From: Alphaproteobacteria bacterium | GTDB lineage: Bacteria; Pseudomonadota; Alphaproteobacteria; Micavibrionales; UBA2020 | NCBI GenBank assembly: GCA_027483355.1 | Contig: JAIXUW010000292.1 | Location: 138,308-202,307 of the forward strand | Direction: 5' to 3' | Length of the DNA stretch: 64,000 bases | Part shown: piece after piece, positions 1-64,000 of the stretch | Position numbering within the stretch: the first letter of the stretch is position 1 | Layout: the number at the start of each line of letters is the position of its first letter | Program-made: the position numbers and the translations under genes | The notes under the pieces: model-generated | Seen by the model: only the letters and a program-made list of their open reading frames with translations | What the model was told of the DNA's origin: nothing | Database searches by the model: none

Positions 1-1562
1 ACCATTTTTGCAAGTTTGGCATCGGCGATTGTGAACGTAAGTAGCGCATTGAATTCTTTGCTTTCCACAGCGGGTACGATGATCTGGTTTCTATAATCCA
101 TGAGCCATTTTGGGTATTCCTTAGAACGAAACGCAGCTGCATTGCTTTCCGTCCACTCAAGCGGGACGATTCCGACTCCGGCCTTGGTGCATTCCAGAGT
201 CGCTCTGCTGACCAAGGCAGCGTTGTCGCGCATGATCAAGAATTTGCGAACGTAAAACTGGTCCACGGCTACTTTTAGAGCATGAGTAAAGTCGTTGGCA
301 AATGCGTTCATGTCTTGAACTGCGGCCGCGGACGTTTTCAACGGAATTCCGTACTCTTGAGCGTCTGACATGAGATAGCTCGTGATGCGGTAGTACATGT
401 CTTTACTTGTGCTAATATCGCCAAGTTCTTCAGGTGAAATGAACACAGAGGGCTCGTAGGGCATGGCCGATTGTGACAATTCGGGCATTAGAGCACGTGT
501 CGTGGCTTTCATTCGAGACGCTGACACAATTCCCATTTCGTCAAACGCAGATCCGAGCATTTGAGAGTAACTAGAAACGTTGTCGGCCCAGGCGTCTGAC
601 GACGCGTCAACGCGGTTTTCACAGTGTTCGGAAGTGACAATTGATGTGACAGCAGCCAAATTAGGCGTTACTTCACGCACCATGCTGTTAAACGCTTGAG
701 AATCCATATAGTGCTCCCACCATTCTTTAAACACGGCGGGATGCTCGATGAGCCTGATTTGAAGTTCGACGTCGAGCGCCACAGATCGCATCTGCTCGAC
801 AAGATCCACGGCCTTATACGGTTGGCCTGAATTAGCCGGGATCATTTGCCAAATGCGCATTTCCCCGTCTTTGGGCTCGAGACTCCAGAACTCTGAGAGC
901 GTGTTGTCCGTTTCGCAAATGTTGAAAAACGTTAACAAACTATCAAATGCCGTGATTTGCAGATTTCTCGTCGCTGCCAAAAACCGAATTTGCGTGTTGT
1001 GATCAGGTGCGTCTTGTGCGCTTACTCGGCCTATCATAGTATCGATCGCGGCGTAGTCGAGTATGTAAGAATGACAAAGTCGTGCCTCAAACTCGTCCAA
1101 ATCCGTTTTCGTAGCTCCGCTCAGATAATTGACTTGACCAAGTGTTCTAATCCATTTTCGCATGTTGTCGTCCAATGGCGTCTTTGAAACGTCTCGATCG
1201 TATCGATTGAACACTGTAGAACTCAACTTGTCTCGATGAAACATTTCAAACTCAGCACGGCGAGGCGCCATGGCGATTTCGGGCACACAGCACTTTTTGT
1301 ACACGGTCACGACGGCGAACATGAGTTCAAAGTAGTTTTTCAAATGACCCATGGCTTTTTCGCTCCATGGCACGTCGCGATGAAAGGCGTCTTCGATCAA
1401 AAGCGCCAGAGCGGCGTGCAGCTTCTCGTAACTCGTAACCGTCCATAATATACCACTCCATGCGTCTTCCGTGAGCGGATATTGTGCAATCTGCTCGTAC
1501 GCTTTGCGTCCAACGGCAGCCGAAACCGTGAACGGGATAACCCGTTTCGCGGCAGCTGCCAT
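1..1562 (-). CDS. hypothetical protein, C-terminal part lies beyond the left window edge (520 codons seen)
   Basis: Absent from the ORF track because it runs off the edge. My manual reverse-complement translation from ATG (CAT at 1560-1562, context cgaaaaagATG) is stop-free to nt 1 (MAAAAKRVIPFTVSAAVGRKAYEQ...FTIADAKLAKM). No domain recognised. Confidence 0.8.
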   Translation of the reverse strand, partial: MAAAAKRVIPFTVSAAVGRKAYEQIAQYPLTEDAWSGILWTVTSYEKLHAALALLIEDAFHRDVPWSEKAMGHLKNYFELMFAVVTVYKKCCVPEIAMAPRRAEFEMFHRDKLSSTVFNRYDRDVSKTPLDDNMRKWIRTLGQVNYLSGATKTDLDEFEARLCHSYILDYAAIDTMIGRVSAQDAPDHNTQIRFLAATRNLQITAFDSLLTFFNICETDNTLSEFWSLEPKDGEMRIWQMIPANSGQPYKAVDLVEQMRSVALDVELQIRLIEHPAVFKEWWEHYMDSQAFNSMVREVTPNLAAVTSIVTSEHCENRVDASSDAWADNVSSYSQMLGSAFDEMGIVSASRMKATTRALMPELSQSAMPYEPSVFISPEELGDISTSKDMYYRITSYLMSDAQEYGIPLKTSAAAVQDMNAFANDFTHALKVAVDQFYVRKFLIMRDNAALVSRATLECTKAGVGIVPLEWTESNAAAFRSKEYPKWLMDYRNQIIVPAVESKEFNALLTFTIADAKLAKM

Positions 1563-1669
1563 CTTTTTCGATCCGAAATTAATGAATTCACGTTTTCTAG
1601 AAACAGTCGAGAAAAAGGACTCGTAGTTTTATTTTCGAATCCTCTTTGACAGCGTTTTTTTTAAGAGTC

Positions 1670-2956
1670 ATGGAGCCAGGCTATCTCCTCGACACAAGTC
1701 TGTTAGAGAACGCAACCCCGTTCGATCAATTGTTGAGCCAGTTTCAGGATTTGGAAATACAATACGCGTTCAAGTCGAGCGAAAATGCCGCAATCGACAA
1801 GCTATTCGACGTGCCTGCCGACATTGAAGCCGAAATGGATCAAAGGAAACGAGTTTCTAAACTGGTCTATTTGGAAAACATTACAGACTTTCAGTTCGAG
1901 GATTTTCTCGAATATCTTTACAAGAAGAAAAACGGCGATCGCAGATTGGTCTCGCTTTCCATGTGGATAAACGCAAGAGGCGCTGTACTTTCACCCGCCG
2001 TGCACAGCTTGGACAAACGGTCTATTGACGCGATTTGTGACCGCGTTGTTAAAACGTACGGCGAGTCTTTCACGGAGCCTCATTTGGAAAGATCCGATCT
2101 GGAGTGGATTGTCAAGCTGGCGCTCCTCGTAGATCTCGGACAAAATGCCACCACACAGTTCAGATCTTCTGGTCTAAGTGAACAAGATAAGAATCCGCAT
2201 ATTCTAGAGACGTTGGAACAAGCGTGTAACTTTTTCACGTACCACATCAAAGGGGCTGCAAAGGCGTTGCACAGAGTTGTGTCAACGTCTGCCGACTACG
2301 CAGAGCCCACCGTCGTGGATATTCATTGCGGCACTCCGTTATTCGCGCTCATAACCGCGTATTTGTTTGACGCGGACGCGAGACTGCTCTGCAGTTCCGT
2401 CAGGAATGAAAGCCGCAACGCTTCAGTTGTCTATTGCATGCTAATATTGACCTTTTTGGATTGCGTAGAACAACTACTGCCACGCATTCCATTGACGCAA
2501 GTCAAAGATTATTCCTTTGTTGAAATGCTAGCAGCGGAACTCGCTACAAATGGCAAACAGCCCTGCAAAGGTGCCACGATGCCCAGTATGATTAATGTTC
2601 TGAAACGAGCGCCGTATTTGATAAGCAGCAAAAAGATTCCGATTATTCCAAACGCGCCGCTTTTCCATCTGCCCACGACGGCCGCTGCGCTGGCGCTTAG
2701 AAATCTTAGTGTCAGAGAGTCGCTCGCACAAAAGGTGCTCATGTGCCCTTTTCCCGATTCGGCGTGCAAGAAATATGTAACTCCAACGTCGGTGGAGAAA
2801 ATTGAGGGCGTTGAAATCATTCGCAGAAAGGGCAACCAAAATATGGAAGAAGTGTTTGTCTGGCACCCAACTGTGAAAAAGTGGGTCACTGGCATTATGA
2901 CCTGTTCAAAAGATTTGTATATCAATGTCGTGTTTGGAGTTTTCCCGAAACAATAG
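1670..2956 (+). CDS. LRR-like paralog family member A (428 aa)
   Basis: Track ORF 1646..2956 begins at TTG; the first ATG is at 1670 (MEPGYLLD). Two colinear motifs are shared with 16071..17330: ENITDFQFEDFLEYL vs ENFTTLRFEYFLEFL, and YVTPTSVEKIEGVEIIRRK vs YVSPGAVPGKISVVEIFRRK. Confidence 0.8.
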   Translation: MEPGYLLDTSLLENATPFDQLLSQFQDLEIQYAFKSSENAAIDKLFDVPADIEAEMDQRKRVSKLVYLENITDFQFEDFLEYLYKKKNGDRRLVSLSMWINARGAVLSPAVHSLDKRSIDAICDRVVKTYGESFTEPHLERSDLEWIVKLALLVDLGQNATTQFRSSGLSEQDKNPHILETLEQACNFFTYHIKGAAKALHRVVSTSADYAEPTVVDIHCGTPLFALITAYLFDADARLLCSSVRNESRNASVVYCMLILTFLDCVEQLLPRIPLTQVKDYSFVEMLAAELATNGKQPCKGATMPSMINVLKRAPYLISSKKIPIIPNAPLFHLPTTAAALALRNLSVRESLAQKVLMCPFPDSACKKYVTPTSVEKIEGVEIIRRKGNQNMEEVFVWHPTVKKWVTGIMTCSKDLYINVVFGVFPKQ

Positions 2957-2985
2957 ACACGTGTATTTTTTCCTAACACAAAAAG

Positions 2986-2991
2986 TGTACA
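2986..2991. terminator. palindromic TGTACA between convergent stop codons (candidate bidirectional 3'-end signal)
   Basis: Lies between the stop at 2954-2956 (+) and the stop at 2996-2998 (-). One of six exact cases in the window. Confidence 0.4.
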
Positions 2992-2995
2992 TAAA

Positions 2996-3571
2996 TCAGA
3001 GTTCTTGAACCCTGACCGTCATTCTTGTGTACAATTGTTCCCATTTCACCATGGCATGTTCTTTGAGAACGTTCAAAAACTTTCTATAGTACGTGATCTG
3101 CGAATTGCAGCAGCAGTGCTCGCCCATGAGCGGAAGCTTTAACACGCTTGTGTTTGGATTCGTGTCGTGGATCCATTCGTCGATCGCGCACAAAACATCG
3201 GCGCAACAATAGACCGAGTTTCGAACGCAATTGCGAGCTCGTGCGCAACAAGCTTCGGTAGCTGCAAAGTGAGCCAGCTCGATGAGGTCGTTGTCGTCCG
3301 CGAACATAACAAAGAGTAGATCAGATCGGCTCTTTTCCCACCATTGTATATCGGCGCTTGTGTGACGTTCCTTTACACGATTCGCAAAGCCCGCGCGGTG
3401 CTTTTTAAACACCTCGGGTGTGAGCTCTTGATGGCCCTCCTTGATGCATTTCTCCTTTCGTGCAAGATCTTTTGGTTGAGAAATAGGCACGACGGGCGGT
3501 GTGAGATACGTCGGGTCGGACTTGGCGAAGAGAAAGTCGTTTATAACGCGTAGGCCCATCAAATGTATCAT
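2996..3571 (-). CDS. hypothetical Cys-rich protein (191 aa)
   Basis: ATG-initiated ORF. Its ATG overlaps the TGA of the upstream gene (ATGA at 3568-3571). Cys clusters present: ACCARARNC, YCCADVLC, HCCCN. Confidence 0.7.
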   Translation of the reverse strand: MIHLMGLRVINDFLFAKSDPTYLTPPVVPISQPKDLARKEKCIKEGHQELTPEVFKKHRAGFANRVKERHTSADIQWWEKSRSDLLFVMFADDNDLIELAHFAATEACCARARNCVRNSVYCCADVLCAIDEWIHDTNPNTSVLKLPLMGEHCCCNSQITYYRKFLNVLKEHAMVKWEQLYTRMTVRVQEL

Positions 3572-6027
3572 GTCAATTTTCCTAAAAACACAACTTTGCT
3601 AATACTATCCGGATGTGGAGCGGTATGATCGCCTGCCTTGTCGCACTCGAGTGTGTACCACTTTAGCGCTTGCTCGTAGCACCGCGTCGAGCCAAAAAAC
3701 TCCCCCGGAGTCCCAACCCAGTATTCTCCGCGCACGCCTATCAAAAAAGGCGTTTTGTCTTTTGTTTCTAAAGACGATTCACGAATTATTGATGTCTTGC
3801 AGTGAGTCGGGTGGTAGAAAAAGCTCGAAAACGACCTGGGAGGCACGGCGCCGCGAAGGATTTTAAGATACGCTCCGCTATCCAAATCCTCGAGTTTTCC
3901 GTACGATCTCATGCTGTAGTGCGCAAAATAGAGTCGCGGCTCGTAGATTTCTGGCCCTGTCTGTCCAACATCTGTTTTGTTTTGCAGTTTGCGCTCGAAA
4001 AAATCCATCATGGCGGATCTGAAATTTTCAGGATTGTGTCCTACACCAGACTGCTGCGCGTCCGCAGAATCCAAAACCGTGTTCCAAATTTGGTCTACGA
4101 CTTCCTTGCCGATTTCATCGACGCTTAATATCTTTTCGGAGCCTCCTGACTTTGCAGATCCAACTGACGCAAAACTGCCAATTTTTCTCACTGTAGAACT
4201 GTCCGACTGTTGCTTGGCAAGCCGTTGCATGAATTCGACTTGTTGATGCAAACAAGGCAGGATTTTGTGGTAAATAGAGTATTTGAGCACTGTGGGCACG
4301 AGAGGATCGACAGAGTCTATAGAATCGTCCGTGAGTTGCTCAGTCACTCCCGTTTCTTTCAACAAGCTCGCCGACGCGTACGCCAAGCAATGGAATATAC
4401 TGAAAGGGGAGAATATCAAGTTGATAATAGAGCGAAACTCGGACGGTCTAAAATAGTTGAGCAGATCGAGCGGTCGCCTCGACGCAATTTTACTCGCTGA
4501 CCGGTAGTGCAGCTCAAGGTCGCCTGGTGCGACCAAGTAACCGGGAGAAACGGCACCAATGGCTTCCTTGAGAACATCTCGATACGTAGAACGCGTTTTG
4601 ATCTCGCGCAATATCATGGCAAGCGTGGCTGTCCAATTTCGAGATTCTTTCTTCGTAAGAACACCCTTGGCACATGTCTGCAGTCCTTCCATCTTGTTTG
4701 CGGTTTTGTAATACGCAGTCGCGAGATCCGCGTCACAGATCACGCCCTTGGCAAGGCACGGCGATTTGAACGCCCAGCACAGAGTAGAGCCATTGAGCCA
4801 ATTCCAAAATGCCAATTCAAGCTTGATCATCGTATTATTCGCCATCATAAACGATTCAAACCGTTTGGACCATTTGGCCGTGTCGTACACAAACGCGTCC
4901 TGTTCCAGTCGGCTGCGCTTCTTTTTAGGCAAAAGCACGTATTTGCAAACTCTGTCGAATACAACGTAGTTAATGTAGACTTCGATGAGCGCGTTCCACT
5001 GCAAATCATCTTGCACTCCGCGTATGGCTGTGACAATCTTTGTCAGATCGGTCAAGGTCCAGTCGTCTGGTGACTTGTGAATTTCGTCCGCGTCCACGAG
5101 TCTATTCCATGGGAAGTCATGCGTCCTAAGTGCCATCGCCGAATGCCATGGATACGCGTCAGGAGCGGTGGTTTTGAGCGCTTCGAATTTGACCGAGTCC
5201 ACCGTGTGACTCGGAGGCACCAAACCTGTACCATGTGTCACAGCTAGCCATTTAAAACAGTGTTCGAACATTGAATCGGTTTCACATCCACGATCGCCGC
5301 TCTGGTCGCATAGCAAGTTGTAGCGGCTGCCGAATTCGGCAAACGTCATTCTTTTCAGTTGCAAAAAGAAATGATACCAAGGATGCGTGTCGTTCGAATG
5401 ACTGCAATACTTGTTCCACAGTTTGCTCGAAATGCAGACAAGCGTGAACACGCCCTTGATGAGCGGTGTTGACCAGCAGCCGTCCTTGGCAGCGCCGAAT
5501 ACGTCGTCTCGTCTGCATTCGCACCATTTTGTGATGACATGGCTTGCAAAGGAATAAACGGGTCCATCGGCGAGAGCGTCGAGCAAACGTAGAAGCGCCT
5601 TTGCGTGAACATTCCCGGCTTGATCGAGCTGTCGCAAACGCGGAGCGAATTTTTTGTACAAGACTCGCAAAGCTGTTTGAACGCATAGAAGATCGGCAAT
5701 ATGCTTTTCGTAACCTGCCACGCTTTGGAGCGTAGAAAGCTGACCCGGAGGAATAGCGCACTGATGTGCCACAATATCTGTCAAAAACGCGGAAATGTCG
5801 TTGATAATGAGCACAGCTGCACATCGGAGAGTCTCGGCTCTACTGCCAGTCAATTTGGAAACCAGGTTTTGCCACATCTGCTTCCATCTGTCCATGGTTA
5901 ACAAGTAAGTCAACTTGTACTTGGCAAGTGTGACAGGAATCGTGTTAGACGTCTCGAGTTCCTGTGCGATATTACGCACGCGAACAGGAGGCTCCATATT
6001 TTTGGCAAAGTACGAGAAAAGAGACAT
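3568..6027 (-). CDS. hypothetical protein (819 aa)
   Basis: Long ATG-initiated ORF (MSLFSYFAKNMEPP...). Antisense ORFs inside it are short and compositionally poor. No domain recognised. Confidence 0.85.
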   Translation of the reverse strand: MSLFSYFAKNMEPPVRVRNIAQELETSNTIPVTLAKYKLTYLLTMDRWKQMWQNLVSKLTGSRAETLRCAAVLIINDISAFLTDIVAHQCAIPPGQLSTLQSVAGYEKHIADLLCVQTALRVLYKKFAPRLRQLDQAGNVHAKALLRLLDALADGPVYSFASHVITKWCECRRDDVFGAAKDGCWSTPLIKGVFTLVCISSKLWNKYCSHSNDTHPWYHFFLQLKRMTFAEFGSRYNLLCDQSGDRGCETDSMFEHCFKWLAVTHGTGLVPPSHTVDSVKFEALKTTAPDAYPWHSAMALRTHDFPWNRLVDADEIHKSPDDWTLTDLTKIVTAIRGVQDDLQWNALIEVYINYVVFDRVCKYVLLPKKKRSRLEQDAFVYDTAKWSKRFESFMMANNTMIKLELAFWNWLNGSTLCWAFKSPCLAKGVICDADLATAYYKTANKMEGLQTCAKGVLTKKESRNWTATLAMILREIKTRSTYRDVLKEAIGAVSPGYLVAPGDLELHYRSASKIASRRPLDLLNYFRPSEFRSIINLIFSPFSIFHCLAYASASLLKETGVTEQLTDDSIDSVDPLVPTVLKYSIYHKILPCLHQQVEFMQRLAKQQSDSSTVRKIGSFASVGSAKSGGSEKILSVDEIGKEVVDQIWNTVLDSADAQQSGVGHNPENFRSAMMDFFERKLQNKTDVGQTGPEIYEPRLYFAHYSMRSYGKLEDLDSGAYLKILRGAVPPRSFSSFFYHPTHCKTSIIRESSLETKDKTPFLIGVRGEYWVGTPGEFFGSTRCYEQALKWYTLECDKAGDHTAPHPDSISKVVFLGKLT

Positions 6028-6068
6028 TGTGCGTGTATGTGAGAGAGAAAAGGAGAACCGTTTTTATA

Positions 6069-8114
6069 TTACATGCGACCGCTGAACGCGAATTCCGTAT
6101 TCAGATTGTCAATAAACTGTTGCATTTCACTAGCGCTCGCGGGAAACATTTTGAGAACACCCGACATTGCTCGTTCAGCGTCTGCTCTTTCCGAAAGTCT
6201 CACACAATGAGTTCCACACGCAGTGGCCTTGGTACTCAACGTGCCGACGACTTCCACGAGCTCGGGACGCGCGAGCACTTTGTTAATACACTCGAATCCT
6301 TGTGACAAGAACTCCTCGTCTGAAGTCGCGTTGATGTTCTTCATGCTACGATAGAAACTATCGCACGATCTCCCGGCAATGTTGATCATGAAATTAGCAG
6401 CCTTTGACACTCCGCTAGGCGATGGCATTTGAAGAGCTCGAGATGCCAAATACGATAGTCGAGTTTCAACGTCTCTCGAGATCAAATTGCGTTTGTAGAC
6501 AAGGTCCTGGCGGGCGCGACGCTTGATAATTCCAGGTTGGCATTGTTCCTCCATGTTCTCGAACCATTTGAACCCGATAAAAATCTTCCCGGGTCGCACA
6601 GAATGCCGTTTTCGTGCCATTTCCATGATGCCGATAAACGCGTCGCCCATATCTGACCCGTAATACTTGCTCATGACGTCGGCGTCTGGAAGCCTTTTGT
6701 ATCTCCAAATGGGATTGGCTCGTCGATGTATGCGCTTGTCGCCCTTTATGCCCAGCCTTTCATGCATGACGCCGTCGAGACTGGAAAATTCGCCGCCTGG
6801 GTCGACTCGACTTGACACAAATCCGCCGACAGTGGCCTGAGCACGACTGGAATTGACCATTTCTATCTTGGGGTCGATGAATATCTCGCAATTCTCGCCA
6901 ATGTTATCCTTGTCGCCCTTGCTGCATACTACGAAGAATCGGTTCAAGATTCCAACATGCTCGTTGCAAATGCATCTGTAATCCGCGTTTTGTTGCATTT
7001 TCAAGTTTTCCCAGTCTCGGCTAGCGTCTGATCTATCACGAAGCAAATGACGCTTTTCGGCTGCGGCAGCGTCCTCGCTGTGAATCGATTTAGCCAATGC
7101 CTGCACGCTTTCTAGTTTTCCCAATTCAGGATGCCCAGCAAGTGTTTCTTGGAACTTGCGTCTGAAATAAGAAGGATAGAAGGTGCTTGTGAGAATTTCC
7201 TTGAACAAAATGTCCCAGCACATCTCTTTGCCCTTAATCGCGTTTTCCTTGGGCAGGAATTGATGAAACGTTTCGCAATCGAATTTTGCACCCACATTCG
7301 CGGAAAAGATGTCAATAGCGTCGGCTGGGCGCACGACAAACGTCGGTTTGTTCGACGTGGCCATTTGCCCGCCCGCATTGTACGATTGGACATCTAGTGC
7401 CGCGTCATCGAACGCATCTGATTTCATAAGCACTGCTACGGGATCGTAACCCGTTTCCTGGTGTGGCGTTGATCCACCACCGTTACTGTGTTCAATCATT
7501 GATTCAACCATAGATGCGGGCCCTCGACCGGCACTCCAGTGCTTTCTAGCACTCAGATACGCATCCACGGCACCTGGATCGAGCTGGAGAACTCTGTCGA
7601 TTTCAGTTGATGACCGACTAGAATGATTGACAAGGTTCACCGCGTAGCATCCGTAATATATCCACATGACATAGGATGCTGTGAGAAGCGCGGTCATGAC
7701 AAGAGCCCATCGAATCGCGGGTCTGAGCCAGCGCATGCCAGAACCGCGTCGCGTTTGAGATTTGTGGCGCAAGATCTCTTTCTTGGATCGCTTCAAGTCG
7801 ATCCGGGCTTTGACTTGAACATTTGGGACTCTGGCAGGCGGTTTGTCGCTCTCGACAACATTCTCGCTATCGGATTCACCGGAACCTGCGTTGCCGTTGT
7901 TGTCGTCGGTGTCGTCGTCCAATTCATCTATCGGACTCTTGGGCTCCGGCGCGCCCTCAGTGGCATCGTCGACGGCCTCATCCTCGTCCTCAGAATTCTC
8001 CATTGACTCGGCGCGCGGTGCGTTGTCAATAGCTTGCTGACGGAGTCTCACGTAATCTGCGTACTCTTCGTCAGACCACGAGGACTTTTTTTTGTGCGTG
8101 CCAACCTCAGCCAT
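6069..8114 (-). CDS. type II membrane protein with acidic N-terminal tail (681 aa)
   Basis: Track ORF starts at TTG (8171); the first ATG is at 8114 (MAEVGTHKKK). Acidic stretch SEDEDEAVDDATEG..DDDTDDNNG, then a single TM (WALVMTALLTASYVMWIYYGCYAV), then a large C-terminal domain. Confidence 0.8.
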   Translation of the reverse strand: MAEVGTHKKKSSWSDEEYADYVRLRQQAIDNAPRAESMENSEDEDEAVDDATEGAPEPKSPIDELDDDTDDNNGNAGSGESDSENVVESDKPPARVPNVQVKARIDLKRSKKEILRHKSQTRRGSGMRWLRPAIRWALVMTALLTASYVMWIYYGCYAVNLVNHSSRSSTEIDRVLQLDPGAVDAYLSARKHWSAGRGPASMVESMIEHSNGGGSTPHQETGYDPVAVLMKSDAFDDAALDVQSYNAGGQMATSNKPTFVVRPADAIDIFSANVGAKFDCETFHQFLPKENAIKGKEMCWDILFKEILTSTFYPSYFRRKFQETLAGHPELGKLESVQALAKSIHSEDAAAAEKRHLLRDRSDASRDWENLKMQQNADYRCICNEHVGILNRFFVVCSKGDKDNIGENCEIFIDPKIEMVNSSRAQATVGGFVSSRVDPGGEFSSLDGVMHERLGIKGDKRIHRRANPIWRYKRLPDADVMSKYYGSDMGDAFIGIMEMARKRHSVRPGKIFIGFKWFENMEEQCQPGIIKRRARQDLVYKRNLISRDVETRLSYLASRALQMPSPSGVSKAANFMINIAGRSCDSFYRSMKNINATSDEEFLSQGFECINKVLARPELVEVVGTLSTKATACGTHCVRLSERADAERAMSGVLKMFPASASEMQQFIDNLNTEFAFSGRM

Positions 8115-8250
8115 TTTCTGTGCGGGTTTTTTGGCGAGAGACACGCTTTTGAAGAAAAGCGCGTTATACAATCTCTAAATCTGTAATACTTAGACCGGGA
8201 ATTTACTTACACTTATTTTTCTTTTTAACGATCACTCAGTAAAAAAATGA

Positions 8251-10830
8251 CTAGGTTTGAGTGGGCGCCAGTGTATCCGCGGCAATCGATTTGCCGTGAA
8301 TTGACGCCACTTGAGCAGCTTCGGTTTTGATAACAGCCACAGGAAGAAACCTTTTGCCTGTAGCATCCACGATGGATCTAGACGCGCTCGCTACTACTTG
8401 AAATTTGGCGGTGGCGTCTGTCGTGACAAACGACCTGCACCAATTTGCAGGTGGTTGGAACTGATGCCCTGGAATGTACATGTTCACTTGAATCGGGTAC
8501 ACATTCCCGCATTTTGTGGCAAGTCTGAAATTCAGGACATGTTCGCGGAAAGTCGAACCCAAGTTTTGCGACACAAACAAAGCATGGCTCATTGTTCGAA
8601 TGATATTGTCTTCCGTATAAACGACATAGTCCGGGTCGATTCTCGAGTACGCGGCGATGATCCGACGCAGCTGGTCGATGTCTACAGCGTAGCCTGCGAA
8701 CTGCGGGTCCTTGTTCATGCATATTTGTAGTTTTCTCACGATCAAAGGCTTTTGTTGCACTTGTACGTAATTGGGCGTAGATATCTCGAGGCTAGGCGCC
8801 CATGTCATTTCTCGTTGTTTGCCACACGCGTCGCGAGCGGTCAATCTTACTGTAAAATTACTCGGCTTGGAATCCAATAAACATTGAACGTTTCCGTTGA
8901 TAGATCGAGTGTCCAGCTCACCTGAGACAGCCGCTTTGACAACGCTGCCGTTAGCGAGCTCGGATGCGGCCTGGATGAATCCAAAATCAATGTAAGACAC
9001 AATCGCGCGATTGACAGCTGCGACAATGTTATCATTAGTGAGAGGCGTGGTTCCAAAATCGACGCGAAGGACTGCAGGCATAGGCATTCTGAACACGGGC
9101 GCGTCCGCGGGCGTCAAATCCACAAGAACAGGAGACGCATCTTCGTATTCTTCTCTTTCGATAACGGCTCCGCATTCGCTGCGGGAACTCCAACCATAGA
9201 CAGGCTTGGCGATAAAAGCGCACAGTCCTCTCGACGTGTCCTGTCTTACGATACGATGTCTCATGGGCAAAATCTGAGTGTCTACCTTGGCCGATCTATC
9301 AACAGAAGTAAGATCGACGACGGACACTGCTAGCGTGTCGGACAATCGAATCACGTTTTTGGCGGAGAGTGAATTCAGATCAGTGTTCCGTTGAACTGGA
9401 ATCACGTCCGATTGAATGGCTTCTCTGTCTTCGCCTTCGATATGCGTGAAAGTAATATTTGTGTAGTCCTGCGAATTGGGAATCCCCGCCACTTTCAAGT
9501 GCATTGTCTTGGCCACAATATCCGGGCAATGAGCCATCGAATGTGCTTGCTTTGTTTCAGTCGCCACTAACGTCGCGTTGTAATTCGGGCATCGGATAGC
9601 CGAGTTCACGATCGAGTAGTCTAACCGCGGGTGACGCGTAGCAACCCACAGATAGTCCAAGTCTTGTGATGGTAGATTGATTTCGGTACCCCCTGGAAAA
9701 GCGGGGTTCAGATCACTGACCAGCGGAATGTTGGCACATTGGAATGAAGTCTGAGGACACTCGACGTGGTGAGCCAGCTTGACTGACAGAATCCAGTTGA
9801 CGATTTTGGAATACGAGTCGTGAGATATGTGGGCCTCTAGAGGGGCTATCAGAGCATGTGCCGTGAGTTGAGAATCCGTAAACGCATTGAGCAAGTTGAT
9901 CGTGGCGGCGTGTTTGATCACACAGTACTGGCCGTCTGTCGCCGTCTCCTTTACCGCAAAGAGATTGGATCCGATAGAGGTTTGAATGACAGTTTTTAGT
10001 TCGGATAGCCATGTTTCTTCGCGCTGCAGGGCGTCGGATGACAATTCACGGTCGTCGACCACAGTAGGACACGTGTACTGCGCAAAACGGGCCGTCAGAT
10101 TGCTCTGGATTTCCCTGTTTTTGTTGATTAACGCAGTTTGAATATCCAAAGCGTGTCTTTTATGGTTTTGAACCGCTGTCTCGGGACACAGTCGAGCCGT
10201 GAACTGACGACCGGCAATCACGTCCGTGCACAGCTTATATTGCAGCTCCTTTGATATAACACTTGAATTCAACGCCTCCATGGTATGTACAATCGTAATT
10301 TGCTTAGTGTGAGTAGTGCAGCCGAATGGCAGAGGGTCTCCGTTGAATTTCGTCAACTGTCTGTCCGGAATGCGGATTAGACCAGGTTTGTCCCATCTAG
10401 AACATTCGACCTGATTGCTAGTGCATTGGCAAAAGATATTGTACGCAATAATGGCCCGGCGCTCAGAGTCCGAAGCGATGACATTGTCGGAAATTCCGTG
10501 CAAGTTCACATAAGCCGCAAAGAGTTCTTTCTCAGGGTCAACATTGATTCTATTCAAAGCGTCAAATGCCCATTCCGCCGTAGCTCGAGTGCGGAGCATG
10601 GAAACATTCCATCCCTTGGGCTGCTTGCATTCAGTGACCTCCTCGCACAATTGTGTCTCGTAATTGTACAAGAACATTTGATTTGTGTACAAATCAAAAC
10701 AGGTTATGCACGAAGGATGCATGTTGGAGCCATATCGAAACGTGGGGGCGCATGTCAGCTTTCCGTGCACTTTTTGGCACCCCAGCGCACTCAAGATAAA
10801 CAGAGCGGCCACAAGGCGCCAAAATAACAT
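8251..10830 (-). CDS. secreted Cys-rich glycoprotein-like protein (859 aa)
   Basis: The internal ATG at 10830 gives a classical signal peptide, MLFWRLVAALFILSALGCQKVHG. An alternative ATG lies at 10941. Many N-x-S/T sites and many Cys. No C-terminal TM. Confidence 0.8.
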   Translation of the reverse strand: MLFWRLVAALFILSALGCQKVHGKLTCAPTFRYGSNMHPSCITCFDLYTNQMFLYNYETQLCEEVTECKQPKGWNVSMLRTRATAEWAFDALNRINVDPEKELFAAYVNLHGISDNVIASDSERRAIIAYNIFCQCTSNQVECSRWDKPGLIRIPDRQLTKFNGDPLPFGCTTHTKQITIVHTMEALNSSVISKELQYKLCTDVIAGRQFTARLCPETAVQNHKRHALDIQTALINKNREIQSNLTARFAQYTCPTVVDDRELSSDALQREETWLSELKTVIQTSIGSNLFAVKETATDGQYCVIKHAATINLLNAFTDSQLTAHALIAPLEAHISHDSYSKIVNWILSVKLAHHVECPQTSFQCANIPLVSDLNPAFPGGTEINLPSQDLDYLWVATRHPRLDYSIVNSAIRCPNYNATLVATETKQAHSMAHCPDIVAKTMHLKVAGIPNSQDYTNITFTHIEGEDREAIQSDVIPVQRNTDLNSLSAKNVIRLSDTLAVSVVDLTSVDRSAKVDTQILPMRHRIVRQDTSRGLCAFIAKPVYGWSSRSECGAVIEREEYEDASPVLVDLTPADAPVFRMPMPAVLRVDFGTTPLTNDNIVAAVNRAIVSYIDFGFIQAASELANGSVVKAAVSGELDTRSINGNVQCLLDSKPSNFTVRLTARDACGKQREMTWAPSLEISTPNYVQVQQKPLIVRKLQICMNKDPQFAGYAVDIDQLRRIIAAYSRIDPDYVVYTEDNIIRTMSHALFVSQNLGSTFREHVLNFRLATKCGNVYPIQVNMYIPGHQFQPPANWCRSFVTTDATAKFQVVASASRSIVDATGKRFLPVAVIKTEAAQVASIHGKSIAADTLAPTQT

Positions 10831-10964
10831 CTTTGTCAGCTTGAGTTGTTTCTCTATCAACAAAGCCCCTTGAAACTGCCCAAGGTAAAAGTGGCACAGG
10901 GCAAATTTAATTGACAAGTGGTGGAGATTGCCAAAAAACATTCACATTCAATATTGAACAAAAT

Positions 10965-11282
10965 ATGGACGCAGAAGACGGATTGGGAACGTACGATAGC
11001 GATTTGTACGACGAGGACGCCGTATCGTGCTTCTGCGATTTCTGCGGCGCCAAATGCGACTGTGGCCGGTGCCTAATTCGCCGGACGCCTTTGAAAAAGA
11101 GAGCCCATTGGTTCTACTTCATTGTATTGCTAGCTGTTCTTGGATTACTCGCAGGCGTGATCTACTTGGCCGTGACTCGCAATGTTCCCACTACAGCATC
11201 GAATGCAACTACGAGTACCCAAAAGAGATATCGGTTTTTGGCCTATCAACGCACCGAGTTTGACAATCTACGTATAGGCTAA
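10965..11282 (+). CDS. small single-pass membrane protein (105 aa)
   Basis: First ATG of the track ORF (context aacaaaatATG). Acidic N-terminus, CFCDFCGAKCDCGRC cluster, TM WFYFIVLLAVLGLLAGVIYLAV. Confidence 0.6.
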   Translation: MDAEDGLGTYDSDLYDEDAVSCFCDFCGAKCDCGRCLIRRTPLKKRAHWFYFIVLLAVLGLLAGVIYLAVTRNVPTTASNATTSTQKRYRFLAYQRTEFDNLRIG

Positions 11283-11399
11283 ATTTAAACAAGAACGCAA
11301 CGAAAGCGCGTTTTACACGTATCTGGCCTGGTACTTTCAGTAAATTGTACAATAACATTGTCGTTGTTAATAAGATCACACAAAAAAACAAGGAGGTTG

Positions 11400-12158
11400 A
11401 TGTTCTGTATTCCCAATTGTTTCTGTTGCTGTTCGCAAAGAGAGACGAGCTTGTCTCCAATCACGACGTTTATCGTATTCATATGCAAACTGGTCATCTT
11501 AGTGCTGCTCTTGATCGCGGCAATCAAAACAACGTCGTTAAATTCAACAGGCTCGCCTGCACAAGAGATAGCGGACATACTTCTTCAAAAAGTCGTGCTC
11601 AAAGAGGCTAACGCCACAATAGAAACAATTTTGAGTACTTCAAATGACACTATTGCAGAAATGGCTATTAATCTGTATCGTTTGGCCGTTCAGGCTGACA
11701 AATCCATTTTGAACCTCATTCTCGCGGCCGGCTTCATCCAAATCGTGCCTGTGGCCGCTATATTCATCGAACTCTACGATTACAATCAACAATGTGCTTC
11801 TGAGTCTGAAGTGCAAAAGGGAACGGCCAAACCTGTCCCGTTCGTCCGAACAAGTCTATTTCGCTTAATCTTTAGGCTATTCATCCAACTAACTATAATA
11901 GCATGTATTATATTTGCCGGAGCTTATTATCAACCAGCGAGCGCAACTTACTCAAAATCGGAAGAGTTTGCAAAAACATTGTTCACCGATGTTGCAAACT
12001 TTGTGAATAAGACCCAGAACGCAATTCAGAACCATGAACCTACATATGCACCAGCGGCAGCGTACCCGCTGGGCATCAACAAATTCAGTCTCCCGACTTC
12101 GACACTGGGACTCGTGTGGTCGGCAACGGCATTCACTATTCTATCATTCTGTGTATAA
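11400..12158 (+). CDS. multi-pass (about 4 TM) membrane protein (252 aa)
   Basis: First ATG of the track ORF (MFCIPNCFCCC). Hydrophobic segments: FIVFICKLVILVLLLIAAI, ILNLILAAGFIQIVPVAAIFI, LFIQLTIIACIIFAGAYY, LGLVWSATAFTILSFCV. Confidence 0.7.
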   Translation: MFCIPNCFCCCSQRETSLSPITTFIVFICKLVILVLLLIAAIKTTSLNSTGSPAQEIADILLQKVVLKEANATIETILSTSNDTIAEMAINLYRLAVQADKSILNLILAAGFIQIVPVAAIFIELYDYNQQCASESEVQKGTAKPVPFVRTSLFRLIFRLFIQLTIIACIIFAGAYYQPASATYSKSEEFAKTLFTDVANFVNKTQNAIQNHEPTYAPAAAYPLGINKFSLPTSTLGLVWSATAFTILSFCV

Positions 12159-12269
12159 AAGAAAACTTTTTTTTAAAAGTGAACTCTGAATTTCTACGGG
12201 TGCGGAGGTCGCAGGCTCGGGAAAAACCCGAACATAACAAGAACTTCCCCGGCGAGCACACGGAATCAC

Positions 12270-12470
12270 ATGGAGGCGTTCGGGTGGATCTTTCTTACTG
12301 TGCTTTTCATATTAAGCATTGGTTTCTGTGTGTGGATACTAATCTACTTTTGGAAAGGTAAAATAATAATCCAACCGCGGTGGCCATTTTTAGTCATCGA
12401 GCCGCTGGATCGCAACGAATATTTCCCACTTTCTGTTTATGACAATCCGAATGCTCAAGAAATAGCATAG
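12270..12470 (+). CDS. possible small TM protein (66 aa)
   Basis: ATG ORF with one strong hydrophobic segment (WIFLTVLFILSIGFCVWILIYFW). Short, with no other support. Confidence 0.35.
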   Translation: MEAFGWIFLTVLFILSIGFCVWILIYFWKGKIIIQPRWPFLVIEPLDRNEYFPLSVYDNPNAQEIA

Positions 12471-12658
12471 CCAATTTAGGAGATAAGATTCAAGCCGGCG
12501 CGCCGCTTCGCGCTGCGCTACGCAAAGCAGCGCTGCTTGGGTCCCTGCTCGGGGTGGCGCCGCCCACCAACGACGTTCGGTCCGGCGAGCGTTCTGGTTC
12601 AGTCTTCCTTTGCTCTCGCCTTTCTCATTATCCTTCACATCACTTCTCTGTTTTAACC

Positions 12659-13449
12659 ATGGCCGAATACGACAATTGGGACGAGGAGGACTACGGAACC
12701 CAGGTGCGCCGGTTTTTTTGTGCGCTTCTAAACTGTTCGGCGCCCGGGCGCTTACATTCTTTGTTCTCTCTTCACAGACATACAATGTTGCGGATCCTGA
12801 GTTCATTTTGCAATCGCACAACAATCTTTTGACCCTCGCAAACCCGCGCGCGGTGCGTTCATGTTTTTGTGCCGTTTGTTTTTTCCGGCCGCTTTGGCTC
12901 ACATTTTTCGCGCTCATAAAATTCTAGGACTTGTCTAATATTCGTTTGGAAGCTATCGTGCTCAATCCTAGCAATCAAACCGCTGGCTTGTGCATGCTAG
13001 CGCTCTACCGCGGTATTCAACTTTTCCGTGGCGCCTTCGAAGGCAACCTAGCCTTTGGCATTGAACTCTCTGTTACTTACCCATCTCTTCCCAACGTATT
13101 ATCTCGTACGGACCAGCAGCACACCACCGTTGCCAACATCAGAACTGCGATGCACGGTGCTCACATGGGCGAGATAGCCGAAAATTACATCTCCTCTCCG
13201 TTCGAGAATGTGAATCCTGTCAATCCATTTGATTATCAGCTGATTCGCTCTCATTACGACGATATGAGCTGCCGCGATCGTCTCTACGGCTACATTGTGA
13301 TTGCCAATCGCGACATGACTCCAAATGAGAAGGCTTTGGAAGAGGAATTTATGCATTCGACTTCCCGAATGAATTGCAGCAACCCTTTTGTTCACATTTG
13401 GGTCAACATGCACAATATTCAACGTTCTAATCGTCGTATTATCGTGTAA
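12659..13449 (+). CDS. three-exon gene, hypothetical protein (213 aa)
   Basis: Exons are 12659-12703, 12778-12852 and 12928-13449. ATG sits in an aaccATGG context. The introns start GTGCGC and GTGCGT, end CACAG and TCTAG, and keep the frame. Track ORF 12931..13449 starts at TTG, with no ATG until 12994. Product: MAEYDNWDEEDYGTQ|TYNVADPEF...ANPRA|DLSNIRLEAIV... Confidence 0.6.
12704..12777 (+). other. putative spliceosomal intron (74 nt, GT-AG)
   Basis: CAG|GTGCGC ... ttctctcttcacAG|ACA. T-rich interior with ttctaaa. Joins two in-frame exons. Confidence 0.6.
12853..12927 (+). other. putative spliceosomal intron (75 nt, GT-AG)
   Basis: GCG|GTGCGT ... cataaaattctAG|GAC. Joins exon 2 in frame to the ATG-less ORF 12931..13449. 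Confidence 0.6.
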
Positions 13450-13549
13450 TTTGAGTAAAAAACTCTTATCAAGCCACTCGGCCCCCTCGCTTTTTTCCTT
13501 TTCTTGTTTTTTTAGTACCGCCGCTAATTTGCTCCCACACGCCCCCAAA

Positions 13550-15016
13550 ATGCAATATCAATCTATAGTATCCGCAACCCAAGATCAGATTCGCGAAATG
13601 GAATCTCCAAACCCCAAAACGTCGGATAACTCACTGATTCTCTGCTACGATGGCCGCGGCGGTCAATTAGGAGTTGCAGAAAAGGTGGCACTGCGAGCCG
13701 TATCAAACTGGTCTGAGTATGGGGATATTATTCTCCAGGTGGCCGGCGGGAAGAAGTTTGGTTTTTACCGCGAGCTACTCGTGGCTTCTACGCCGTTTTT
13801 TGAAGCTCTCCTTCGAAATTTAGATGATTCAAAATGGAAAGATACCAGTGGCAAGTATACGAACGCAAAGGGCGTGGATATACCCGTGCTCACCTTTCCC
13901 GATTGGGACGCCGACATTGTAAAGGCTATTTTGCACTACCTCGTGTGCGACAGATTTCGTTACGAGTGCACTGATCAAGTTTACCAAGGCGTGCCAAAAA
14001 AGGACCTTGTCTTGGGGAAATTACACGAAATGGCGGAATTGGCGGGAATGCTGCAGCTTTCTAGCCTCGTAGAAATTGTCAAACGTGCCGTGTACAATCT
14101 TGATCCGACTTTGGTGAACAAAATCAAACAGTACGAGGACATGTGCGAAGAAGCGGAGAAAATGAAGCAGGAACTTCCAGTTGAAACCGCAAAAGCTTTG
14201 TTTTCGCATTTCTACAACCTACTCATGTGGAGTAATTATGGCGCAAAGGTTTTGCTCATTACCTGCTATAAAACTGGCGCGTTTCGCAATCTTGCTGTTT
14301 TAGACAGCTCAGGCAAATCAAATGCCATCAACACGCGCAGGCGAACGATAGTAGAGTGCTATCAAGACCTATCTCGCGTAAACCTTTCATCGTTTTTCAA
14401 AAACAGCGACGACAGCGTAAACATCAAATTGCCCATTGGTGTAATGCGTGTCATCGGAAAGTCGGGGTCTGGAGAGCGTGTCGTGACATCTTTTCAAATC
14501 GACCCGCTGTTTCCGGGTATGCCAGCGTGCACGCTGAGCATTGATGGAGTGGTTTCATACAATTCTCTAGGGTTGAAAACAACCGCTGAACTTTCAACAC
14601 CGTTTTTAGAGTTATATTCTACTTACACTAAAACTTTACGGTTGAAGGTTACTTGGACTGCCTGTGGAGCATCTCGACACATGACCTACAATTTCCCAAC
14701 TTCGAACAATACACAGAAGGTAGAAACATCGCTCACTCTGCCTTGTACTAATATCTACGAAGTTTATTGTCAGTGGATATGGCAACCACGTCCAGATGTT
14801 TTGGCCGAGGATAACCGGTTAAACCAGTCAGACCTCCCACTTCGCATTTACAATTCTTCAGCGGTCAAATACAAACCCCGATTGTATTTACATATACCTC
14901 AACGGTGGACAGGAGAAAATTCATTAGGCGTGCTCGACAACGACGACGCGTCGGACAGCGACGACGATGCAGATTCAGACTCTACGAAAAGGAGGAAATT
15001 GAATGATGTCGAATAA
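13550..15016 (+). CDS. BTB/POZ domain protein (488 aa)
   Basis: The ATG at 13550 (cccccaaaATG) avoids overlap with the upstream gene. BTB-like core: GDIILQVAGGKKFGFYRELLVASTPFFEALL...ADIVKAILHYLVCDRF. C-terminal SDSDDDADSDS plus KRRKL. Confidence 0.75.
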   Translation: MQYQSIVSATQDQIREMESPNPKTSDNSLILCYDGRGGQLGVAEKVALRAVSNWSEYGDIILQVAGGKKFGFYRELLVASTPFFEALLRNLDDSKWKDTSGKYTNAKGVDIPVLTFPDWDADIVKAILHYLVCDRFRYECTDQVYQGVPKKDLVLGKLHEMAELAGMLQLSSLVEIVKRAVYNLDPTLVNKIKQYEDMCEEAEKMKQELPVETAKALFSHFYNLLMWSNYGAKVLLITCYKTGAFRNLAVLDSSGKSNAINTRRRTIVECYQDLSRVNLSSFFKNSDDSVNIKLPIGVMRVIGKSGSGERVVTSFQIDPLFPGMPACTLSIDGVVSYNSLGLKTTAELSTPFLELYSTYTKTLRLKVTWTACGASRHMTYNFPTSNNTQKVETSLTLPCTNIYEVYCQWIWQPRPDVLAEDNRLNQSDLPLRIYNSSAVKYKPRLYLHIPQRWTGENSLGVLDNDDASDSDDDADSDSTKRRKLNDVE

Positions 15017-15018
15017 AT

Positions 15019-15888
15019 TTACTTTGTACACACAATAATTTCATCGGACTGAAATTCGGTCCTACACAAAGGACATTCGAGACTGGCGCTCTTGTTAACC
15101 AGTTCCTCCGTGCACGAATGACAAAGCACTTTGTGCCCGCAATGAAGTGGCATGATAAATGCTCTATTTGTCAGGCATACGACGCAGCCCTCTTCTTCAG
15201 ATTCGTCATCGTTCAACAATACGTCTTTGCTCTTGTCCGTTAGAGGCTTTTTGACAGGCTCTTTGAACGCGTCCGGGCCAGGTTGTTCGTATTCGGAATC
15301 GTCGTCATTATTATTCCCATCATCGTTGCTAGTCTGCTGTACCGTCCAAGGCCCCAATTGAATTTGCCCTTCTGTACTCGATGTTGAAAAGCCATCGGGA
15401 GAAAGATGGTGGTGTTGCGCGTTCGAGTCGAAAACAACCGACCCAATGCTGTTGGAACTGCCTTGTACTTGTACTCGTATAGGAGTGCTACCAAAAAAGT
15501 TGTGGATTGTTCCAATCTTGTTTCCGTTGTGAAGCTCGACCGAAGTGCCCCATGGTTCTTGTTTTACAACGAGGCCCTGTGGCGTGGATGAACTGTCGTT
15601 CAAACCCGCGGCAGCTAAACCTTTGTAGCGTTTGCCATATAACTGGGCTCTGAGAGCGTATAATTTGCCTCTCTCCACGTATAATTTGGATCGCGCGTCG
15701 TAGATTCGAGAACGCTTATCGTACGCTCTGGCTCTCAAATCATACAAACTTTGTCTCTTTGACAAATCTTTTTCTATGCTTGCCAATGTGGAATACGCGG
15801 CGGCTTCGTCACTCATTGCACCTGCATCATCGTTAAGAGCGCAAATTTGATTTTGCAAATCGTCCAGTTTTTTGACCACCTCCTCCAT
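15019..15888 (-). CDS. C-terminal RING (C3HC4) finger protein with heptad-repeat region (289 aa)
   Basis: CVVCLTNRAFIMPLHCGHKVLCHSCTEELVNKSASLECPLCR fits C-x2-C..C-x-H-x3-C-x2-C..C-x2-C. Six consecutive heptads x[LAI]YxxRx at aa 47-88. Its stop is 2 nt from the stop of the convergent BTB gene. Confidence 0.85.
   Translation of the reverse strand: MEEVVKKLDDLQNQICALNDDAGAMSDEAAAYSTLASIEKDLSKRQSLYDLRARAYDKRSRIYDARSKLYVERGKLYALRAQLYGKRYKGLAAAGLNDSSSTPQGLVVKQEPWGTSVELHNGNKIGTIHNFFGSTPIRVQVQGSSNSIGSVVFDSNAQHHHLSPDGFSTSSTEGQIQLGPWTVQQTSNDDGNNNDDDSEYEQPGPDAFKEPVKKPLTDKSKDVLLNDDESEEEGCVVCLTNRAFIMPLHCGHKVLCHSCTEELVNKSASLECPLCRTEFQSDEIIVCTK
15025..15030. terminator. palindromic TGTACA at a convergent gene junction
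   Basis: 9 nt after the stop of 13550..15016. It lies inside the last codons (CTK) of the RING gene. Confidence 0.3.
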
Positions 15889-16070
15889 AATGCTCGGAAT
15901 TGTGTGACGTGAACAAATATAACGTTCTTTGTGTTTAAACGCGCGGGGTTGGGGTTGCGGCGAGGGGGAAGACGTTCAAATTGCCCGCATAGAGAAATTA
16001 AAAAACGCATCTTTTGTTTTCGAGTGACTAAAAATCTAGGAGAGCAGTCGTGAGTCGCGAGTAAAAAAAA

Positions 16071-17330
16071 ATGGAGCGCGACGACGACGACGCGATGGAG
16101 GTCGATGCTGATTTAGAACCTCAATACAATTGGGGGTTCACGATATCGAAAAAGAGCCATGGTTATTTAGCATATGCTGACTTGGCGGCGCAACAAAACT
16201 TTGATTTTGCGGAAAACTCGGCAAAATGCTTGTTCCTGGACTCAATCACGCAACCCGAGTGGAAAGACGCTTTACATTACATGAGTAGATCGGAATTTGC
16301 AATTGAGCGTCTTAACGAAGCCCGGAAATGGAAATTCGACTCGATCACGTTCAAGGGCGTTGTCGACGGCCGCTTCTTTGAATATATTCGCGCCTCGAAT
16401 CTGCTACATAAACTGGCACGCTTCAAATTCATGCAGCTCTTTATGTGCAAATTCGAGAATTTTACGACACTGCGGTTCGAATACTTTTTGGAGTTCCTTG
16501 GCGCAATTGGCCCTAAATCGCTATACGTGGCTGATCCACACGACGGATTGACTGTTTCTTCAGAGTCTTACGATTTTCTGCGCCATTTGTTCCGAGAAAA
16601 GCACCCTGGGCTCGAGGAATTCCGGTTAGACTACGTTATGGCCGATTTACCTACCACGGCGACTGTGGTTCTTCTAGATGTCATACAAGCGTGCACCAAT
16701 CTTAAATCGTTTCAAATCAACTCTCTGATCCCGGAAAATAGATCAAAGGGCAAAGTAGTGTACTCTAAATTCGCGCTGCGTCAGAATTGCGCAGCCATTC
16801 TCGACAATTTGCTTCAAAATGCATCTCTTGCACGATTGCGATTGCCAGCCTGGTTTTTTGAAGAAGCCAGCGTGCTAAACAAGATTGCGTCGATCCCTGA
16901 CCTGCTCAAATCGAGAAACTGCACGATAGAGCACTTGACCGTGTTCTGGAGCGCCAATGACCATTCTAAATTGGACTTTTCGCAACAAGCAATGTCATTT
17001 TCGCCCATTCGAGTACTTGTGCTCAAGGGAAACACGCTACCGGAACTGGTGTCAAGTGCCGCGTTCCAAAACGGGAATGCCTTGCCCTCTGCGATTCGAT
17101 ACAGTCTCAGATCGCTTCAGTATTTCAACACGCAAATGTCGTTAGATCTGCTGAACATGTATGTCAGCCCAGGAGCGGTTCCGGGCAAAATAAGCGTCGT
17201 CGAGATTTTTAGGCGCAAAAATTTGAAGTCTAAGAAATTTGTTGTCACGAAAAACAAAGTTAGAAAAATCGTGCGCGAAGACGGGCAGGATACGGATAGC
17301 GACAATCCGCCGCCTTCCCAGTACTTGTAA
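16071..17330 (+). CDS. LRR-like paralog family member B (419 aa)
   Basis: aaaaaaaaATG start. Leucine-rich, RNI-like periodicity: TNLKSFQINSL, LQNASLARLRLPAWF, IEHLTVFW, IRVLVLKGNTLPEL. Motifs shared with 1670..2956 and 19923..21107. Confidence 0.8.
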   Translation: MERDDDDAMEVDADLEPQYNWGFTISKKSHGYLAYADLAAQQNFDFAENSAKCLFLDSITQPEWKDALHYMSRSEFAIERLNEARKWKFDSITFKGVVDGRFFEYIRASNLLHKLARFKFMQLFMCKFENFTTLRFEYFLEFLGAIGPKSLYVADPHDGLTVSSESYDFLRHLFREKHPGLEEFRLDYVMADLPTTATVVLLDVIQACTNLKSFQINSLIPENRSKGKVVYSKFALRQNCAAILDNLLQNASLARLRLPAWFFEEASVLNKIASIPDLLKSRNCTIEHLTVFWSANDHSKLDFSQQAMSFSPIRVLVLKGNTLPELVSSAAFQNGNALPSAIRYSLRSLQYFNTQMSLDLLNMYVSPGAVPGKISVVEIFRRKNLKSKKFVVTKNKVRKIVREDGQDTDSDNPPPSQYL

Positions 17331-17595
17331 ATAAGCATAATGTAAAACCAAAACGCAAAAAGAGGTGATCGCGCCGCAAGATTGAGATATATTGGCAATA
17401 AACACATAGCGTAACGATTATACACACAATGTAAATTGCAAATGCCCGAGTTGTACGGTGTAAAACCTGAATGTACTGGGGTATATTGTAACAGATGTTC
17501 CATTTGAATAACGAAGAATCTCGCATGCTGTGCACCTCCGGAATACAGACCGGATTTGGGGCCTTTTGTACCGCCCGGGACCCAGCCAATTTTTT

Positions 17596-18276
17596 TTGTG
17601 GTCTCGCGCGTTTGCTTGGTATTTTGTCATCGCACTAAAAAAAATGTAAAAGGAAGCGTTGCCGTGCCTGCGATAATGATGCAATTGCGTGTAAATTAGC
17701 GCCATTCTACCCCCTGTTTCAATCTGTGGTTCCGGTTCTGATTTTATCACAAGTGCACCCGCGGGTGTCTGCAGCGTTCTGTGTGACGTGTACTCAACTA
17801 AACAATGCACTCACTGTCGTGTAGGCTCCAGGGCCAATAGAGAACACTGCAAAGCCGGCACCGCCGACTCGACGGACGCTTCCGATTTTCTTTTGCGGTC
17901 TCGCGCCGTTTTAAACCACCCTGGGCGTTGCGCGGAAAACATTGTGGTCTCGCGCGTTGGGTTGAAATTTTGCTAACATGTCCAAAAAATGCAAAAGAAG
18001 CGTTGCCAGCTTAACTATCAAAGTACCTTGCAGCTAGTCACACAGCGCCGCACCTAGGATTCTTACAGCTTCTGTAGTTCGCCGCAAGGCCTCTTTCCGT
18101 GTCTACACGACCAAAGAGACTTTGGATTTTTTGTACAATTCTTTCTTACAACGTATTTGCATACGAGGACAATGCACTACACGGGATGCTAGACCGGCAG
18201 ACGCTTCCAGTTTTGATTTCGGAATCGCCTCCTTTTGAACAAGCCTCGGCGGCGCGCAAAAACATTGTGGTTTCGC
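17596..18276. repeat. degenerate ~340-bp tandem duplication punctuated by GTGGTCTCGCGCG
   Basis: Unit A 17596-17663 vs 17942-18007 (TTGTGGTCTCGCGCGTT...AAAAAATG[TC]AAAAG.AAGCGTTGCC, about 75% identity by eye). Unit B 17875-17953 vs 18200-18276 (GACGCTTCC...AAAACATTGTGGT[CT]TCGC). A variant 13-mer lies at 17895, and an inverted GTCTCGCGCC at 19461-19470. Confidence 0.75.
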
Positions 18277-18330
18277 AGGAGTAGTCGCGGTTCAAGTTTT
18301 TTATGATATACACGAGAGCAGGAGACACGT

Positions 18331-18639
18331 TCACAAATTCTGTCTTGCAATCTCGACTTCTCTTGACACGAAATTGAGAAGGCGCGCGAGAGGAAGATTG
18401 CCACTGTTGGCCGCGTTCCCGTTGCCCAACAAAATGACGCGCTCTAACATGTTGTAGAACTCCTTGAGATCAACCTTGTCTTTGTCGCCTTCAATGACGT
18501 GGAGGCGGCACAGAAGCCTGTTGATGGCAGCGTAGACGTTGGCGTTTTTTTCGGAGCAAATGGTCACCGTCTTCACGTCGTCCTCCGTTTTTTCGGTAGA
18601 AGTCAGAGTGAACGAAAAGTTGTACGTCTTGTTCGACAT
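18331..18639 (-). CDS. hypothetical protein (102 aa)
   Basis: First ATG (gtgtacaATGtcg) of a track ORF that begins at TTG. Isolated between two repeat-rich non-coding islands. Confidence 0.55.
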   Translation of the reverse strand: MSNKTYNFSFTLTSTEKTEDDVKTVTICSEKNANVYAAINRLLCRLHVIEGDKDKVDLKEFYNMLERVILLGNGNAANSGNLPLARLLNFVSREVEIARQNL

Positions 18640-18832
18640 TGTACACAATGCTTTCTCTTGAATTGTTAGACAGTAGCGACTGAAAACAGGAACGAGAACC
18701 GCCGGTTCGCGCCGCCGGCATTTTTTTTTGCGCGCAACTTTTTTTGTACTCGCCGGATAAAAAAATTATGTGTGCGGCCGTGTGTTAAAACTTATTCTAC
18801 TTTACTCACTTCAATCTGCTACACATTCCATT

Positions 18833-19405
18833 ATGGAATCAACATTTCAACTTGTTGAACTCTGTTTCTCGGCGCTGGAAAAGAGCGAAGGCGACTGCGA
18901 CGCCGCCGCGACTGCTCTGTTCGAAGCTCACGGAGACAAATACGGCGATCAAAATAGTCTCAAACTTCTTGCGTACACTTTGAAAACGGGATCCTCGCGA
19001 TTAAATGAAGCCTTGAAGCCGAAACGGCGTTTCCGTCGCAAGGCGGCGCAAGTGGAGCGCGCTTTCCATTGCCCGGTCGGCAATTGTATCAAGAGCTACG
19101 GAGAACTCGGTGCATTGAGAAATCACATGAGGATCAAGCATCAAAGCGCGAGTAAGAAGTACGGAAACAACAATGTGCTCAAAAAGGCAAGCGACGAGGC
19201 TGCTTCGCGACATTCTAAGAGTGCAGTCACTGTGTCCAAAGATCCCGAGCCCGAGTGCAAAGAAACTCAAGTTCAACTGCCTCCTGTTCAGAACATAGAA
19301 CGGTTTCTTTTGGAGCATCCGCGAATGGTGTGGCCTGTTCCCTTTGTTCATTCGGGCATGGAATACTTTCCATTGGAGCATTATCGTCACCCGATGTATT
19401 GTTAG
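18833..19405 (+). CDS. C2H2 zinc-finger protein (190 aa)
   Basis: First ATG (MESTFQL) of a track ORF that begins at GTG. Single finger FHCPVGNCIKSYGELGALRNHMRIKH (C-x4-C-x12-H-x4-H). Confidence 0.65.
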   Translation: MESTFQLVELCFSALEKSEGDCDAAATALFEAHGDKYGDQNSLKLLAYTLKTGSSRLNEALKPKRRFRRKAAQVERAFHCPVGNCIKSYGELGALRNHMRIKHQSASKKYGNNNVLKKASDEAASRHSKSAVTVSKDPEPECKETQVQLPPVQNIERFLLEHPRMVWPVPFVHSGMEYFPLEHYRHPMYC

Positions 19406-19563
19406 CAATATATGTCATGATTTATTCTAACATTTCGGTGTTTTGAGAGCTACCACCAGCGGCGCGAGACTTGTGTGCGAAAAAAATGGCAACGCGTCTG
19501 CGCTCGTCGGTTTTGATCGGCGGATGTTTTGAAATTGACTACTATAGTTTTCTGAGTCCGTTT

Positions 19564-19753
19564 AATCGAAATTGAATTTGACCGTAAAGAAAATCGATAG
19601 CGCCATGTGCAACAGGCGCAAAAACAGCCAGGGTGTGGGTACGTGCCGGACAGCTAGTTTCTGAAAGACTTTCCGGTTACCAGTCGAACGAAACTGGGCG
19701 GCTGCTGCAGGTGTCGCTATCGATTTTCTTTTAGGACAAATTCGATTTGGATT
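19564..19753. repeat. ~190-bp imperfect palindrome (56-nt arms, 77-nt spacer)
   Basis: Left arm 19564-19619 (AATCGAAATTGAATTTGACCGTAAAGAAAATCGATAGCGCCATGTGCAACAGGCGC) matches the reverse complement of 19697-19753 at 46 of 56 positions. A third copy is at 41719-41764. Confidence 0.85.
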
Positions 19754-29859: not shown

Positions 29860-29892
29860 TTTCTTTTTCTTTGTGCGCCACGGGCCGTGTAT

Positions 29893-31011
29893 TTACAATT
29901 GAGGTTGAGGCACGGGATCCGCGTATTTGGCTAGCCAATTCACGCTCTTTGATACTAGCTCGGGGTACTCAAATCGATCCAAAGCCGGTTTGTGCGGCGT
30001 CGAGGGTAGCGCCCATGCTACTGTTCTGATAAACATCCGCGCATCGATCCTCGATTTAAATACAGTGTTGTACCTTGCTGTAAGCATGCGCACAAACGCG
30101 CAGTACGCCTTTTTAGTGTTGTCGTTGGCCGCAAATTGCATAATTGCACTGCGGCGCGATTCTTCGGTGCACAAGTCATTGAACACGCGACTCATGGGCG
30201 TGTCGTAAAACGTGGCTGGCGTTTGACGTGCCGAATCTAGATCGCATTCGCGTAAAACTTTTTCTTTGATCAGGAATTGGCAGAATTTTTGATTTTCAGT
30301 CGCTTGAGAACACAATTTGATGCAGGCGATCTGATTTTCCGATATATCATTGTAGAGCCATTGCACAAACGGGATTGTGATATCCTTTTCGCTGCCTGCG
30401 TGTTCCCAATGGGCCGCCAGCGTCCTGGCGAATCTAGGCATTTTGGAAAAGCCCATTTCGTGACTCGTGTGACTTATGACACGCAAAACGTTGAGCATTT
30501 CGCGCCAGCGTTTTGTTGGCGCGCTTTCGACAGCGCTAGATCGTTCGTATTGACTCTGAAAGATCTGCGACGTTGTCAAATCGATAACATGGCACACAAA
30601 ACCTAGTAGAAAGTCGGACTTGGCCGCTGTAGTCATTCGGCAGCTCTCGACAACGGTCATGATAGCGCCCGTCAGTTTTGTCACGGTTTCAAGCTCGCCG
30701 TCCAGTAAAAGTGATTTTAGAGCCTCGAACATTTCGGGCCATTTCAGGGGCGCTAATACGTCGATTTCATGCGCTCCAAAGATCCACGTGTGCTCGCACC
30801 CGAGACTAAAGTTTTCAAAAAGCGCGGATCTCTTGTCCGCTTGCAGACATCCAATCACGTATGTGGCGTACATTTGGGCTAAAGTTTGTATTCCGTTCCC
30901 GTCTCCATAGAGTTGGTCCAGGACGCGCCTGAGCTTGTCCAAATAGGGCAGGGTCACGTGTGCCATTGAGACGTCCGCAACGTCGCTGTACTGCATAAAG
31001 GTAGAGTCCAT
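29893..31011 (-). CDS. hypothetical protein (372 aa)
   Basis: ATG ORF (MDSTFMQYSDV...). The stop is embedded in TTGTAAAT. No domain recognised. Confidence 0.8.
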   Translation of the reverse strand: MDSTFMQYSDVADVSMAHVTLPYLDKLRRVLDQLYGDGNGIQTLAQMYATYVIGCLQADKRSALFENFSLGCEHTWIFGAHEIDVLAPLKWPEMFEALKSLLLDGELETVTKLTGAIMTVVESCRMTTAAKSDFLLGFVCHVIDLTTSQIFQSQYERSSAVESAPTKRWREMLNVLRVISHTSHEMGFSKMPRFARTLAAHWEHAGSEKDITIPFVQWLYNDISENQIACIKLCSQATENQKFCQFLIKEKVLRECDLDSARQTPATFYDTPMSRVFNDLCTEESRRSAIMQFAANDNTKKAYCAFVRMLTARYNTVFKSRIDARMFIRTVAWALPSTPHKPALDRFEYPELVSKSVNWLAKYADPVPQPQL

Positions 31012-31153
31012 TCTTGTCTAAGACGCGTGATAGAAAAGAAAAAAATGACTGGCAAAAATGGATAGTTGCTAGACTGCTTTTTATGTACACAAAACCCCTG
31101 GCTAGGTATTTAACAAGCCCGCATTCGACATGCGCGATGTATAAACAAAGTAT

Positions 31154-31837
31154 TCACTTGGCGATTGTAATATTTGGCTTGGTTTTCCAAAAAGCCTGAG
31201 CAATGGGAGTTTGAAGAACATGCCCAACCCTCTCGATTTTTGCCAATTTCAAAATTTCCGATCCAAATCCCATTCGTCTGGCTCTTCGAGCGACCCATAA
31301 AATGTCTGCTCTTTGATCGTCACGGCTCGATACGGATAGTAGAACTGGAAGATACAAAAATGGACTAGATCCTTTAACAAACACGCGGTCAGTCCCCTTT
31401 GTTCCGTTTTTAGGAGGTTTTTTGAGAATGAGTTGCAACGTAAAAAGGTCACCATTTTCGTAGGCGCTCAGCAAATGTTGTCGATCGTTCCAAAATCCAG
31501 ACCGGCGCCCAAACACGCGCTTCTGAATTTTGTATTCTCGGCGCAGTTCAGCCATGTAGATCCAAAACGTATGAGGGCTTTCAATGGGAACAAGAAGAAA
31601 CCGCTCCCAGTCGTCCATGCGTTGAATGTCGGCTAGAGGTGCAAACCACGCAATAGACTCTGCCATTACAGGATTCAGCTCGGCCCACTTGTAGTATTCG
31701 TCGGTAGAAACATTGGGATTTTCGAGGATATTGTCCCAAACGTCCTTTGCACTACGCGTCTCGCTTGCGAGAACTGGCCGCTTATACGGCACAATGTAAT
31801 CTGACAGTTTGGTTTCGCTACCCGACGAACGGCTCAT
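31154..31837 (-). CDS. hypothetical protein with GNAT-like C-terminal motif (227 aa)
   Basis: ILWVARRARRMGFGSEILKLAKIE fits GNAT motif A (R-x-x-G-x-G after a beta strand) and is followed by IAQAFWKTK. Weak call based on motifs only. Confidence 0.7.
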   Translation of the reverse strand: MSRSSGSETKLSDYIVPYKRPVLASETRSAKDVWDNILENPNVSTDEYYKWAELNPVMAESIAWFAPLADIQRMDDWERFLLVPIESPHTFWIYMAELRREYKIQKRVFGRRSGFWNDRQHLLSAYENGDLFTLQLILKKPPKNGTKGTDRVFVKGSSPFLYLPVLLSVSSRDDQRADILWVARRARRMGFGSEILKLAKIERVGHVLQTPIAQAFWKTKPNITIAK

Positions 31838-31897
31838 TTTTGGGTTGACTATATTTGCATTGAAATTGAATCTCGCGATTTTTTGGGTTTCTTTATG

Positions 31898-31909
31898 CCC
31901 CCCCCCCCC
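31898..31909. repeat. C12 homopolymer in a divergent promoter region
   Basis: gCCCCCCCCCCCCt between the divergent starts at 31837 (-) and 31979 (+). Confidence 0.9.
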
Positions 31910-31978
31910 TATTGTAGAATGCGTTCAAACCGTTCACAATTATTTGTTTACCAAATCAATTATATATAGGAAGGAGCC

Positions 31979-32428
31979 ATGTCAGCTCCAGTTGCTGAAG
32001 TTACATTAGAAACGCAAAGGGATATTAGGCCTTCGACACAGCTATGTTTTGGCCCTGGGTACTACAAGAACGTCAGAATCAACGACAAGATTGCCGTGCC
32101 TCTTATTGCATGGTCTAGTAATGCGTGCTTGTCGTACAAACTGGGGTTTATTGAAGCTGACGGGCAAGTGAAGCTTAGATGGGATCCTCTCAAGCAGGAA
32201 ATGGGCGTCGAAGAGTCCGCTGTGACCACGGTTATCAATTCATATTCCAAGCCTGGGCCTGAGCCTCAACCTGAGCCGGAACAAGTGAAAAAGAAGATCA
32301 GCGTTCCCAAAAAGAAGAAGAAGGTGGTATCGACCAAGAAAAATGCCATTCCCGAAGCTGTTCCCAAGTTTTTGAAGGAGAAAAAGAAAAAAGCCAAGGC
32401 AGTAAATGCAAAAAAGGCGGGCATATGA
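31979..32428 (+). CDS. hypothetical protein with Lys-rich C-terminal tail (149 aa)
   Basis: ATG ORF. Tail: PEPQPEPEQVKKKISVPKKKKKVVSTKKN...KEKKKKAKAVNAKKAGI. Confidence 0.7.
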   Translation: MSAPVAEVTLETQRDIRPSTQLCFGPGYYKNVRINDKIAVPLIAWSSNACLSYKLGFIEADGQVKLRWDPLKQEMGVEESAVTTVINSYSKPGPEPQPEPEQVKKKISVPKKKKKVVSTKKNAIPEAVPKFLKEKKKKAKAVNAKKAGI

Positions 32429-32446
32429 TTTACTGTATATAAAAAA

Positions 32447-32452
32447 TGTACA
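32447..32452. terminator. palindromic TGTACA between convergent stop codons
   Basis: Between the stops at 32426-32428 (+) and 32457-32459 (-). Confidence 0.4.
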
Positions 32453-32456
32453 CGCG

Positions 32457-32906
32457 TCACGAGTGCTTATTTGTCATATCGAGTCCACGTCTCTTACCTT
32501 CTCGCGTGTAAAACCTCTTGAACACTCTCTTGATGGGCTCGGACGACCCATCCTCAAATCGTGTCACGTGGACGGCGTCGATCAATAGAATCGTGCCGCC
32601 GTAAGCTTGTTCAAACATTTGCAACCGCTTCTCGATCCACCCCGGGACAAGCAATTTGAAAAATGCTTTTCTTCCAACAGGTCTGGATATCGTGCGTAGT
32701 TTCACACCGCCGCCGTTATCCGCGTTCATCTGTTTGAATCGAGGGGAACTCGGTGGAGTAGCGCATACTTCCGAGTGTATTTCCAAAAGATATCTGTAGC
32801 TCTTGTTGCCCGACGGAGACTTTTTCAACACTTTGAAATTTCCTTCGATCACTTGGTAGCTGATACTAATCAGCGTCTGGTCCTCTGGGATACTCACAAG
32901 CGCCAT
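32457..32906 (-). CDS. hypothetical protein (149 aa)
   Basis: First ATG (MALVSIPEDQ) of a track ORF that begins at GTG. Confidence 0.65.
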   Translation of the reverse strand: MALVSIPEDQTLISISYQVIEGNFKVLKKSPSGNKSYRYLLEIHSEVCATPPSSPRFKQMNADNGGGVKLRTISRPVGRKAFFKLLVPGWIEKRLQMFEQAYGGTILLIDAVHVTRFEDGSSEPIKRVFKRFYTREGKRRGLDMTNKHS

Positions 32907-33095
32907 CGATTTTTCTAATTCTAACACTAAGAACTAATACATGAAAAAATATATATACACAAGCGCTGCTTAGCAAAGAAAATGGCGCGTCTAAAAATAG
33001 AACTCGTATAAAGGTGCCAAATATAAATATTTGAGAATAACAGCGTTCTATATCATGTTTTGTGATCATATAGATAATGTGCTAGACGAAAAAGA

Positions 33096-35063
33096 ATGCG
33101 CTCGAACGCAAAGGGAAAGCCTCTAGGAGTGAGGCAAGTCAATCGAAACGTTGCTATCGACCGCGAGCAATTCAAGTCATTTGGGCTCCTCGCCGTCTGC
33201 GTGTTCATTGCTCTGACAACTCTTATCGGATGGATTCCCAAAGCTTCAGCGCAGTGCGCGATCAGGAAAAACCTGCCGCAATACGAGCCGGCCGTCGCCA
33301 GCCGCGTGTGGAACGTGTCGCATACTCAAGAATATCGATTGCCATCCGCCATGGCCGGAGAATACAATTATGTGCTTTTACAGGCGACAAATCCGTCCGC
33401 AGCCACAGATTTGACGCTCGATCGAAGAACGCTACTGCGTGATTTGAAAACCGCCAAACTACAATTGTTCAATGCGCCACTTTACGTGACATGGAACTGC
33501 ACAGTGAATTCGGACAGCGTGAACAAGGCAAGCCAGGCGCTCGTACTCGACTCTTCAAGACCGGACGGCCAGTATTTGGTTGCGGACATCGGTAAACACA
33601 AAGAGCTGTGGTCTGATCCGGCCAATTTCCCGATACGATGCCGTTTGCAGCCTGTATTCACGCCCTATTACATGCTTGCTTACACGGACTTTGTGTCGTC
33701 CAAAAAGCAGTTTAACCAGCAAGAAATCGAGACTCTGTATTCCGGGACCAAGTTTCCATGGGCCCCATGCGCTTCCGGGTACTACACGGACAATGAACTC
33801 TTGATTGTAGGGCCCTACAAAACACTTGAGGATATTTCTATCGAATCCAAACGTGCAGACATTAAGACACTTACGTTTCGTAGCATGAAAGCTTCTCCGG
33901 TTTACGAGAAGCAACTGTGGAAGATGAATTCAGGCGGTATCGGATCTCAGATGACAGTTCAGTCCGTCGAATTGCCCTGTGAAAACCTTGCCGTTTCACG
34001 CGACAAAGACTCTGCATTCGTTCAACATTTGCTCCGATCGTTCTCGTCCAATATCGACGAACTGGGTCTCGGGGCTAATTTCTCGAGATTTGAGGGAGCC
34101 TGGGTGCCTAATCCCAGAAGATCCATTGTCTTGGATTCCTCAAACGACAAGTGCCTGTCCGAACTATCCAAACGAATGTTTAGAATCACGGACACTGAAT
34201 CTTCAAACGCGTGGGAGTTCTTGTTTACGGACGCAAACGACAGCCCCGCAATCAACAATCACTACCAAAACGTGATTTCGGACAGAGAGCAATGTTTCAA
34301 GAATGCCGAAGCTCAAGCGTTGTATGTCGTAAACTCTCCGTCTGGAAGGGGCAACGTGAGACACACTCACACTTGCTACTCATACGCCACAAATATCGGA
34401 CTTCCTCCTGCAGAGTACACTTGGAGCTACAAAACTATGGAAAAGTCGTACCAAGTCTCGCCTAGATGCATTAATCACGGCATTTTCACTCATCAGTGGA
34501 CGGCTCAAGCTTGCGGTCAGCGCGCGCTCTCCGTAAAAAACGTTTACATCGAAGACACTACCGCACCTAGAATCGACAGGTCGTCCAAATTAGTGACCTG
34601 GGCGAAAGGGAAAACACCTGTGGCCCTCCAATGCCACTGGCCGTCCGAAACAACTCGATTCTGCATACGCGACAAGATTCTCTCGGCGATGCGGCAGATT
34701 TACGCCGACAACTGCGATTCGGCATCGGAATTGGTCATCACACCCAGGTGGAACGAAGGGTCGTGGTATACGTGTTCCAGAAAGACGGGCGGGAATGTAC
34801 TGACAGGCTGCTCTCCCGCGGACGGCTCGGCGTTCAAATTAGTGACTCTGAATGACGGCTCACAAGACATGTGCTTTTCAAAATCGGATTTGACCGCCGG
34901 GAACAATGCGGCCCTGCGCTACGTAGTGCAAGTCGACGTTTCCGATTCGTGCGGCAACATTAGTCAGAACGAAGACAGGATATTGTACAGTCTCACGTTC
35001 TTTGATCATATGAGAAAAGATATGGCGCAGATTAGATCAGATTTGTGCACTGCTATTGTGTAA
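33096..35063 (+). CDS. signal-anchored Cys-rich glycoprotein-like protein (655 aa)
   Basis: ATG in context gaaaaagaATG. N-terminal hydrophobic segment FGLLAVCVFIALTTLIGWIPKASAQC. Many Cys and N-x-S/T sites. Confidence 0.85.
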   Translation: MRSNAKGKPLGVRQVNRNVAIDREQFKSFGLLAVCVFIALTTLIGWIPKASAQCAIRKNLPQYEPAVASRVWNVSHTQEYRLPSAMAGEYNYVLLQATNPSAATDLTLDRRTLLRDLKTAKLQLFNAPLYVTWNCTVNSDSVNKASQALVLDSSRPDGQYLVADIGKHKELWSDPANFPIRCRLQPVFTPYYMLAYTDFVSSKKQFNQQEIETLYSGTKFPWAPCASGYYTDNELLIVGPYKTLEDISIESKRADIKTLTFRSMKASPVYEKQLWKMNSGGIGSQMTVQSVELPCENLAVSRDKDSAFVQHLLRSFSSNIDELGLGANFSRFEGAWVPNPRRSIVLDSSNDKCLSELSKRMFRITDTESSNAWEFLFTDANDSPAINNHYQNVISDREQCFKNAEAQALYVVNSPSGRGNVRHTHTCYSYATNIGLPPAEYTWSYKTMEKSYQVSPRCINHGIFTHQWTAQACGQRALSVKNVYIEDTTAPRIDRSSKLVTWAKGKTPVALQCHWPSETTRFCIRDKILSAMRQIYADNCDSASELVITPRWNEGSWYTCSRKTGGNVLTGCSPADGSAFKLVTLNDGSQDMCFSKSDLTAGNNAALRYVVQVDVSDSCGNISQNEDRILYSLTFFDHMRKDMAQIRSDLCTAIV

Positions 35064-35185
35064 AACTTGCATGTGCGAGGGGGTGTACTCAAACCGATTT
35101 CAAAAATGTATTATTGTGCAATAAAAAACTATAAAACCACGCAATTTCATTGCAGTCGCAAATACTCCGAAACCATGTTATAATC

Positions 35186-36721
35186 ATGGAGCTGAACACA
35201 AGACGTCTTCGTCTCCCGTGCGACATGCCGTTGTCGCAAGAATATATTCATGCCCGATATTGGCTGGCACACATGAAATCGGTGTATCACGTTTTTCAGG
35301 CTCACGATTGTAACGTCTCCGGGTTGCAAGACGAAGAATCGCATGAAACGTGCATCGTTACGCGACGAATTGGGTCCCAATATTTTGTATGCACTCGCAG
35401 TGGAATCGTACATTATTGTACACCTGATAAATTGCACCCGTTTGTGCACGACACGCGGGACACGACGGTGTGTTGTCTTTCCAAATACACGCTGTCTAGT
35501 CGCACTGAAGCCGATGATTGGGAGGCTCGAGATTTGCAAGATTATGCAGATGGACACGAAGGAATGGATGCGTCGAAATTGCAATGGAATCAGATGAGAT
35601 TTAAACGTCTGGCCGAGGACGCGCTTCGAGAAAGCGAAAAGGTGGCTCAGCAAGGTGGCAAAAGCGCAGCGGCAAAGCAGAATAAAGGAAAGAAAATGAG
35701 TTTGAAAAATCAGGCATCGCGCGCTCAGCTTCAAAGCATCGGATTCGACCCTGTGGCTCTTTCCATGTCCTACGCGAGCAGCATGTCAAAATCCAACACT
35801 CTGAATATATCCACTGTGATATCTTTGACGTCTTCGGGCGCCTATTTAGGCGGAGAAGCCAACGTGTTGAACACGACTCCGCGCGCGATTTGGTGCAAAG
35901 GTCGCTCCTTTGTCAAACAAACACCCGAGAACAGCTACTCTACACGGATGACATTTGCATTCCTGTCCGAGAAAAATTGGCTCGCTCAGCAAAATAAGGA
36001 GGACATGTTTCCGGCGGACTATTTTTGGGAGACACTGCTACTACACAACTCCGCCAACTCCGACTCTACAAGCAATGAGGTGGTCCGCAAATATCAAGAA
36101 TCGCAATCGGAATTAGCCAAGTCTATTACAAGTCTATTGTCGCTGTGCAAAGAGCGTGGCCTGACGCCCAACGGTGTGCATGGGCTGCCGCGTAAGATTA
36201 ACCCGACACTAGACGCGGAGACGGAAGCCAAAGACAAGTCTGTTAACACTGTCATGTACAGGCCCGGCATTTGCAATGTATCCATAGCCAAAGATACCTG
36301 CGAACTAATCCGGCGTGATATGAAATGTTTCAAGGACTATCGTGTGCCTCCAGAGGACTGGGTTGGCCAGTTGGTTCATAAATACGGTAAACGCCGTGTC
36401 GCTGCAGGGCTCCGTGTCTTGCTGCTCGTTCTCATGCACTGTAAGTGGATACAAGCGAGCCGTTCGCATTCTCCCGAGTTCAAAAAGAAAGTGGACGAAT
36501 TTGTGGATGCCGGGTACCACTCAAATGTCAGAGCCAGTCTACTGCAGCATGCTGTCAGGGAATTCACGGACAATCGCGAGTTTGTGGACCAGCTATTCAC
36601 AGTATTAATAAACTCGGCGATCTCGAGTTCGAGCAATTTGGCTCCTCATCCTTTATGGCTTTATGAATACATTAGAGTGACGCGCGAACTGATCCAGCCA
36701 TCTCGGATCGGCGGTAAATGA
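35186..36721 (+). CDS. hypothetical protein with N-terminal Cys/His cluster (511 aa)
   Basis: First ATG (MELNTRRLRL) of a track ORF that begins at TTG. The segment HETCIVTRRIGSQYFVCTRSGIVHYCTPDKLH...VCC suggests metal binding. Confidence 0.8.
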   Translation: MELNTRRLRLPCDMPLSQEYIHARYWLAHMKSVYHVFQAHDCNVSGLQDEESHETCIVTRRIGSQYFVCTRSGIVHYCTPDKLHPFVHDTRDTTVCCLSKYTLSSRTEADDWEARDLQDYADGHEGMDASKLQWNQMRFKRLAEDALRESEKVAQQGGKSAAAKQNKGKKMSLKNQASRAQLQSIGFDPVALSMSYASSMSKSNTLNISTVISLTSSGAYLGGEANVLNTTPRAIWCKGRSFVKQTPENSYSTRMTFAFLSEKNWLAQQNKEDMFPADYFWETLLLHNSANSDSTSNEVVRKYQESQSELAKSITSLLSLCKERGLTPNGVHGLPRKINPTLDAETEAKDKSVNTVMYRPGICNVSIAKDTCELIRRDMKCFKDYRVPPEDWVGQLVHKYGKRRVAAGLRVLLLVLMHCKWIQASRSHSPEFKKKVDEFVDAGYHSNVRASLLQHAVREFTDNREFVDQLFTVLINSAISSSSNLAPHPLWLYEYIRVTRELIQPSRIGGK

Positions 36722-37821
36722 GCGCTAAGCTTGTCAAATCGGCTTCCGAGATACGAGCGTTGCCCAAAACAGTGGCCATATGCGAGCATTGTGACATTTA
36801 TTTGGTATACAAGGCAGAAAATGCGCCATACCCGTCGGTTGCGCAGCGGATGTTTGGACGAAACGTCGGATCTCAAATCGACGTCGGTTGTTCTAGTCAT
36901 CTCACGCCCGTAGTCTCGGATTTTGTAAGCCGCCTCGTGCGTATCAAAACCGAGCTTTTGGGAGGATTGAACAAATCCAGTCGACGGTTCTTGAAAGCGA
37001 TTCTGGCTTCGGACAATGACGAGTCTAGCGTAGACGAGGACAGCGAGTCGAGCGAGCATTCAATTTCCGAACACGATTCCGATTTTGCATTTGATCAGAC
37101 AGCGCGCGCGAGAATGATGCAGCGCGTCCAGCGCACCGCCAATACATGCAAGGGATGTGCACGATTTGCCGCAATTATGACACGGTCTATATGGCTTTTA
37201 GACAAAACCACCACGGTCTGCCTCGAATACCCACCCGAGATTAGAGCGGCGCCAGGAGACGACGATTTCTATTCCGTGGTCGTACTGAAACACATGTTTA
37301 TGCCCATATGCGTTGCAGGAATTGTACCGGGAGGCAATGATACGTTGACCGCATTGGCGCTGGGTAGACTGGACGTGGCACCGTTTCCCACTCGAGCGTC
37401 TGATATTCATCACGATCTGTACTTTAATCTGAAAAGGAGTCAAATAGCGGCTGCTGCGTCCTCGACAGCGACAGCGACAGCGACGACGGCGACGACGAGT
37501 AAAACGACCAAATCAAACAAGACCATGTCTGCGAATGTCGGTTGGAAAACCGCGCTTATCTACAAAGACGTGGGAGATCTCGAGACGGCGCGAAAGGCCG
37601 CAGATGAAATCATGGATCTATGGTATCCAAAGGATAGAGAGGCGGCTAGGGGCGGCGACGTCGTGGAAACCACAGTCGGAGACGGAGCGAAAAAGAAAAC
37701 CATGTTATGGGTTCCCGATTTGATGGAGAACTACGGTAATCTTACTAGTTTGATTTCTTTTAAATACAAAGACGTCATTGGGTCTCAACCAAATCAGACA
37801 CACTTGTACACTATTCAGTAA
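36718..37821 (+). CDS. hypothetical protein (367 aa)
   Basis: The ATG overlaps the upstream TGA (ATGA at 36718-36721). Contains a TATATATTATTSKTTK tract. Confidence 0.8.
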   Translation: MSAKLVKSASEIRALPKTVAICEHCDIYLVYKAENAPYPSVAQRMFGRNVGSQIDVGCSSHLTPVVSDFVSRLVRIKTELLGGLNKSSRRFLKAILASDNDESSVDEDSESSEHSISEHDSDFAFDQTARARMMQRVQRTANTCKGCARFAAIMTRSIWLLDKTTTVCLEYPPEIRAAPGDDDFYSVVVLKHMFMPICVAGIVPGGNDTLTALALGRLDVAPFPTRASDIHHDLYFNLKRSQIAAAASSTATATATTATTSKTTKSNKTMSANVGWKTALIYKDVGDLETARKAADEIMDLWYPKDREAARGGDVVETTVGDGAKKKTMLWVPDLMENYGNLTSLISFKYKDVIGSQPNQTHLYTIQ

Positions 37822-37851
37822 AAAAAAAGGATTCTCACTTCATAAAAAAAT

Positions 37852-38832
37852 ATGGCTTTGGAGTGCATTCAAAAACTCCGCGCCAAGTCGGCCATGCGCC
37901 AGACGTTGCACAGTGATCTTGACGACTTTAACTCGATGAATGGTGAATTCTACGTTTCTCCTACGCATGAACTGGAAGAAATGGGCAAGAGGAACATGCG
38001 AGAATTTGGCACGAAGAGAAAGCGTGTTGACGAGAAGACTAAAGAAAAGAAAGTTATGGCGTTCAAGATTGAGATTGCACGAATGACACTTGCCACTATT
38101 TTTGCTCTATTCGACTGTGTATCCGATGCCGGAACGCAGTTGACTGTCGCTCAGTTGACCGTTTGCCGAGAAGTCATCGGGTCTCTTTTGCCGGCCCTCT
38201 GCCTCGGAGTCGATATCTACACTCTGCTTCAGCATGAAATCTACGAGAACTACGGCATTAGATACACGGGGAAGGGTCATTCCGCGTCCGGAGGCCGTCG
38301 TACGGGTAAAACATACGGCTGTGCATGTGTCATGTCTATTGTCGCCTGCGCCGCCCCTGCCTTCAAAGTCATGTTTGTCAACTTGTATTCACACGCCGGC
38401 ATGGAGAACTTGAGAACGATGAACTACTTTGTTGACATTTTTACAAAGGACAAGAAATTCAACATTTCCGTGAGCAAGAAGGACAAGTACAATCTGTTTG
38501 TGCACTCACACATGTACAACTTTATCAAGAACAAGATTGACGAGGATCCTGCGACATATGGAGAGTTCAGGAGCTTGCTCAAGGAGAGCGTTCTCACTTC
38601 TCTGCCCAATATGGATGGCTCCAGTGGCAACGTACGCTCTTTCCCTGTTCATTTTGACACTAATACCCGGTCGTTTCGGTTTTTACAAAAGCAGGAAATG
38701 TCTGGTTGCACCCCGCCCTCAATACGCCGAGCTCTCTCAGGTACGCCGGTTTTGAGACCAAATAGAATTGCACGCCCTTTAAACTTTAAATCCTTTTGCA
38801 AAAAACGTGGCTGCTTGCGTTTTTGCTTGTAA
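37852..38832 (+). CDS. P-loop NTPase-like protein, Walker A neighbourhood reminiscent of terminase large subunit (326 aa)
   Basis: Walker A GGRRTGKT, followed by a hydrophobic helix, KVMFVNLYSHAG and GSSGNVRS. No clean hhhhDE Walker B. The last ~65 codons look low quality and contain two GTACGC donor-like sites (38632, 38741). Confidence 0.65.
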   Translation: MALECIQKLRAKSAMRQTLHSDLDDFNSMNGEFYVSPTHELEEMGKRNMREFGTKRKRVDEKTKEKKVMAFKIEIARMTLATIFALFDCVSDAGTQLTVAQLTVCREVIGSLLPALCLGVDIYTLLQHEIYENYGIRYTGKGHSASGGRRTGKTYGCACVMSIVACAAPAFKVMFVNLYSHAGMENLRTMNYFVDIFTKDKKFNISVSKKDKYNLFVHSHMYNFIKNKIDEDPATYGEFRSLLKESVLTSLPNMDGSSGNVRSFPVHFDTNTRSFRFLQKQEMSGCTPPSIRRALSGTPVLRPNRIARPLNFKSFCKKRGCLRFCL

Positions 38833-38863
38833 TCCGCCGTTCCACGCGCGTGGATAGGGACGA

Positions 38864-39880
38864 ATGTACAGGCCAGGAGTCGTCGATTTATCTCAGGATA
38901 CCGATGCGGACAAGAAAAAGCTATATCCCTACGGGTTCTTTATTGAAGACGGACAAAGCAAAAGTCCGCCCACGGGCTTTCTCAACGACGATTATGTAAA
39001 ACTATTCGTCGCTATGCTGCAACACGGCCGTGAAATGGAAAGGACACTAGACAATATCGATTGTCAAAACGAAAGCTGGAAAGCCGGCAAGTATTTTAGT
39101 GATCTTATGCGAGGATACGAATGCGAAGTCGCTGTTTTGGATATTGAACAAGACAAACTGCCTTGGTCCTGGCTGAGATTCTGCAGCGCTTATAACGCAC
39201 CGCTGGACCTCAACATTCGGCCCATGTCCAACACGCCTTATATGTACGACAAGATAGGTATATTTCCCTCTCTAGGGGCCTCGATGCTTTTCAACTCTCC
39301 TGCGTCAGATTATAACAGGACCGTTTGCAAACAATTTGTGCAGCTGTGGCTACGAACGCGAAAGGCCAACGATTTTGGAATCAATGAGACGGGAGGTTAT
39401 TTTATGATATGTAAATGCATGCCTCTGGCGTTTATCGTTCACGGCGGCGACACGCTGCATTACAGTCTTCTTGTGACTATAGACGGACTCAAATGGTATC
39501 ATTTTGATTCTATCACACAAGGCTTGAACAATGGAGTTGCTGAAAGAGGCGTCGAATCACTGCGAAGGATGCTTTTGGAAGCGCGAAAAAATAACGCGCT
39601 GGAAGACGAGCCCGTGCCACGCGAATTTAGCGTGGTTCATATGAATCGGTTCTGGGACGCGGATCATACACCTGCTATTCAACCGGACGGTGTGAGCTGC
39701 CTGCTGTACAGCGTCGCCGTGTTGGATCTATTTTTGACGACGAATTTTGACTCGTTTCCCAATCTGCACGTGAACGACACAAAATGCATTCATGCGAATA
39801 TTCCGGCCATGCGTGAATTCTGTCTAGCAATTTACAGAGTTTCATGGGGCTACTTTAATCACGTCAGGCGCATTACGTGA
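38864..39880 (+). CDS. Ulp1/adenain-like (C48-type) cysteine protease (338 aa)
   Basis: The ordered catalytic pattern is HYSLLVTIDGLKWYHFDS (His..Asp), then about 60 aa, then IQPDGVSCLLY (Gln..Cys). The spacing is as in the Ulp1/SENP and adenovirus/NCLDV protease families. Confidence 0.7.
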   Translation: MYRPGVVDLSQDTDADKKKLYPYGFFIEDGQSKSPPTGFLNDDYVKLFVAMLQHGREMERTLDNIDCQNESWKAGKYFSDLMRGYECEVAVLDIEQDKLPWSWLRFCSAYNAPLDLNIRPMSNTPYMYDKIGIFPSLGASMLFNSPASDYNRTVCKQFVQLWLRTRKANDFGINETGGYFMICKCMPLAFIVHGGDTLHYSLLVTIDGLKWYHFDSITQGLNNGVAERGVESLRRMLLEARKNNALEDEPVPREFSVVHMNRFWDADHTPAIQPDGVSCLLYSVAVLDLFLTTNFDSFPNLHVNDTKCIHANIPAMREFCLAIYRVSWGYFNHVRRIT

Positions 39881-39887
39881 CAACCGG

Positions 39888-39910
39888 GCACGCGCGCGCG
39901 CGCGCGCGCA
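39888..39910. repeat. alternating purine-pyrimidine tract, (CG)9 core at 39891-39908
   Basis: gcaCGCGCGCGCGCGCGCGCGCGca, 8 nt after the protease gene stop. Confidence 0.9.
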
Positions 39911-40067
39911 ATTAAATCAGGCATTGTAAAAGTACATGTATAATTTGAATATAATACGCAAACTTGTTTTTTGCGCATACCCCTTTGTTCCTGCACGAAG
40001 AAAAGACCCCATTTATTGCACCATAGCCGTGCGCATGTAATTCGGCGCGCTTTCAGCGCATTTGTTT

Positions 40068-41606
40068 ATGGTGAATCGAGTTAAAGTGGCTGAAATTCGA
40101 ATTCAAGATCTCAACACGCGCGCCGAAGGGAATGCCGCTGTTCAGATCAGCGATGCCGACAAGTTCATTCCCATCATCCCGTCCTTTGTCTTTATTGGAA
40201 TTTCTGCATTAATATGCATCGTGCTGGCGCTCTATTTGTTCTACAAAATACTGCAGCAGATTGACTTTGTCAAGCGCTCTTCGGACAAAATCCAGACGCT
40301 GTATTTGTCAGTTCCCGGCGCTTCCTCCTTGGCCTCGTCTCCTCAGTACTCGCTCAAATCTATAGAGTCGAATCAAAAGCTGAATCTGGCCAGTTCCAAA
40401 TTCCAACTCGACATTTACACGAAACCTGCCGTAGATCGACCGGATGTATGTTTCAAGATTCATTCATACTCTACGGCATCGTTTAAACTAGAAACCACTG
40501 TCAAAACAGTTGCGCTGGCAATCGTGCAGCGAGGTGTGCCGTCTATGGATCTAGAGTCTGCTCAATTCAAATCGGATCCTAATCCAGGAAACGACGGGAA
40601 CGCAAAGAGTCAACAATTGCTCGCTCAGTATTCGCCCGGTCCTCGCGAAATTGCCGTTTACGGTCTGTTAGCCTTGAGTTTTGCTTTACTTGGCTACCAG
40701 TACGGAATCATGTACAGTAGTAATGGGTATACGATCAAAAGTGACGAAAGCATATCATGGTACAGCCGTTACATTATGTTCGGAGTGATTACATCCACTG
40801 TCATGGCGGCGATTGCGAGTGTCACACTTGGAACGGTCTTCCATTACATCCCATTCACCGTGGCTCTCTTAAACGGGCTTACATACGCGTTATTGAGCGC
40901 GGCAGCTGCATCTATTCCGGGATCTCAAACCGTGTTCATAGTACCAGCCGCGGTCGCCTACGTGATTTTAGCGGCCGTCACCACGTTCTATTTTGTAGAT
41001 ATAGTATTGGAGAACTCTAAAATCCGAATGTGGCTTCCCGCAAACTCGCGCGTGGTCACGGGCATTAGTTTCGTGCTTCAAGTGGCGTACCTCGTTCTGG
41101 CTTTTGTGGGCTCGGACATTTACAAATCCCTGACCCCGACAGCCACATATTGGGTGTTGCCGGCATTGGAAACGGCTCTTTTAGTGTATTACGGCGCTGT
41201 TCTCATTGCTGTCGTCGAGTATTTGGAAACCGAACTGGCAAACGCCGTCTTGCGGCTCTGCGGCGTGCCGGAATCTATCACTATTGCCGGATGTGACACT
41301 AAAATGTCAAAACAAACTTCCGATAGCTTGGGAACGCCATCAAAATCGCCTGTGGCGCTATTGTTTTCAGGTCGACGGGATTTGCAAGCCGCAAAGGATT
41401 CTGTCGCGCAAATGACAAATTCCTTGCAACCTAAAACAGATTTACCACAGCCTAATCCGATTAGCATGCGCGCTAGGAATACTCAGAAGCTGCCAGAGCG
41501 CGATAACTCGCCTCCAGCTCCCGCAGTGAGTTCTACAGACGCCAAATCTATGCAATCGGCTATTGAAAGAATAAGGCTACGCACTGCTCAAAGTGCGAAT
41601 GGTTAA
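40068..41606 (+). CDS. multi-pass membrane protein, about 7 TM (512 aa)
   Basis: First ATG of the track ORF. One N-terminal TM (FVFIGISALICIVLALYLFY), then six clustered TMs at aa ~195-400, then a hydrophilic tail. Confidence 0.8.
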   Translation: MVNRVKVAEIRIQDLNTRAEGNAAVQISDADKFIPIIPSFVFIGISALICIVLALYLFYKILQQIDFVKRSSDKIQTLYLSVPGASSLASSPQYSLKSIESNQKLNLASSKFQLDIYTKPAVDRPDVCFKIHSYSTASFKLETTVKTVALAIVQRGVPSMDLESAQFKSDPNPGNDGNAKSQQLLAQYSPGPREIAVYGLLALSFALLGYQYGIMYSSNGYTIKSDESISWYSRYIMFGVITSTVMAAIASVTLGTVFHYIPFTVALLNGLTYALLSAAAASIPGSQTVFIVPAAVAYVILAAVTTFYFVDIVLENSKIRMWLPANSRVVTGISFVLQVAYLVLAFVGSDIYKSLTPTATYWVLPALETALLVYYGAVLIAVVEYLETELANAVLRLCGVPESITIAGCDTKMSKQTSDSLGTPSKSPVALLFSGRRDLQAAKDSVAQMTNSLQPKTDLPQPNPISMRARNTQKLPERDNSPPAPAVSSTDAKSMQSAIERIRLRTAQSANG

Positions 41607-41718
41607 ATGCAGCCGCGTTAGCGCGTGCAATGTAAAATGTAGTTAACCCGGCATGTATGATTCGGCGGATAAAACGAAATTGATTACAATTGTTTATATA
41701 ACACGTGTGACCTAATAT

Positions 41719-41764
41719 GAATTTGTCTTGAAAGAAAAACGATAGCGGCACCTGCAACAGCCGT
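41719..41764. repeat. third copy of the 19.6-kb palindrome arm
   Basis: GAATTTGTCTTGAAAGAAAAACGATAGCGGCACCTGCAACAGCCG is about 85% identical by eye to the arm sequence at 19564-19619 and 19697-19753. Confidence 0.8.
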
Positions 41765-41867
41765 GAAAAAAGTGAGCCGGTACCCTCCGCAGGTTTTGTA
41801 GTTTTCATAGACAGTTGGGGGCGAACACTCAGAGTCAGTTTGCTTGGCTATTGTACATGCCGTTATC

Positions 41868-42338
41868 ATGAATGTCGCCGGACAAATTTTCGTTGAGCAG
41901 TACAGACTTAGTTTCAACAGTTTTGAAATATTATGCATTCGGCAGATCAATACGGCCTTTGCAGGAGTCGTTTCGCCGTCTTTCTTGAGCTGCAGCGTAT
42001 CTTATGATCGCTACGCTATTGTAAAATACGCCATTCCATGTAGAAATTATGCTGCCACGAGTATAGCGCTGAATGTTGCATCTGACCTGTGCGCGAAGCT
42101 TTACGATGAAACCGGTCTGGAGTTCTATTCAACAACGCGCCGCGATTTGGTGCAGACAAATGCAGGGGAATCTATAATCGAATGTACACATGTTCTAATA
42201 TCTAAACAGCGCCGCCAATTATCTGTTGGTCCAGGGTTGTTTTTGTTAGCTGGCGCGGTCTGCATAGCGTGCTTTTTGGCCGGTATGATAGTGCAAGAGA
42301 TTCAAAAAGATTGTACAAAATTGTGTATTAAACCATAG
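41868..42338 (+). CDS. possible tail-anchored protein (156 aa)
   Basis: First ATG of a track ORF that begins at TTG. C-terminal TM GLFLLAGAVCIACFLAGMIV. No A-rich leader. Competing antisense ORFs exist. Confidence 0.4.
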   Translation: MNVAGQIFVEQYRLSFNSFEILCIRQINTAFAGVVSPSFLSCSVSYDRYAIVKYAIPCRNYAATSIALNVASDLCAKLYDETGLEFYSTTRRDLVQTNAGESIIECTHVLISKQRRQLSVGPGLFLLAGAVCIACFLAGMIVQEIQKDCTKLCIKP

Positions 42339-42349
42339 CGGCCCAAAAA

Positions 42350-43720
42350 ATGAGCTTATTCCGGCTTTTATACGCCATTTACTCTGGCTCCAAGTATGCC
42401 ATAGCTCGAGAGGACAGTAAATTATGCGGTGGAAACAACACAATGCATAGTGTGTCCATGTTGACTTATTTTGTCCGGGAAAACATGCCGGGCCTTTATT
42501 TGCTTTCGGCGCCTGATTTTACGGCTCCAAGGGATTTAGGAGAGCCACTGCAATTTGATCAAACATTCAAAATGTTTATTGAATACATGAAAGGCGCAAA
42601 AGTGATTTGTCTGGACGCCATGGGCGAGTTGGAGGAATCGGACGATTTGGTCTCGGACTCGACCACCGCCGCTGGAGGAAGTAATTTGTTGCAAGCTCCG
42701 ACTAGGCTCGTGTTCGCAGACAATGAACTTTGGCGCGAATTTTGCTCTTCAAAACTCAAAATATCTCAAAGTGTACTTTTGAATATCGACGTACGCGCCA
42801 CGTGCTGGCGTGTGCTATTCGGAGTCGTAGACGGGAACTACCGCCACTGGCCCGAAACTTACGCCAACCACGAAAAGTCTTTCAAATTGTCTCTGCTCCA
42901 AGTCGTAAAGGCCAAAAACATAAAAGACTTAAAATTCGATGCGGCGACCATACGAAAGGATGTGCCTCGAGCTCAGTTGACAGACTCGACTCACGAGCTG
43001 ATGCTCAAATTGGCACTCGGAACCGTCGTGGCCAAGGATTCAACGGTCGGATATGCACAAAGCATGTCTCATATCGGTGCGGTGCTCGTACGCGTGTTTT
43101 ATCCAATTACGTCGTCACCGAACAAATTTTCCGAACAATGCCCGCAAATTAGCGACTGGTTTGCCGACGAGAAACACGCCGACGTTCAGTTCAGATGGCG
43201 CTTACTCGACGTGATTATTGGTATTCAAAAAATATCCGATCAAGTCCATCAGCTTCTCGTGAATATTGACAAGAACGGCGGGCTCAAGCAAGACGCTGGG
43301 CCCATGGCAGTCTACTGCAAGCAGATATTCAGCAAAGTGGCACTTTTGGACCCGGATTTACATTCTCATATTGCCGTGACATGCGAAGCGTATGGCACAA
43401 TGGTGTCCGCGCTATTGTTCGTTTCTTGGGTCGATTCGCTATTTGCGCATAAAATGCCATTTGAAGACGTCGTTCAAGTGTGGGATTTTCTATTCGCCGG
43501 TTTTGCGCACAAATTCTCGTTCATGAAACGATTGGAAATGTTCTGCGCTACTCTCTGTCACCTTCAGCGAGTCAGAATTATGAATTTGAAAGAGGCAAAT
43601 GACATTATCGCATGCATGTCGACGCTGCCCGAGCAAGATTACAAGGGTATGAGCGTACCGATACCTAAAGTGATCAAAGAGACGTTTGCGAATTTGACAA
43701 AACACTGCAAGGAGCTCTGA
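42350..43720 (+). CDS. TBC (Rab-GAP) domain protein (456 aa)
   Basis: All three TBC signature motifs are present in order and with normal spacing: RATCW (RxxxW), IRKDVPR (IxxDxxR arginine finger), GYAQSMSHI (YxQ glutamine finger). Confidence 0.75.
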   Translation: MSLFRLLYAIYSGSKYAIAREDSKLCGGNNTMHSVSMLTYFVRENMPGLYLLSAPDFTAPRDLGEPLQFDQTFKMFIEYMKGAKVICLDAMGELEESDDLVSDSTTAAGGSNLLQAPTRLVFADNELWREFCSSKLKISQSVLLNIDVRATCWRVLFGVVDGNYRHWPETYANHEKSFKLSLLQVVKAKNIKDLKFDAATIRKDVPRAQLTDSTHELMLKLALGTVVAKDSTVGYAQSMSHIGAVLVRVFYPITSSPNKFSEQCPQISDWFADEKHADVQFRWRLLDVIIGIQKISDQVHQLLVNIDKNGGLKQDAGPMAVYCKQIFSKVALLDPDLHSHIAVTCEAYGTMVSALLFVSWVDSLFAHKMPFEDVVQVWDFLFAGFAHKFSFMKRLEMFCATLCHLQRVRIMNLKEANDIIACMSTLPEQDYKGMSVPIPKVIKETFANLTKHCKEL

Positions 43721-43782
43721 CGCCCATTTAGCGCTGAAATGTATTATAATGTATAAAACCCCACTTTATTCAGAAACCATAT

Positions 43783-45741
43783 TTACACTGAATCAGATTT
43801 GCTTACGAGCCTGCGCCCGTGCTCGTACTCGTACAAAACTGACTGGACGTCCAAATAGAACGCCTGGCACTGCCCGAGCACGCTTCTCTTCAAAAAAATG
43901 TCGCGGAACTGAGGCGCGAGGCCGGCATTGTAGTACTTTGCAGTCGTCGGGTCCAGCAAGAACGAGTCCCGTTCTTCGGAAGCGGTTTCATCGAGCGCCT
44001 TTTTTCCCGCCGCGAGTTTGAGTTCATCAACGGTTTCTCGTTTAGGCTTGATCAGAAGCAAAAACTGTCCAGCAGCTTGCTTTAGTAATAGGACGGGCAG
44101 TTGTCGAATATTAGCCACTGCGTTGACAGCGTTGGAAGCTTTCTTTTCCAGAACAGTTCGGAGCATGTTCACCGCGCCCACATCACGAATAATCTCGTCT
44201 CTCAAAGAAGAAATCGCAGCCTGTGTCAGCTGACGCACAATAGGGTCCGGAATGGACGTCGAGGTGACGACTTGATTGATGAATTTATAGTCGTATTCAA
44301 GCCAGTTCAAAACCCGCTGCCACCTGCGTTCGAATTCTTCTGTAGAAGAGCAAAACGATAAATCAAGCTTGGGGCTGCGATTCTTTGCAATGTCGTAGTC
44401 GATCACCTTTTTGGCTTCTTGCAGCGCGGTTTTGCACGCCTGCAAAGTATCCATGAAATGTTTGAGGCATCTCTCTTCGAGCGGGACTTGTCTAGTGTTG
44501 TTGTCATCAGGGGCTGCAGTGACCGTGTTAGCTTCCACGGCCACAGTTTTCTCGCTCGGAGACGAGTCGGTGTCAAACTTGGCGACTTTGACCGTCTTTT
44601 CAAATGTCACCGGGCTCTCCTTACGTTTTGCAGGCTTAGCCCGCTCGCTTGACGTTTCCGATTGAAGCACAGAAGCCTTCATTGCACTTTTAATCTGAGC
44701 ACCTATCGTAGATTGTTTGACGTCAACGGGTTGCATGGGTTCCGCATCGACCTTTACACTGTTTCCCGGCAAATGTTTGTACACTCCAAATGTAGCGTAG
44801 CCATCAGAGCTCTCGTTGAATAATGTGCGTAGATAAGCAAAATTGTCGTCCTCGGCAATCTTGTCGTCTCCTTCGCCCGATGTAATGGAAGAGCAGACGT
44901 CGAAGAAGAGCACACCAATGTTGTTGAATTTCAAATAGGTCTGCTTGGCGACTTCCGCACCGTACGAAATTGTACGGCTTGCATTCAAATGCTCTTCGTA
45001 CGCCATAGATCCTCTGAGAAGGTACATGTCGAACGATGTCGCCGGGATCGTGTTGGGAATCTTTGGAAGTTGATTCACTAAGTCGGTCTCGGCTTTTGAA
45101 AACGGAATCAAGTCCAAATTCGGATAGGCAAAAGTAGACTTGACCTTTGCCGGCGCGGAGCGAGTGTAGCTTTTCACGGCGTACATAATGGCCAGGAACA
45201 CAGATCCGATTTTGGATTTGTCGCCTTCATCAAAAAACTTTTCTCCTGTATCATTGTTGATCGCGTAGTGAGCGAAATAAACGGGGCTGATGATAGACGC
45301 GATTGTTTCGACCGCAGGGTCGTTGGCGTCAGCGCCAAAAATCCGCTTCCATGATTCTAGTGTCCTTTTAGTCCCGGGACACCATAAAAACGGAGTGGGT
45401 TGCTCTGAAAAAGTTGCAAAGAGCGAGAGAAGATATTTGCAGTTTTCGCGCATCGCGGTGCGCACGCATTCCAAAAACAAGGGTTTCAAACCGTCTTTTA
45501 CAGAACTATACTCTTGATACCCTGTTCCATTGCAAAAATTCGCCATGGCGGAACGGGCGGGATGCGACTCTGTCGGCGCAATCTGCAATGTGCACATGGA
45601 CACAATGGAATCAATCACAACATCGGGTGTGAATCCGATAAGCTTGTTTGATATCACCTCTTCCGCGAGCTCTACATCGTCCGATCCTACGAGCACAGCG
45701 TTGTGCACATTTAGGGTTTCAAGGTTAATCTCCTCGCTCAT
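43783..45741 (-). CDS. hypothetical protein (652 aa)
   Basis: Long ATG ORF (MSEEINLETLNVHNAV...). AATAAA lies in its 3' flank. No domain recognised. Confidence 0.85.
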   Translation of the reverse strand: MSEEINLETLNVHNAVLVGSDDVELAEEVISNKLIGFTPDVVIDSIVSMCTLQIAPTESHPARSAMANFCNGTGYQEYSSVKDGLKPLFLECVRTAMRENCKYLLSLFATFSEQPTPFLWCPGTKRTLESWKRIFGADANDPAVETIASIISPVYFAHYAINNDTGEKFFDEGDKSKIGSVFLAIMYAVKSYTRSAPAKVKSTFAYPNLDLIPFSKAETDLVNQLPKIPNTIPATSFDMYLLRGSMAYEEHLNASRTISYGAEVAKQTYLKFNNIGVLFFDVCSSITSGEGDDKIAEDDNFAYLRTLFNESSDGYATFGVYKHLPGNSVKVDAEPMQPVDVKQSTIGAQIKSAMKASVLQSETSSERAKPAKRKESPVTFEKTVKVAKFDTDSSPSEKTVAVEANTVTAAPDDNNTRQVPLEERCLKHFMDTLQACKTALQEAKKVIDYDIAKNRSPKLDLSFCSSTEEFERRWQRVLNWLEYDYKFINQVVTSTSIPDPIVRQLTQAAISSLRDEIIRDVGAVNMLRTVLEKKASNAVNAVANIRQLPVLLLKQAAGQFLLLIKPKRETVDELKLAAGKKALDETASEERDSFLLDPTTAKYYNAGLAPQFRDIFLKRSVLGQCQAFYLDVQSVLYEYEHGRRLVSKSDSV

Positions 45742-45985
45742 GATTGGCGTTTTTCGGAACCAACCACGAGTATGGTATTAGGGGCACGATAACAAAGTTT
45801 GCATGGGAACAGAAAAATTGCACTGTTCCGCGGGCCAAGTGAAGGGGGTGTATGCTCCTGTGCCGGATCTATATTTTTTCACCAAATCAAGTATTCTTGT
45901 TTGGAAACACAAATCAACACCTAGAGTATACTACATTGTAAAATCACAAATCACGTGCTTGGATTAGGCACGCACTCGAAAAAAA

Positions 45986-48649
45986 ATGGAGAACCGGCTG
46001 CGTGCCAACGCTCCCGCGCTCTCTCCGCAAGAAATTATCGCGCAAACGGTTGCCGTAGCTACATCTAGAGTTGCTAGTGCACCAAGTCCCCAGGAGTTAA
46101 ACAATGCCTACGCTAATACGATCATGGAAATTGCCAATAACGGTCCTATTGCCGTTGCTTCAATGACAAGTGCACTTTCAGATGCCGATAGATTGAAATT
46201 AAGAGCTATGATATCAGGTCCCGTAGAAGGCTCGCCTGAATCTGTAGTGGAATCGGCAAAGAAGTTGAAAGAGCCCACCGCTACTATTCCGCTGGCATTT
46301 TTTTCGGGCGTCCGCGATAACGCCGCCGCGTTGCACACAAGTAGCATGTCCACATCTATTACTACTCATCATACATTGCAAAATGAAGCTCTTACATTAT
46401 GCGGTGCGCGACAAGACGCGAGCGCGGCGGCTGCACCCGGCGCGAAAAAGGTGAATAATGCAAGCAGAACTGCTCTTGCGTGGAGATATGGATCTGGAGG
46501 TCCAGCCGCTGAAAGAATTCATAAAAAGGCCATGACGGCGACAGATAAGAAATTAGTGCAGGGAACGACAACGGGCGCCGGAGCCGCCGTACCCGAATAT
46601 GAGATTCAGCCTCCTGCCGAAAAGCAAAGAAAAATGTCCGAGTTGAATCCCATGAAGATTTATACAACTGCGGTTCAGAAACTGAAGGACAACGAGCGGT
46701 TAGGATTCGCCGATATCACATCGACTCTTCCATCAGTGTCGTCCAAGCAATCTCAATTGGTGAGTCCTCACGACCCGCTCACGGGAATATCACACAACGT
46801 GGTTCGCCTGGATAGCGATCTTTTGAACTCCATGGTCACCAATACGGCTACTGTGAACACGACAAACAAGTTTTTGTCTCAGGCCATTGAAGACGCTGGC
46901 TACGCTCATGTGGAGCATATAGCTATGGATGTGGATGCCGCGGATAAGACCGCCGAGGACGCTCGAGCCGTCGCTACGCTTCCAAAGCAGCAAAAGTTTT
47001 CCCGAAAGCGCAAGGGAATGACTTCGATCGAGGACGACGACGTACCTATGTATTACCCGGGTATGGAGATTACTGGAACGACCAAAGTGACTGTGGATCC
47101 TACTATTTTGGAGAATCCCGATATCGCGGAGCGGAACAAAAAGGCGATTGCGAGAAAGGATTTGGTTCAAATGCAAAACGAAGACAGTGACGTACTGACA
47201 GCGCCATTTCGAAATTCCAGCGGTCCCGCCGGTCTGGTGCCCTACGTTCTTTCGCGTACTAATCTGGATACTGTCCGAACGGCCGTGTCCGCTATTGCCG
47301 ACGTGTTGAGCGTGCTCTTTTCGGGACATGTGGCGAACAACTACGTGGACGACGCCACGATCAAGCTCACTGGAATTTCCATTCAGGACGCTAAGTATTG
47401 TGCCGAGAAAAGGCATCCCGAGATCCCACTCGTTCAATTTCCTACTATTATGCGCAAACGAATGAGGAATCTGTTCGAAAACGACAATTTGTTCAAGGCG
47501 CTTGGACTCGAAAAGGACATTGAGACACGCCTTCGTGCTCAAGGGATCGATGGTCATGTCGGATACAATGTAGAGTCAGTGGACTATATTATGAGGGACA
47601 TTGGAATGAAATCCAATCACGCTGAGTCCGACAACATGCAAAGACTGGCCGCTGTTGCTCAGAGAGGAGCCATATTCGCCGCATTTGAAGAACAGCAAAA
47701 GAGACTTGCGAGCAAAGGTTATGATCACTATGGCAGTAAGAAAAAATGGCACGTGTCCGAGCAATTGGCGGCTGCCAAGGCGGAATCGGCTACCAAGTAC
47801 CCTGACATGGAAGTCGTGACAATGGCTCACATTACCAAGTATTGTATTGAGCATACGTTGGAGGATCTGAAAAGAACGGGAAAACGTTTGTGCAAGAACG
47901 GAGCGTCGTGTTGGTGTAAGCAAATCGCAAACACTCGCTATCCTCGAATGTTCAACGGGCCTCCGGCATTCCCCAAGGCAGCCGATGTCGACAAATCCAT
48001 TGCGGGGAACATACCTATGAATTTCATCACCAAGATATCTATGGATCAACACGTTTATTTCGGCACAGCGGCGCAGTGGTTCTCGAGACCCCAGCTCATG
48101 GCCAATCTCAATGCAGTTGCCGAATCCAATGCGCAGACTCGAGCCAACTTGGGGTTTGTCGGAGTAGAGTTCCTAACCCCAAAACAAGAACAGGAACTCG
48201 CTGAATGGTGGGCCCAGTTCAAAGATGACGAGATTTTCGGAATAAGCATAGATCCACGTCGCAATTTCAACCAGCTCTGCTACTTGTGCGAAATGTTCAG
48301 AGTCACATCGGAGCATGTCATGCATGTCAATCAGCGTGTTCCCGACGAAATGCAAAACGTGGACCCTAGAACACGAGACTACTTGCCGCTCAACACATTC
48401 CAAGTGCTCCATTCGATCCCTGGAGAGTACGACAAGGATGCCTTGATCGAGACGTCGATCGGCGCAGGCGTTTCGGGCAGCACTCGACTTCCATCAGGTC
48501 GAAGTCTCGTCGTGGGCCCCTTCCCCGAATTCAGATTGAGTAATTTCGAGCTCTCGGTCATATCCATTCCAAACGAGGACGGCGTTGAAACCACGCGTCG
48601 CATCGTCAAGCAACCCGGAATGGATTTTCGATTGTCCTCAGTAATGTAA
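45986..48649 (+). CDS. hypothetical protein (887 aa)
   Basis: gaaaaaaaATG start. Long ORF. No domain recognised. Confidence 0.85.
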   Translation: MENRLRANAPALSPQEIIAQTVAVATSRVASAPSPQELNNAYANTIMEIANNGPIAVASMTSALSDADRLKLRAMISGPVEGSPESVVESAKKLKEPTATIPLAFFSGVRDNAAALHTSSMSTSITTHHTLQNEALTLCGARQDASAAAAPGAKKVNNASRTALAWRYGSGGPAAERIHKKAMTATDKKLVQGTTTGAGAAVPEYEIQPPAEKQRKMSELNPMKIYTTAVQKLKDNERLGFADITSTLPSVSSKQSQLVSPHDPLTGISHNVVRLDSDLLNSMVTNTATVNTTNKFLSQAIEDAGYAHVEHIAMDVDAADKTAEDARAVATLPKQQKFSRKRKGMTSIEDDDVPMYYPGMEITGTTKVTVDPTILENPDIAERNKKAIARKDLVQMQNEDSDVLTAPFRNSSGPAGLVPYVLSRTNLDTVRTAVSAIADVLSVLFSGHVANNYVDDATIKLTGISIQDAKYCAEKRHPEIPLVQFPTIMRKRMRNLFENDNLFKALGLEKDIETRLRAQGIDGHVGYNVESVDYIMRDIGMKSNHAESDNMQRLAAVAQRGAIFAAFEEQQKRLASKGYDHYGSKKKWHVSEQLAAAKAESATKYPDMEVVTMAHITKYCIEHTLEDLKRTGKRLCKNGASCWCKQIANTRYPRMFNGPPAFPKAADVDKSIAGNIPMNFITKISMDQHVYFGTAAQWFSRPQLMANLNAVAESNAQTRANLGFVGVEFLTPKQEQELAEWWAQFKDDEIFGISIDPRRNFNQLCYLCEMFRVTSEHVMHVNQRVPDEMQNVDPRTRDYLPLNTFQVLHSIPGEYDKDALIETSIGAGVSGSTRLPSGRSLVVGPFPEFRLSNFELSVISIPNEDGVETTRRIVKQPGMDFRLSSVM

Positions 48650-48663
48650 ACACTTCATTTGGA

Positions 48664-51600
48664 ATGCGAAAGCTTTCCCTCTTTCATCATCCTAAACGAT
48701 CCAACAACTCGGCTGCGTTTGAGACGCGTGTCGGATCTCACTCGTGGCGGGCGCTGGCCATGAATGATGTGAAAGAAGGATACAAAGCCTTTCCGCTCCA
48801 CGATGCAAAGGCGCGATTGGCCAGACAGCAGGGTTGGTACGTCTGGTTGGCTCGCGCTCAAGTGTCCGGGCAAATCTCCACGCCTGATACGTGGATTGAT
48901 AAAACACGATATGTGTTAAGCGACATTGTCTGCAATTTGAACGATATTTCCGATACTACCTTCCGGGATCCTATTCCCACATCAATCACGGGTACGCTCA
49001 TGCCCTGGGATGCGCTAGCGACAGCGTGTCGCGCGTACATGATCGACGAAGAACAATTTGAGAATATACTACGTTTGGAAGAGTACAAGCCACTTGGATC
49101 CGTGATCGGAGTTGGCGAAACGGAATTGCAGCTGTCGGAGAGTGCAAACGCACCGCCCCTGGCATTACTGAGGAAATTTTTCATGCAAAAGCATGCAATA
49201 CCTCTTATCAATTACATAGAAAAAACGTCTATTGTGTCTCCAAGTCAAAGCAAGACTAAATACGCCTCGGCGCATTTGGACTTTGACAAGATTGAAGATG
49301 ACATGAGACAAAACTACCCTTATCCTTATATGGACCCGGGATCATGGAACATTAATCATTTCAAAGTTCCTACCTCTGTGTTCGAGCAAGAACCGTCCAT
49401 TGACGATCTTGTCATTTGGGAATCCGTTCTATGCCCTGTCATGTCCACATACAGATACTTGGAGAGTCTAGTACACAGCGTGAATCAGTGGCCGTCCTAT
49501 AGATACATTGGTCTTGAATACAACGCCGAGAATGACTCGTGGAAGGCTCCAGTCAACTACTCAAGGCAAAAGAAACTGGCCCCGATATCCCTATTGCAAT
49601 TGCAATATCAGTTTACGATTCCCGTGCCTCGATCGCTGCATGATTTACAGGGCGTAGACGAAATAGCTCTGTGCGACTTGTGGGTCAATGGATTTTCATG
49701 GATGGCAACTGTTCTATGGAGACTCTATCATTTGCACAGGTTGAAAGCTGTTGCCGTGAGACCCGACGACCGATGTCTGCTCCATGCCACTCAACTCGTG
49801 ATCGATTCTCATATCCCGCTCTACGCGTACAATGTGAAACACGGAACGTTTCATGACGCTTTCCATTTACAAAAGGTGCCCTTTTCGACATTTGACGGCC
49901 CCACGCCCAAATCCAAGCATCCGTTGGCACCTGCGGCTCTCAACGAGTACGGTGGAATTTACGGCAAGCCTAAGCGACACGAACATGTCAAATCGACTCA
50001 ATATCCACGAGTTTTCATGTTGTACCCAGGAATGACGCGCTGGCTAGTCACTGTCGAAGAATCGCCGTCTCTCATCCCGGCATTGAACATGAGCGGGTTC
50101 TTCTTCCGGTACTCGAGCGAGCATACGGCTATTCAAAACTGGGACGATCCTAAAACGGCATTTATTACTCTCATGGTCTCCAAAATGAGCCAATTCCGAA
50201 GTCGCTTGCGAGCCGACGATACTACGGCCAAGCATTGTTTTACAAAGCATCCTATTATGGCATCTATCTTGCTCAATTACAAACATATATTCGAACTGGG
50301 AAACACGCACGGAGAAAGCAAGAGGCCCGCGTTCCAAGATCGGATCAGACTCTGGTTGACTTACAAGGACCCCGAGACCGCTCCTAGAAGCATCGAATGG
50401 GTCGTCGATCATTGTTTTAGAGATTTCAGATACGCTACTCGATTTGCAATGCACGAAATGATGTGCTACTACATCAATCTGATTCCTGCGTTCAAGCAAT
50501 GCATGCTGTCTCATCCTCATCAGGGAGTCATGTACAAAGAGTGGATGACAACGGTCAAAAACGCAGCTCAGTTTCACAGGAATCGATTGGAAACGATTCC
50601 GCTTCTACCGGGAGCGCCCAAGTCGACGGTTATTCTCTACAATGATATTTTACTGTGCAGACTCTACAATGCGACGAACAAGCACTTGAATTTTTGCTGC
50701 CACTACGGCACGTTTAGCGATGTTCTCGAAACGTTTTTTCCCAAAGAGTATAGTTCTCTATTGTCACGCGTGGAAGTCACACTAAGAGCGTTTAGCAAAG
50801 ACCACGCCCCGGATACGGAATTGAAGAATCAGATCGAGGCCAAGTGCAATCAACTCAAGCAACTGGCCGAGCTTTCCAGGTCGCGTCACACAAGATTTGA
50901 CTACGATGACGATCTATTTGATTCAGAAAGCGGATTTAACGCGCTTGGAAACGCTGGCAATGGTTCAAATGGAAACGGCGGTAACGACGAAGATGACGAG
51001 GATGCCGCCCAAAAGGAGCACGCCGTGTTTGAACAGTTTCACGACGACACATTGTACACGAACGAAGGTGATATCGATTTAGATGTGCTGGCAGACATGC
51101 TCTTGACGTCTAATGAAGCTGGGAAATCCGGCCAGCCTGCTACTGCGGCGGCAGATTCGACGACTCCAAACCAGGCCGAGTCTTCAAGTTCATCAAAATC
51201 CGAGCAGACTGGGCCCGAACTGTATTGCTACTCCAAAGCCGAAATGCGTGCCATTCACCGCATTCTGTCAGACAACATTCTTCACATTCCAATTTTGGAT
51301 GATCCTGGAAACGAACATATATCCGAAATGTTCAATGCCATGGTGTGGACCACGCAGCGCTATCACGGAGCACGTCAGACTCTGCCACTCAAGCTCTTAC
51401 TCTTGTTCGGAATGAGTTTCCAAATGCTCATTCGCTTGTACATGATCTTTATCTACTATGAACAGGCTTTGCCGTACCACAGAATCAGTGGCATGATCAA
51501 GAGATTGATTCAAGACTACCCACAGGACTGCGCTCTCTTGTGGCGATATCTCCAGTTGCTCAAAATGTTCTCCACAGAGCAAGCCATTCTTTTGCCGGCT

Positions 51601-64000: not shown

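What the first reader, a model, noticed from the sequence alone, without database searches (positions are those of the whole stretch)
12659..13449. Second intron-containing gene: 3 exons with two 74-75 nt GT-AG introns
ORF 12931..13449 has no ATG at its 5' end. An ATG in an aaccATGG context at 12659 opens a 15-codon exon ending CAG|GTGCGC. A 25-codon exon (12778-12852) ends GCG|GTGCGT. Both introns end in YAG and all junctions are in frame. Intron length and donor type (GTRYGY) match the methyltransferase introns 41 kb away, so this is one consistent splicing grammar rather than chance. The 213-aa product is an ORFan.
Basis: seen in the sequence. Interest (0 to 1): 0.6.

Follow-up and report, generated by a model that had tools for sequence, protein, structure and literature searches.

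The report
Spliced three-exon orphan viral gene
A small gene of unknown function, in what looks like a large marine DNA virus genome, is very probably interrupted by two short host-type introns; this kind of gene is already known, but it implies the genome is read in a host nucleus.

Summary
ATG 12659 opens a 15-codon exon. A 74-nt intron (GTGCGC…CACAG), a 25-codon exon, a 75-nt intron (GTGCGT…TCTAG) and ORF 12928-13449 follow, all in frame, giving 213 aa.

No transcript or homologue could be found, so the splicing is inferred. The evidence for it is strong:
- Two methyltransferase introns 41 kb away are proven by an intronless homologue. They share length (70, 74 nt), GTRYGY donor, CTCAC branch and YAG acceptor with the target introns.
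- Both mini-exons, and the 22 codons before the first internal ATG, score as coding in the proposed frames (combined p ≤ 1e-4). Both introns score as non-coding.
- 0 of 2000 shuffled upstream regions gave an equally good model.
- ATG 12659 is the first ATG after the upstream gene, in an A(-3)/G(+4) context.

The protein is a strict orphan: only itself among 1.84 billion representatives, no Pfam match, no usable fold. It has one lysine in 213 residues.

The window is dense, nearly all orphan genes, with a 71%-identical Tara Oceans relative. That points to a nuclear-expressed large DNA virus or virus-like element.

Verdict: a real, probably unannotated spliced gene. It is a new member of a known kind, of modest interest.

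The parts
12471..12658 (+). Intergenic leader or promoter region of the gene. It is free of ATG, and its last ~60 nt (12600-12658) are pyrimidine-rich.
   Evidence: there is no ATG between the upstream gene's stop (12470) and 12659; the richest 40-nt window is 82% pyrimidine, in the top 0.7% of background. Known gene starts in the window show only a mild enrichment of this kind (p=0.036).
12659..12703 (+). Exon 1: start codon in aaccATGG context plus 14 codons (MAEYDNWDEEDYGTQ), ending CAG before the donor.
   Evidence: Coding score is +8.5 bits in this frame and negative in the other two. Against stop-free wrong-frame windows, p=0.0005.
12704..12777 (+). Intron 1: 74 nt, phase 0, donor GTGCGC, branch-like CTTAC at 12751-12755 (A 23 nt from the 3' end), CT-rich tract, acceptor CAG. 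Its only AG is the terminal one. T content is 38%.
   Evidence: The read-through frame scores -5.0 bits, in the bottom 0.1% of true coding windows. The length is not a multiple of 3, so retention shifts the frame and gives a 57-aa product.
12778..12852 (+). Exon 2: 25 codons (TYNVADPEFILQSHNNLLTLANPRA).
   Evidence: Coding score is +6.0 bits in frame and -8.9/-6.6 in the other frames; p=0.04.
12853..12927 (+). Intron 2: 75 nt, phase 0, donor GTGCGT, branch-like CTCAC at 12898-12902 (A 26 nt from the 3' end), acceptor TAG. Its only AG is the terminal one. T content is 44%. If retained, its terminal TAG is an in-frame stop.
   Evidence: The read-through frame scores -4.2 bits, in the bottom 0.3% of true coding windows.
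12928..13449 (+). Exon 3: 173 codons plus stop TAA (13447-13449). The first 22 codons (12928-12993) lie upstream of the first in-frame ATG.
   Evidence: The 22 codons before ATG 12994 score +6.1 bits (p=0.03) and the rest +24 bits. The database's own call for this gene (P0001, 163 aa) starts at GTG 12958, which is a prokaryote-style start.
53833..55048 (-). Internal control: a five-exon membrane-anchored O-methyltransferase gene. Exons are 55048-54945, 54871-54736, 54667-54548, 54477-54210 and 54135-53833. Introns are 54944-54872 (73 nt, GTATGT), 54735-54668 (68 nt, GCATGT, GC-AG), 54547-54478 (70 nt, GTGTGT) and 54209-54136 (74 nt, GTACGC).
   Evidence: Searches give the model. MycE and demethylmacrocin O-methyltransferase structures align without a gap across the exon 4/5 junction; the intronless homologue P0002 (54% identity, residues 2-310) is one ORF in L001, and the tblastx segment ends coincide with exon ends 54548, 54480-54211 and 54136-53831. 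This proves the 70-nt and 74-nt introns.
57608..57685 (-). A further candidate intron of the same grammar: 78 nt, GTGCGC…CTCAC…GTGTAG. It would join a 5' exon (ATG 57764, MSGMDTTPAIEGGSGTAQNVDLMSVD) in frame to ORF 55977-57644.
   Evidence: It is not validated; an unspliced start at ATG 57629 is also possible.

Best explanation
This is a protein-coding gene of a nuclear-expressed large DNA virus, or virus-like element, of a marine eukaryote.

Proposed mechanism, all steps inferred:
- Host RNA polymerase II transcribes it from the ATG-free, pyrimidine-rich leader upstream of 12659.
- The host major (U2-type) spliceosome removes two short introns, 12704-12777 and 12853-12927.
- Each intron is recognised through a GTGCGY donor, a CTYAC branch site 23-26 nt from the 3' end, a T-rich tract, and the first downstream YAG.
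- Ribosomes then start at the first ATG (12659, A at -3 and G at +4) and make a 213-aa, 24-kDa, acidic, soluble protein.

Splicing is obligatory for the full-length protein. Retaining intron 1 shifts the frame and gives 57 aa. Retaining intron 2 ends translation at the intron's own terminal TAG after 64 aa.

Shown here: exact signals and frames, coding statistics, the reality of the same intron grammar in the same genome, and orphan status. Inferred: transcription, actual splicing, the virus and nuclear setting, and function.

The protein's function is unknown. Its single lysine in 213 residues, and its position next to BTB and RING genes, make a role within or against the host ubiquitin system my best guess. 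That guess is weakly supported.
For: 1. Exact signals and frames are as described.
2. Spliceosomal introns exist in this genome. The 70-nt and 74-nt methyltransferase introns are proven by the intronless homologue P0002/L001 and by PDB homologues.
3. The target introns share that grammar. A scan whose rules came only from the methyltransferase introns picks up both target introns. That scan finds 6 non-training hits in the window and 4.7 hits per shuffled window. A stricter scan that adds T-richness finds 6 hits against 2.0 expected: the two target introns, two methyltransferase introns, and two others.
4. All candidate introns are 68-78 nt long and 38-44% T, against 26% T for the window.
5. 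Coding scores: exon 1 +8.5 bits (p=0.0005), exon 2 +6.0 (p=0.04), the 22 codons before ATG 12994 +6.1 (p=0.03), combined p ≤ 1e-4. Both introns fall in the bottom 0.1-0.3% of true coding windows.
6. Only two in-frame ATG-started models exist, and this is the better one. None of 2000 shuffled upstream regions reaches its score.
7. ATG 12659 is the first ATG after the upstream gene's stop, in a good context. ATG 12994 is the fourth ATG and has T at -3 and C at +4. Many other genes in the window have an A-rich sequence before ATGG.
8. Each intron contains no AG except its terminal one.
9. Virus-like setting: about 45 tightly packed genes on both strands, and only 5 of the 41 products scanned (the target, 39 other window ORFs and the spliced methyltransferase) have a Pfam match. 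There are no tRNA or Rfam matches. A collinear Tara Oceans scaffold shares 71% nucleotide identity.
Against: - There is no RNA or protein evidence.
- There is no homologue at all, so no comparative test of the junctions is possible.
- The donor hexamer GTRYGY is not depleted in coding sense strands, so it is weak on its own.
- Loose splice rules give in-frame models in 28% of shuffles.
- Exon 2 is 75 nt, so skipping it also stays in frame.
- Structure prediction failed (pLDDT 32.6), so it cannot say whether exons 1-2 belong to the fold.
- The only public protein call for this locus (P0001) is unspliced.
- The virus and nuclear setting is an inference. No hallmark virus gene lies in the window.
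Confidence: 0.8

Rival explanations
1. The gene is unspliced. Translation starts inside the ORF, at ATG 12994 (151 aa) or, as in the database call, at GTG 12958 (163 aa). The upstream 'exons' are chance open segments in a leader.
For: The only public protein for the locus, P0001, is the 163-aa GTG-start call. No transcript evidence exists. In-frame spliced models arise in 28% of shuffles under loose rules.
Against: - The 22 codons upstream of ATG 12994 are coding-like (+6.1 bits, p=0.03), and exons 1 and 2 are too (p=0.0005 and 0.04).
- ATG 12994 has a poor context and is preceded by three other ATGs, the first in a strong context.
- A GTG start is not expected in a genome whose genes carry spliceosomal introns.
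- Two introns matching the validated grammar sit exactly where they are needed.
Confidence: 0.1
2. The gene is spliced differently. One option is a single 224-nt intron (12704-12927) that skips exon 2 and gives 188 aa. The other is the second in-frame model, with a GC donor at 12846 and an acceptor at 12971. The three-exon form would then be minor or absent.
For: Exon 2 is exactly 75 nt, so skipping it keeps the frame. The enumerator finds the 12846-12971 alternative. Exon 2's coding signal is the weakest of the three (p=0.04).
Against: - All validated and candidate introns of this genome are 68-78 nt. Introns of 224 or 126 nt would be outliers.
- The alternative model removes coding-like sequence and scores 14.2 bits against 19.3.
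- Exon 2's other frames are clearly non-coding.
Confidence: 0.06
3. There is no functional gene of this shape. The locus could be a decayed or non-expressed gene. The real feature could instead be the antisense ORF 12390-12917 (175 aa) or the long open + frame 12486-12927.
For: Both long open frames are unexpectedly stop-free even for the local low-A composition: p≈0.009 for the + frame and 0.004 for any - frame. The protein has no relative anywhere.
Against: - The antisense ORF scores 0.03 bits per codon, against about 0.16-0.2 for real genes, and it overlaps the upstream gene.
- The + frame has no ATG, and its leader part scores -2.9 bits over 57 codons.
- Exon 3 scores +30 bits in total and shows protein-level lysine avoidance alongside abundant asparagine, which indicates selection on the product.
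Confidence: 0.04

Closest known systems
Spliceosomal introns in mirusvirus genes (Mirusviricota; Nat Microbiol 2025, PMC12768974)
   Same: Both are canonical GT-AG introns with lengths peaking near 80 bp and lineage-specific branch consensus sequences such as CYSAC and WCTAAC. Both lie in large DNA virus genomes of marine protists that are inferred to be expressed in the nucleus. Here the introns are 68-78 nt with CTCAC, CTTAC or CTAAC branch motifs, and the genome has a Tara Oceans relative.
   Different: Membership of Mirusviricota is not shown, because no hallmark gene lies in the window. My rough count is about 7-10 introns in 64 kb, which lies between the low-density and high-density mirusvirus groups reported. 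That paper finds introns concentrated in virion genes, whereas this one is in an orphan gene.
Spliced orphan gene of a thraustochytrid skiavirus (gene-105I of 20888-skiaV; bioRxiv 10.64898/2026.07.28.741200)
   Same: Both are orphan genes of a large DNA virus carrying a spliceosomal intron. In that study the intron was used as evidence that the virus depends on the host nucleus.
   Different: That intron is backed by RNA-seq, and the present ones are not. Skiavirus genomes are 190-252 kb, whereas the contig recorded for this locus is 292 kb. No sequence relationship was found.
The intron-containing O-methyltransferase gene in the same window (MycE/TylE-type sugar O-methyltransferase fold, PDB 3ssm and 8ia9)
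   Same: It shares the strand-specific intron grammar (GTRYGY donor, CTNAC branch 22-33 nt upstream, first YAG, 68-74 nt, T-rich) and the CCATGGCC start context.
   Different: The methyltransferase has cellular and viral homologues that validate its splicing. It lies in an 8-kb block that is absent from the Tara relative. The target has no homologue.
Spliceosomal introns of chloroviruses and pandoraviruses (from my own knowledge, not tested here)
   Same: These are short GT-AG introns in nuclear-dependent giant viruses, processed by the host spliceosome.
   Different: They belong to different virus lineages with different G+C content. No sequence similarity was found.
Lysine-desert proteins, such as the cullin-RING ligase receptors VHL and SOCS1 (PMC10665810)
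   Same: Residues 1-174 of 213 contain no lysine. This meets both published definitions: at least 150 aa, or at least 50% of the sequence. Arginine content is normal. The neighbouring genes encode BTB and RING domains.
   Different: There is no sequence or fold similarity to any ubiquitin-system protein. The functional link is a guess based on composition and gene neighbourhood only.

Membership tests
U2-type (major) spliceosomal GT-AG intron | 5' splice site GT with G at +5 | tested here: met
   The donors are GTGCGC (12704) and GTGCGT (12853). The validated GTACGC donor of methyltransferase intron 4 has the same +4 C and +5 G.
U2-type (major) spliceosomal GT-AG intron | 3' splice site YAG that is the first AG downstream of the branch site | tested here: met
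   The acceptors are CAG (12775-12777) and TAG (12925-12927). Neither intron contains any other AG.
U2-type (major) spliceosomal GT-AG intron | Branch-site motif YTNAY about 18-40 nt upstream of the acceptor, followed by a pyrimidine-rich tract | tested here: met
   CTTAC has its A 23 nt from the 3' end, and CTCAC has its A 26 nt from the 3' end. T content is 38-44%. The validated introns have CTCAC at 22 and 33 nt.
U2-type (major) spliceosomal GT-AG intron | Removal restores one ATG-initiated reading frame whose exons look coding while the introns do not | tested here: met
U2-type (major) spliceosomal GT-AG intron | Spliced RNA observed, or a homologue aligning across the junction | not testable with these tools
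   There are no transcript data, and no homologue exists in any collection searched.
U12-type (minor) intron | Donor [AG]TATCCTT and branch TCCTTAAC | tested here: not met
   The donors are GTGCGC and GTGCGT, and neither intron contains a TCCTTAAC-like motif (read directly).
Self-splicing group I or group II intron | Conserved structured RNA core of hundreds of nucleotides | tested here: not met
   The introns are 74 and 75 nt. No Rfam family matches anywhere in the window.
Introner (intron-generating transposon) family | Many near-identical intron copies in one genome | tested here: not met
   The similarity between the two target introns is borderline (global score 9 against 1.9±4.0 in shuffles, p≈0.05). 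Neither resembles the other five introns. Only 64 kb of the genome could be examined.
Lysine-desert protein (definition of Szulc et al. 2023, PMC10665810) | A continuous lysine-free region of at least 150 aa or at least 50% of the sequence | tested here: met
   Residues 1-174 of 213 (82%) contain no lysine; the single lysine is at position 175. The other 36 window proteins have 2.5-9.6% lysine.
Mirusviricota genome | Hallmark virion module: HK97-fold capsid protein, triplex proteins, portal, protease, terminase | tested here: inconclusive
   No hallmark was detected among the window's proteins by Pfam or by PDB sequence search. However, the window covers only 64 of about 292 kb, and these proteins are hard to detect by sequence.

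The most novel reading that the evidence does not exclude
The product is a lysine-desert effector that works together with the adjacent BTB and RING genes as a viral ubiquitin-system module. Having almost no lysine, it would escape ubiquitination itself. Its expression would be gated by two obligatory splicing events, each of which yields a truncated peptide if it fails. Because the gene has no cellular relative, its two introns would have been gained inside the viral lineage rather than inherited with a captured host gene.
Probability: 0.1. Interest if true: 0.55.

Novelty: new member of a known kind. Interest (0 to 1): 0.3.

Why it matters
- The public gene call for this locus is wrong. It is a prokaryote-style GTG start that lacks 51 N-terminal residues. 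Gene callers that ignore introns will mis-annotate this genome.
- Together with the validated methyltransferase introns, the gene is evidence that this unclassified marine large DNA virus, or virus-like element, is transcribed where the host spliceosome operates, meaning the nucleus.
- The gene is an orphan, so its introns are candidates for intron gain within a viral lineage. This topic is currently under discussion for mirusviruses.
- None of this is a new principle.

Tried and rejected
- **Homologue searches for the spliced protein.** A word-indexed search of 5.8 billion proteins and a full HMMER search of 1.84 billion representatives returned only the locus itself. IMG/VR and JGI metagenome scans, Pfam, PDB sequences and PHROGs (one weak match at E=0.03) gave nothing usable. 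There is no paralogue in the window.
- **Structure prediction.** Single-sequence AlphaFold2 gave pLDDT 32.6, so no fold search was run.
- **Finding the source record or a syntenic relative.** Exact look-ups failed. The neighbouring BTB protein has no relative. Paper searches on contig size and run accession found nothing. One Tara scaffold, L002, is related but covers only 47.8-53.7 kb and 61.7-62.3 kb, not the target. A profile scan of IMG/VR found nothing.
- **Loose intron scans.** A loose regular-expression count is not enriched over shuffles. A flank-scoring scan was swamped by false positives inside ORFs.
- **Donor depletion.** GTRYGY is not significantly depleted in coding sense strands (57 against 65.9±7.4).
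- **Introner idea.** Rejected.
- **A fifth, 48-nt methyltransferase intron joining ORF 53318-53782.** Rejected. The homologue P0002 ends at the same KKW(K/Q) stop, and the Tara relative has that ORF as a separate gene with its own ATG.
- **Antisense ORF 12390-12917 and the open + frame 12486-12927 as genes.** Rejected on coding score. Their length remains mildly unexplained.
- **Pyrimidine-rich leader as a general promoter mark.** It is only weakly general (p=0.036).

Full report
**Observation**

- ATG 12659 lies in the context aaccATGG. It opens 15 codons (MAEYDNWDEEDYGTQ) that end CAG|GTGCGC.
- Positions 12704-12777 form a 74-nt segment ending CACAG.
- Positions 12778-12852 are 25 open codons (TYNVADPEFILQSHNNLLTLANPRA) that end GCG|GTGCGT.
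- Positions 12853-12927 form a 75-nt segment ending TCTAG.
- The ORF runs on from 12928 to the TAA at 13447-13449.
- The terminal TAG of the second segment is the stop codon that bounds the ORF upstream.
- The first in-frame ATG of the ORF is at 12994, 22 codons in.
- Joining the three pieces gives 213 residues.

**Does this genome splice at all?**

On the minus strand I built a five-exon model: 55048-54945, 54871-54736, 54667-54548, 54477-54210 and 54135-53833. Its introns are 73 nt (GTATGT), 68 nt (GCATGT, a GC-AG intron), 70 nt (GTGTGT) and 74 nt (GTACGC).

Three lines of evidence validate it:
- The spliced product aligns without a gap to the solved sugar O-methyltransferases MycE (3ssm) and demethylmacrocin O-methyltransferase (8ia9) over residues 122-310. 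This runs straight across the exon 4/5 junction, GGGVY|DFITDDGGH.
- A database homologue, P0002, is 54% identical over residues 2-310 and ends at the same KKW(K/Q) stop. It is encoded by one uninterrupted ORF on a 10-kb contig, L001.
- In tblastx, the matching segments end at window positions 54548, 54480/54211 and 54136. They are contiguous in L001 but separated by 70 and 74 nt in the window.

The 70-nt and 74-nt introns are therefore real. The 73-nt intron is supported because the homologue also has an N-terminal membrane anchor. The exact ends of the GC-AG intron are not verified.

The genome is thus expressed where a spliceosome is available.

**The grammar**

The validated and candidate introns share several properties:
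- a length of 68-78 nt;
- a G[T/C]RYGY donor;
- a CT[A/C/T]AC motif whose A lies 22-33 nt from the 3' end;
- the first downstream AG used as acceptor;
- 38-44% T, against 26% for the window.

The target introns fit all of these. Intron 1 has GTGCGC and CTTAC at 23 nt. Intron 2 has GTGCGT and CTCAC at 26 nt. Neither contains an internal AG, and T content is 38% and 44%.

Two scans tested this.
- A scan with rules taken only from the methyltransferase introns gives 9 hits in the window, against 4.7±2.7 in shuffles. Besides the three training introns, the hits are the two target introns, a 78-nt candidate at 57685-57608, and three hits inside or antisense to long ORFs.
- A stricter scan that also demands T-richness gives 6 hits against 2.0 expected.

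At about 4.7 chance hits per 128 kb, two hits within 224 nt, on the right strand, directly upstream of an ORF that lacks a start, are very unlikely by chance.

**Coding evidence**

I trained a codon model on 24 long ORFs of the window.

| Segment | Score in proposed frame | p against stop-free wrong-frame windows |
|---|---|---|
| Exon 1 | +8.5 bits | 0.0005 |
| Exon 2 | +6.0 bits | 0.04 |
| 22 codons of exon 3 before ATG 12994 | +6.1 bits | 0.03 |
| Exons 1+2 combined | +14.5 bits | 1e-4 |
| All three combined | +20.6 bits | no wrong-frame window reached it |

- The other two frames of each mini-exon are negative.
- The two introns, read in the frames that would continue the exons, score -5.0 and -4.2 bits. 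That is the bottom 0.1-0.3% of true coding windows.
- The frame shift needed between exon 1 and exon 2 falls exactly at the 74-nt intron.
- Enumerating all ATG-started models with permissive splice rules gives only two that join the ORF in frame.
- When the upstream 457 nt are dinucleotide-shuffled, 28% of shuffles allow some in-frame model. None of 2000 reaches the observed score.

**Translation start**

- The 188-nt intergenic leader after the upstream gene's stop (12470) contains no ATG.
- ATG 12659 is therefore the first ATG, with A at -3 and G at +4.
- ATG 12994 is the fourth ATG and has T at -3 and C at +4.
- Many genes in the window start in an A-rich context before ATGG.
- The methyltransferase uses agCCATGGCC, close to the target's aaCCATGGCC.
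- The leader is unusually pyrimidine-rich, in the top 0.7% of background. This trait is only weakly general among the window's genes.

**What the product is**

The protein is a strict orphan.
- The only hit among 5.8 billion clustered proteins and 1.84 billion HMMER-scanned representatives is P0001. That is this same locus called with a GTG start at 12958, giving 163 aa.
- Pfam, PDB and PHROGs give nothing usable.
- There is no paralogue in the window.
- Single-sequence structure prediction failed, with pLDDT 32.6.

The protein is 24.4 kDa with pI 5.2. It has no hydrophobic segment and a very acidic N-terminus.

One feature stands out. The protein has a single lysine (K175), whereas the other 36 proteins of the window have 2.5-9.6% lysine, mean 6.1%. 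Arginine (6.6%) is normal and asparagine (10.3%) is high. The bias is therefore against lysine itself, not against A-rich codons.

By the published definition this is a lysine desert, a trait linked to escape from ubiquitination and common in cullin-RING ligase receptors (PMC10665810). The next two genes encode a BTB domain and a RING finger. A role in or against the host ubiquitin system is my best functional guess, and I rate it low.

**Setting**

- The window carries about 45 closely packed genes on both strands.
- Only five of the 41 products scanned (the target, 39 other window ORFs and the spliced methyltransferase) have a Pfam match: BTB, RING, SET+MYND, RabGAP-TBC and the methyltransferase.
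- There are no tRNA genes and no Rfam matches.
- The contig recorded for P0001 is 292,368 bp.
- A Tara Oceans scaffold, L002, is collinear with 47.8-53.7 kb at about 71% nucleotide identity. Its copy of the 1535-aa protein is 70% identical.

This is best read as a large DNA virus, or virus-like element, of a marine eukaryote that depends on the host nucleus. I could not place the lineage. No hallmark gene lies in the window, and IMG/VR holds no relative.

**Comparison with what is known**

- Short canonical GT-AG introns peaking near 80 bp, with lineage-specific branch consensus sequences including CYSAC and WCTAAC, are reported for mirusviruses. That study counts 37,703 introns (PMC12768974).
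- A spliced orphan gene backed by RNA-seq is described in a thraustochytrid skiavirus.
- Spliceosomal introns are also known in chloroviruses and pandoraviruses (from my own knowledge).

The finding is therefore a further instance of a known phenomenon, in a gene that the public call has wrong.

**Rivals**

- *Unspliced gene starting at ATG 12994 or GTG 12958 (0.10).* Coding-like sequence upstream of 12994, the first-ATG rule and the matching introns argue against it.
- *Different splicing, such as skipping the 75-nt exon 2 (0.06).* This stays in frame but needs a 224-nt intron in a genome whose introns are 68-78 nt.
- *No functional gene, or the antisense ORF 12390-12917 (0.04).* The antisense ORF scores 0.03 bits per codon. 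Exon 3 shows clear coding signal and protein-level selection.

One loose end remains. The + frame 12486-12927 and the antisense frame are both stop-free more often than the local low-A composition predicts (p about 0.009 and 0.004). Neither looks coding.

**Verdict**

The finding is a new member of a known kind, and I score its interest at 0.3.

Noticed in passing
window 12659-13449 (product): The 213-aa product has one lysine (K175), while 36 other window proteins have 2.5-9.6% lysine. Arginine is normal and asparagine is 10%. It meets the published 'lysine desert' definition and sits next to BTB (13550-15013, +) and RING (15022-15888, -) genes.
   Followed up: partly
window 53800-61700 versus L002: The Tara Oceans relative L002 is collinear with 47832-53650 and then jumps to 61696-62284. 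An 8-kb block is therefore absent from that relative. The block holds the four-intron methyltransferase, gene 55288-55857, gene 55977-57644, a repeat field and gene 59050-61620. The intron-bearing genes found here cluster in this lineage-specific block.
   Followed up: partly
window 57608-57764 (-): A candidate 78-nt intron (57685-57608, GTGCGC…CTCAC…GTGTAG) would join a 5' exon starting at ATG 57764 (MSGMDTTPAIEGGSGTAQNVDLMSVD) in frame to ORF 55977-57644. The alternative unspliced start, ATG 57629, lies inside the candidate intron.
   Followed up: partly
window 58744-59050 (+): taccATGGACGCG|GTACGC is a three-codon ATG mini-exon followed by a donor. A 297-nt intron ending at the TAG (59047-59049) that bounds ORF 59050-61620 would be in frame. 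That ORF has 90 codons before its first ATG. This mirrors the target's 'bounding stop equals acceptor' arrangement, but the intron would be much longer than the others.
   Followed up: partly
window 19784-19922 (+): ATG 19784, followed by nine codons and a possible 112-nt GC-AG intron (19811-19922), joins in frame ORF 19896-21104, which has 50 codons before its first ATG.
   Followed up: no
window 58100-58450: A dense field of ACGTAACGTAAC and GTTACGTTAC motifs, in both orientations, lies inside a 1.4-kb non-coding gap (57644-59050). It could be a replication origin or a binding-site array.
   Followed up: no
window 17590-18290: A 1-kb gap without genes contains about three repeated units of the form TTGTGGTCTCGCGCG…AAAAAATG[T/C]AAAAG(G)AAGCGTTGCC.
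   Followed up: no
window 54668-54735 (-): Methyltransferase intron 2 can be made in frame only as a GC-AG intron (GCATGT…AAAAG, 68 nt) with an oddly placed CTAAC branch. Its exact ends are not verified, because the homologue differs in length there.
   Followed up: partly
window 12390-12927, both strands: Two long stop-free frames cover the leader, exons 1-2 and both introns: + frame 12486-12927 and - ORF 12390-12917. Both are rarer than the local low-A composition predicts (p about 0.009 and 0.004), yet both have null coding scores.
   Followed up: partly
L001 (Logan SRR10663366 contig, 10 kb): The contig carrying the intronless methyltransferase homologue is itself gene-dense (15 called genes, mostly without Pfam matches, plus MFS and GT92 genes, G+C 52%). 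It shares nothing else with the window. Whether it is cellular or viral is unknown.
   Followed up: no

What the first reader, a model, noticed from the sequence alone, without database searches (positions are those of the whole stretch)
17596..18276. Degenerate ~340-bp tandem duplication punctuated by the 13-mer GTGGTCTCGCGCG in a 1-kb gene desert
Two subunits repeat with 325-346 bp spacing: A/A' at 17596 and 17942, and B/B' at 17875 and 18200. Each period starts at TTGTGGTCTCGCGCG, and a third decayed start (GTGGTTTCGCAGG) lies at 18267. A further ACAATGCACT.CAC match (17804 and 18169) shows that the whole unit was duplicated. An inverted GTCTCGCGCC plus GGCAACGC pair occurs at 19461-19493. 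The two small genes at 18331-19405 are therefore bracketed by related GC-rich motifs in opposite orientation. This could be a terminal- or internal-repeat remnant, a pair of promoter/insulator modules, or non-coding RNA genes.
Basis: seen in the sequence. Interest (0 to 1): 0.6.

Follow-up and report, generated by a model that had tools for sequence, protein, structure and literature searches.

The report
Locally amplified conserved non-coding viral element
The repeat is real: part of a roughly 160-base element that is also present in a distant relative of this uncharacterised large DNA virus has been copied several times in one gene-free kilobase, and it is most likely a local protein-binding (regulatory) DNA module, not an RNA gene or a genome-end remnant.

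Summary
The anatomy differs from a clean 340-bp tandem duplication. A conserved two-part block (B then A, about 170-200 nt) occurs twice, with a decayed third A. A1 stands alone in front. The spacers between blocks cannot be aligned.

The main new result comes from L087, the only related genome stretch I could retrieve. It is syntenic over about 20 kb at 24-65% protein identity. L087 has no desert and no array. It does keep one copy of window 17495-17654, which is the sequence just before A1 plus A1 and includes the 13-mer region. This is the only fully non-genic DNA match in the synteny block. The array is therefore a lineage-specific amplification seeded from an old, locus-specific element.

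I found no Rfam family, no stable fold, no coding signal in the repeats and no other copies in 64 kb. A 47-codon ORF overlaps the conserved element. Its frame is open in both genomes, but codon usage is non-coding-like and L087 lacks an in-frame ATG.

Best reading (about 0.4): a cis-acting protein-binding module beside a conserved zinc-finger gene. Moderate interest.

The parts
17495..17654 (+). Conserved element (the sequence before A1, plus A1). It is homologous to L087 9662-9824. Block I is 17498-17540 (..CGAAGAA..TCGC...CTGTGCACCTC). Block II is 17585-17630 (T-run, TTGTGGTCTCGCGCGTTT..TATTTT).
   Evidence: Local alignment scores 38 vs 13.3+-1.9 (0/300). It is the only fully non-genic DNA hit in the synteny block. 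Both blocks are reciprocal best hits in syntenic order: 22 against a next-best of 14-17.
17495..17638 (+). Candidate 47-codon ORF (MFHLNNEESRMLCTSGIQTGFGAFCTARDPANFFCGLARLLGILSSH). The 13-mer encodes part of CGLAR. Status unresolved; probably not coding.
   Evidence: For coding: ungapped tblastx E=5e-7 against L087's 452-nt intergenic region and 2.5e-5 against the whole L087 locus; BLOSUM sum 67 vs 7-25 in the other five frames; 7 synonymous codon differences vs 0-4. Against coding: in-frame hexamer score -19.1, equal to the out-of-frame mean of -18.8, while real genes average +21; no in-frame ATG in L087; poor ATG context, rank 1855 of 2055; with the matched columns held fixed the score is not exceptional (p=0.12).
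17596..17663 (+). A1: first copy of module A (TTGTGGTCTCGCGCGTT ... AAAAAAAATGTAAAAGGAAGCGTTGCC).
   Evidence: A1/A2 are 78% identical over 68 nt; local score 37 vs 9.7+-1.9.
17664..17801 (.). Spacer 1, not alignable to spacer 2.
   Evidence: z=-0.1 for middle vs middle. Only scattered collinear 6-mers. No similarity elsewhere in the window or L087.
17802..17941 (+). B1: module B. Its core at 17874-17911 (GACGCTTCCGATTTTCTTTTGCGGTCTCGCGCCGTTT) is itself a copy of the junction before A1 (17578-17613).
   Evidence: B1/B2 score 35 vs 9.7+-1.7. 17874-17911 vs 17578-17613 is 82% identical over 38 nt. The shared 10-mer lies at 17802/18169.
17942..18007 (+). A2: second copy of module A.
   Evidence: The degenerate motif derived from the orthologue, TTGTGGNNTCNCNCGTT, occurs only at A1 and A2 in the window (0.05 expected).
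18008..18168 (.). Spacer 2.
18169..18266 (+). B2: second, more decayed copy of module B.
18259..18331 (+). A3: decayed third copy of module A, running up to the stop codon of gene 18331-18639 (-).
   Evidence: 17840-18004 vs 18165-18331 is 66% identical over 172 nt, E=7e-11. A2/A3 score 21 vs 7.5+-1.4.
19460..19512 (-). Inverted partial copy of the B core (ACCGACGAGCGCAGACGCGTTGCCATTTTTTTCGCACACAAGTCTCGCGCCG), 55-107 nt past the stop of the zinc-finger gene.
   Evidence: Score against B1 is 18 vs 9.2+-1.6 (0/500); against the whole array 4/500 shuffles reach 18. In the tile scan with the B1 core it scores 18, the best tile outside the array, against a background maximum of 16.
16071..17330 (+). 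Left flanking gene (419 aa, no known domain). Its 3' end faces the desert. Orthologue of the L087 411-aa gene.
18331..18639 (-). Right flanking small gene (102 aa). Its 3' end faces the desert. Scores as coding. No homologue in L087.
18833..19405 (+). Gene for a 190-aa protein with a basic stretch plus a single C2H2-type zinc finger. Conserved at the same syntenic position in L087.
   Evidence: 283 homologues of the basic+finger core and two full-length relatives. Synteny. Pfam hits are only sub-threshold.

Best explanation
The array is a lineage-specific, partly decayed local amplification of one part (block II and its surroundings) of an old, locus-specific, probably non-coding DNA element. 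That element lies between the 419-aa gene and the zinc-finger gene.

Shown:
1. The copies are homologous. The B-A block and A1 are far above background, while the spacers are unrelated.
2. The founder copy (17495-17654) is conserved as two blocks at fixed spacing in a relative whose proteins are only 24-65% identical. In that relative it is single-copy and sits 177-339 nt upstream of the orthologous zinc-finger gene.
3. The relative has neither the desert nor the array.
4. The repeats have no coding signal, no stable RNA or DNA fold and no Rfam match.
5. The motif is confined to this locus in the 64 kb + 20 kb examined.

Inferred:
1. The conserved blocks are protein-binding sites of a cis-acting module. 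I favour a distal regulatory (enhancer/promoter-type) region of the zinc-finger gene neighbourhood.
2. Slippage or unequal recombination multiplied the block II site to five direct copies (two of them decayed) plus one inverted partial copy on the other side of the two small genes. This would raise the number of binding sites around those genes.
3. The binding protein is unknown. The adjacent basic+C2H2 protein is a candidate only because it is adjacent.
For: - Duplication statistics.
- Unrelated spacers.
- Synteny with L087 and absence of the array there.
- Conserved element: local score 38 vs 13.3+-1.9 (0/300); the only fully non-genic DNA hit in the synteny block; reciprocal best hits for both blocks.
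- Orthologue-derived motif TTGTGGNNTCNCNCGTT found only at A1 and A2 (expected 0.05) and once in L087.
- Non-coding character: hexamer scores, minus-strand peptides of B not conserved, no pseudogene fragments.
- No RNA signal.
- A2 and the B1 core keep the block II core at 78-82% identity although they lack block I, while the spacers are unalignable.
- The neighbouring gene encodes a basic + C2H2 finger protein conserved in synteny.
- Inverted partial copy beyond the zinc-finger gene.
Against: - No binding or expression data exist.
- Only one relative was available, so conservation rests on two sequences.
- In the window the founder copy is 1.2 kb from the zinc-finger ATG, with another gene in between, and the desert lies between convergent 3' ends. 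A simple promoter role therefore does not fit the window.
- The motif is not found upstream of any other gene, so it is not a general transcription-factor site.
- Two copies (B2 core, A3) have lost the core motif, so not every copy is constrained.
- The different identities of the copy pairs (82, 78, 66%) and the unrelated spacers can also be explained by several neutral partial duplications of different age.
- The conserved element has an open frame in both genomes with more synonymous differences than any other frame.
Confidence: 0.4

Rival explanations
1. Micro-gene plus debris. 17495-17638 is a real 47-codon gene conserved in the relative, and the 13-mer encodes part of Cys-Gly-Leu-Ala-Arg. 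A2, the B1 core, B2 and A3 are non-functional partial duplicates of its 3' half and 3' flank, left by successive slippage or recombination events and now decaying.
For: - The 44-codon alignment is ungapped, with tblastx E=5e-7 against L087's intergenic region and 2.5e-5 against the whole locus.
- The frame is stop-free in both genomes.
- BLOSUM sum is 67 vs 7-25 in the other frames.
- There are 7 synonymous differences vs 0-4, and a hydrophobic C-terminus is preserved.
- The stop codon is followed within 10 nt by AATGTAAAAG, which resembles the 3'-flank motif of genes in this genome.
- B2 and A3 are clearly decaying.
- The element is locus-specific, as a gene would be.
Against: - The in-frame hexamer score is -19.1, the same as out-of-frame DNA (-18.8+-9.2). 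No 144-nt in-frame window of 38 genes scores that low, and two held-out small genes score +14 and +9.
- L087 has a TAA directly before the aligned frame and no in-frame ATG; its ATG is displaced by 1 nt.
- The window ATG has a poor context, rank 1855 of 2055.
- With the matched columns fixed, the amino-acid score is not exceptional (p=0.12; p=0.06 jointly with being stop-free).
- No gene was called here in the public protein collection, and Pfam finds nothing.
Confidence: 0.22
2. Replication origin or hr-like element. The repeated motif would be an iteron for an initiator protein, with the A/T runs as the unwinding region, as in the non-coding repeat regions of baculo-, nima-, asco- and herpes-type viruses.
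For: - The region is non-coding, carries repeated direct and inverted motifs with T8/A8 runs, and lies in an otherwise compact genome.
- It is locus-specific and conserved in a relative.
- It sits in a 2.7-kb low-coding island that also holds a very stable 190-nt palindrome at 19564-19753 (z=-8.25).
- A gene for a DNA-binding-type protein is adjacent.
Against: - The units contain no palindrome, and the copies fold no better than shuffles.
- No second homologous region exists in 64 kb.
- The other desert (58.1-58.5 kb) carries a different, more iteron-like motif.
- The relative has a single copy and no palindrome.
- No replication genes were recognised nearby.
Confidence: 0.12
3. Each unit is a small non-coding RNA gene, or a promoter plus a variable transcript.
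For: - Each A module carries an A-run + ATG context like the genome's gene starts (rank 15 and 61 of 2055 ATGs).
- The ends of each unit are conserved while the body varies.
Against: - No Rfam family reaches even E<=10 inside the array, and none reaches the gathering score anywhere in the window. There are no tRNAs.
- Fold z-scores run from -1.5 to +2.1 for all copies on both strands and about 0 for the conserved element in both genomes.
- The two-sequence consensus folds are weak, -12 and -7 kcal/mol over 196 columns.
- The ORFs after the A-run ATGs are 0 and 22 codons.
Confidence: 0.06
4. Remnant of a terminal or internal genome repeat, or the inverted ends of a mobile cassette carrying the two small genes (B2 ... 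inverted B core).
For: - The B2 core (+) and the inverted B core (-) flank genes 18331-18639 and 18833-19405.
- The 102-aa gene and the array are absent from the relative, as expected for an insertion.
Against: - The zinc-finger gene inside the supposed cassette is ancestral and syntenic.
- The inverted match is short and only marginally above background.
- There is no transposase or integrase domain and no other copies in the window.
- The locus is internal to a long synteny block.
Confidence: 0.05

Closest known systems
Homologous regions (hrs) of baculoviruses, nudiviruses and nimaviruses (compared from general knowledge)
   Same: Non-coding stretch in a compact large dsDNA virus genome, built of repeated units a few hundred bp or less. 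Copies occur in direct and inverted orientation, and the presumed role is as a cis-acting protein-binding DNA.
   Different: The units have no imperfect palindrome. There are only 2-3 units, with unrelated spacers. No second homologous region exists in 64 kb, and the other desert carries a different motif. A distant relative has a single copy.
Clusters of repeated binding sites in viral promoters, enhancers or origins (iteron-like arrays)
   Same: A short conserved core (TTGTGG..TC.C.CGTT after a T-run) is repeated five times in direct and once in inverted orientation within 2 kb, next to a gene for a DNA-binding-type protein. The core is conserved in a relative.
   Different: Spacing is irregular (about 49 and about 280-300 nt). 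Two copies are decayed. No binding protein is known, and the location is between convergent 3' ends.
Tandem segmental duplications in large DNA viruses (for example poxvirus gene 'accordions')
   Same: Head-to-tail local copy-number gain by recombination or slippage, specific to one lineage.
   Different: No gene is amplified. The copies are old (66-82% identity), partial and nested rather than clean full-unit repeats.
Unannotated small ORFs (micro-proteins) of large DNA viruses
   Same: A 47-codon frame is open in two distant relatives, with frame-specific similarity.
   Different: Codon usage is non-coding-like, the relative has no in-frame start, and the extra copies cannot encode the protein.

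Membership tests
Tandem repeat array (as detected by Tandem Repeats Finder) | Head-to-tail copies alignable over the whole period | tested here: not met
   TRF at minimum score 30 finds nothing in 16-21 kb except an 8-mer doublet. The middles of the units are unalignable. Only the A and B modules repeat.
Baculovirus/nimavirus-type homologous region (hr) | Each repeat unit contains an imperfect palindrome | tested here: not met
   No inverted repeat within units beyond 7-8 nt (GAAGCGT/ACGCTTC). Fold z-scores are -1.5 to +2.1.
Baculovirus/nimavirus-type homologous region (hr) | Several homologous copies dispersed around the genome | tested here: inconclusive
   No other copy in the 64-kb window. 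The remaining ~228 kb of the source contig was not available.
Baculovirus/nimavirus-type homologous region (hr) | Origin and/or enhancer activity | not testable with these tools
   Needs replication or reporter assays.
Structured non-coding RNA (any Rfam family) | Match to a covariance model, or a fold more stable than shuffles with covariation | tested here: not met
Protein-coding small gene (ORF 17495-17638) | Open frame conserved in relatives, with frame-specific substitution pattern | tested here: inconclusive
   Open in both genomes. BLOSUM 67 vs <=25 and 7 synonymous differences vs <=4. With matched columns fixed, p=0.12. Only two sequences.
Protein-coding small gene (ORF 17495-17638) | Start codon in relatives, and codon usage like the genome's genes | tested here: not met
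   No in-frame ATG in L087. Hexamer score -19.1 vs +21.2+-7.6 for genes. Poor start context.
Terminal or internal genome repeat | A copy at a genome end or at a second distant locus | tested here: inconclusive
   The locus is internal to a 20-kb synteny block, and the array is absent from the relative. The genome ends of the source were not available.
MITE or transposon-type mobile element | Terminal inverted repeats with target-site duplication, and multiple dispersed copies | tested here: not met
   Only 7-13-nt imperfect inverted ends. No copies elsewhere in the window, L087 or the public scans.
General promoter motif of this genome | Motif enriched upstream of many genes | tested here: not met
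   Upstream regions are enriched for A-runs and TCAGT, not for GGTCTCGCGC. One-mismatch matches outside the locus are at chance level.

The most novel reading that the evidence does not exclude
A locus-specific cis-element that is unique in each genome, conserved across a deep split in an uncharacterised clade of large, orphan-gene-rich DNA viruses, and bound by the neighbouring basic+C2H2 protein. In one lineage it would have been amplified into a multi-site array flanking that protein's own gene. That would make it an autoregulatory module, or an origin with its initiator, caught in the act of expanding.
Probability: 0.12. Interest if true: 0.55.

Novelty: new member of a known kind. Interest (0 to 1): 0.35.

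Why it matters
The host genome belongs to a large DNA virus-like lineage in which almost every protein lacks a known family and only two fragmentary relatives turned up in public assemblies. In such genomes, conserved non-coding DNA is one of the few handles on regulation or replication.

This work shows that the first repeat copy is part of the only non-genic sequence conserved across 20 kb of synteny. That gives a concrete 17-mer (TTGTGGTCTCGCGCGTT), a two-block element and a candidate partner protein to test. It also warns that a visually striking "punctuating" motif can be an inherited piece of an older element rather than a repeat boundary signal. If the element proves neutral or coding, the array is ordinary duplication debris.

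Tried and rejected
- Tandem Repeats Finder found nothing.
- Rfam at E<=10 over the locus and at gathering score over the window, plus ARAGORN, found nothing in the array.
- RNA folds of all copies on both strands, of the conserved element in both genomes, and two-sequence consensus folds gave no signal.
- Coding tests on the repeats were negative: small ORFs, hexamer scan, minus-strand peptides spanning B (not similar, 177/2000 shuffles), and tblastx of the desert against the window (no hits).
- Spacers were compared with the 102-aa gene and with L087. No similarity.
- A putative B copy before A1 (B0) was not significant. A B-like piece in the divergent promoter 18640-18832 was weak (19/500).
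- Public pattern scans returned only matches that do not extend beyond the pattern: the 17-mer in IMG/VR and GTDB genomes, and two-block patterns in IMG/VR and JGI metagenomes (checked in 64, 66). The 22-base block I pattern gave no hit in IMG/VR.
- Protein-based locus searches in IMG/VR with the SET protein and the zinc-finger alignment found none.
- Organism identification failed. The proteins match only an unnamed NCBI contig of 292,368 bp. Pfam finds only RING, SET/MYND, BTB and RabGAP-TBC domains. PDB sequence searches were empty. Run accessions and the genome length were not found in the literature library.
- One protein search was wasted on a concatenated query that returned only a self hit.
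- Logan contigs of the same virus (L027, L028) are 100% identical but do not cover the array. ORFs in the desert are not in the protein collection.
- From memory only and not tested: the core resembles half of the TCTCGCGAGA promoter palindrome and E2F-like TTT(C/G)GCGC sites. I give these no weight.

Full report
CONTEXT

The window is a compact genome that looks like a large dsDNA virus of eukaryotes.
- ATG-initiated ORFs lie on both strands, with gaps mostly 30-240 nt and about 48% GC.
- Of about 40 proteins scanned, only four have Pfam domains: RING, SET+MYND, BTB and RabGAP-TBC.
- The proteins match exactly one unnamed NCBI contig of 292,368 bp, plus short Logan contigs from runs SRR16126875/78 that are 100% identical in DNA.
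- I could not name the organism.
- Gene starts are typically preceded by A-runs. Gene 3' flanks are strongly enriched for TGTACA/TGTATA/ATGTA.

The interval 17331-18330 is an ORF-free kilobase between the 3' ends of two convergent genes: 16071-17330 (+) and 18331-18639 (-). It is the second-largest gap in the window. A hexamer model scores it as non-coding, and the same model correctly scores the two held-out small genes to its right as coding.

THE OBSERVATION

Alignment against dinucleotide-preserving shuffles:
- Unit 17596-17941 vs unit 17942-18266: global score 62 vs 8.8+-2.8.
- A1/A2 37 vs 9.7+-1.9, B1/B2 35 vs 9.7+-1.7, A2/A3 21 vs 7.5+-1.4, each 0/500.
- A sensitive blastn shows that the repeated entity is a contiguous B-A block: 17840-18004 matches 18165-18331 at 66% over 172 nt, E=7e-11.
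- The third A copy runs up to the stop codon of the 102-aa gene.
- The unit middles are not alignable (z=-0.1). Only a shared 10-mer (17802/18169) and a few collinear 6-mers remain.

The B core (17874-17911) is itself an 82% copy of the junction just before A1 (17578-17613). The locus therefore holds five direct copies of one core, a T-run followed by G(T/C)GGTCTCGCGC and GTT. They lie near 17590, 17887, 17938, 18212 (decayed) and 18261 (decayed).

The exact 13-mer and the exact 10-mer GGTCTCGCGC occur nowhere else in 64 kb. One-mismatch matches elsewhere are at chance level.

An inverted partial copy of the B core lies at 19460-19512, just beyond the zinc-finger gene. Against B1 it scores 18 vs 9.2+-1.6 (0/500), and against the whole array 4/500 shuffles reach 18. 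In a tile scan of the window with the B1 core it is the best tile outside the array, 18 against a background maximum of 16. The "bracketing" is therefore real as a description but only marginal statistically.

WHAT THE ARRAY IS NOT

- Not a known RNA. No Rfam match lies inside the array even at E<=10, none reaches the gathering score in the window, and there are no tRNAs.
- Not a stably folding strand. All copies on both strands have z from -1.5 to +2.1.
- Not coding in the repeats. Hexamer scores are low. ORFs behind the gene-start-like A-run+ATG of A1 and A2 are 0 and 22 codons. The minus-strand ORFs spanning B1 and B2 are not similar as peptides. There are no pseudogene fragments.
- Not a general promoter motif.
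- Not found in IMG/VR, GTDB genomes or JGI metagenomes. All pattern hits fail to extend beyond the pattern.

THE COMPARATIVE RESULT

An exhaustive HMMER search with the 190-aa protein of gene 18833-19405 found 283 proteins sharing its basic stretch plus a single C2H2-type finger. It also found two full-length relatives at 29-32% identity.

One of them lies on a 33-kb Logan contig from run SRR11430616, held here as locus L087. L087 is syntenic with window 8284-28397, gene for gene, at 24-65% protein identity and the same G+C content.

At the position of the desert, L087 differs in these ways:
- It has 24 nt, then an unrelated 170-aa minus-strand gene.
- A 452-nt intergenic region follows, and then the zinc-finger gene.
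- It has no array, no GGTCTCGCGC, no 102-aa gene and no palindrome region.

Yet window 17495-17654, which is the 100 nt before A1 plus most of A1, aligns to L087 9662-9824 with a score of 38 vs 13.3+-1.9 (0/300). Among all DNA-level hits between the two loci, this is the only one lying wholly outside genes.

The aligned element consists of two blocks: I (17498-17540) and II (17585-17630, containing the 13-mer region). Each block is a reciprocal best hit, and they occur in the same order. The degenerate consensus TTGTGGNNTCNCNCGTT occurs once in L087 and only at A1 and A2 in the window. B1, B2 and A2 on their own do not match L087 beyond block II.

Three conclusions follow:
- The array is a lineage-specific amplification.
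- Its founder is an old element.
- The 13-mer is an inherited piece of that element rather than a repeat-boundary signal.

IS THE CONSERVED ELEMENT CODING?

In ungapped register the two sequences share a frame that is stop-free in both genomes. In the window this frame is ORF 17495-17638 (47 codons).

For coding:
- tblastx gives E=5e-7 against L087's 452-nt intergenic region and 2.5e-5 against the whole locus.
- BLOSUM sum is 67 vs 7-25 in the other five frames.
- There are 7 synonymous codon differences vs 0-4 in the other frames.

Against coding:
- The in-frame hexamer score is -19.1. That is indistinguishable from out-of-frame DNA and far below every in-frame window of real genes.
- L087 has a stop immediately before the aligned frame and no in-frame ATG.
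- The window ATG has a poor context.
- With the matched columns held fixed, the amino-acid score is unexceptional (p=0.12).

With two sequences this cannot be settled. I put coding at about 0.2.

MECHANISM

I favour a cis-acting, protein-binding DNA module (confidence 0.4).
- Shown: conservation, locus specificity, non-coding character, lineage-specific multiplication, and adjacency to a conserved zinc-finger gene. In L087 the element sits 177-339 nt upstream of that gene.
- Inferred: that the blocks are binding sites, that amplification adds sites around the two small genes, and that the role is regulatory rather than in replication.

A2 and the B1 core lack block I, so they cannot encode the putative peptide. 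They nevertheless keep the block II core at 78-82% identity while the neighbouring spacers are unalignable. This fits constraint on the DNA motif. It can also be explained by nested partial duplications of different ages, and the decay of the B2 core and A3 shows that not all copies are maintained.

An origin or hr-like role is a live rival. The locus lies in a 2.7-kb low-coding island with T8/A8 runs and a very stable palindrome. However, the units lack palindromes and no homologous second region exists in the window.

VERDICT

The tandem-duplication description needs amending to a repeated B-A block with unrelated spacers, seeded from a conserved element. The RNA-gene and terminal-repeat readings are not supported. 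The regulatory reading is plausible but unproven. This is a new example of a familiar kind of feature, a lineage-specific intergenic repeat built on a cis-element, in an uncharacterised virus lineage. Interest is moderate.

Noticed in passing
window 58130-58460 (inside the ORF-free gap 57913-59319): Dense cluster of TAACGTAAC / GTTACGTTA motifs in direct and inverted groups. All 9 exact AACGTAAC/GTTACGTT sites in the window lie at 58143-58431. There is a perfect 16-nt inverted pair at 58157-58172 / 58438-58453. The cluster looks like iterons or an origin- or enhancer-type site cluster, and its motif differs from the one in the finding.
   Followed up: partly
window 19564-19753; second partial copy at 41655-41775: A 190-nt near-palindrome with 56-nt arms (82% complementary, 78-nt loop) and a DNA fold z of -8.25. 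A related partial copy lies between genes at 41.66-41.77 kb (70% over 111 nt, E=2e-13; 89% over 45 nt on the other strand). This makes it a dispersed, MITE-like repeat family. It is absent from L087. Both arms carry the exact 11-mer CGATTTTCTTT, which otherwise occurs only in B1.
   Followed up: partly
whole window, gene flanks: Gene 3' flanks are strongly enriched for TGTACA, TGTATA and ATGTA (for example TGTACA in 12 of 42 flanks vs 1.5 expected), including between convergent genes. Start codons are commonly preceded by A-runs, and TCAGT is enriched upstream (8 vs 2.4). These are probable 3'-end and start signals of this virus.
   Followed up: partly
window 17295-17334 vs L087 8976-9015: The last ~12 codons of the 419-aa gene (..DSDNPPPSQY, stop) are 82% identical at DNA level to the orthologue, although the proteins are only 24% identical overall. 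This looks like a sharply conserved C-terminal motif or an overlapping signal.
   Followed up: no
window 15019-15888, 18331-18639; L087 9036-9548: Small genes turn over within otherwise strict synteny. The RING-finger gene and the 102-aa gene of the window have no counterpart in L087, and L087's 170-aa gene has none in the window.
   Followed up: partly
window 18833-19405: The 190-aa protein belongs to a widespread family defined by a basic stretch plus one C2H2-type finger (K/RRRxRRKAxxxERxFxCPxxxCxKxYGSxxALKNHxxxKH). The family has 283 hits in 1.8 billion representatives and is below Pfam thresholds. Two full-length viral-type relatives also share the N-terminal AHGD and C-terminal LEHPRM motifs.
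   Followed up: partly
window 31898-31909 and 39891-39909: A C12 homopolymer lies between the divergent genes 31154-31837 (-) and 31979-32428 (+). A (CG)9 run lies just after gene 38864-39880.
   Followed up: no
L026 (Logan ERR3589585) vs window 45986-54139: A closer relative exists (69% identity over the 1535-aa protein), but only as a 6.6-kb contig that does not reach the locus of interest.
   Followed up: partly

What the first reader, a model, noticed from the sequence alone, without database searches (positions are those of the whole stretch)
19564..19753. 190-bp imperfect palindrome whose arm recurs 22 kb away (41719-41764): dispersed hairpin-forming element
The 56-nt arms (46/56 complementary by eye) flank a 77-nt spacer in the 0.5-kb non-coding gap upstream of LRR gene C. 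A third, solo copy of the arm (about 85% identical by eye, core AAAGAAAAWCGATAGCGNCAC.TGCARCAGSCG) lies in the 41.6-41.9 kb gap. Possible roles are a MITE-like foldback element, a hairpin or pre-miRNA-like RNA as in nuclear DNA viruses, or a protein-binding regulatory or origin module.
Basis: seen in the sequence. Interest (0 to 1): 0.65.

Follow-up and report, generated by a model that had tools for sequence, protein, structure and literature searches.

The report
Conserved hairpin leader before two genes
The 190-bp palindrome is real and has a decayed sister copy 22 kb away; two related genomes carry a palindrome of unrelated sequence at the sister copy's position, so it is most likely a promoter-plus-hairpin cassette at the 5' end of genes, not a jumping element.

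Summary
Arms 19564-19619 and 19698-19753 are 46/56 complementary with a 78-nt spacer, the longest local inverted repeat in the window (fold z about -7).

The "solo" copy is not solo. 41709-41764 has an eroded partner arm at 41844-41899 with the same spacing. Both elements also share about 50 nt of upstream sequence.

The sister locus sits between a membrane-protein gene and a small tail-anchored ORF that precedes a RabGAP gene. Two relatives (about 52% RabGAP identity) carry, in that same gap, the longest inverted repeat of their whole locus. Arms are 27-36 nt at 81% complementarity, spacers 76-93 nt, fold z about -4.5, and there is no sequence similarity to the window's arms.

In all three genomes a TATA-like box lies 14-30 nt before the left arm, and the first in-frame ATG lies in the right arm. 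TAGTTT sits at the dyad centre in three of the four elements.

Best reading: a promoter plus a structured 5' leader hairpin, copied in this genome in front of LRR-like gene C. There the ATG is 8 nt past the arm and is followed by a putative GTACGT intron.

MITE, pre-miRNA and classical origin readings fail their defining tests. No transcript data were available. The host genome looks mirusvirus- or herpes-like.

The parts
19513..19563 (+). Element 1 upstream module: box TCGGCGGAT (19517-19525), GAAATTGA (19531-19538) and a TATA-like TATAG (19543-19547). Homologous to 41657-41708.
   Evidence: Local alignment; shuffle test p=0.001; motif positions.
19564..19619 (+). Element 1 left (5') arm.
   Evidence: the repeat finder I1; nhmmer.
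19620..19697 (+). Element 1 spacer, 78 nt, 51% G+C. TAGTTT lies at the dyad centre (19655-19660). The sequence cannot be aligned to the element 2 spacer, but the length is conserved.
19698..19753 (-). Element 1 right (3') arm, the inverted copy of the left arm (46/56).
19786..19801 (-). Outer mirrored box (ATCCGCTGA at 19792-19800), symmetric to 19517-19525.
19761..19769 (+). Putative exon 1 of LRR-like gene C (ATGGAAAAC), 8 nt past the right arm. It is followed by a putative GT-AG intron 19770-19922 (GTACGT...TTTCAG); exon 2 runs from 19923 to 21107.
   Evidence: There is no in-frame ATG before 20046. However, the alignment to the weakly similar ORF 16071-17330 (one-to-one BLASTP E 1e-4) and the codon score show coding from 19923. 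Donors of the form GTACGY are seen at two other introns. This part is inferred.
41657..41708 (+). Element 2 upstream module: TCGGCGGAT (41662-41670), GAAATTGA (41676-41683), TATA box TATATAA (41695-41701).
41709..41764 (+).
41765..41843 (+). Element 2 spacer, 79 nt, with TAGTTT at the dyad centre (41799-41804).
41844..41899 (-). Element 2 right arm, degenerate (32/56 complementary to the left arm). It contains the ATG at 41868. The core hairpin 41736-41872 has z -2.4.
41868..42338 (+). Small tail-anchored ORF (156 aa) whose start codon lies in the right arm. It is orthologous to L029:3472-3933 and L028:9512-9958.
   Evidence: BLASTP E 5e-10, full-length alignment; the two relatives' ORFs are 53% identical to each other. 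The codon score alone is weak.

Best explanation
The palindrome is the transcribed 5' leader of the downstream gene, together with its TATA-type promoter. Transcription would start about 30 nt after the TATA-like box, at or near the start of the left arm. The mRNA would then begin with a long imperfect hairpin: a 27-56-bp stem and a roughly 80-nt top that carries a central UAGUUU. The 3' arm of this hairpin contains or abuts the start codon.

Such a stable hairpin at the capped 5' end of the mRNA would hold back normal scanning. Expression of the gene would therefore depend on unwinding, on bypass (shunt-like), or on a factor that recognises the hairpin. The element would then act as a translational or temporal control element.

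The ancestral copy sits in front of the small tail-anchored ORF next to the RabGAP gene (element 2). In this genome the promoter-plus-leader cassette was copied in front of LRR-like gene C (element 1).

What is shown: the palindromes, their positional conservation with diverged sequence, the ATG and TATA geometry, and the central motif. What is inferred: the transcription start site, folding of the RNA in vivo, any effect on translation, and the direction of copying.
For: 1. Orthologous occupancy. The relatives are L029 (Logan SRR11430616) and L028 (ENA ERZ7462356), and they share the gene order membrane protein, gap, small ORF, RabGAP. Orthology rests on E 7e-66, E 5e-10 and about 52% identity respectively. 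The top-ranked local inverted repeat of each 15-21-kb locus lies in that gap. In L029 the arms are 3345-3380 and 3457-3492 (36 nt, 81%, spacer 76). In L028 they are 9370-9396 and 9490-9516 (27 nt, 81%, spacer 93). By chance the placement probability is about 0.02 x 0.014.

2. Each relative's palindrome folds significantly: z -4.5 and -4.6, 0 of 200 shuffles. The element 2 core gives z -2.4 and element 1 gives z -6.8.

3. The arms share no detectable sequence between the window and the relatives by blastn or nhmmer. Yet 24-30 of 36 mirrored positions pair in every element. Structure is kept while sequence is not.

4. Within the window, the arms and the upstream module are conserved (73-79%). 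The spacer sequence is not (p = 0.57 and 0.14), but its length is (78 against 79 nt).

5. The first in-frame ATG of the small ORF lies inside the right arm in all three genomes: 41868, L029 3472 and L028 9512. In element 1 the first ATG after the hairpin is 8 nt past the arm.

6. A TATA-like box lies 14-30 nt upstream of the left arm in all four elements. TATATA is exclusively non-coding in the window, 12 against 0, and many genes show a TATA about 45-80 nt before the ATG.

7. An asymmetric TAGTTT sits at the dyad centre in element 1, element 2 and L029, in the same orientation relative to the downstream gene.

8. The sense-strand RNA is more stable than the antisense RNA in 4 of 4 elements, by 4-13 kcal/mol.
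Against: - There are no transcript or transcription-start data, so the leader may not include the left arm.
- Hairpins of -44 to -88 kcal/mol at the 5' end normally block translation, so a special mechanism has to be assumed.
- Element 2 in this genome is eroded: the full element gives z -0.8.
- Counts of G:U against A:C mismatches do not clearly favour RNA over DNA.
- Only three genomes are available, and no formal covariation test could be run on a structural alignment; MAFFT plus RNAalifold failed.
- A more distant relative (L022, 28% RabGAP identity) has no gap and no palindrome at that position.
- The orthologue of element 1 could not be reached.
Confidence: 0.45

Rival explanations
1. 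It is a DNA-level dyad element: a lytic replication origin, or a cruciform or protein-binding site, of a herpes- or mirusvirus-like nuclear virus. It would be recognised as double-stranded or extruded DNA and would only happen to overlap a promoter.
For: - The genome looks herpes- or mirusvirus-like. A P-loop ORF (37852-38631, Walker A motif GGRRTGKT) stops at a GT splice donor that is conserved in 12 homologues.
- Foldseek's top hits for that ORF are the T4 gp17 and P74-26 large-terminase ATPase domains (E 0.06-0.4, probability up to 0.96).
- Terminases split near the Walker B motif are described for mirusviruses and alloherpesviruses (PMC12768974).
- Large intergenic palindromes occur in malacoherpesvirus genomes (PMC3623871). 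They serve as origins in alphaherpesviruses (from memory).
- The copy number is low, the position is conserved, and the DNA fold gives z -7.3.
Against: - The centre is not A+T-rich: spacers are 49-60% G+C.
- Arm sequences are not conserved between relatives, which is unexpected for binding sites of an origin-binding protein.
- The element lies between tandem genes, not divergent ones, and its right arm carries a start codon.
- The central motif is asymmetric and is oriented with the gene.
- A better origin- or enhancer-like candidate exists in the window: the ACGTAAC repeat cluster at 58144-58430.
Confidence: 0.2
2. It is a selfish or neutral palindrome: a foldback or MITE-like transposon remnant, or an inverted duplication kept symmetrical by intrastrand gene conversion, with no function for the virus.
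For: - The size (190-300 bp) and the TIR-like arms fit.
- There are two dispersed copies between unrelated genes.
- Similarity between the arms is mosaic: the element 2 left arm is closer to the element 1 right arm, and the element 2 right arm shares diagnostic bases with the element 1 left arm. This suggests conversion or flipping.
Against: - There is no target-site duplication at either the inner or the outer boundaries (read directly).
- There are only two loci in 64 kb and none in about 130 kb of relatives' loci.
- Conservation is unequal: arms and upstream module are kept, the spacer is not.
- A palindrome has persisted at the orthologous site across about 50% protein divergence, with fully replaced arm sequence.
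Confidence: 0.15
3. It is a precursor of small RNAs (pre-miRNA- or siRNA-like hairpin), or another stand-alone non-coding RNA gene.
For: The hairpin is long and stable, a TATA box lies upstream, and nuclear DNA viruses are known to encode miRNAs (from memory).
Against: - The stem-loop geometry is unlike pre-miRNAs.
- The start codon of a conserved protein gene lies inside the 3' arm.
- Rfam finds nothing at gathering score, and only E > 1 noise in sensitive mode.
- There is no tRNA-like feature.
Confidence: 0.07

Closest known systems
Elongated leader hairpin of plant pararetroviruses (CaMV 35S RNA, ribosome shunt). Comparison from memory.
   Same: A long imperfect hairpin occupies the 5' leader. 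It is conserved as structure rather than sequence, and the main AUG lies at the 3' base of the stem.
   Different: Those leaders are about 600 nt, carry several short ORFs, and belong to reverse-transcribing plant viruses. Here the element is 150-190 nt, lies in a large dsDNA genome, and has the AUG inside or 8 nt beyond the stem. No shunt evidence exists.
Herpesvirus origin palindromes (HSV oriL and oriS, from memory) and the large palindrome between ORF49 and ORF50 of OsHV-1/AVNV (PMC3623871)
   Same: Large intergenic palindromes in one to three copies, in nuclear dsDNA viruses with a spliced terminase gene.
   Different: Those have an A+T-rich centre, conserved origin-binding-protein boxes, and sit between divergent genes. 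Here the centre is about 50% G+C, the arm sequence is replaced between relatives, the flanking genes are tandem, and the right arm overlaps a start codon.
MITEs and foldback elements of giant viruses (Submariner in Pandoravirus, pithovirus repeats; from memory)
   Same: Size, inverted terminal arms, intergenic dispersed copies.
   Different: No target-site duplication, only two loci, an orthologous position kept across genomes, and unequal conservation of arms and interior.
Mimivirus 'hairpin rule' palindromes at mRNA 3' ends (from memory)
   Same: Palindromes of unique sequence whose structure, not sequence, matters.
   Different: Those follow the stop codons of most genes. Here there is no general rule, and the element sits after the likely TGTAA-type 3' signal of the upstream gene and at the 5' end of the next gene.
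Baculovirus, nudivirus and nimavirus homologous regions (hrs; from memory)
   Same: Dispersed imperfect palindromes in non-coding DNA of nuclear large DNA viruses, acting as enhancers or origins.
   Different: hrs are tandem arrays of about 30-bp palindromes with conserved sequence. Here there are single units with 56-nt arms and a long spacer.

Membership tests
MITE / foldback transposon | Terminal inverted repeats | tested here: met
   56-nt arms at 82% complementarity.
MITE / foldback transposon | Target-site duplication flanking the element | tested here: not met
   No direct repeat at the inner boundaries (19563/19754, 41708/41900) or the outer boundaries (about 19513/19802).
MITE / foldback transposon | Many copies with uniformly diverged interior; empty orthologous sites in relatives | tested here: not met
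   There are two loci in 64 kb. The spacer cannot be aligned while the arms are about 76% identical. The orthologous site in L028 and L029 is occupied by a palindrome of different sequence. The rest of the 292-kb contig was not available.
Herpes-type palindromic replication origin | A+T-rich centre flanked by conserved inverted binding sites for an origin-binding protein | tested here: not met
   Spacers are 49-60% G+C. The arms are not conserved between relatives.
Herpes-type palindromic replication origin | Supports initiation of DNA synthesis | not testable with these tools
   Needs replication assays.
pre-miRNA / known RNA family | Hairpin of about 60-80 nt with a small terminal loop, or a match to a curated covariance model | tested here: not met
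   The stem is 27-56 bp with a 76-93-nt top. Rfam finds no hit at gathering score, and the best hit is E 1.3.
Giant-virus 3'-end hairpin rule | Palindrome immediately downstream of the stop codon of most genes | tested here: not met
   Apart from this element and the 58-kb ACGTAAC repeat region, the local inverted repeats of 14 nt or more are short and mostly inside coding sequence, not after stop codons. The elements lie 100-180 nt past the stop codon and overlap the next gene's start.
Structured 5' leader (translational control hairpin) | Core promoter upstream, so that the hairpin is transcribed | tested here: inconclusive
   A TATA-like box lies 14-30 nt before the left arm in 4 of 4 elements. 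No data on the transcription start site.
Structured 5' leader (translational control hairpin) | Start codon within or just after the 3' arm | tested here: met
   ATG at 41868, L029 3472 and L028 9512 inside the right arm; ATG at 19761 is 8 nt after it.
Structured 5' leader (translational control hairpin) | Pairing maintained while sequence changes | tested here: met
   Each of the three relatives' and element 1's hairpins is independently significant, and the arms have no sequence similarity. This is not a formal covariation statistic.
Structured 5' leader (translational control hairpin) | Effect on translation | not testable with these tools
   Needs reporter assays or ribosome profiling.
Baculovirus-type hr | Tandem array of short repeat units each holding a palindrome | tested here: not met
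   TRF finds no array at either locus.

The most novel reading that the evidence does not exclude
The element would be a previously undescribed type of viral cis-element. It is a portable 'promoter plus long-stem hairpin leader' cassette with a conserved apical UAGUUU, recognised by a viral or host factor to gate expression of particular genes in a clade of uncultivated mirusvirus- or herpes-like nuclear viruses. It would be able to be copied in front of new genes, as element 2 to element 1 suggests. A variant of this reading is that the same dyad doubles as the first identified replication origin of this group.
Probability: 0.2. Interest if true: 0.7.

Novelty: new variant of a known kind. 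Interest (0 to 1): 0.45.

Why it matters
Almost nothing is known about cis-regulatory or replication signals in mirusvirus-like genomes, whose genes are mostly without known relatives. This non-coding structure keeps its position, size, central motif and relation to a start codon across genomes about 50% diverged in protein, while its arm sequence turns over completely. That makes it a concrete handle. It predicts a transcription start site, a testable RNA structure and a set of co-regulated genes. It also shows that a promoter-leader module can be duplicated to another gene. If it proves instead to be an origin, it would be the first for this group. If it is only a tolerated palindrome, the finding is of local interest only.

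Tried and rejected
- Further copies elsewhere. The arm core gave 0 hits in IMG/VR and 0 in JGI metagenomes. It gave 19 single hits in prokaryote genomes; these match only the 20-mer (at most 19.6 bits against 58 for true copies) and are chance.
- Phage collection: no DNA match.
- Segmental gene duplication: rejected. The flanking genes of the two loci are unrelated.
- General promoter motif: rejected. The DRE-like WATCGATW and CGATAGCG motifs are not enriched in other intergenic regions.
- tRNA or known RNA family: none.
- General 3'-end hairpin rule: none.
- Spacer homology in either orientation (flip-flop inversion): not significant.
- Intron or 'introner' reading of element 1 (GTAAAG at 19584, TTTTAG at 19733): element 2 and the relatives lack these sites, so it is treated as coincidence.
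- Formal covariation: MAFFT plus RNAalifold could not align the unrelated arms.
- Identifying the source: the SRR accession and the contig length were not found in the literature. The NCBI contig itself is not retrievable with the look-up tool.
- Terminase homology by sequence: Pfam and PDB profile searches were negative. Only the fold search was suggestive.
- More relatives through the RabGAP profile: none in IMG/VR or JGI metagenomes.

Full report
**Observation.**
The inverted repeat exists as described: arms 19564-19619 and 19698-19753, 56 nt, 46/56 complementary, 78 nt apart. It is the longest inverted repeat of any kind in the 64-kb window. It folds far better than dinucleotide shuffles: RNA + strand z -6.8, RNA - strand z -6.3, DNA z -7.3, with 0 of 200 shuffles as good. 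The arm core occurs three times in the window against none expected. The copy at 41709-41764 is 73-79% identical to the two arms and 89% over a 45-nt core.

**Corrections to the anatomy.**
- The 41.7-kb copy is not solo. A profile of the three arms finds, as its best remaining hit in the window, a degenerate inverted arm at 41844-41899. This is exactly the mirrored place, 83 nt between landmarks against 82 nt in the first element.
- The two elements also share about 50 nt to the left of the 56-nt arm: TCGGCGGAT, GAAATTGA and a TATA-like stretch (p = 0.001).
- With a four-arm extended profile, all four arms score E 4e-30 to 8e-24, while the next hit is E 0.018.
- In element 1 the TCGGCGGAT box is itself mirrored at 19792-19800, equidistant from the centre.
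- The spacers cannot be aligned in either orientation (p = 0.57 and 0.14), but they have the same length, 78 and 79 nt.
- So the arms and the upstream module are conserved and the spacer is not. This argues against neutral decay of a transposon.
- There is no target-site duplication, and the neighbouring genes of the two loci are unrelated.

**Genome context.**
- The window is gene-dense, 48% G+C, and almost without known protein families. Pfam finds only SET+MYND, BTB, RabGAP-TBC and RING.
- TATATA occurs 12 times, always in non-coding DNA. Many genes have a TATA box 45-80 nt before an A-rich ATG context.
- The genome has GT-AG introns. A split methyltransferase is restored by removing 54209-54136.
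- A P-loop ORF (37852-38631, Walker A motif GGRRTGKT) stops at a GTACGC donor. Twelve homologues found by exhaustive search all lose similarity at that same point.
- A model of that ORF finds large-terminase ATPase domains as its top fold matches. These are weak, E 0.06-0.4, but the top five hits are all terminases.
- Terminases split near the Walker B motif, intron-rich genes and a largely unannotated gene pool are what a 2025 survey reports for mirusviruses (PMC12768974).
- I therefore treat the source as a mirusvirus- or herpes-like nuclear dsDNA virus or an endogenous copy of one. This is an inference, not a proof.
- The source contig is a 292,368-bp NCBI record, also seen in Logan run SRR16126875.

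**The decisive comparison.**
- The RabGAP gene just right of element 2 has two relatives at about 52% identity: L029 (Logan SRR11430616) and L028 (ENA ERZ7462356, a 208-kb contig).
- Gene order is conserved: membrane protein (E 7e-66), a gap, a small tail-anchored ORF (E 5e-10 to the window ORF 41868-42338; 53% between the two relatives), then RabGAP.
- In each relative the top-ranked local inverted repeat of the whole locus lies in that same gap. L029 has arms 3345-3380 and 3457-3492 (36 nt, 81%, spacer 76). L028 has arms 9370-9396 and 9490-9516 (27 nt, 81%, spacer 93).
- Both fold significantly, z -4.5 and -4.6.
- Neither shows any sequence similarity to the window's arms by blastn or profile search. 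Yet 24-30 of 36 mirrored positions pair in each element.
- In all three genomes the first in-frame ATG of the small ORF lies in the right arm, and a TATA-like box lies 14-30 nt before the left arm.
- Anchored on the dyad centre, element 1, element 2 and L029 all carry TAGTTT at the centre, in the same orientation relative to the gene.
- The sense-strand RNA is more stable than the antisense RNA in all four elements.
- A more distant relative (L022, 28% RabGAP identity) has no gap and no palindrome there.
- No further relatives were found in IMG/VR or JGI metagenomes.

**Element 1 and gene C.**
- Gene C has no in-frame ATG before 20046. However, the alignment to the weakly similar ORF 16071-17330 (one-to-one BLASTP E 1e-4) and the codon usage show coding from 19923.
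- The best model is a 9-nt first exon ATGGAAAAC (19761-19769) followed by a GTACGT...TTTCAG intron (19770-19922). The donor has the same form as in the two other introns.
- The start codon is then 8 nt beyond the right arm. This mirrors the element 2 arrangement. This model is inferred.

**Interpretation.**
- The simplest account of all this is a promoter plus a transcribed hairpin leader that embeds or abuts the start codon. The pairing and an apical motif are under selection.
- This cassette would have been copied once within this genome, from the RabGAP-side locus to gene C.
- How the hairpin acts (block and release, shunt, or factor binding) is not known.
- A DNA-level role (origin, cruciform or protein site) remains possible. 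It fits the virus type, but it lacks an A+T-rich centre and conserved half-sites, and it overlaps a start codon.
- A selfish or neutral palindrome is disfavoured by the missing target-site duplication, the low copy number, the unequal conservation and the orthologous persistence.
- A small-RNA precursor is disfavoured by the geometry and by the embedded start codon.

**Limits.**
- Only three genomes are available and there is no expression data.
- No formal covariation statistic could be obtained; the automatic alignment failed.

Noticed in passing
58144-58430 (within the ORF-poor stretch 57630-59319): Eleven of the window's 12 exact ACGTAAC heptamers cluster here, in both orientations. There is a 23-nt tandem unit and several inverted repeats. 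This is a repeat region of the enhancer or origin type.
   Followed up: partly
37852-38631 (+), donor GTACGC at 38632: A P-loop ORF (Walker A motif GGRRTGKT) ends at a splice donor conserved in 12 homologues from Logan, ENA, JGI and NCBI assemblies. Its top fold matches are phage large-terminase ATPase domains. It is probably exon 1 of a split, herpes- or mirusvirus-type terminase. No second exon was found in the window.
   Followed up: partly
54462-53831 (-): A SAM-dependent methyltransferase is split by a 74-nt GT-AG intron (54209-54136). Splicing restores the motif ...GGVYDFITDDGGH...
   Followed up: partly
Whole window, 5-65 nt after many stop codons (e.g. 2986, 29393, 32447, 53288, 61652; TGTAA at 41631): TGTACA occurs 42 times, about 2.7 times expectation. 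It or TGTAA often follows stop codons, also in the relatives L028 and L029. It may be a 3'-end or polyadenylation signal.
   Followed up: partly
17331-18830: A second gene-poor stretch of 1.5 kb, with a 31-nt direct repeat (17596-17626 and 17942-17972, 87%) and short inverted repeats.
   Followed up: no
42350-43720 (+) and neighbours 40068-53764: The RabGAP-TBC gene and its neighbourhood are collinear with L028 and L029. The neighbourhood comprises the membrane protein, the small tail-anchored ORF, and ORFs of about 650, 887 and 1535 aa. This defines a small clade of related, unannotated genomes.
   Followed up: partly
31898-31909 and 39891-39908: A C12 homopolymer lies between the divergent genes 31154-31837(-) and 31979-32428(+). 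A (CG)9 run lies just after the stop codon of 38864-39880.
   Followed up: no
18833-19405 (+): The gene immediately upstream of element 1 encodes a protein with a single C2H2-type zinc-finger motif (CPVGNC...HMRIKH). Pfam does not report it.
   Followed up: no

Follow-up and report, generated by a model that had tools for sequence, protein, structure and literature searches.

Each membrane compartment owes its identity to Rab GTPases, and the TBC-type GTPase-activating proteins (GAPs) act on them by an established dual-finger mechanism in which an arginine and a glutamine finger are used (Gyp1-Rab33 complex, PDB 2G77). Yeast Gyp1p and human TBC1D22A/B are Golgi TBC Rab-GAPs that act on Ypt1/Rab1 and Rab33, and TBC1D15 and TBC1D17, which form part of the Gyp7 group, act on Rab7 and other endosomal Rabs. 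To our knowledge, some TBC proteins keep both fingers and yet have no demonstrated GAP activity, TBC1D14 being one case; this protein has been reported to act as an effector-like partner that binds Rab11. In pseudo-GAPs, of which TBC1D7 is one, the finger residues are typically lost. Intracellular bacteria have Rab-GAP effectors of their own, which they inject, namely VirA of Shigella and EspG of EPEC, which are TBC-like dual-finger mimics, and LepB of Legionella. Among viruses, Mimivirus encodes a Rab GTPase, and NS5A of HCV targets the host protein TBC1D20. Further, influenza A M2 and SARS-CoV-2 ORF3a act on host TBC1D5/Rab7 (PMC12548552). In the searchable literature, a finite library and hence no proof of novelty, no TBC GAP encoded by a virus was described.

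Here we describe a TBC gene in a 64,000-nucleotide stretch of DNA, the whole of which is referred to below as the window and which belongs to a record of 292,368 bp. Overall, we consider its product to be a soluble, cytosolic TBC Rab-GAP of a rare family in virus-like genomes, which would inactivate a host Rab in trans, and we put the probability of this reading at about 0.65.

Results

A TBC-type protein is encoded in the window

The TBC gene is complete and occupies positions 42350..43720 of the plus strand, stop codon included, as an uninterrupted ATG-started open reading frame of 456 aa. A public gene call (P0001) gives a protein of 425 aa that starts at M32; however, every full-length relative shares the 31 residues that precede this position (MSLFRLLYAIYSGS...), and the reading of 456 aa is therefore correct. 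The other ORFs that overlap 42350..43720, on either strand, are just 65-140 aa long and are unsupported.

An earlier note on this DNA, made from the sequence alone, had proposed an apparently catalytically intact TBC Rab-GAP at this position. As expected for such a protein, the Pfam RabGAP-TBC profile (PF00566) matched significantly, with 48.1 bits (E 1.5e-12) against a gathering cut-off of 25.2 bits. The match covers aa 148-389 (42791..43516, plus strand), corresponding to profile positions 3-198 of 216, and the same domain is present in all fetched relatives. The three motifs named in the earlier note (RATCW, IRKDVPR and GYAQS) are indeed all present on the plus strand: the RxxxW motif, R149-A-T-C-W153, at aa 149-153 (42794..42808); the IxxDxxR motif with the arginine finger, I201-R-K-D204-V-P-R207, at aa 201-207 (42950..42970); and the YxQ motif with the glutamine finger, G234-Y235-A-Q237-S, at aa 234-238 (43049..43063). 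R149 is separated from R207 by 58 aa and R207 from Q237 by 30 aa.

Comparison with proteins of solved structure gave different results depending on whether one sequence or the family was used. In a single-sequence phmmer search against the PDB, the best that the window protein attained was marginal (TBC1D22A, E = 0.94), which would be in keeping with the motifs having arisen by chance coincidence in an unrelated helical protein. However, a profile of the family, built from an alignment of nine sequences (the window protein and its relatives P0002-P0009), matched 11 solved TBC proteins in the PDB, with E values of 8.7e-12 for TBC1D14 and 1e-8 for TBC1D17, both over the catalytic segment, 5.9e-8 for TBC1D22B and 3e-6 for TBC1D22A; TBC1D22B gave the sole near-full-length alignment (profile positions 160-465). 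In these alignments, the IxxDxxR motif of the family falls on IKLDISRT of TBC1D14, IERDVSRT of TBC1D17 and IHIDIPRT of TBC1D22B, and its GYxQ motif falls on GYVQGMS of TBC1D14 and TBC1D17 and on GYVQG of TBC1D22B. The motifs therefore occupy the same positions as in these three proteins, and the canonical spacing that had been claimed for them is confirmed.

The predicted fold led to the same assignment. The AlphaFold2 model, for which the alignment of the nine family sequences served as input, had a mean pLDDT of 80.9 and a pTM of 0.85 and was all-helical, with 22 helices and no sheet, as anticipated for the two-lobed TBC domain. In a Foldseek search of the PDB with this model, ranks 1-29 were all TBC domains (TM on target 0.53-0.73), headed by Gyp1p (1fkm; E 1.2e-7, TM 0.73 on target) and with the Gyp1-Rab33 complex (2g77) at rank 4. 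The matches also included TBC1D15, TBC1D22A/B, TBC1D1/4, TBC1D20 and RabGAP1(L), and structures of TBC1D7 appeared only at lower rank. The fold-search probability was 1.00 for 36 TBC-type entries, and unrelated folds were returned only at E > 0.3. Approximately 310 columns were aligned with Gyp1p and TBC1D22A, and the identity to any solved TBC protein was only 12-16%.

Overall, the Pfam, Foldseek and family-profile matches rule out the chance-coincidence reading, to which we assign a negligible probability, and the product of 42350-43720 is a genuine TBC-type protein on four independent grounds, namely the Pfam match, the family-profile matches, the motif alignment and the fold. Neither of the two outcomes that the earlier note had named as refuting its proposal, the lack of a significant TBC profile match and a fold incompatible with the all-helical TBC domain, was observed. 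Judged from its sequence, the protein adds a new and strongly diverged member to a well-known enzyme family, and its predicted mechanism is canonical.

The helical core, as defined by fold, extends from approximately aa 112 to the C-terminus and is preceded by a family-specific N-terminal extension (approximately aa 1-111; 42350..42682, plus strand), which consists of four confidently predicted helices (aa 3-12, 15-25, 33-53 and 69-82; block pLDDT 85-92) followed by a disordered acidic linker. This extension has no Pfam match, and a motif at its start, MSxxxxLxxxYxxG, is conserved among relatives. Model confidence was low at aa 56-63 and 98-116, and the loop that follows the glutamine-finger helix (approximately aa 250-275) was also poorly predicted. 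The protein has no signal peptide and, in a crude hydropathy scan, no transmembrane (TM) segment, which would be consistent with action at the cytosolic face of a membrane.

The catalytic residues are invariant in a rare and diverged family

An exhaustive phmmer search of 1.84 billion cluster representatives returned only nine proteins at E ≤ 1e-3: the window protein itself, P0004-P0009, which are 23-31% identical to it over the matched stretches, and two weak matches from outside the family (E about 3-7e-4), which are apparently ordinary TBC proteins. P0002 and P0003 were added by a word-indexed search at 51-52% identity, and identity to the window protein across the family ranges from 19 to 54%. 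Only 17 columns of the nine-sequence alignment are invariant. They include R149 and W153 of the first motif, D204 and R207 of the second, G234, Y235 and Q237 of the third, and M239 and S240 directly after it, together with W378 and D379, an invariant pair in the C-terminal lobe.

Finger loss was seen in none of the nine family members (0/9). Because both fingers are retained, and are invariant, the protein is not a pseudo-GAP of the TBC1D7 kind. A related possibility is that its TBC fold serves mainly a non-catalytic purpose, in that the protein would bind a Rab as an adaptor or scaffold and thereby sequester or relocate the Rab or its partners. The best PDB match of the family profile is to TBC1D14, which, as noted above, is not known to have GAP activity, and the conserved N-terminal extension of approximately 110 aa could be an interaction module. 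However, both fingers, D204 and the RxxxW motif have remained invariant although the family has diverged to about 20% identity, whereas proteins of the TBC1D7 kind typically lose such residues, and the invariant positions cluster in the catalytic motifs rather than elsewhere. We therefore regard a mainly adaptor-like role as unlikely and favor a predicted active GAP: R207, Q237, D204 and R149/W153 all align with the corresponding residues of solved TBC GAPs, so that the description of the protein as catalytically intact holds at the level of prediction.

The TBC gene lies in a conserved block of genes

The gene forms part of a conserved block, which reads [338 aa][514 aa, approximately 6 TM][small TM ORF][TBC][652 aa, opposite strand][887 aa][1535 aa]. 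The order of this block is the same in two related loci, L001 (a 208-kb ENA contig) and L002 (from Logan), in which the TBC orthologues are 51-52% identical to the window protein. It is also found, with rearrangement, in two further loci (L003 and L004), the TBC proteins of which are only 24-28% identical. Relative to L001, identity is intermediate for the TBC gene (51%), being 28-37% for its fast-evolving neighbors and 61% and 69% for the two genes that are best conserved. Synonymous sites are saturated among the window, L001 and L002 copies of the TBC gene, while the proteins are still 52-75% identical, and the single pair for which dN/dS could be computed gave a value of about 0.18. Thus, purifying selection acts on the TBC gene, and its place in the gene order is fixed.

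The earlier note had pointed to many membrane and secreted proteins in the window. This was borne out only in part: a crude hydropathy scan showed TM-like hydrophobic segments in approximately a dozen of the 36 ORFs. The membrane ORFs that matter here are the two directly upstream of the TBC gene, both of which are syntenic with it in relatives. The first (40068..41606, plus strand) encodes the multi-pass protein of the block, with about 6 TM-like segments in the hydropathy scan, and its orthologues at the same position in L001 and L002 are 31-32% identical to it. The second (41868..42338, plus strand) encodes a Cys-rich protein of approximately 156 aa from the first ATG, with one C-terminal hydrophobic segment and a short tail, and is separated by 11 nt from the ATG of the TBC gene. 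A small ORF of like size and architecture is located directly 5' of the TBC gene in L001, L002, L003, L004, L006 and L007 (the last two being short contigs). The products of these ORFs in the relatives are 117-189 aa long and only 16-26% identical, and all end in a single hydrophobic segment and a very short tail, an arrangement resembling that of tail-anchored proteins. Speculating from synteny alone, the small upstream protein may be a candidate receptor that places the soluble GAP on a particular membrane.

The carrier genome is rich in orphan genes and resembles that of a virus

The 36 window ORFs of at least 150 aa cover about 82% of the window. Pfam domains were found in five of them, and the remaining 31 had no match; the matched modules are all of eukaryotic regulatory type (TBC, a SMYD-like MYND+SET, BTB and a C-terminal RING). 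No housekeeping protein was recognized by Pfam among the 36 ORFs (0/36), a tRNA scan detected no tRNA in the window, and no Rfam family matched it. Little space separates the genes: the gaps measure 11-90 nt, and in some cases start and stop codons overlap by 4 nt. Of the 36 genes, 23 have a run of A residues in the 80 nt that precede the ATG, compared with about 5 expected, and the run often abuts the ATG (CCCAAAAAATG in the TBC gene). In several genes, TATA-like boxes are found 40-50 nt upstream. These A-runs and TATA-like boxes point to expression in a eukaryote. Poly(A) signals after stop codons showed a weak enrichment (4 of the 36 ORFs compared with a background of 2.6%), on which we do not lean.

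No relatives of the TBC, 887-aa and 1535-aa proteins were found in IMG/VR, none were found in JGI metagenomes, and the 185,579 bacterial and archaeal species genomes of GTDB contained neither relatives nor exact matches. For 10 large window proteins, there was no match in PHROGs. Homologue searches with the 1535-aa and 887-aa neighbors gave close relatives only, profiles of the 887-aa and 652-aa families had no match in the PDB, and an AlphaFold model of the 887-aa protein had a pLDDT of 29. Motif hunting for polymerase, helicase and primase signatures gave no informative result, and searches of the 64-kb window and of the fetched flanks with Pfam, PHROGs and PDB profiles detected no hallmark gene (capsid, polymerase or packaging ATPase).

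The tight packing with start/stop overlaps is what would be expected if the carrier were an intracellular bacterium or a jumbo phage and the gene product its eukaryote-like effector, and, as noted above for LepB and VirA/EspG, intracellular bacteria do carry Rab-GAP effectors. However, the absence of the family from the prokaryotic species genomes, the lack of PHROG matches for the large proteins and the lack of prokaryotic housekeeping genes and tRNAs in the window all speak against such an origin, as does the fact that A-rich contexts before the ATG, accompanied by TATA-like boxes, take the place of Shine-Dalgarno-like sequences. We consider a prokaryotic or phage origin very improbable. A bacterial TBC mimic of the VirA/EspG type is likewise ruled out, because the window protein is a true homologue of TBC domains without relatives among the prokaryotic genomes searched.

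A second non-viral origin is a cellular eukaryote, such as a divergent protist, in which case the window would be a gene-dense, intron-poor stretch of its genome and the gene simply one of that organism's own, fast-evolving RabGAPs. The eukaryote-like expression signals and the exclusively eukaryotic character of the recognizable domains would suit such an origin, as would the lack of a viral hallmark gene in the window or flanks and the absence of the family from IMG/VR. On the other hand, a 64-kb stretch in which 31 of 36 ORFs have no Pfam match, none encodes a housekeeping protein and tRNAs are absent would be very unusual for a cellular genome, and because there is no housekeeping gene in 64 kb, a compact cellular genome is much less likely. 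Further, synteny has been kept at 20-30% protein identity and across loci with a GC content of 43 to 57%, and the search of the 1.84 billion representatives yielded only 9 matches, whereas cellular TBC families are large. Finally, separate assemblies place the orthologue P0003 on a contig of the same length, about 208.45 kb, which suggests a complete and discrete replicon. A cellular origin is therefore, in our view, distinctly unlikely.

The family is thus rare and known only from syntenic, orphan-rich, virus-like large DNA genomes of about 208-292 kb, and the features of the carrier agree with a lineage of large DNA viruses that infect eukaryotes, one that is unclassified and has been sampled sparsely. 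Because no hallmark gene was identified in the window or flanks, both the viral nature of the element and the assignment of the Rab to a host rest on indirect genomic features, namely orphan density, compactness, the recurrent contig of approximately 208 kb and the eukaryotic-type signals, which favor a virus. From the orphan density and genome size, our guess would be a nimavirus-like or other invertebrate virus. Three other assignments were tried and dropped: a microsporidian or diplomonad chromosome, for which housekeeping genes are lacking; a cyprinid herpesvirus or malacoherpesvirus, which base composition and gene content do not fit and the proteins of which would be expected to have NCBI sources or names; and an NCLDV, for which the density of hallmark genes and enzymes is too low.

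Discussion

We propose that the element probably switches off a membrane-traffic Rab of its host itself, instead of hijacking a host GAP. According to the dual-finger mechanism, R207 of the IxxDxxR motif and Q237 of the YxQ motif would enter, in trans, the nucleotide pocket of a host Rab in its GTP-bound state. GTP hydrolysis would be accelerated and the Rab returned to its GDP form, which would then leave the membrane by extraction, and whichever step of transport, tethering or fusion is governed by that Rab would be shut down. Pfam detected no Ras/Rab-family protein among the window ORFs, and because the window encodes no recognizable Rab, the substrate is most likely a host Rab; from this, from the likeness of the genome to that of a virus of a eukaryote and from the lack of a signal peptide or TM segment in the protein, the inactivation of host Rabs, which the earlier note had suggested, can be reasonably inferred. 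As to which Rab, the best structural and full-length matches are to Gyp1p/TBC1D22 and TBC1D15/17, which provides a weak hint of a substrate of the Golgi (Rab1/Rab33-type) or late-endosomal (Rab7-type) kind.

The gene deserves notice because large DNA viruses of a lineage that is not catalogued apparently carry it as a conserved gene. A fuller reading, which we hold tentatively and at somewhat less than even odds, is that it represents the first recognized virus-encoded canonical TBC Rab-GAP, a core-like and syntenically fixed gene of an undescribed, orphan-rich lineage of eukaryotic DNA viruses with genomes of approximately 200-300 kb, the product of which would be delivered to a specific organelle by the upstream tail-anchored protein and would serve, in the infected cell, to block one defined Rab pathway of the host, whether secretory, endolysosomal or autophagic. 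If this is true, direct enzymatic inactivation of a Rab would be a viral strategy as well, and a large-DNA-virus lineage missed by current viral catalogues would be flagged. The GAP itself would be compact, highly diverged and presumably specific, and its substrate would mark the trafficking step that limits replication of this group of viruses.

With respect to known systems, the closest structural counterparts of the window protein are Gyp1p and TBC1D22A/B (1fkm, 2g77, 2qfz and 6d0s), which share with it the RxxxW, IxxDxxR and YxQ motifs in identical order. The window protein is only 13-16% identical to them, the likeness to this subfamily being judged by match rank, and differs in having the N-terminal extension of approximately 110 aa, a longer insert after the glutamine-finger helix (aa 250-275) and a gene carried by a virus-like element, whereas theirs are carried by cellular genomes. 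TBC1D15 and TBC1D17 are also strong fold matches (5tuc and 5tub). The alignments with TBC1D15/17 and TBC1D14 are largely confined to the N-terminal subdomain, in which the fingers are located, and the window protein lacks the accessory regions that these proteins have.

In terms of strategy, the nearest parallel would be VirA, EspG and LepB, in which a GAP supplied by the pathogen is likewise directed against a host Rab (in their case Rab1, with disruption of secretion or autophagy). These effectors are not detectably homologous to TBC proteins and were not among the PDB matches of the window model in Foldseek, whereas both sequence and fold show the window protein to be a true homologue. Judging from the searchable literature and from BFVD, in which Foldseek found no viral protein with a TBC fold (no match at E ≤ 1e-3), viruses manipulate host GAPs rather than encode one. 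Mimivirus, with its Rab, provides another case of a component of the Rab cycle from a large DNA virus, but that component is the GTPase and not the GAP. Influenza A M2, SARS-CoV-2 ORF3a and HCV NS5A likewise attack the GTP/GDP cycle of Rabs, but they do so by binding or displacing a GAP of the host, whereas in the present case the GAP is encoded by the element itself.

Gene order and gene starts around the TBC gene

We compared the TBC gene (window 42350-43720, forward strand), encoding a 456-aa Rab-GAP-like protein, and its conserved neighborhood with the corresponding loci of relatives. The public 425-aa gene call for this protein (P0001) begins at M32. Because every full-length relative retains the preceding 31 residues (window 42350-42442), the gene model, whether deposited or derived, is probably N-terminally truncated. 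In every relative, the TBC gene is directly preceded by a small ORF with one C-terminal hydrophobic segment, resembling a tail-anchored protein (41868-42338 of the window, forward strand; 9389-9958 in L001, a 208-kb contig; 3523-3933 in L002; 9377-9931 in L003; 1376-1876 in L006; 893-1246 in L007), the position and architecture of which are kept but the sequence barely so (16-26%).

Within the block, conservation is highest for two adjoining forward-strand genes, which encode proteins of 887 aa (45986-48649) and 1535 aa (48664-53271) with 61% and 69% identity, respectively, to L001 and 29-37% identity to L003 and L004. Both proteins contain Cys-rich motifs (e.g. GKRLCKNGASCWCK) and acidic low-complexity inserts. 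Neither matched any entry in Pfam or PHROG, a profile of the 887-aa family gave no match in PDB, and the AlphaFold model of the 887-aa protein reached a pLDDT of only 29. The two are likely core genes of the lineage. Further, a 326-aa ORF (37852-38832, forward strand) carries the Walker-A-like sequence GGRRTGKT (aa 147) and shares 56% identity with its counterpart in L001 and 34% with that in L003; no Pfam match was obtained for it, permissive thresholds included. It may be an unrecognized NTPase.

Genome size and diversity of the lineage

The orthologue of the TBC protein in L001 (P0003) was found on three contigs, namely L001 itself (ENA ERZ7462356 NODE_8) and its sisters. Because two of these are ∼208.45 kb in length and come from separate assemblies, the results suggest that ∼208 kb represents the complete genome of a relative of the 292-kb record. 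The GC content of the related loci ranges from 43 to 57%; thus, the lineage is diverse, though sampled very sparsely.

Expression signals and noncoding regions

Among the 36 ORF starts of the whole window, an A-run (AAAAA) was detected within 80 nt upstream of the ATG in 23, compared with ∼5 expected by chance, and the A-runs often abut the ATG directly. Several genes have TATA-like boxes 40-50 nt upstream (e.g. 3568-6027, 22354-22953, 32457-32927, and 35150-36721), and AATAAA or ATTAAA occurs within 80 nt after the stop codon in only 4 of 36 genes.

The ORF-poor, noncoding gap at 57630-59049 (∼1.4 kb) contains a cluster of ACGTAACGTAAC-type units in both direct and inverted orientation (58141-58451), with a 23-bp tandem repeat among them (58141-58196). 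This cluster is a candidate for a repeat region with a regulatory or origin-like role. Two further ORF-poor gaps are similarly long: one spans 17331-18769 and holds a 31-nt direct repeat (copies at 17596 and 17942), and the other spans 53783-55287. An inverted repeat (19564-19753; 56-nt arms, 82% complementary, 78-nt spacer) lies a short distance 5' of the ORF at 19899-21107.

Other recognizable domains

The 1123-aa protein encoded at 23901-27272 (reverse strand) has a SET domain (aa 701-885) right after a MYND finger (aa 665-695), the architecture of SMYD-like lysine methyltransferases, in an otherwise orphan-rich genome. In addition, genes for a BTB/POZ-domain protein (13388-15016, forward strand) and for a protein that carries a C3HC4 RING finger at its C-terminus (15019-15888, reverse strand) are convergent, with their ends 2 nt apart, and both domains are modules of the ubiquitin-ligase type.
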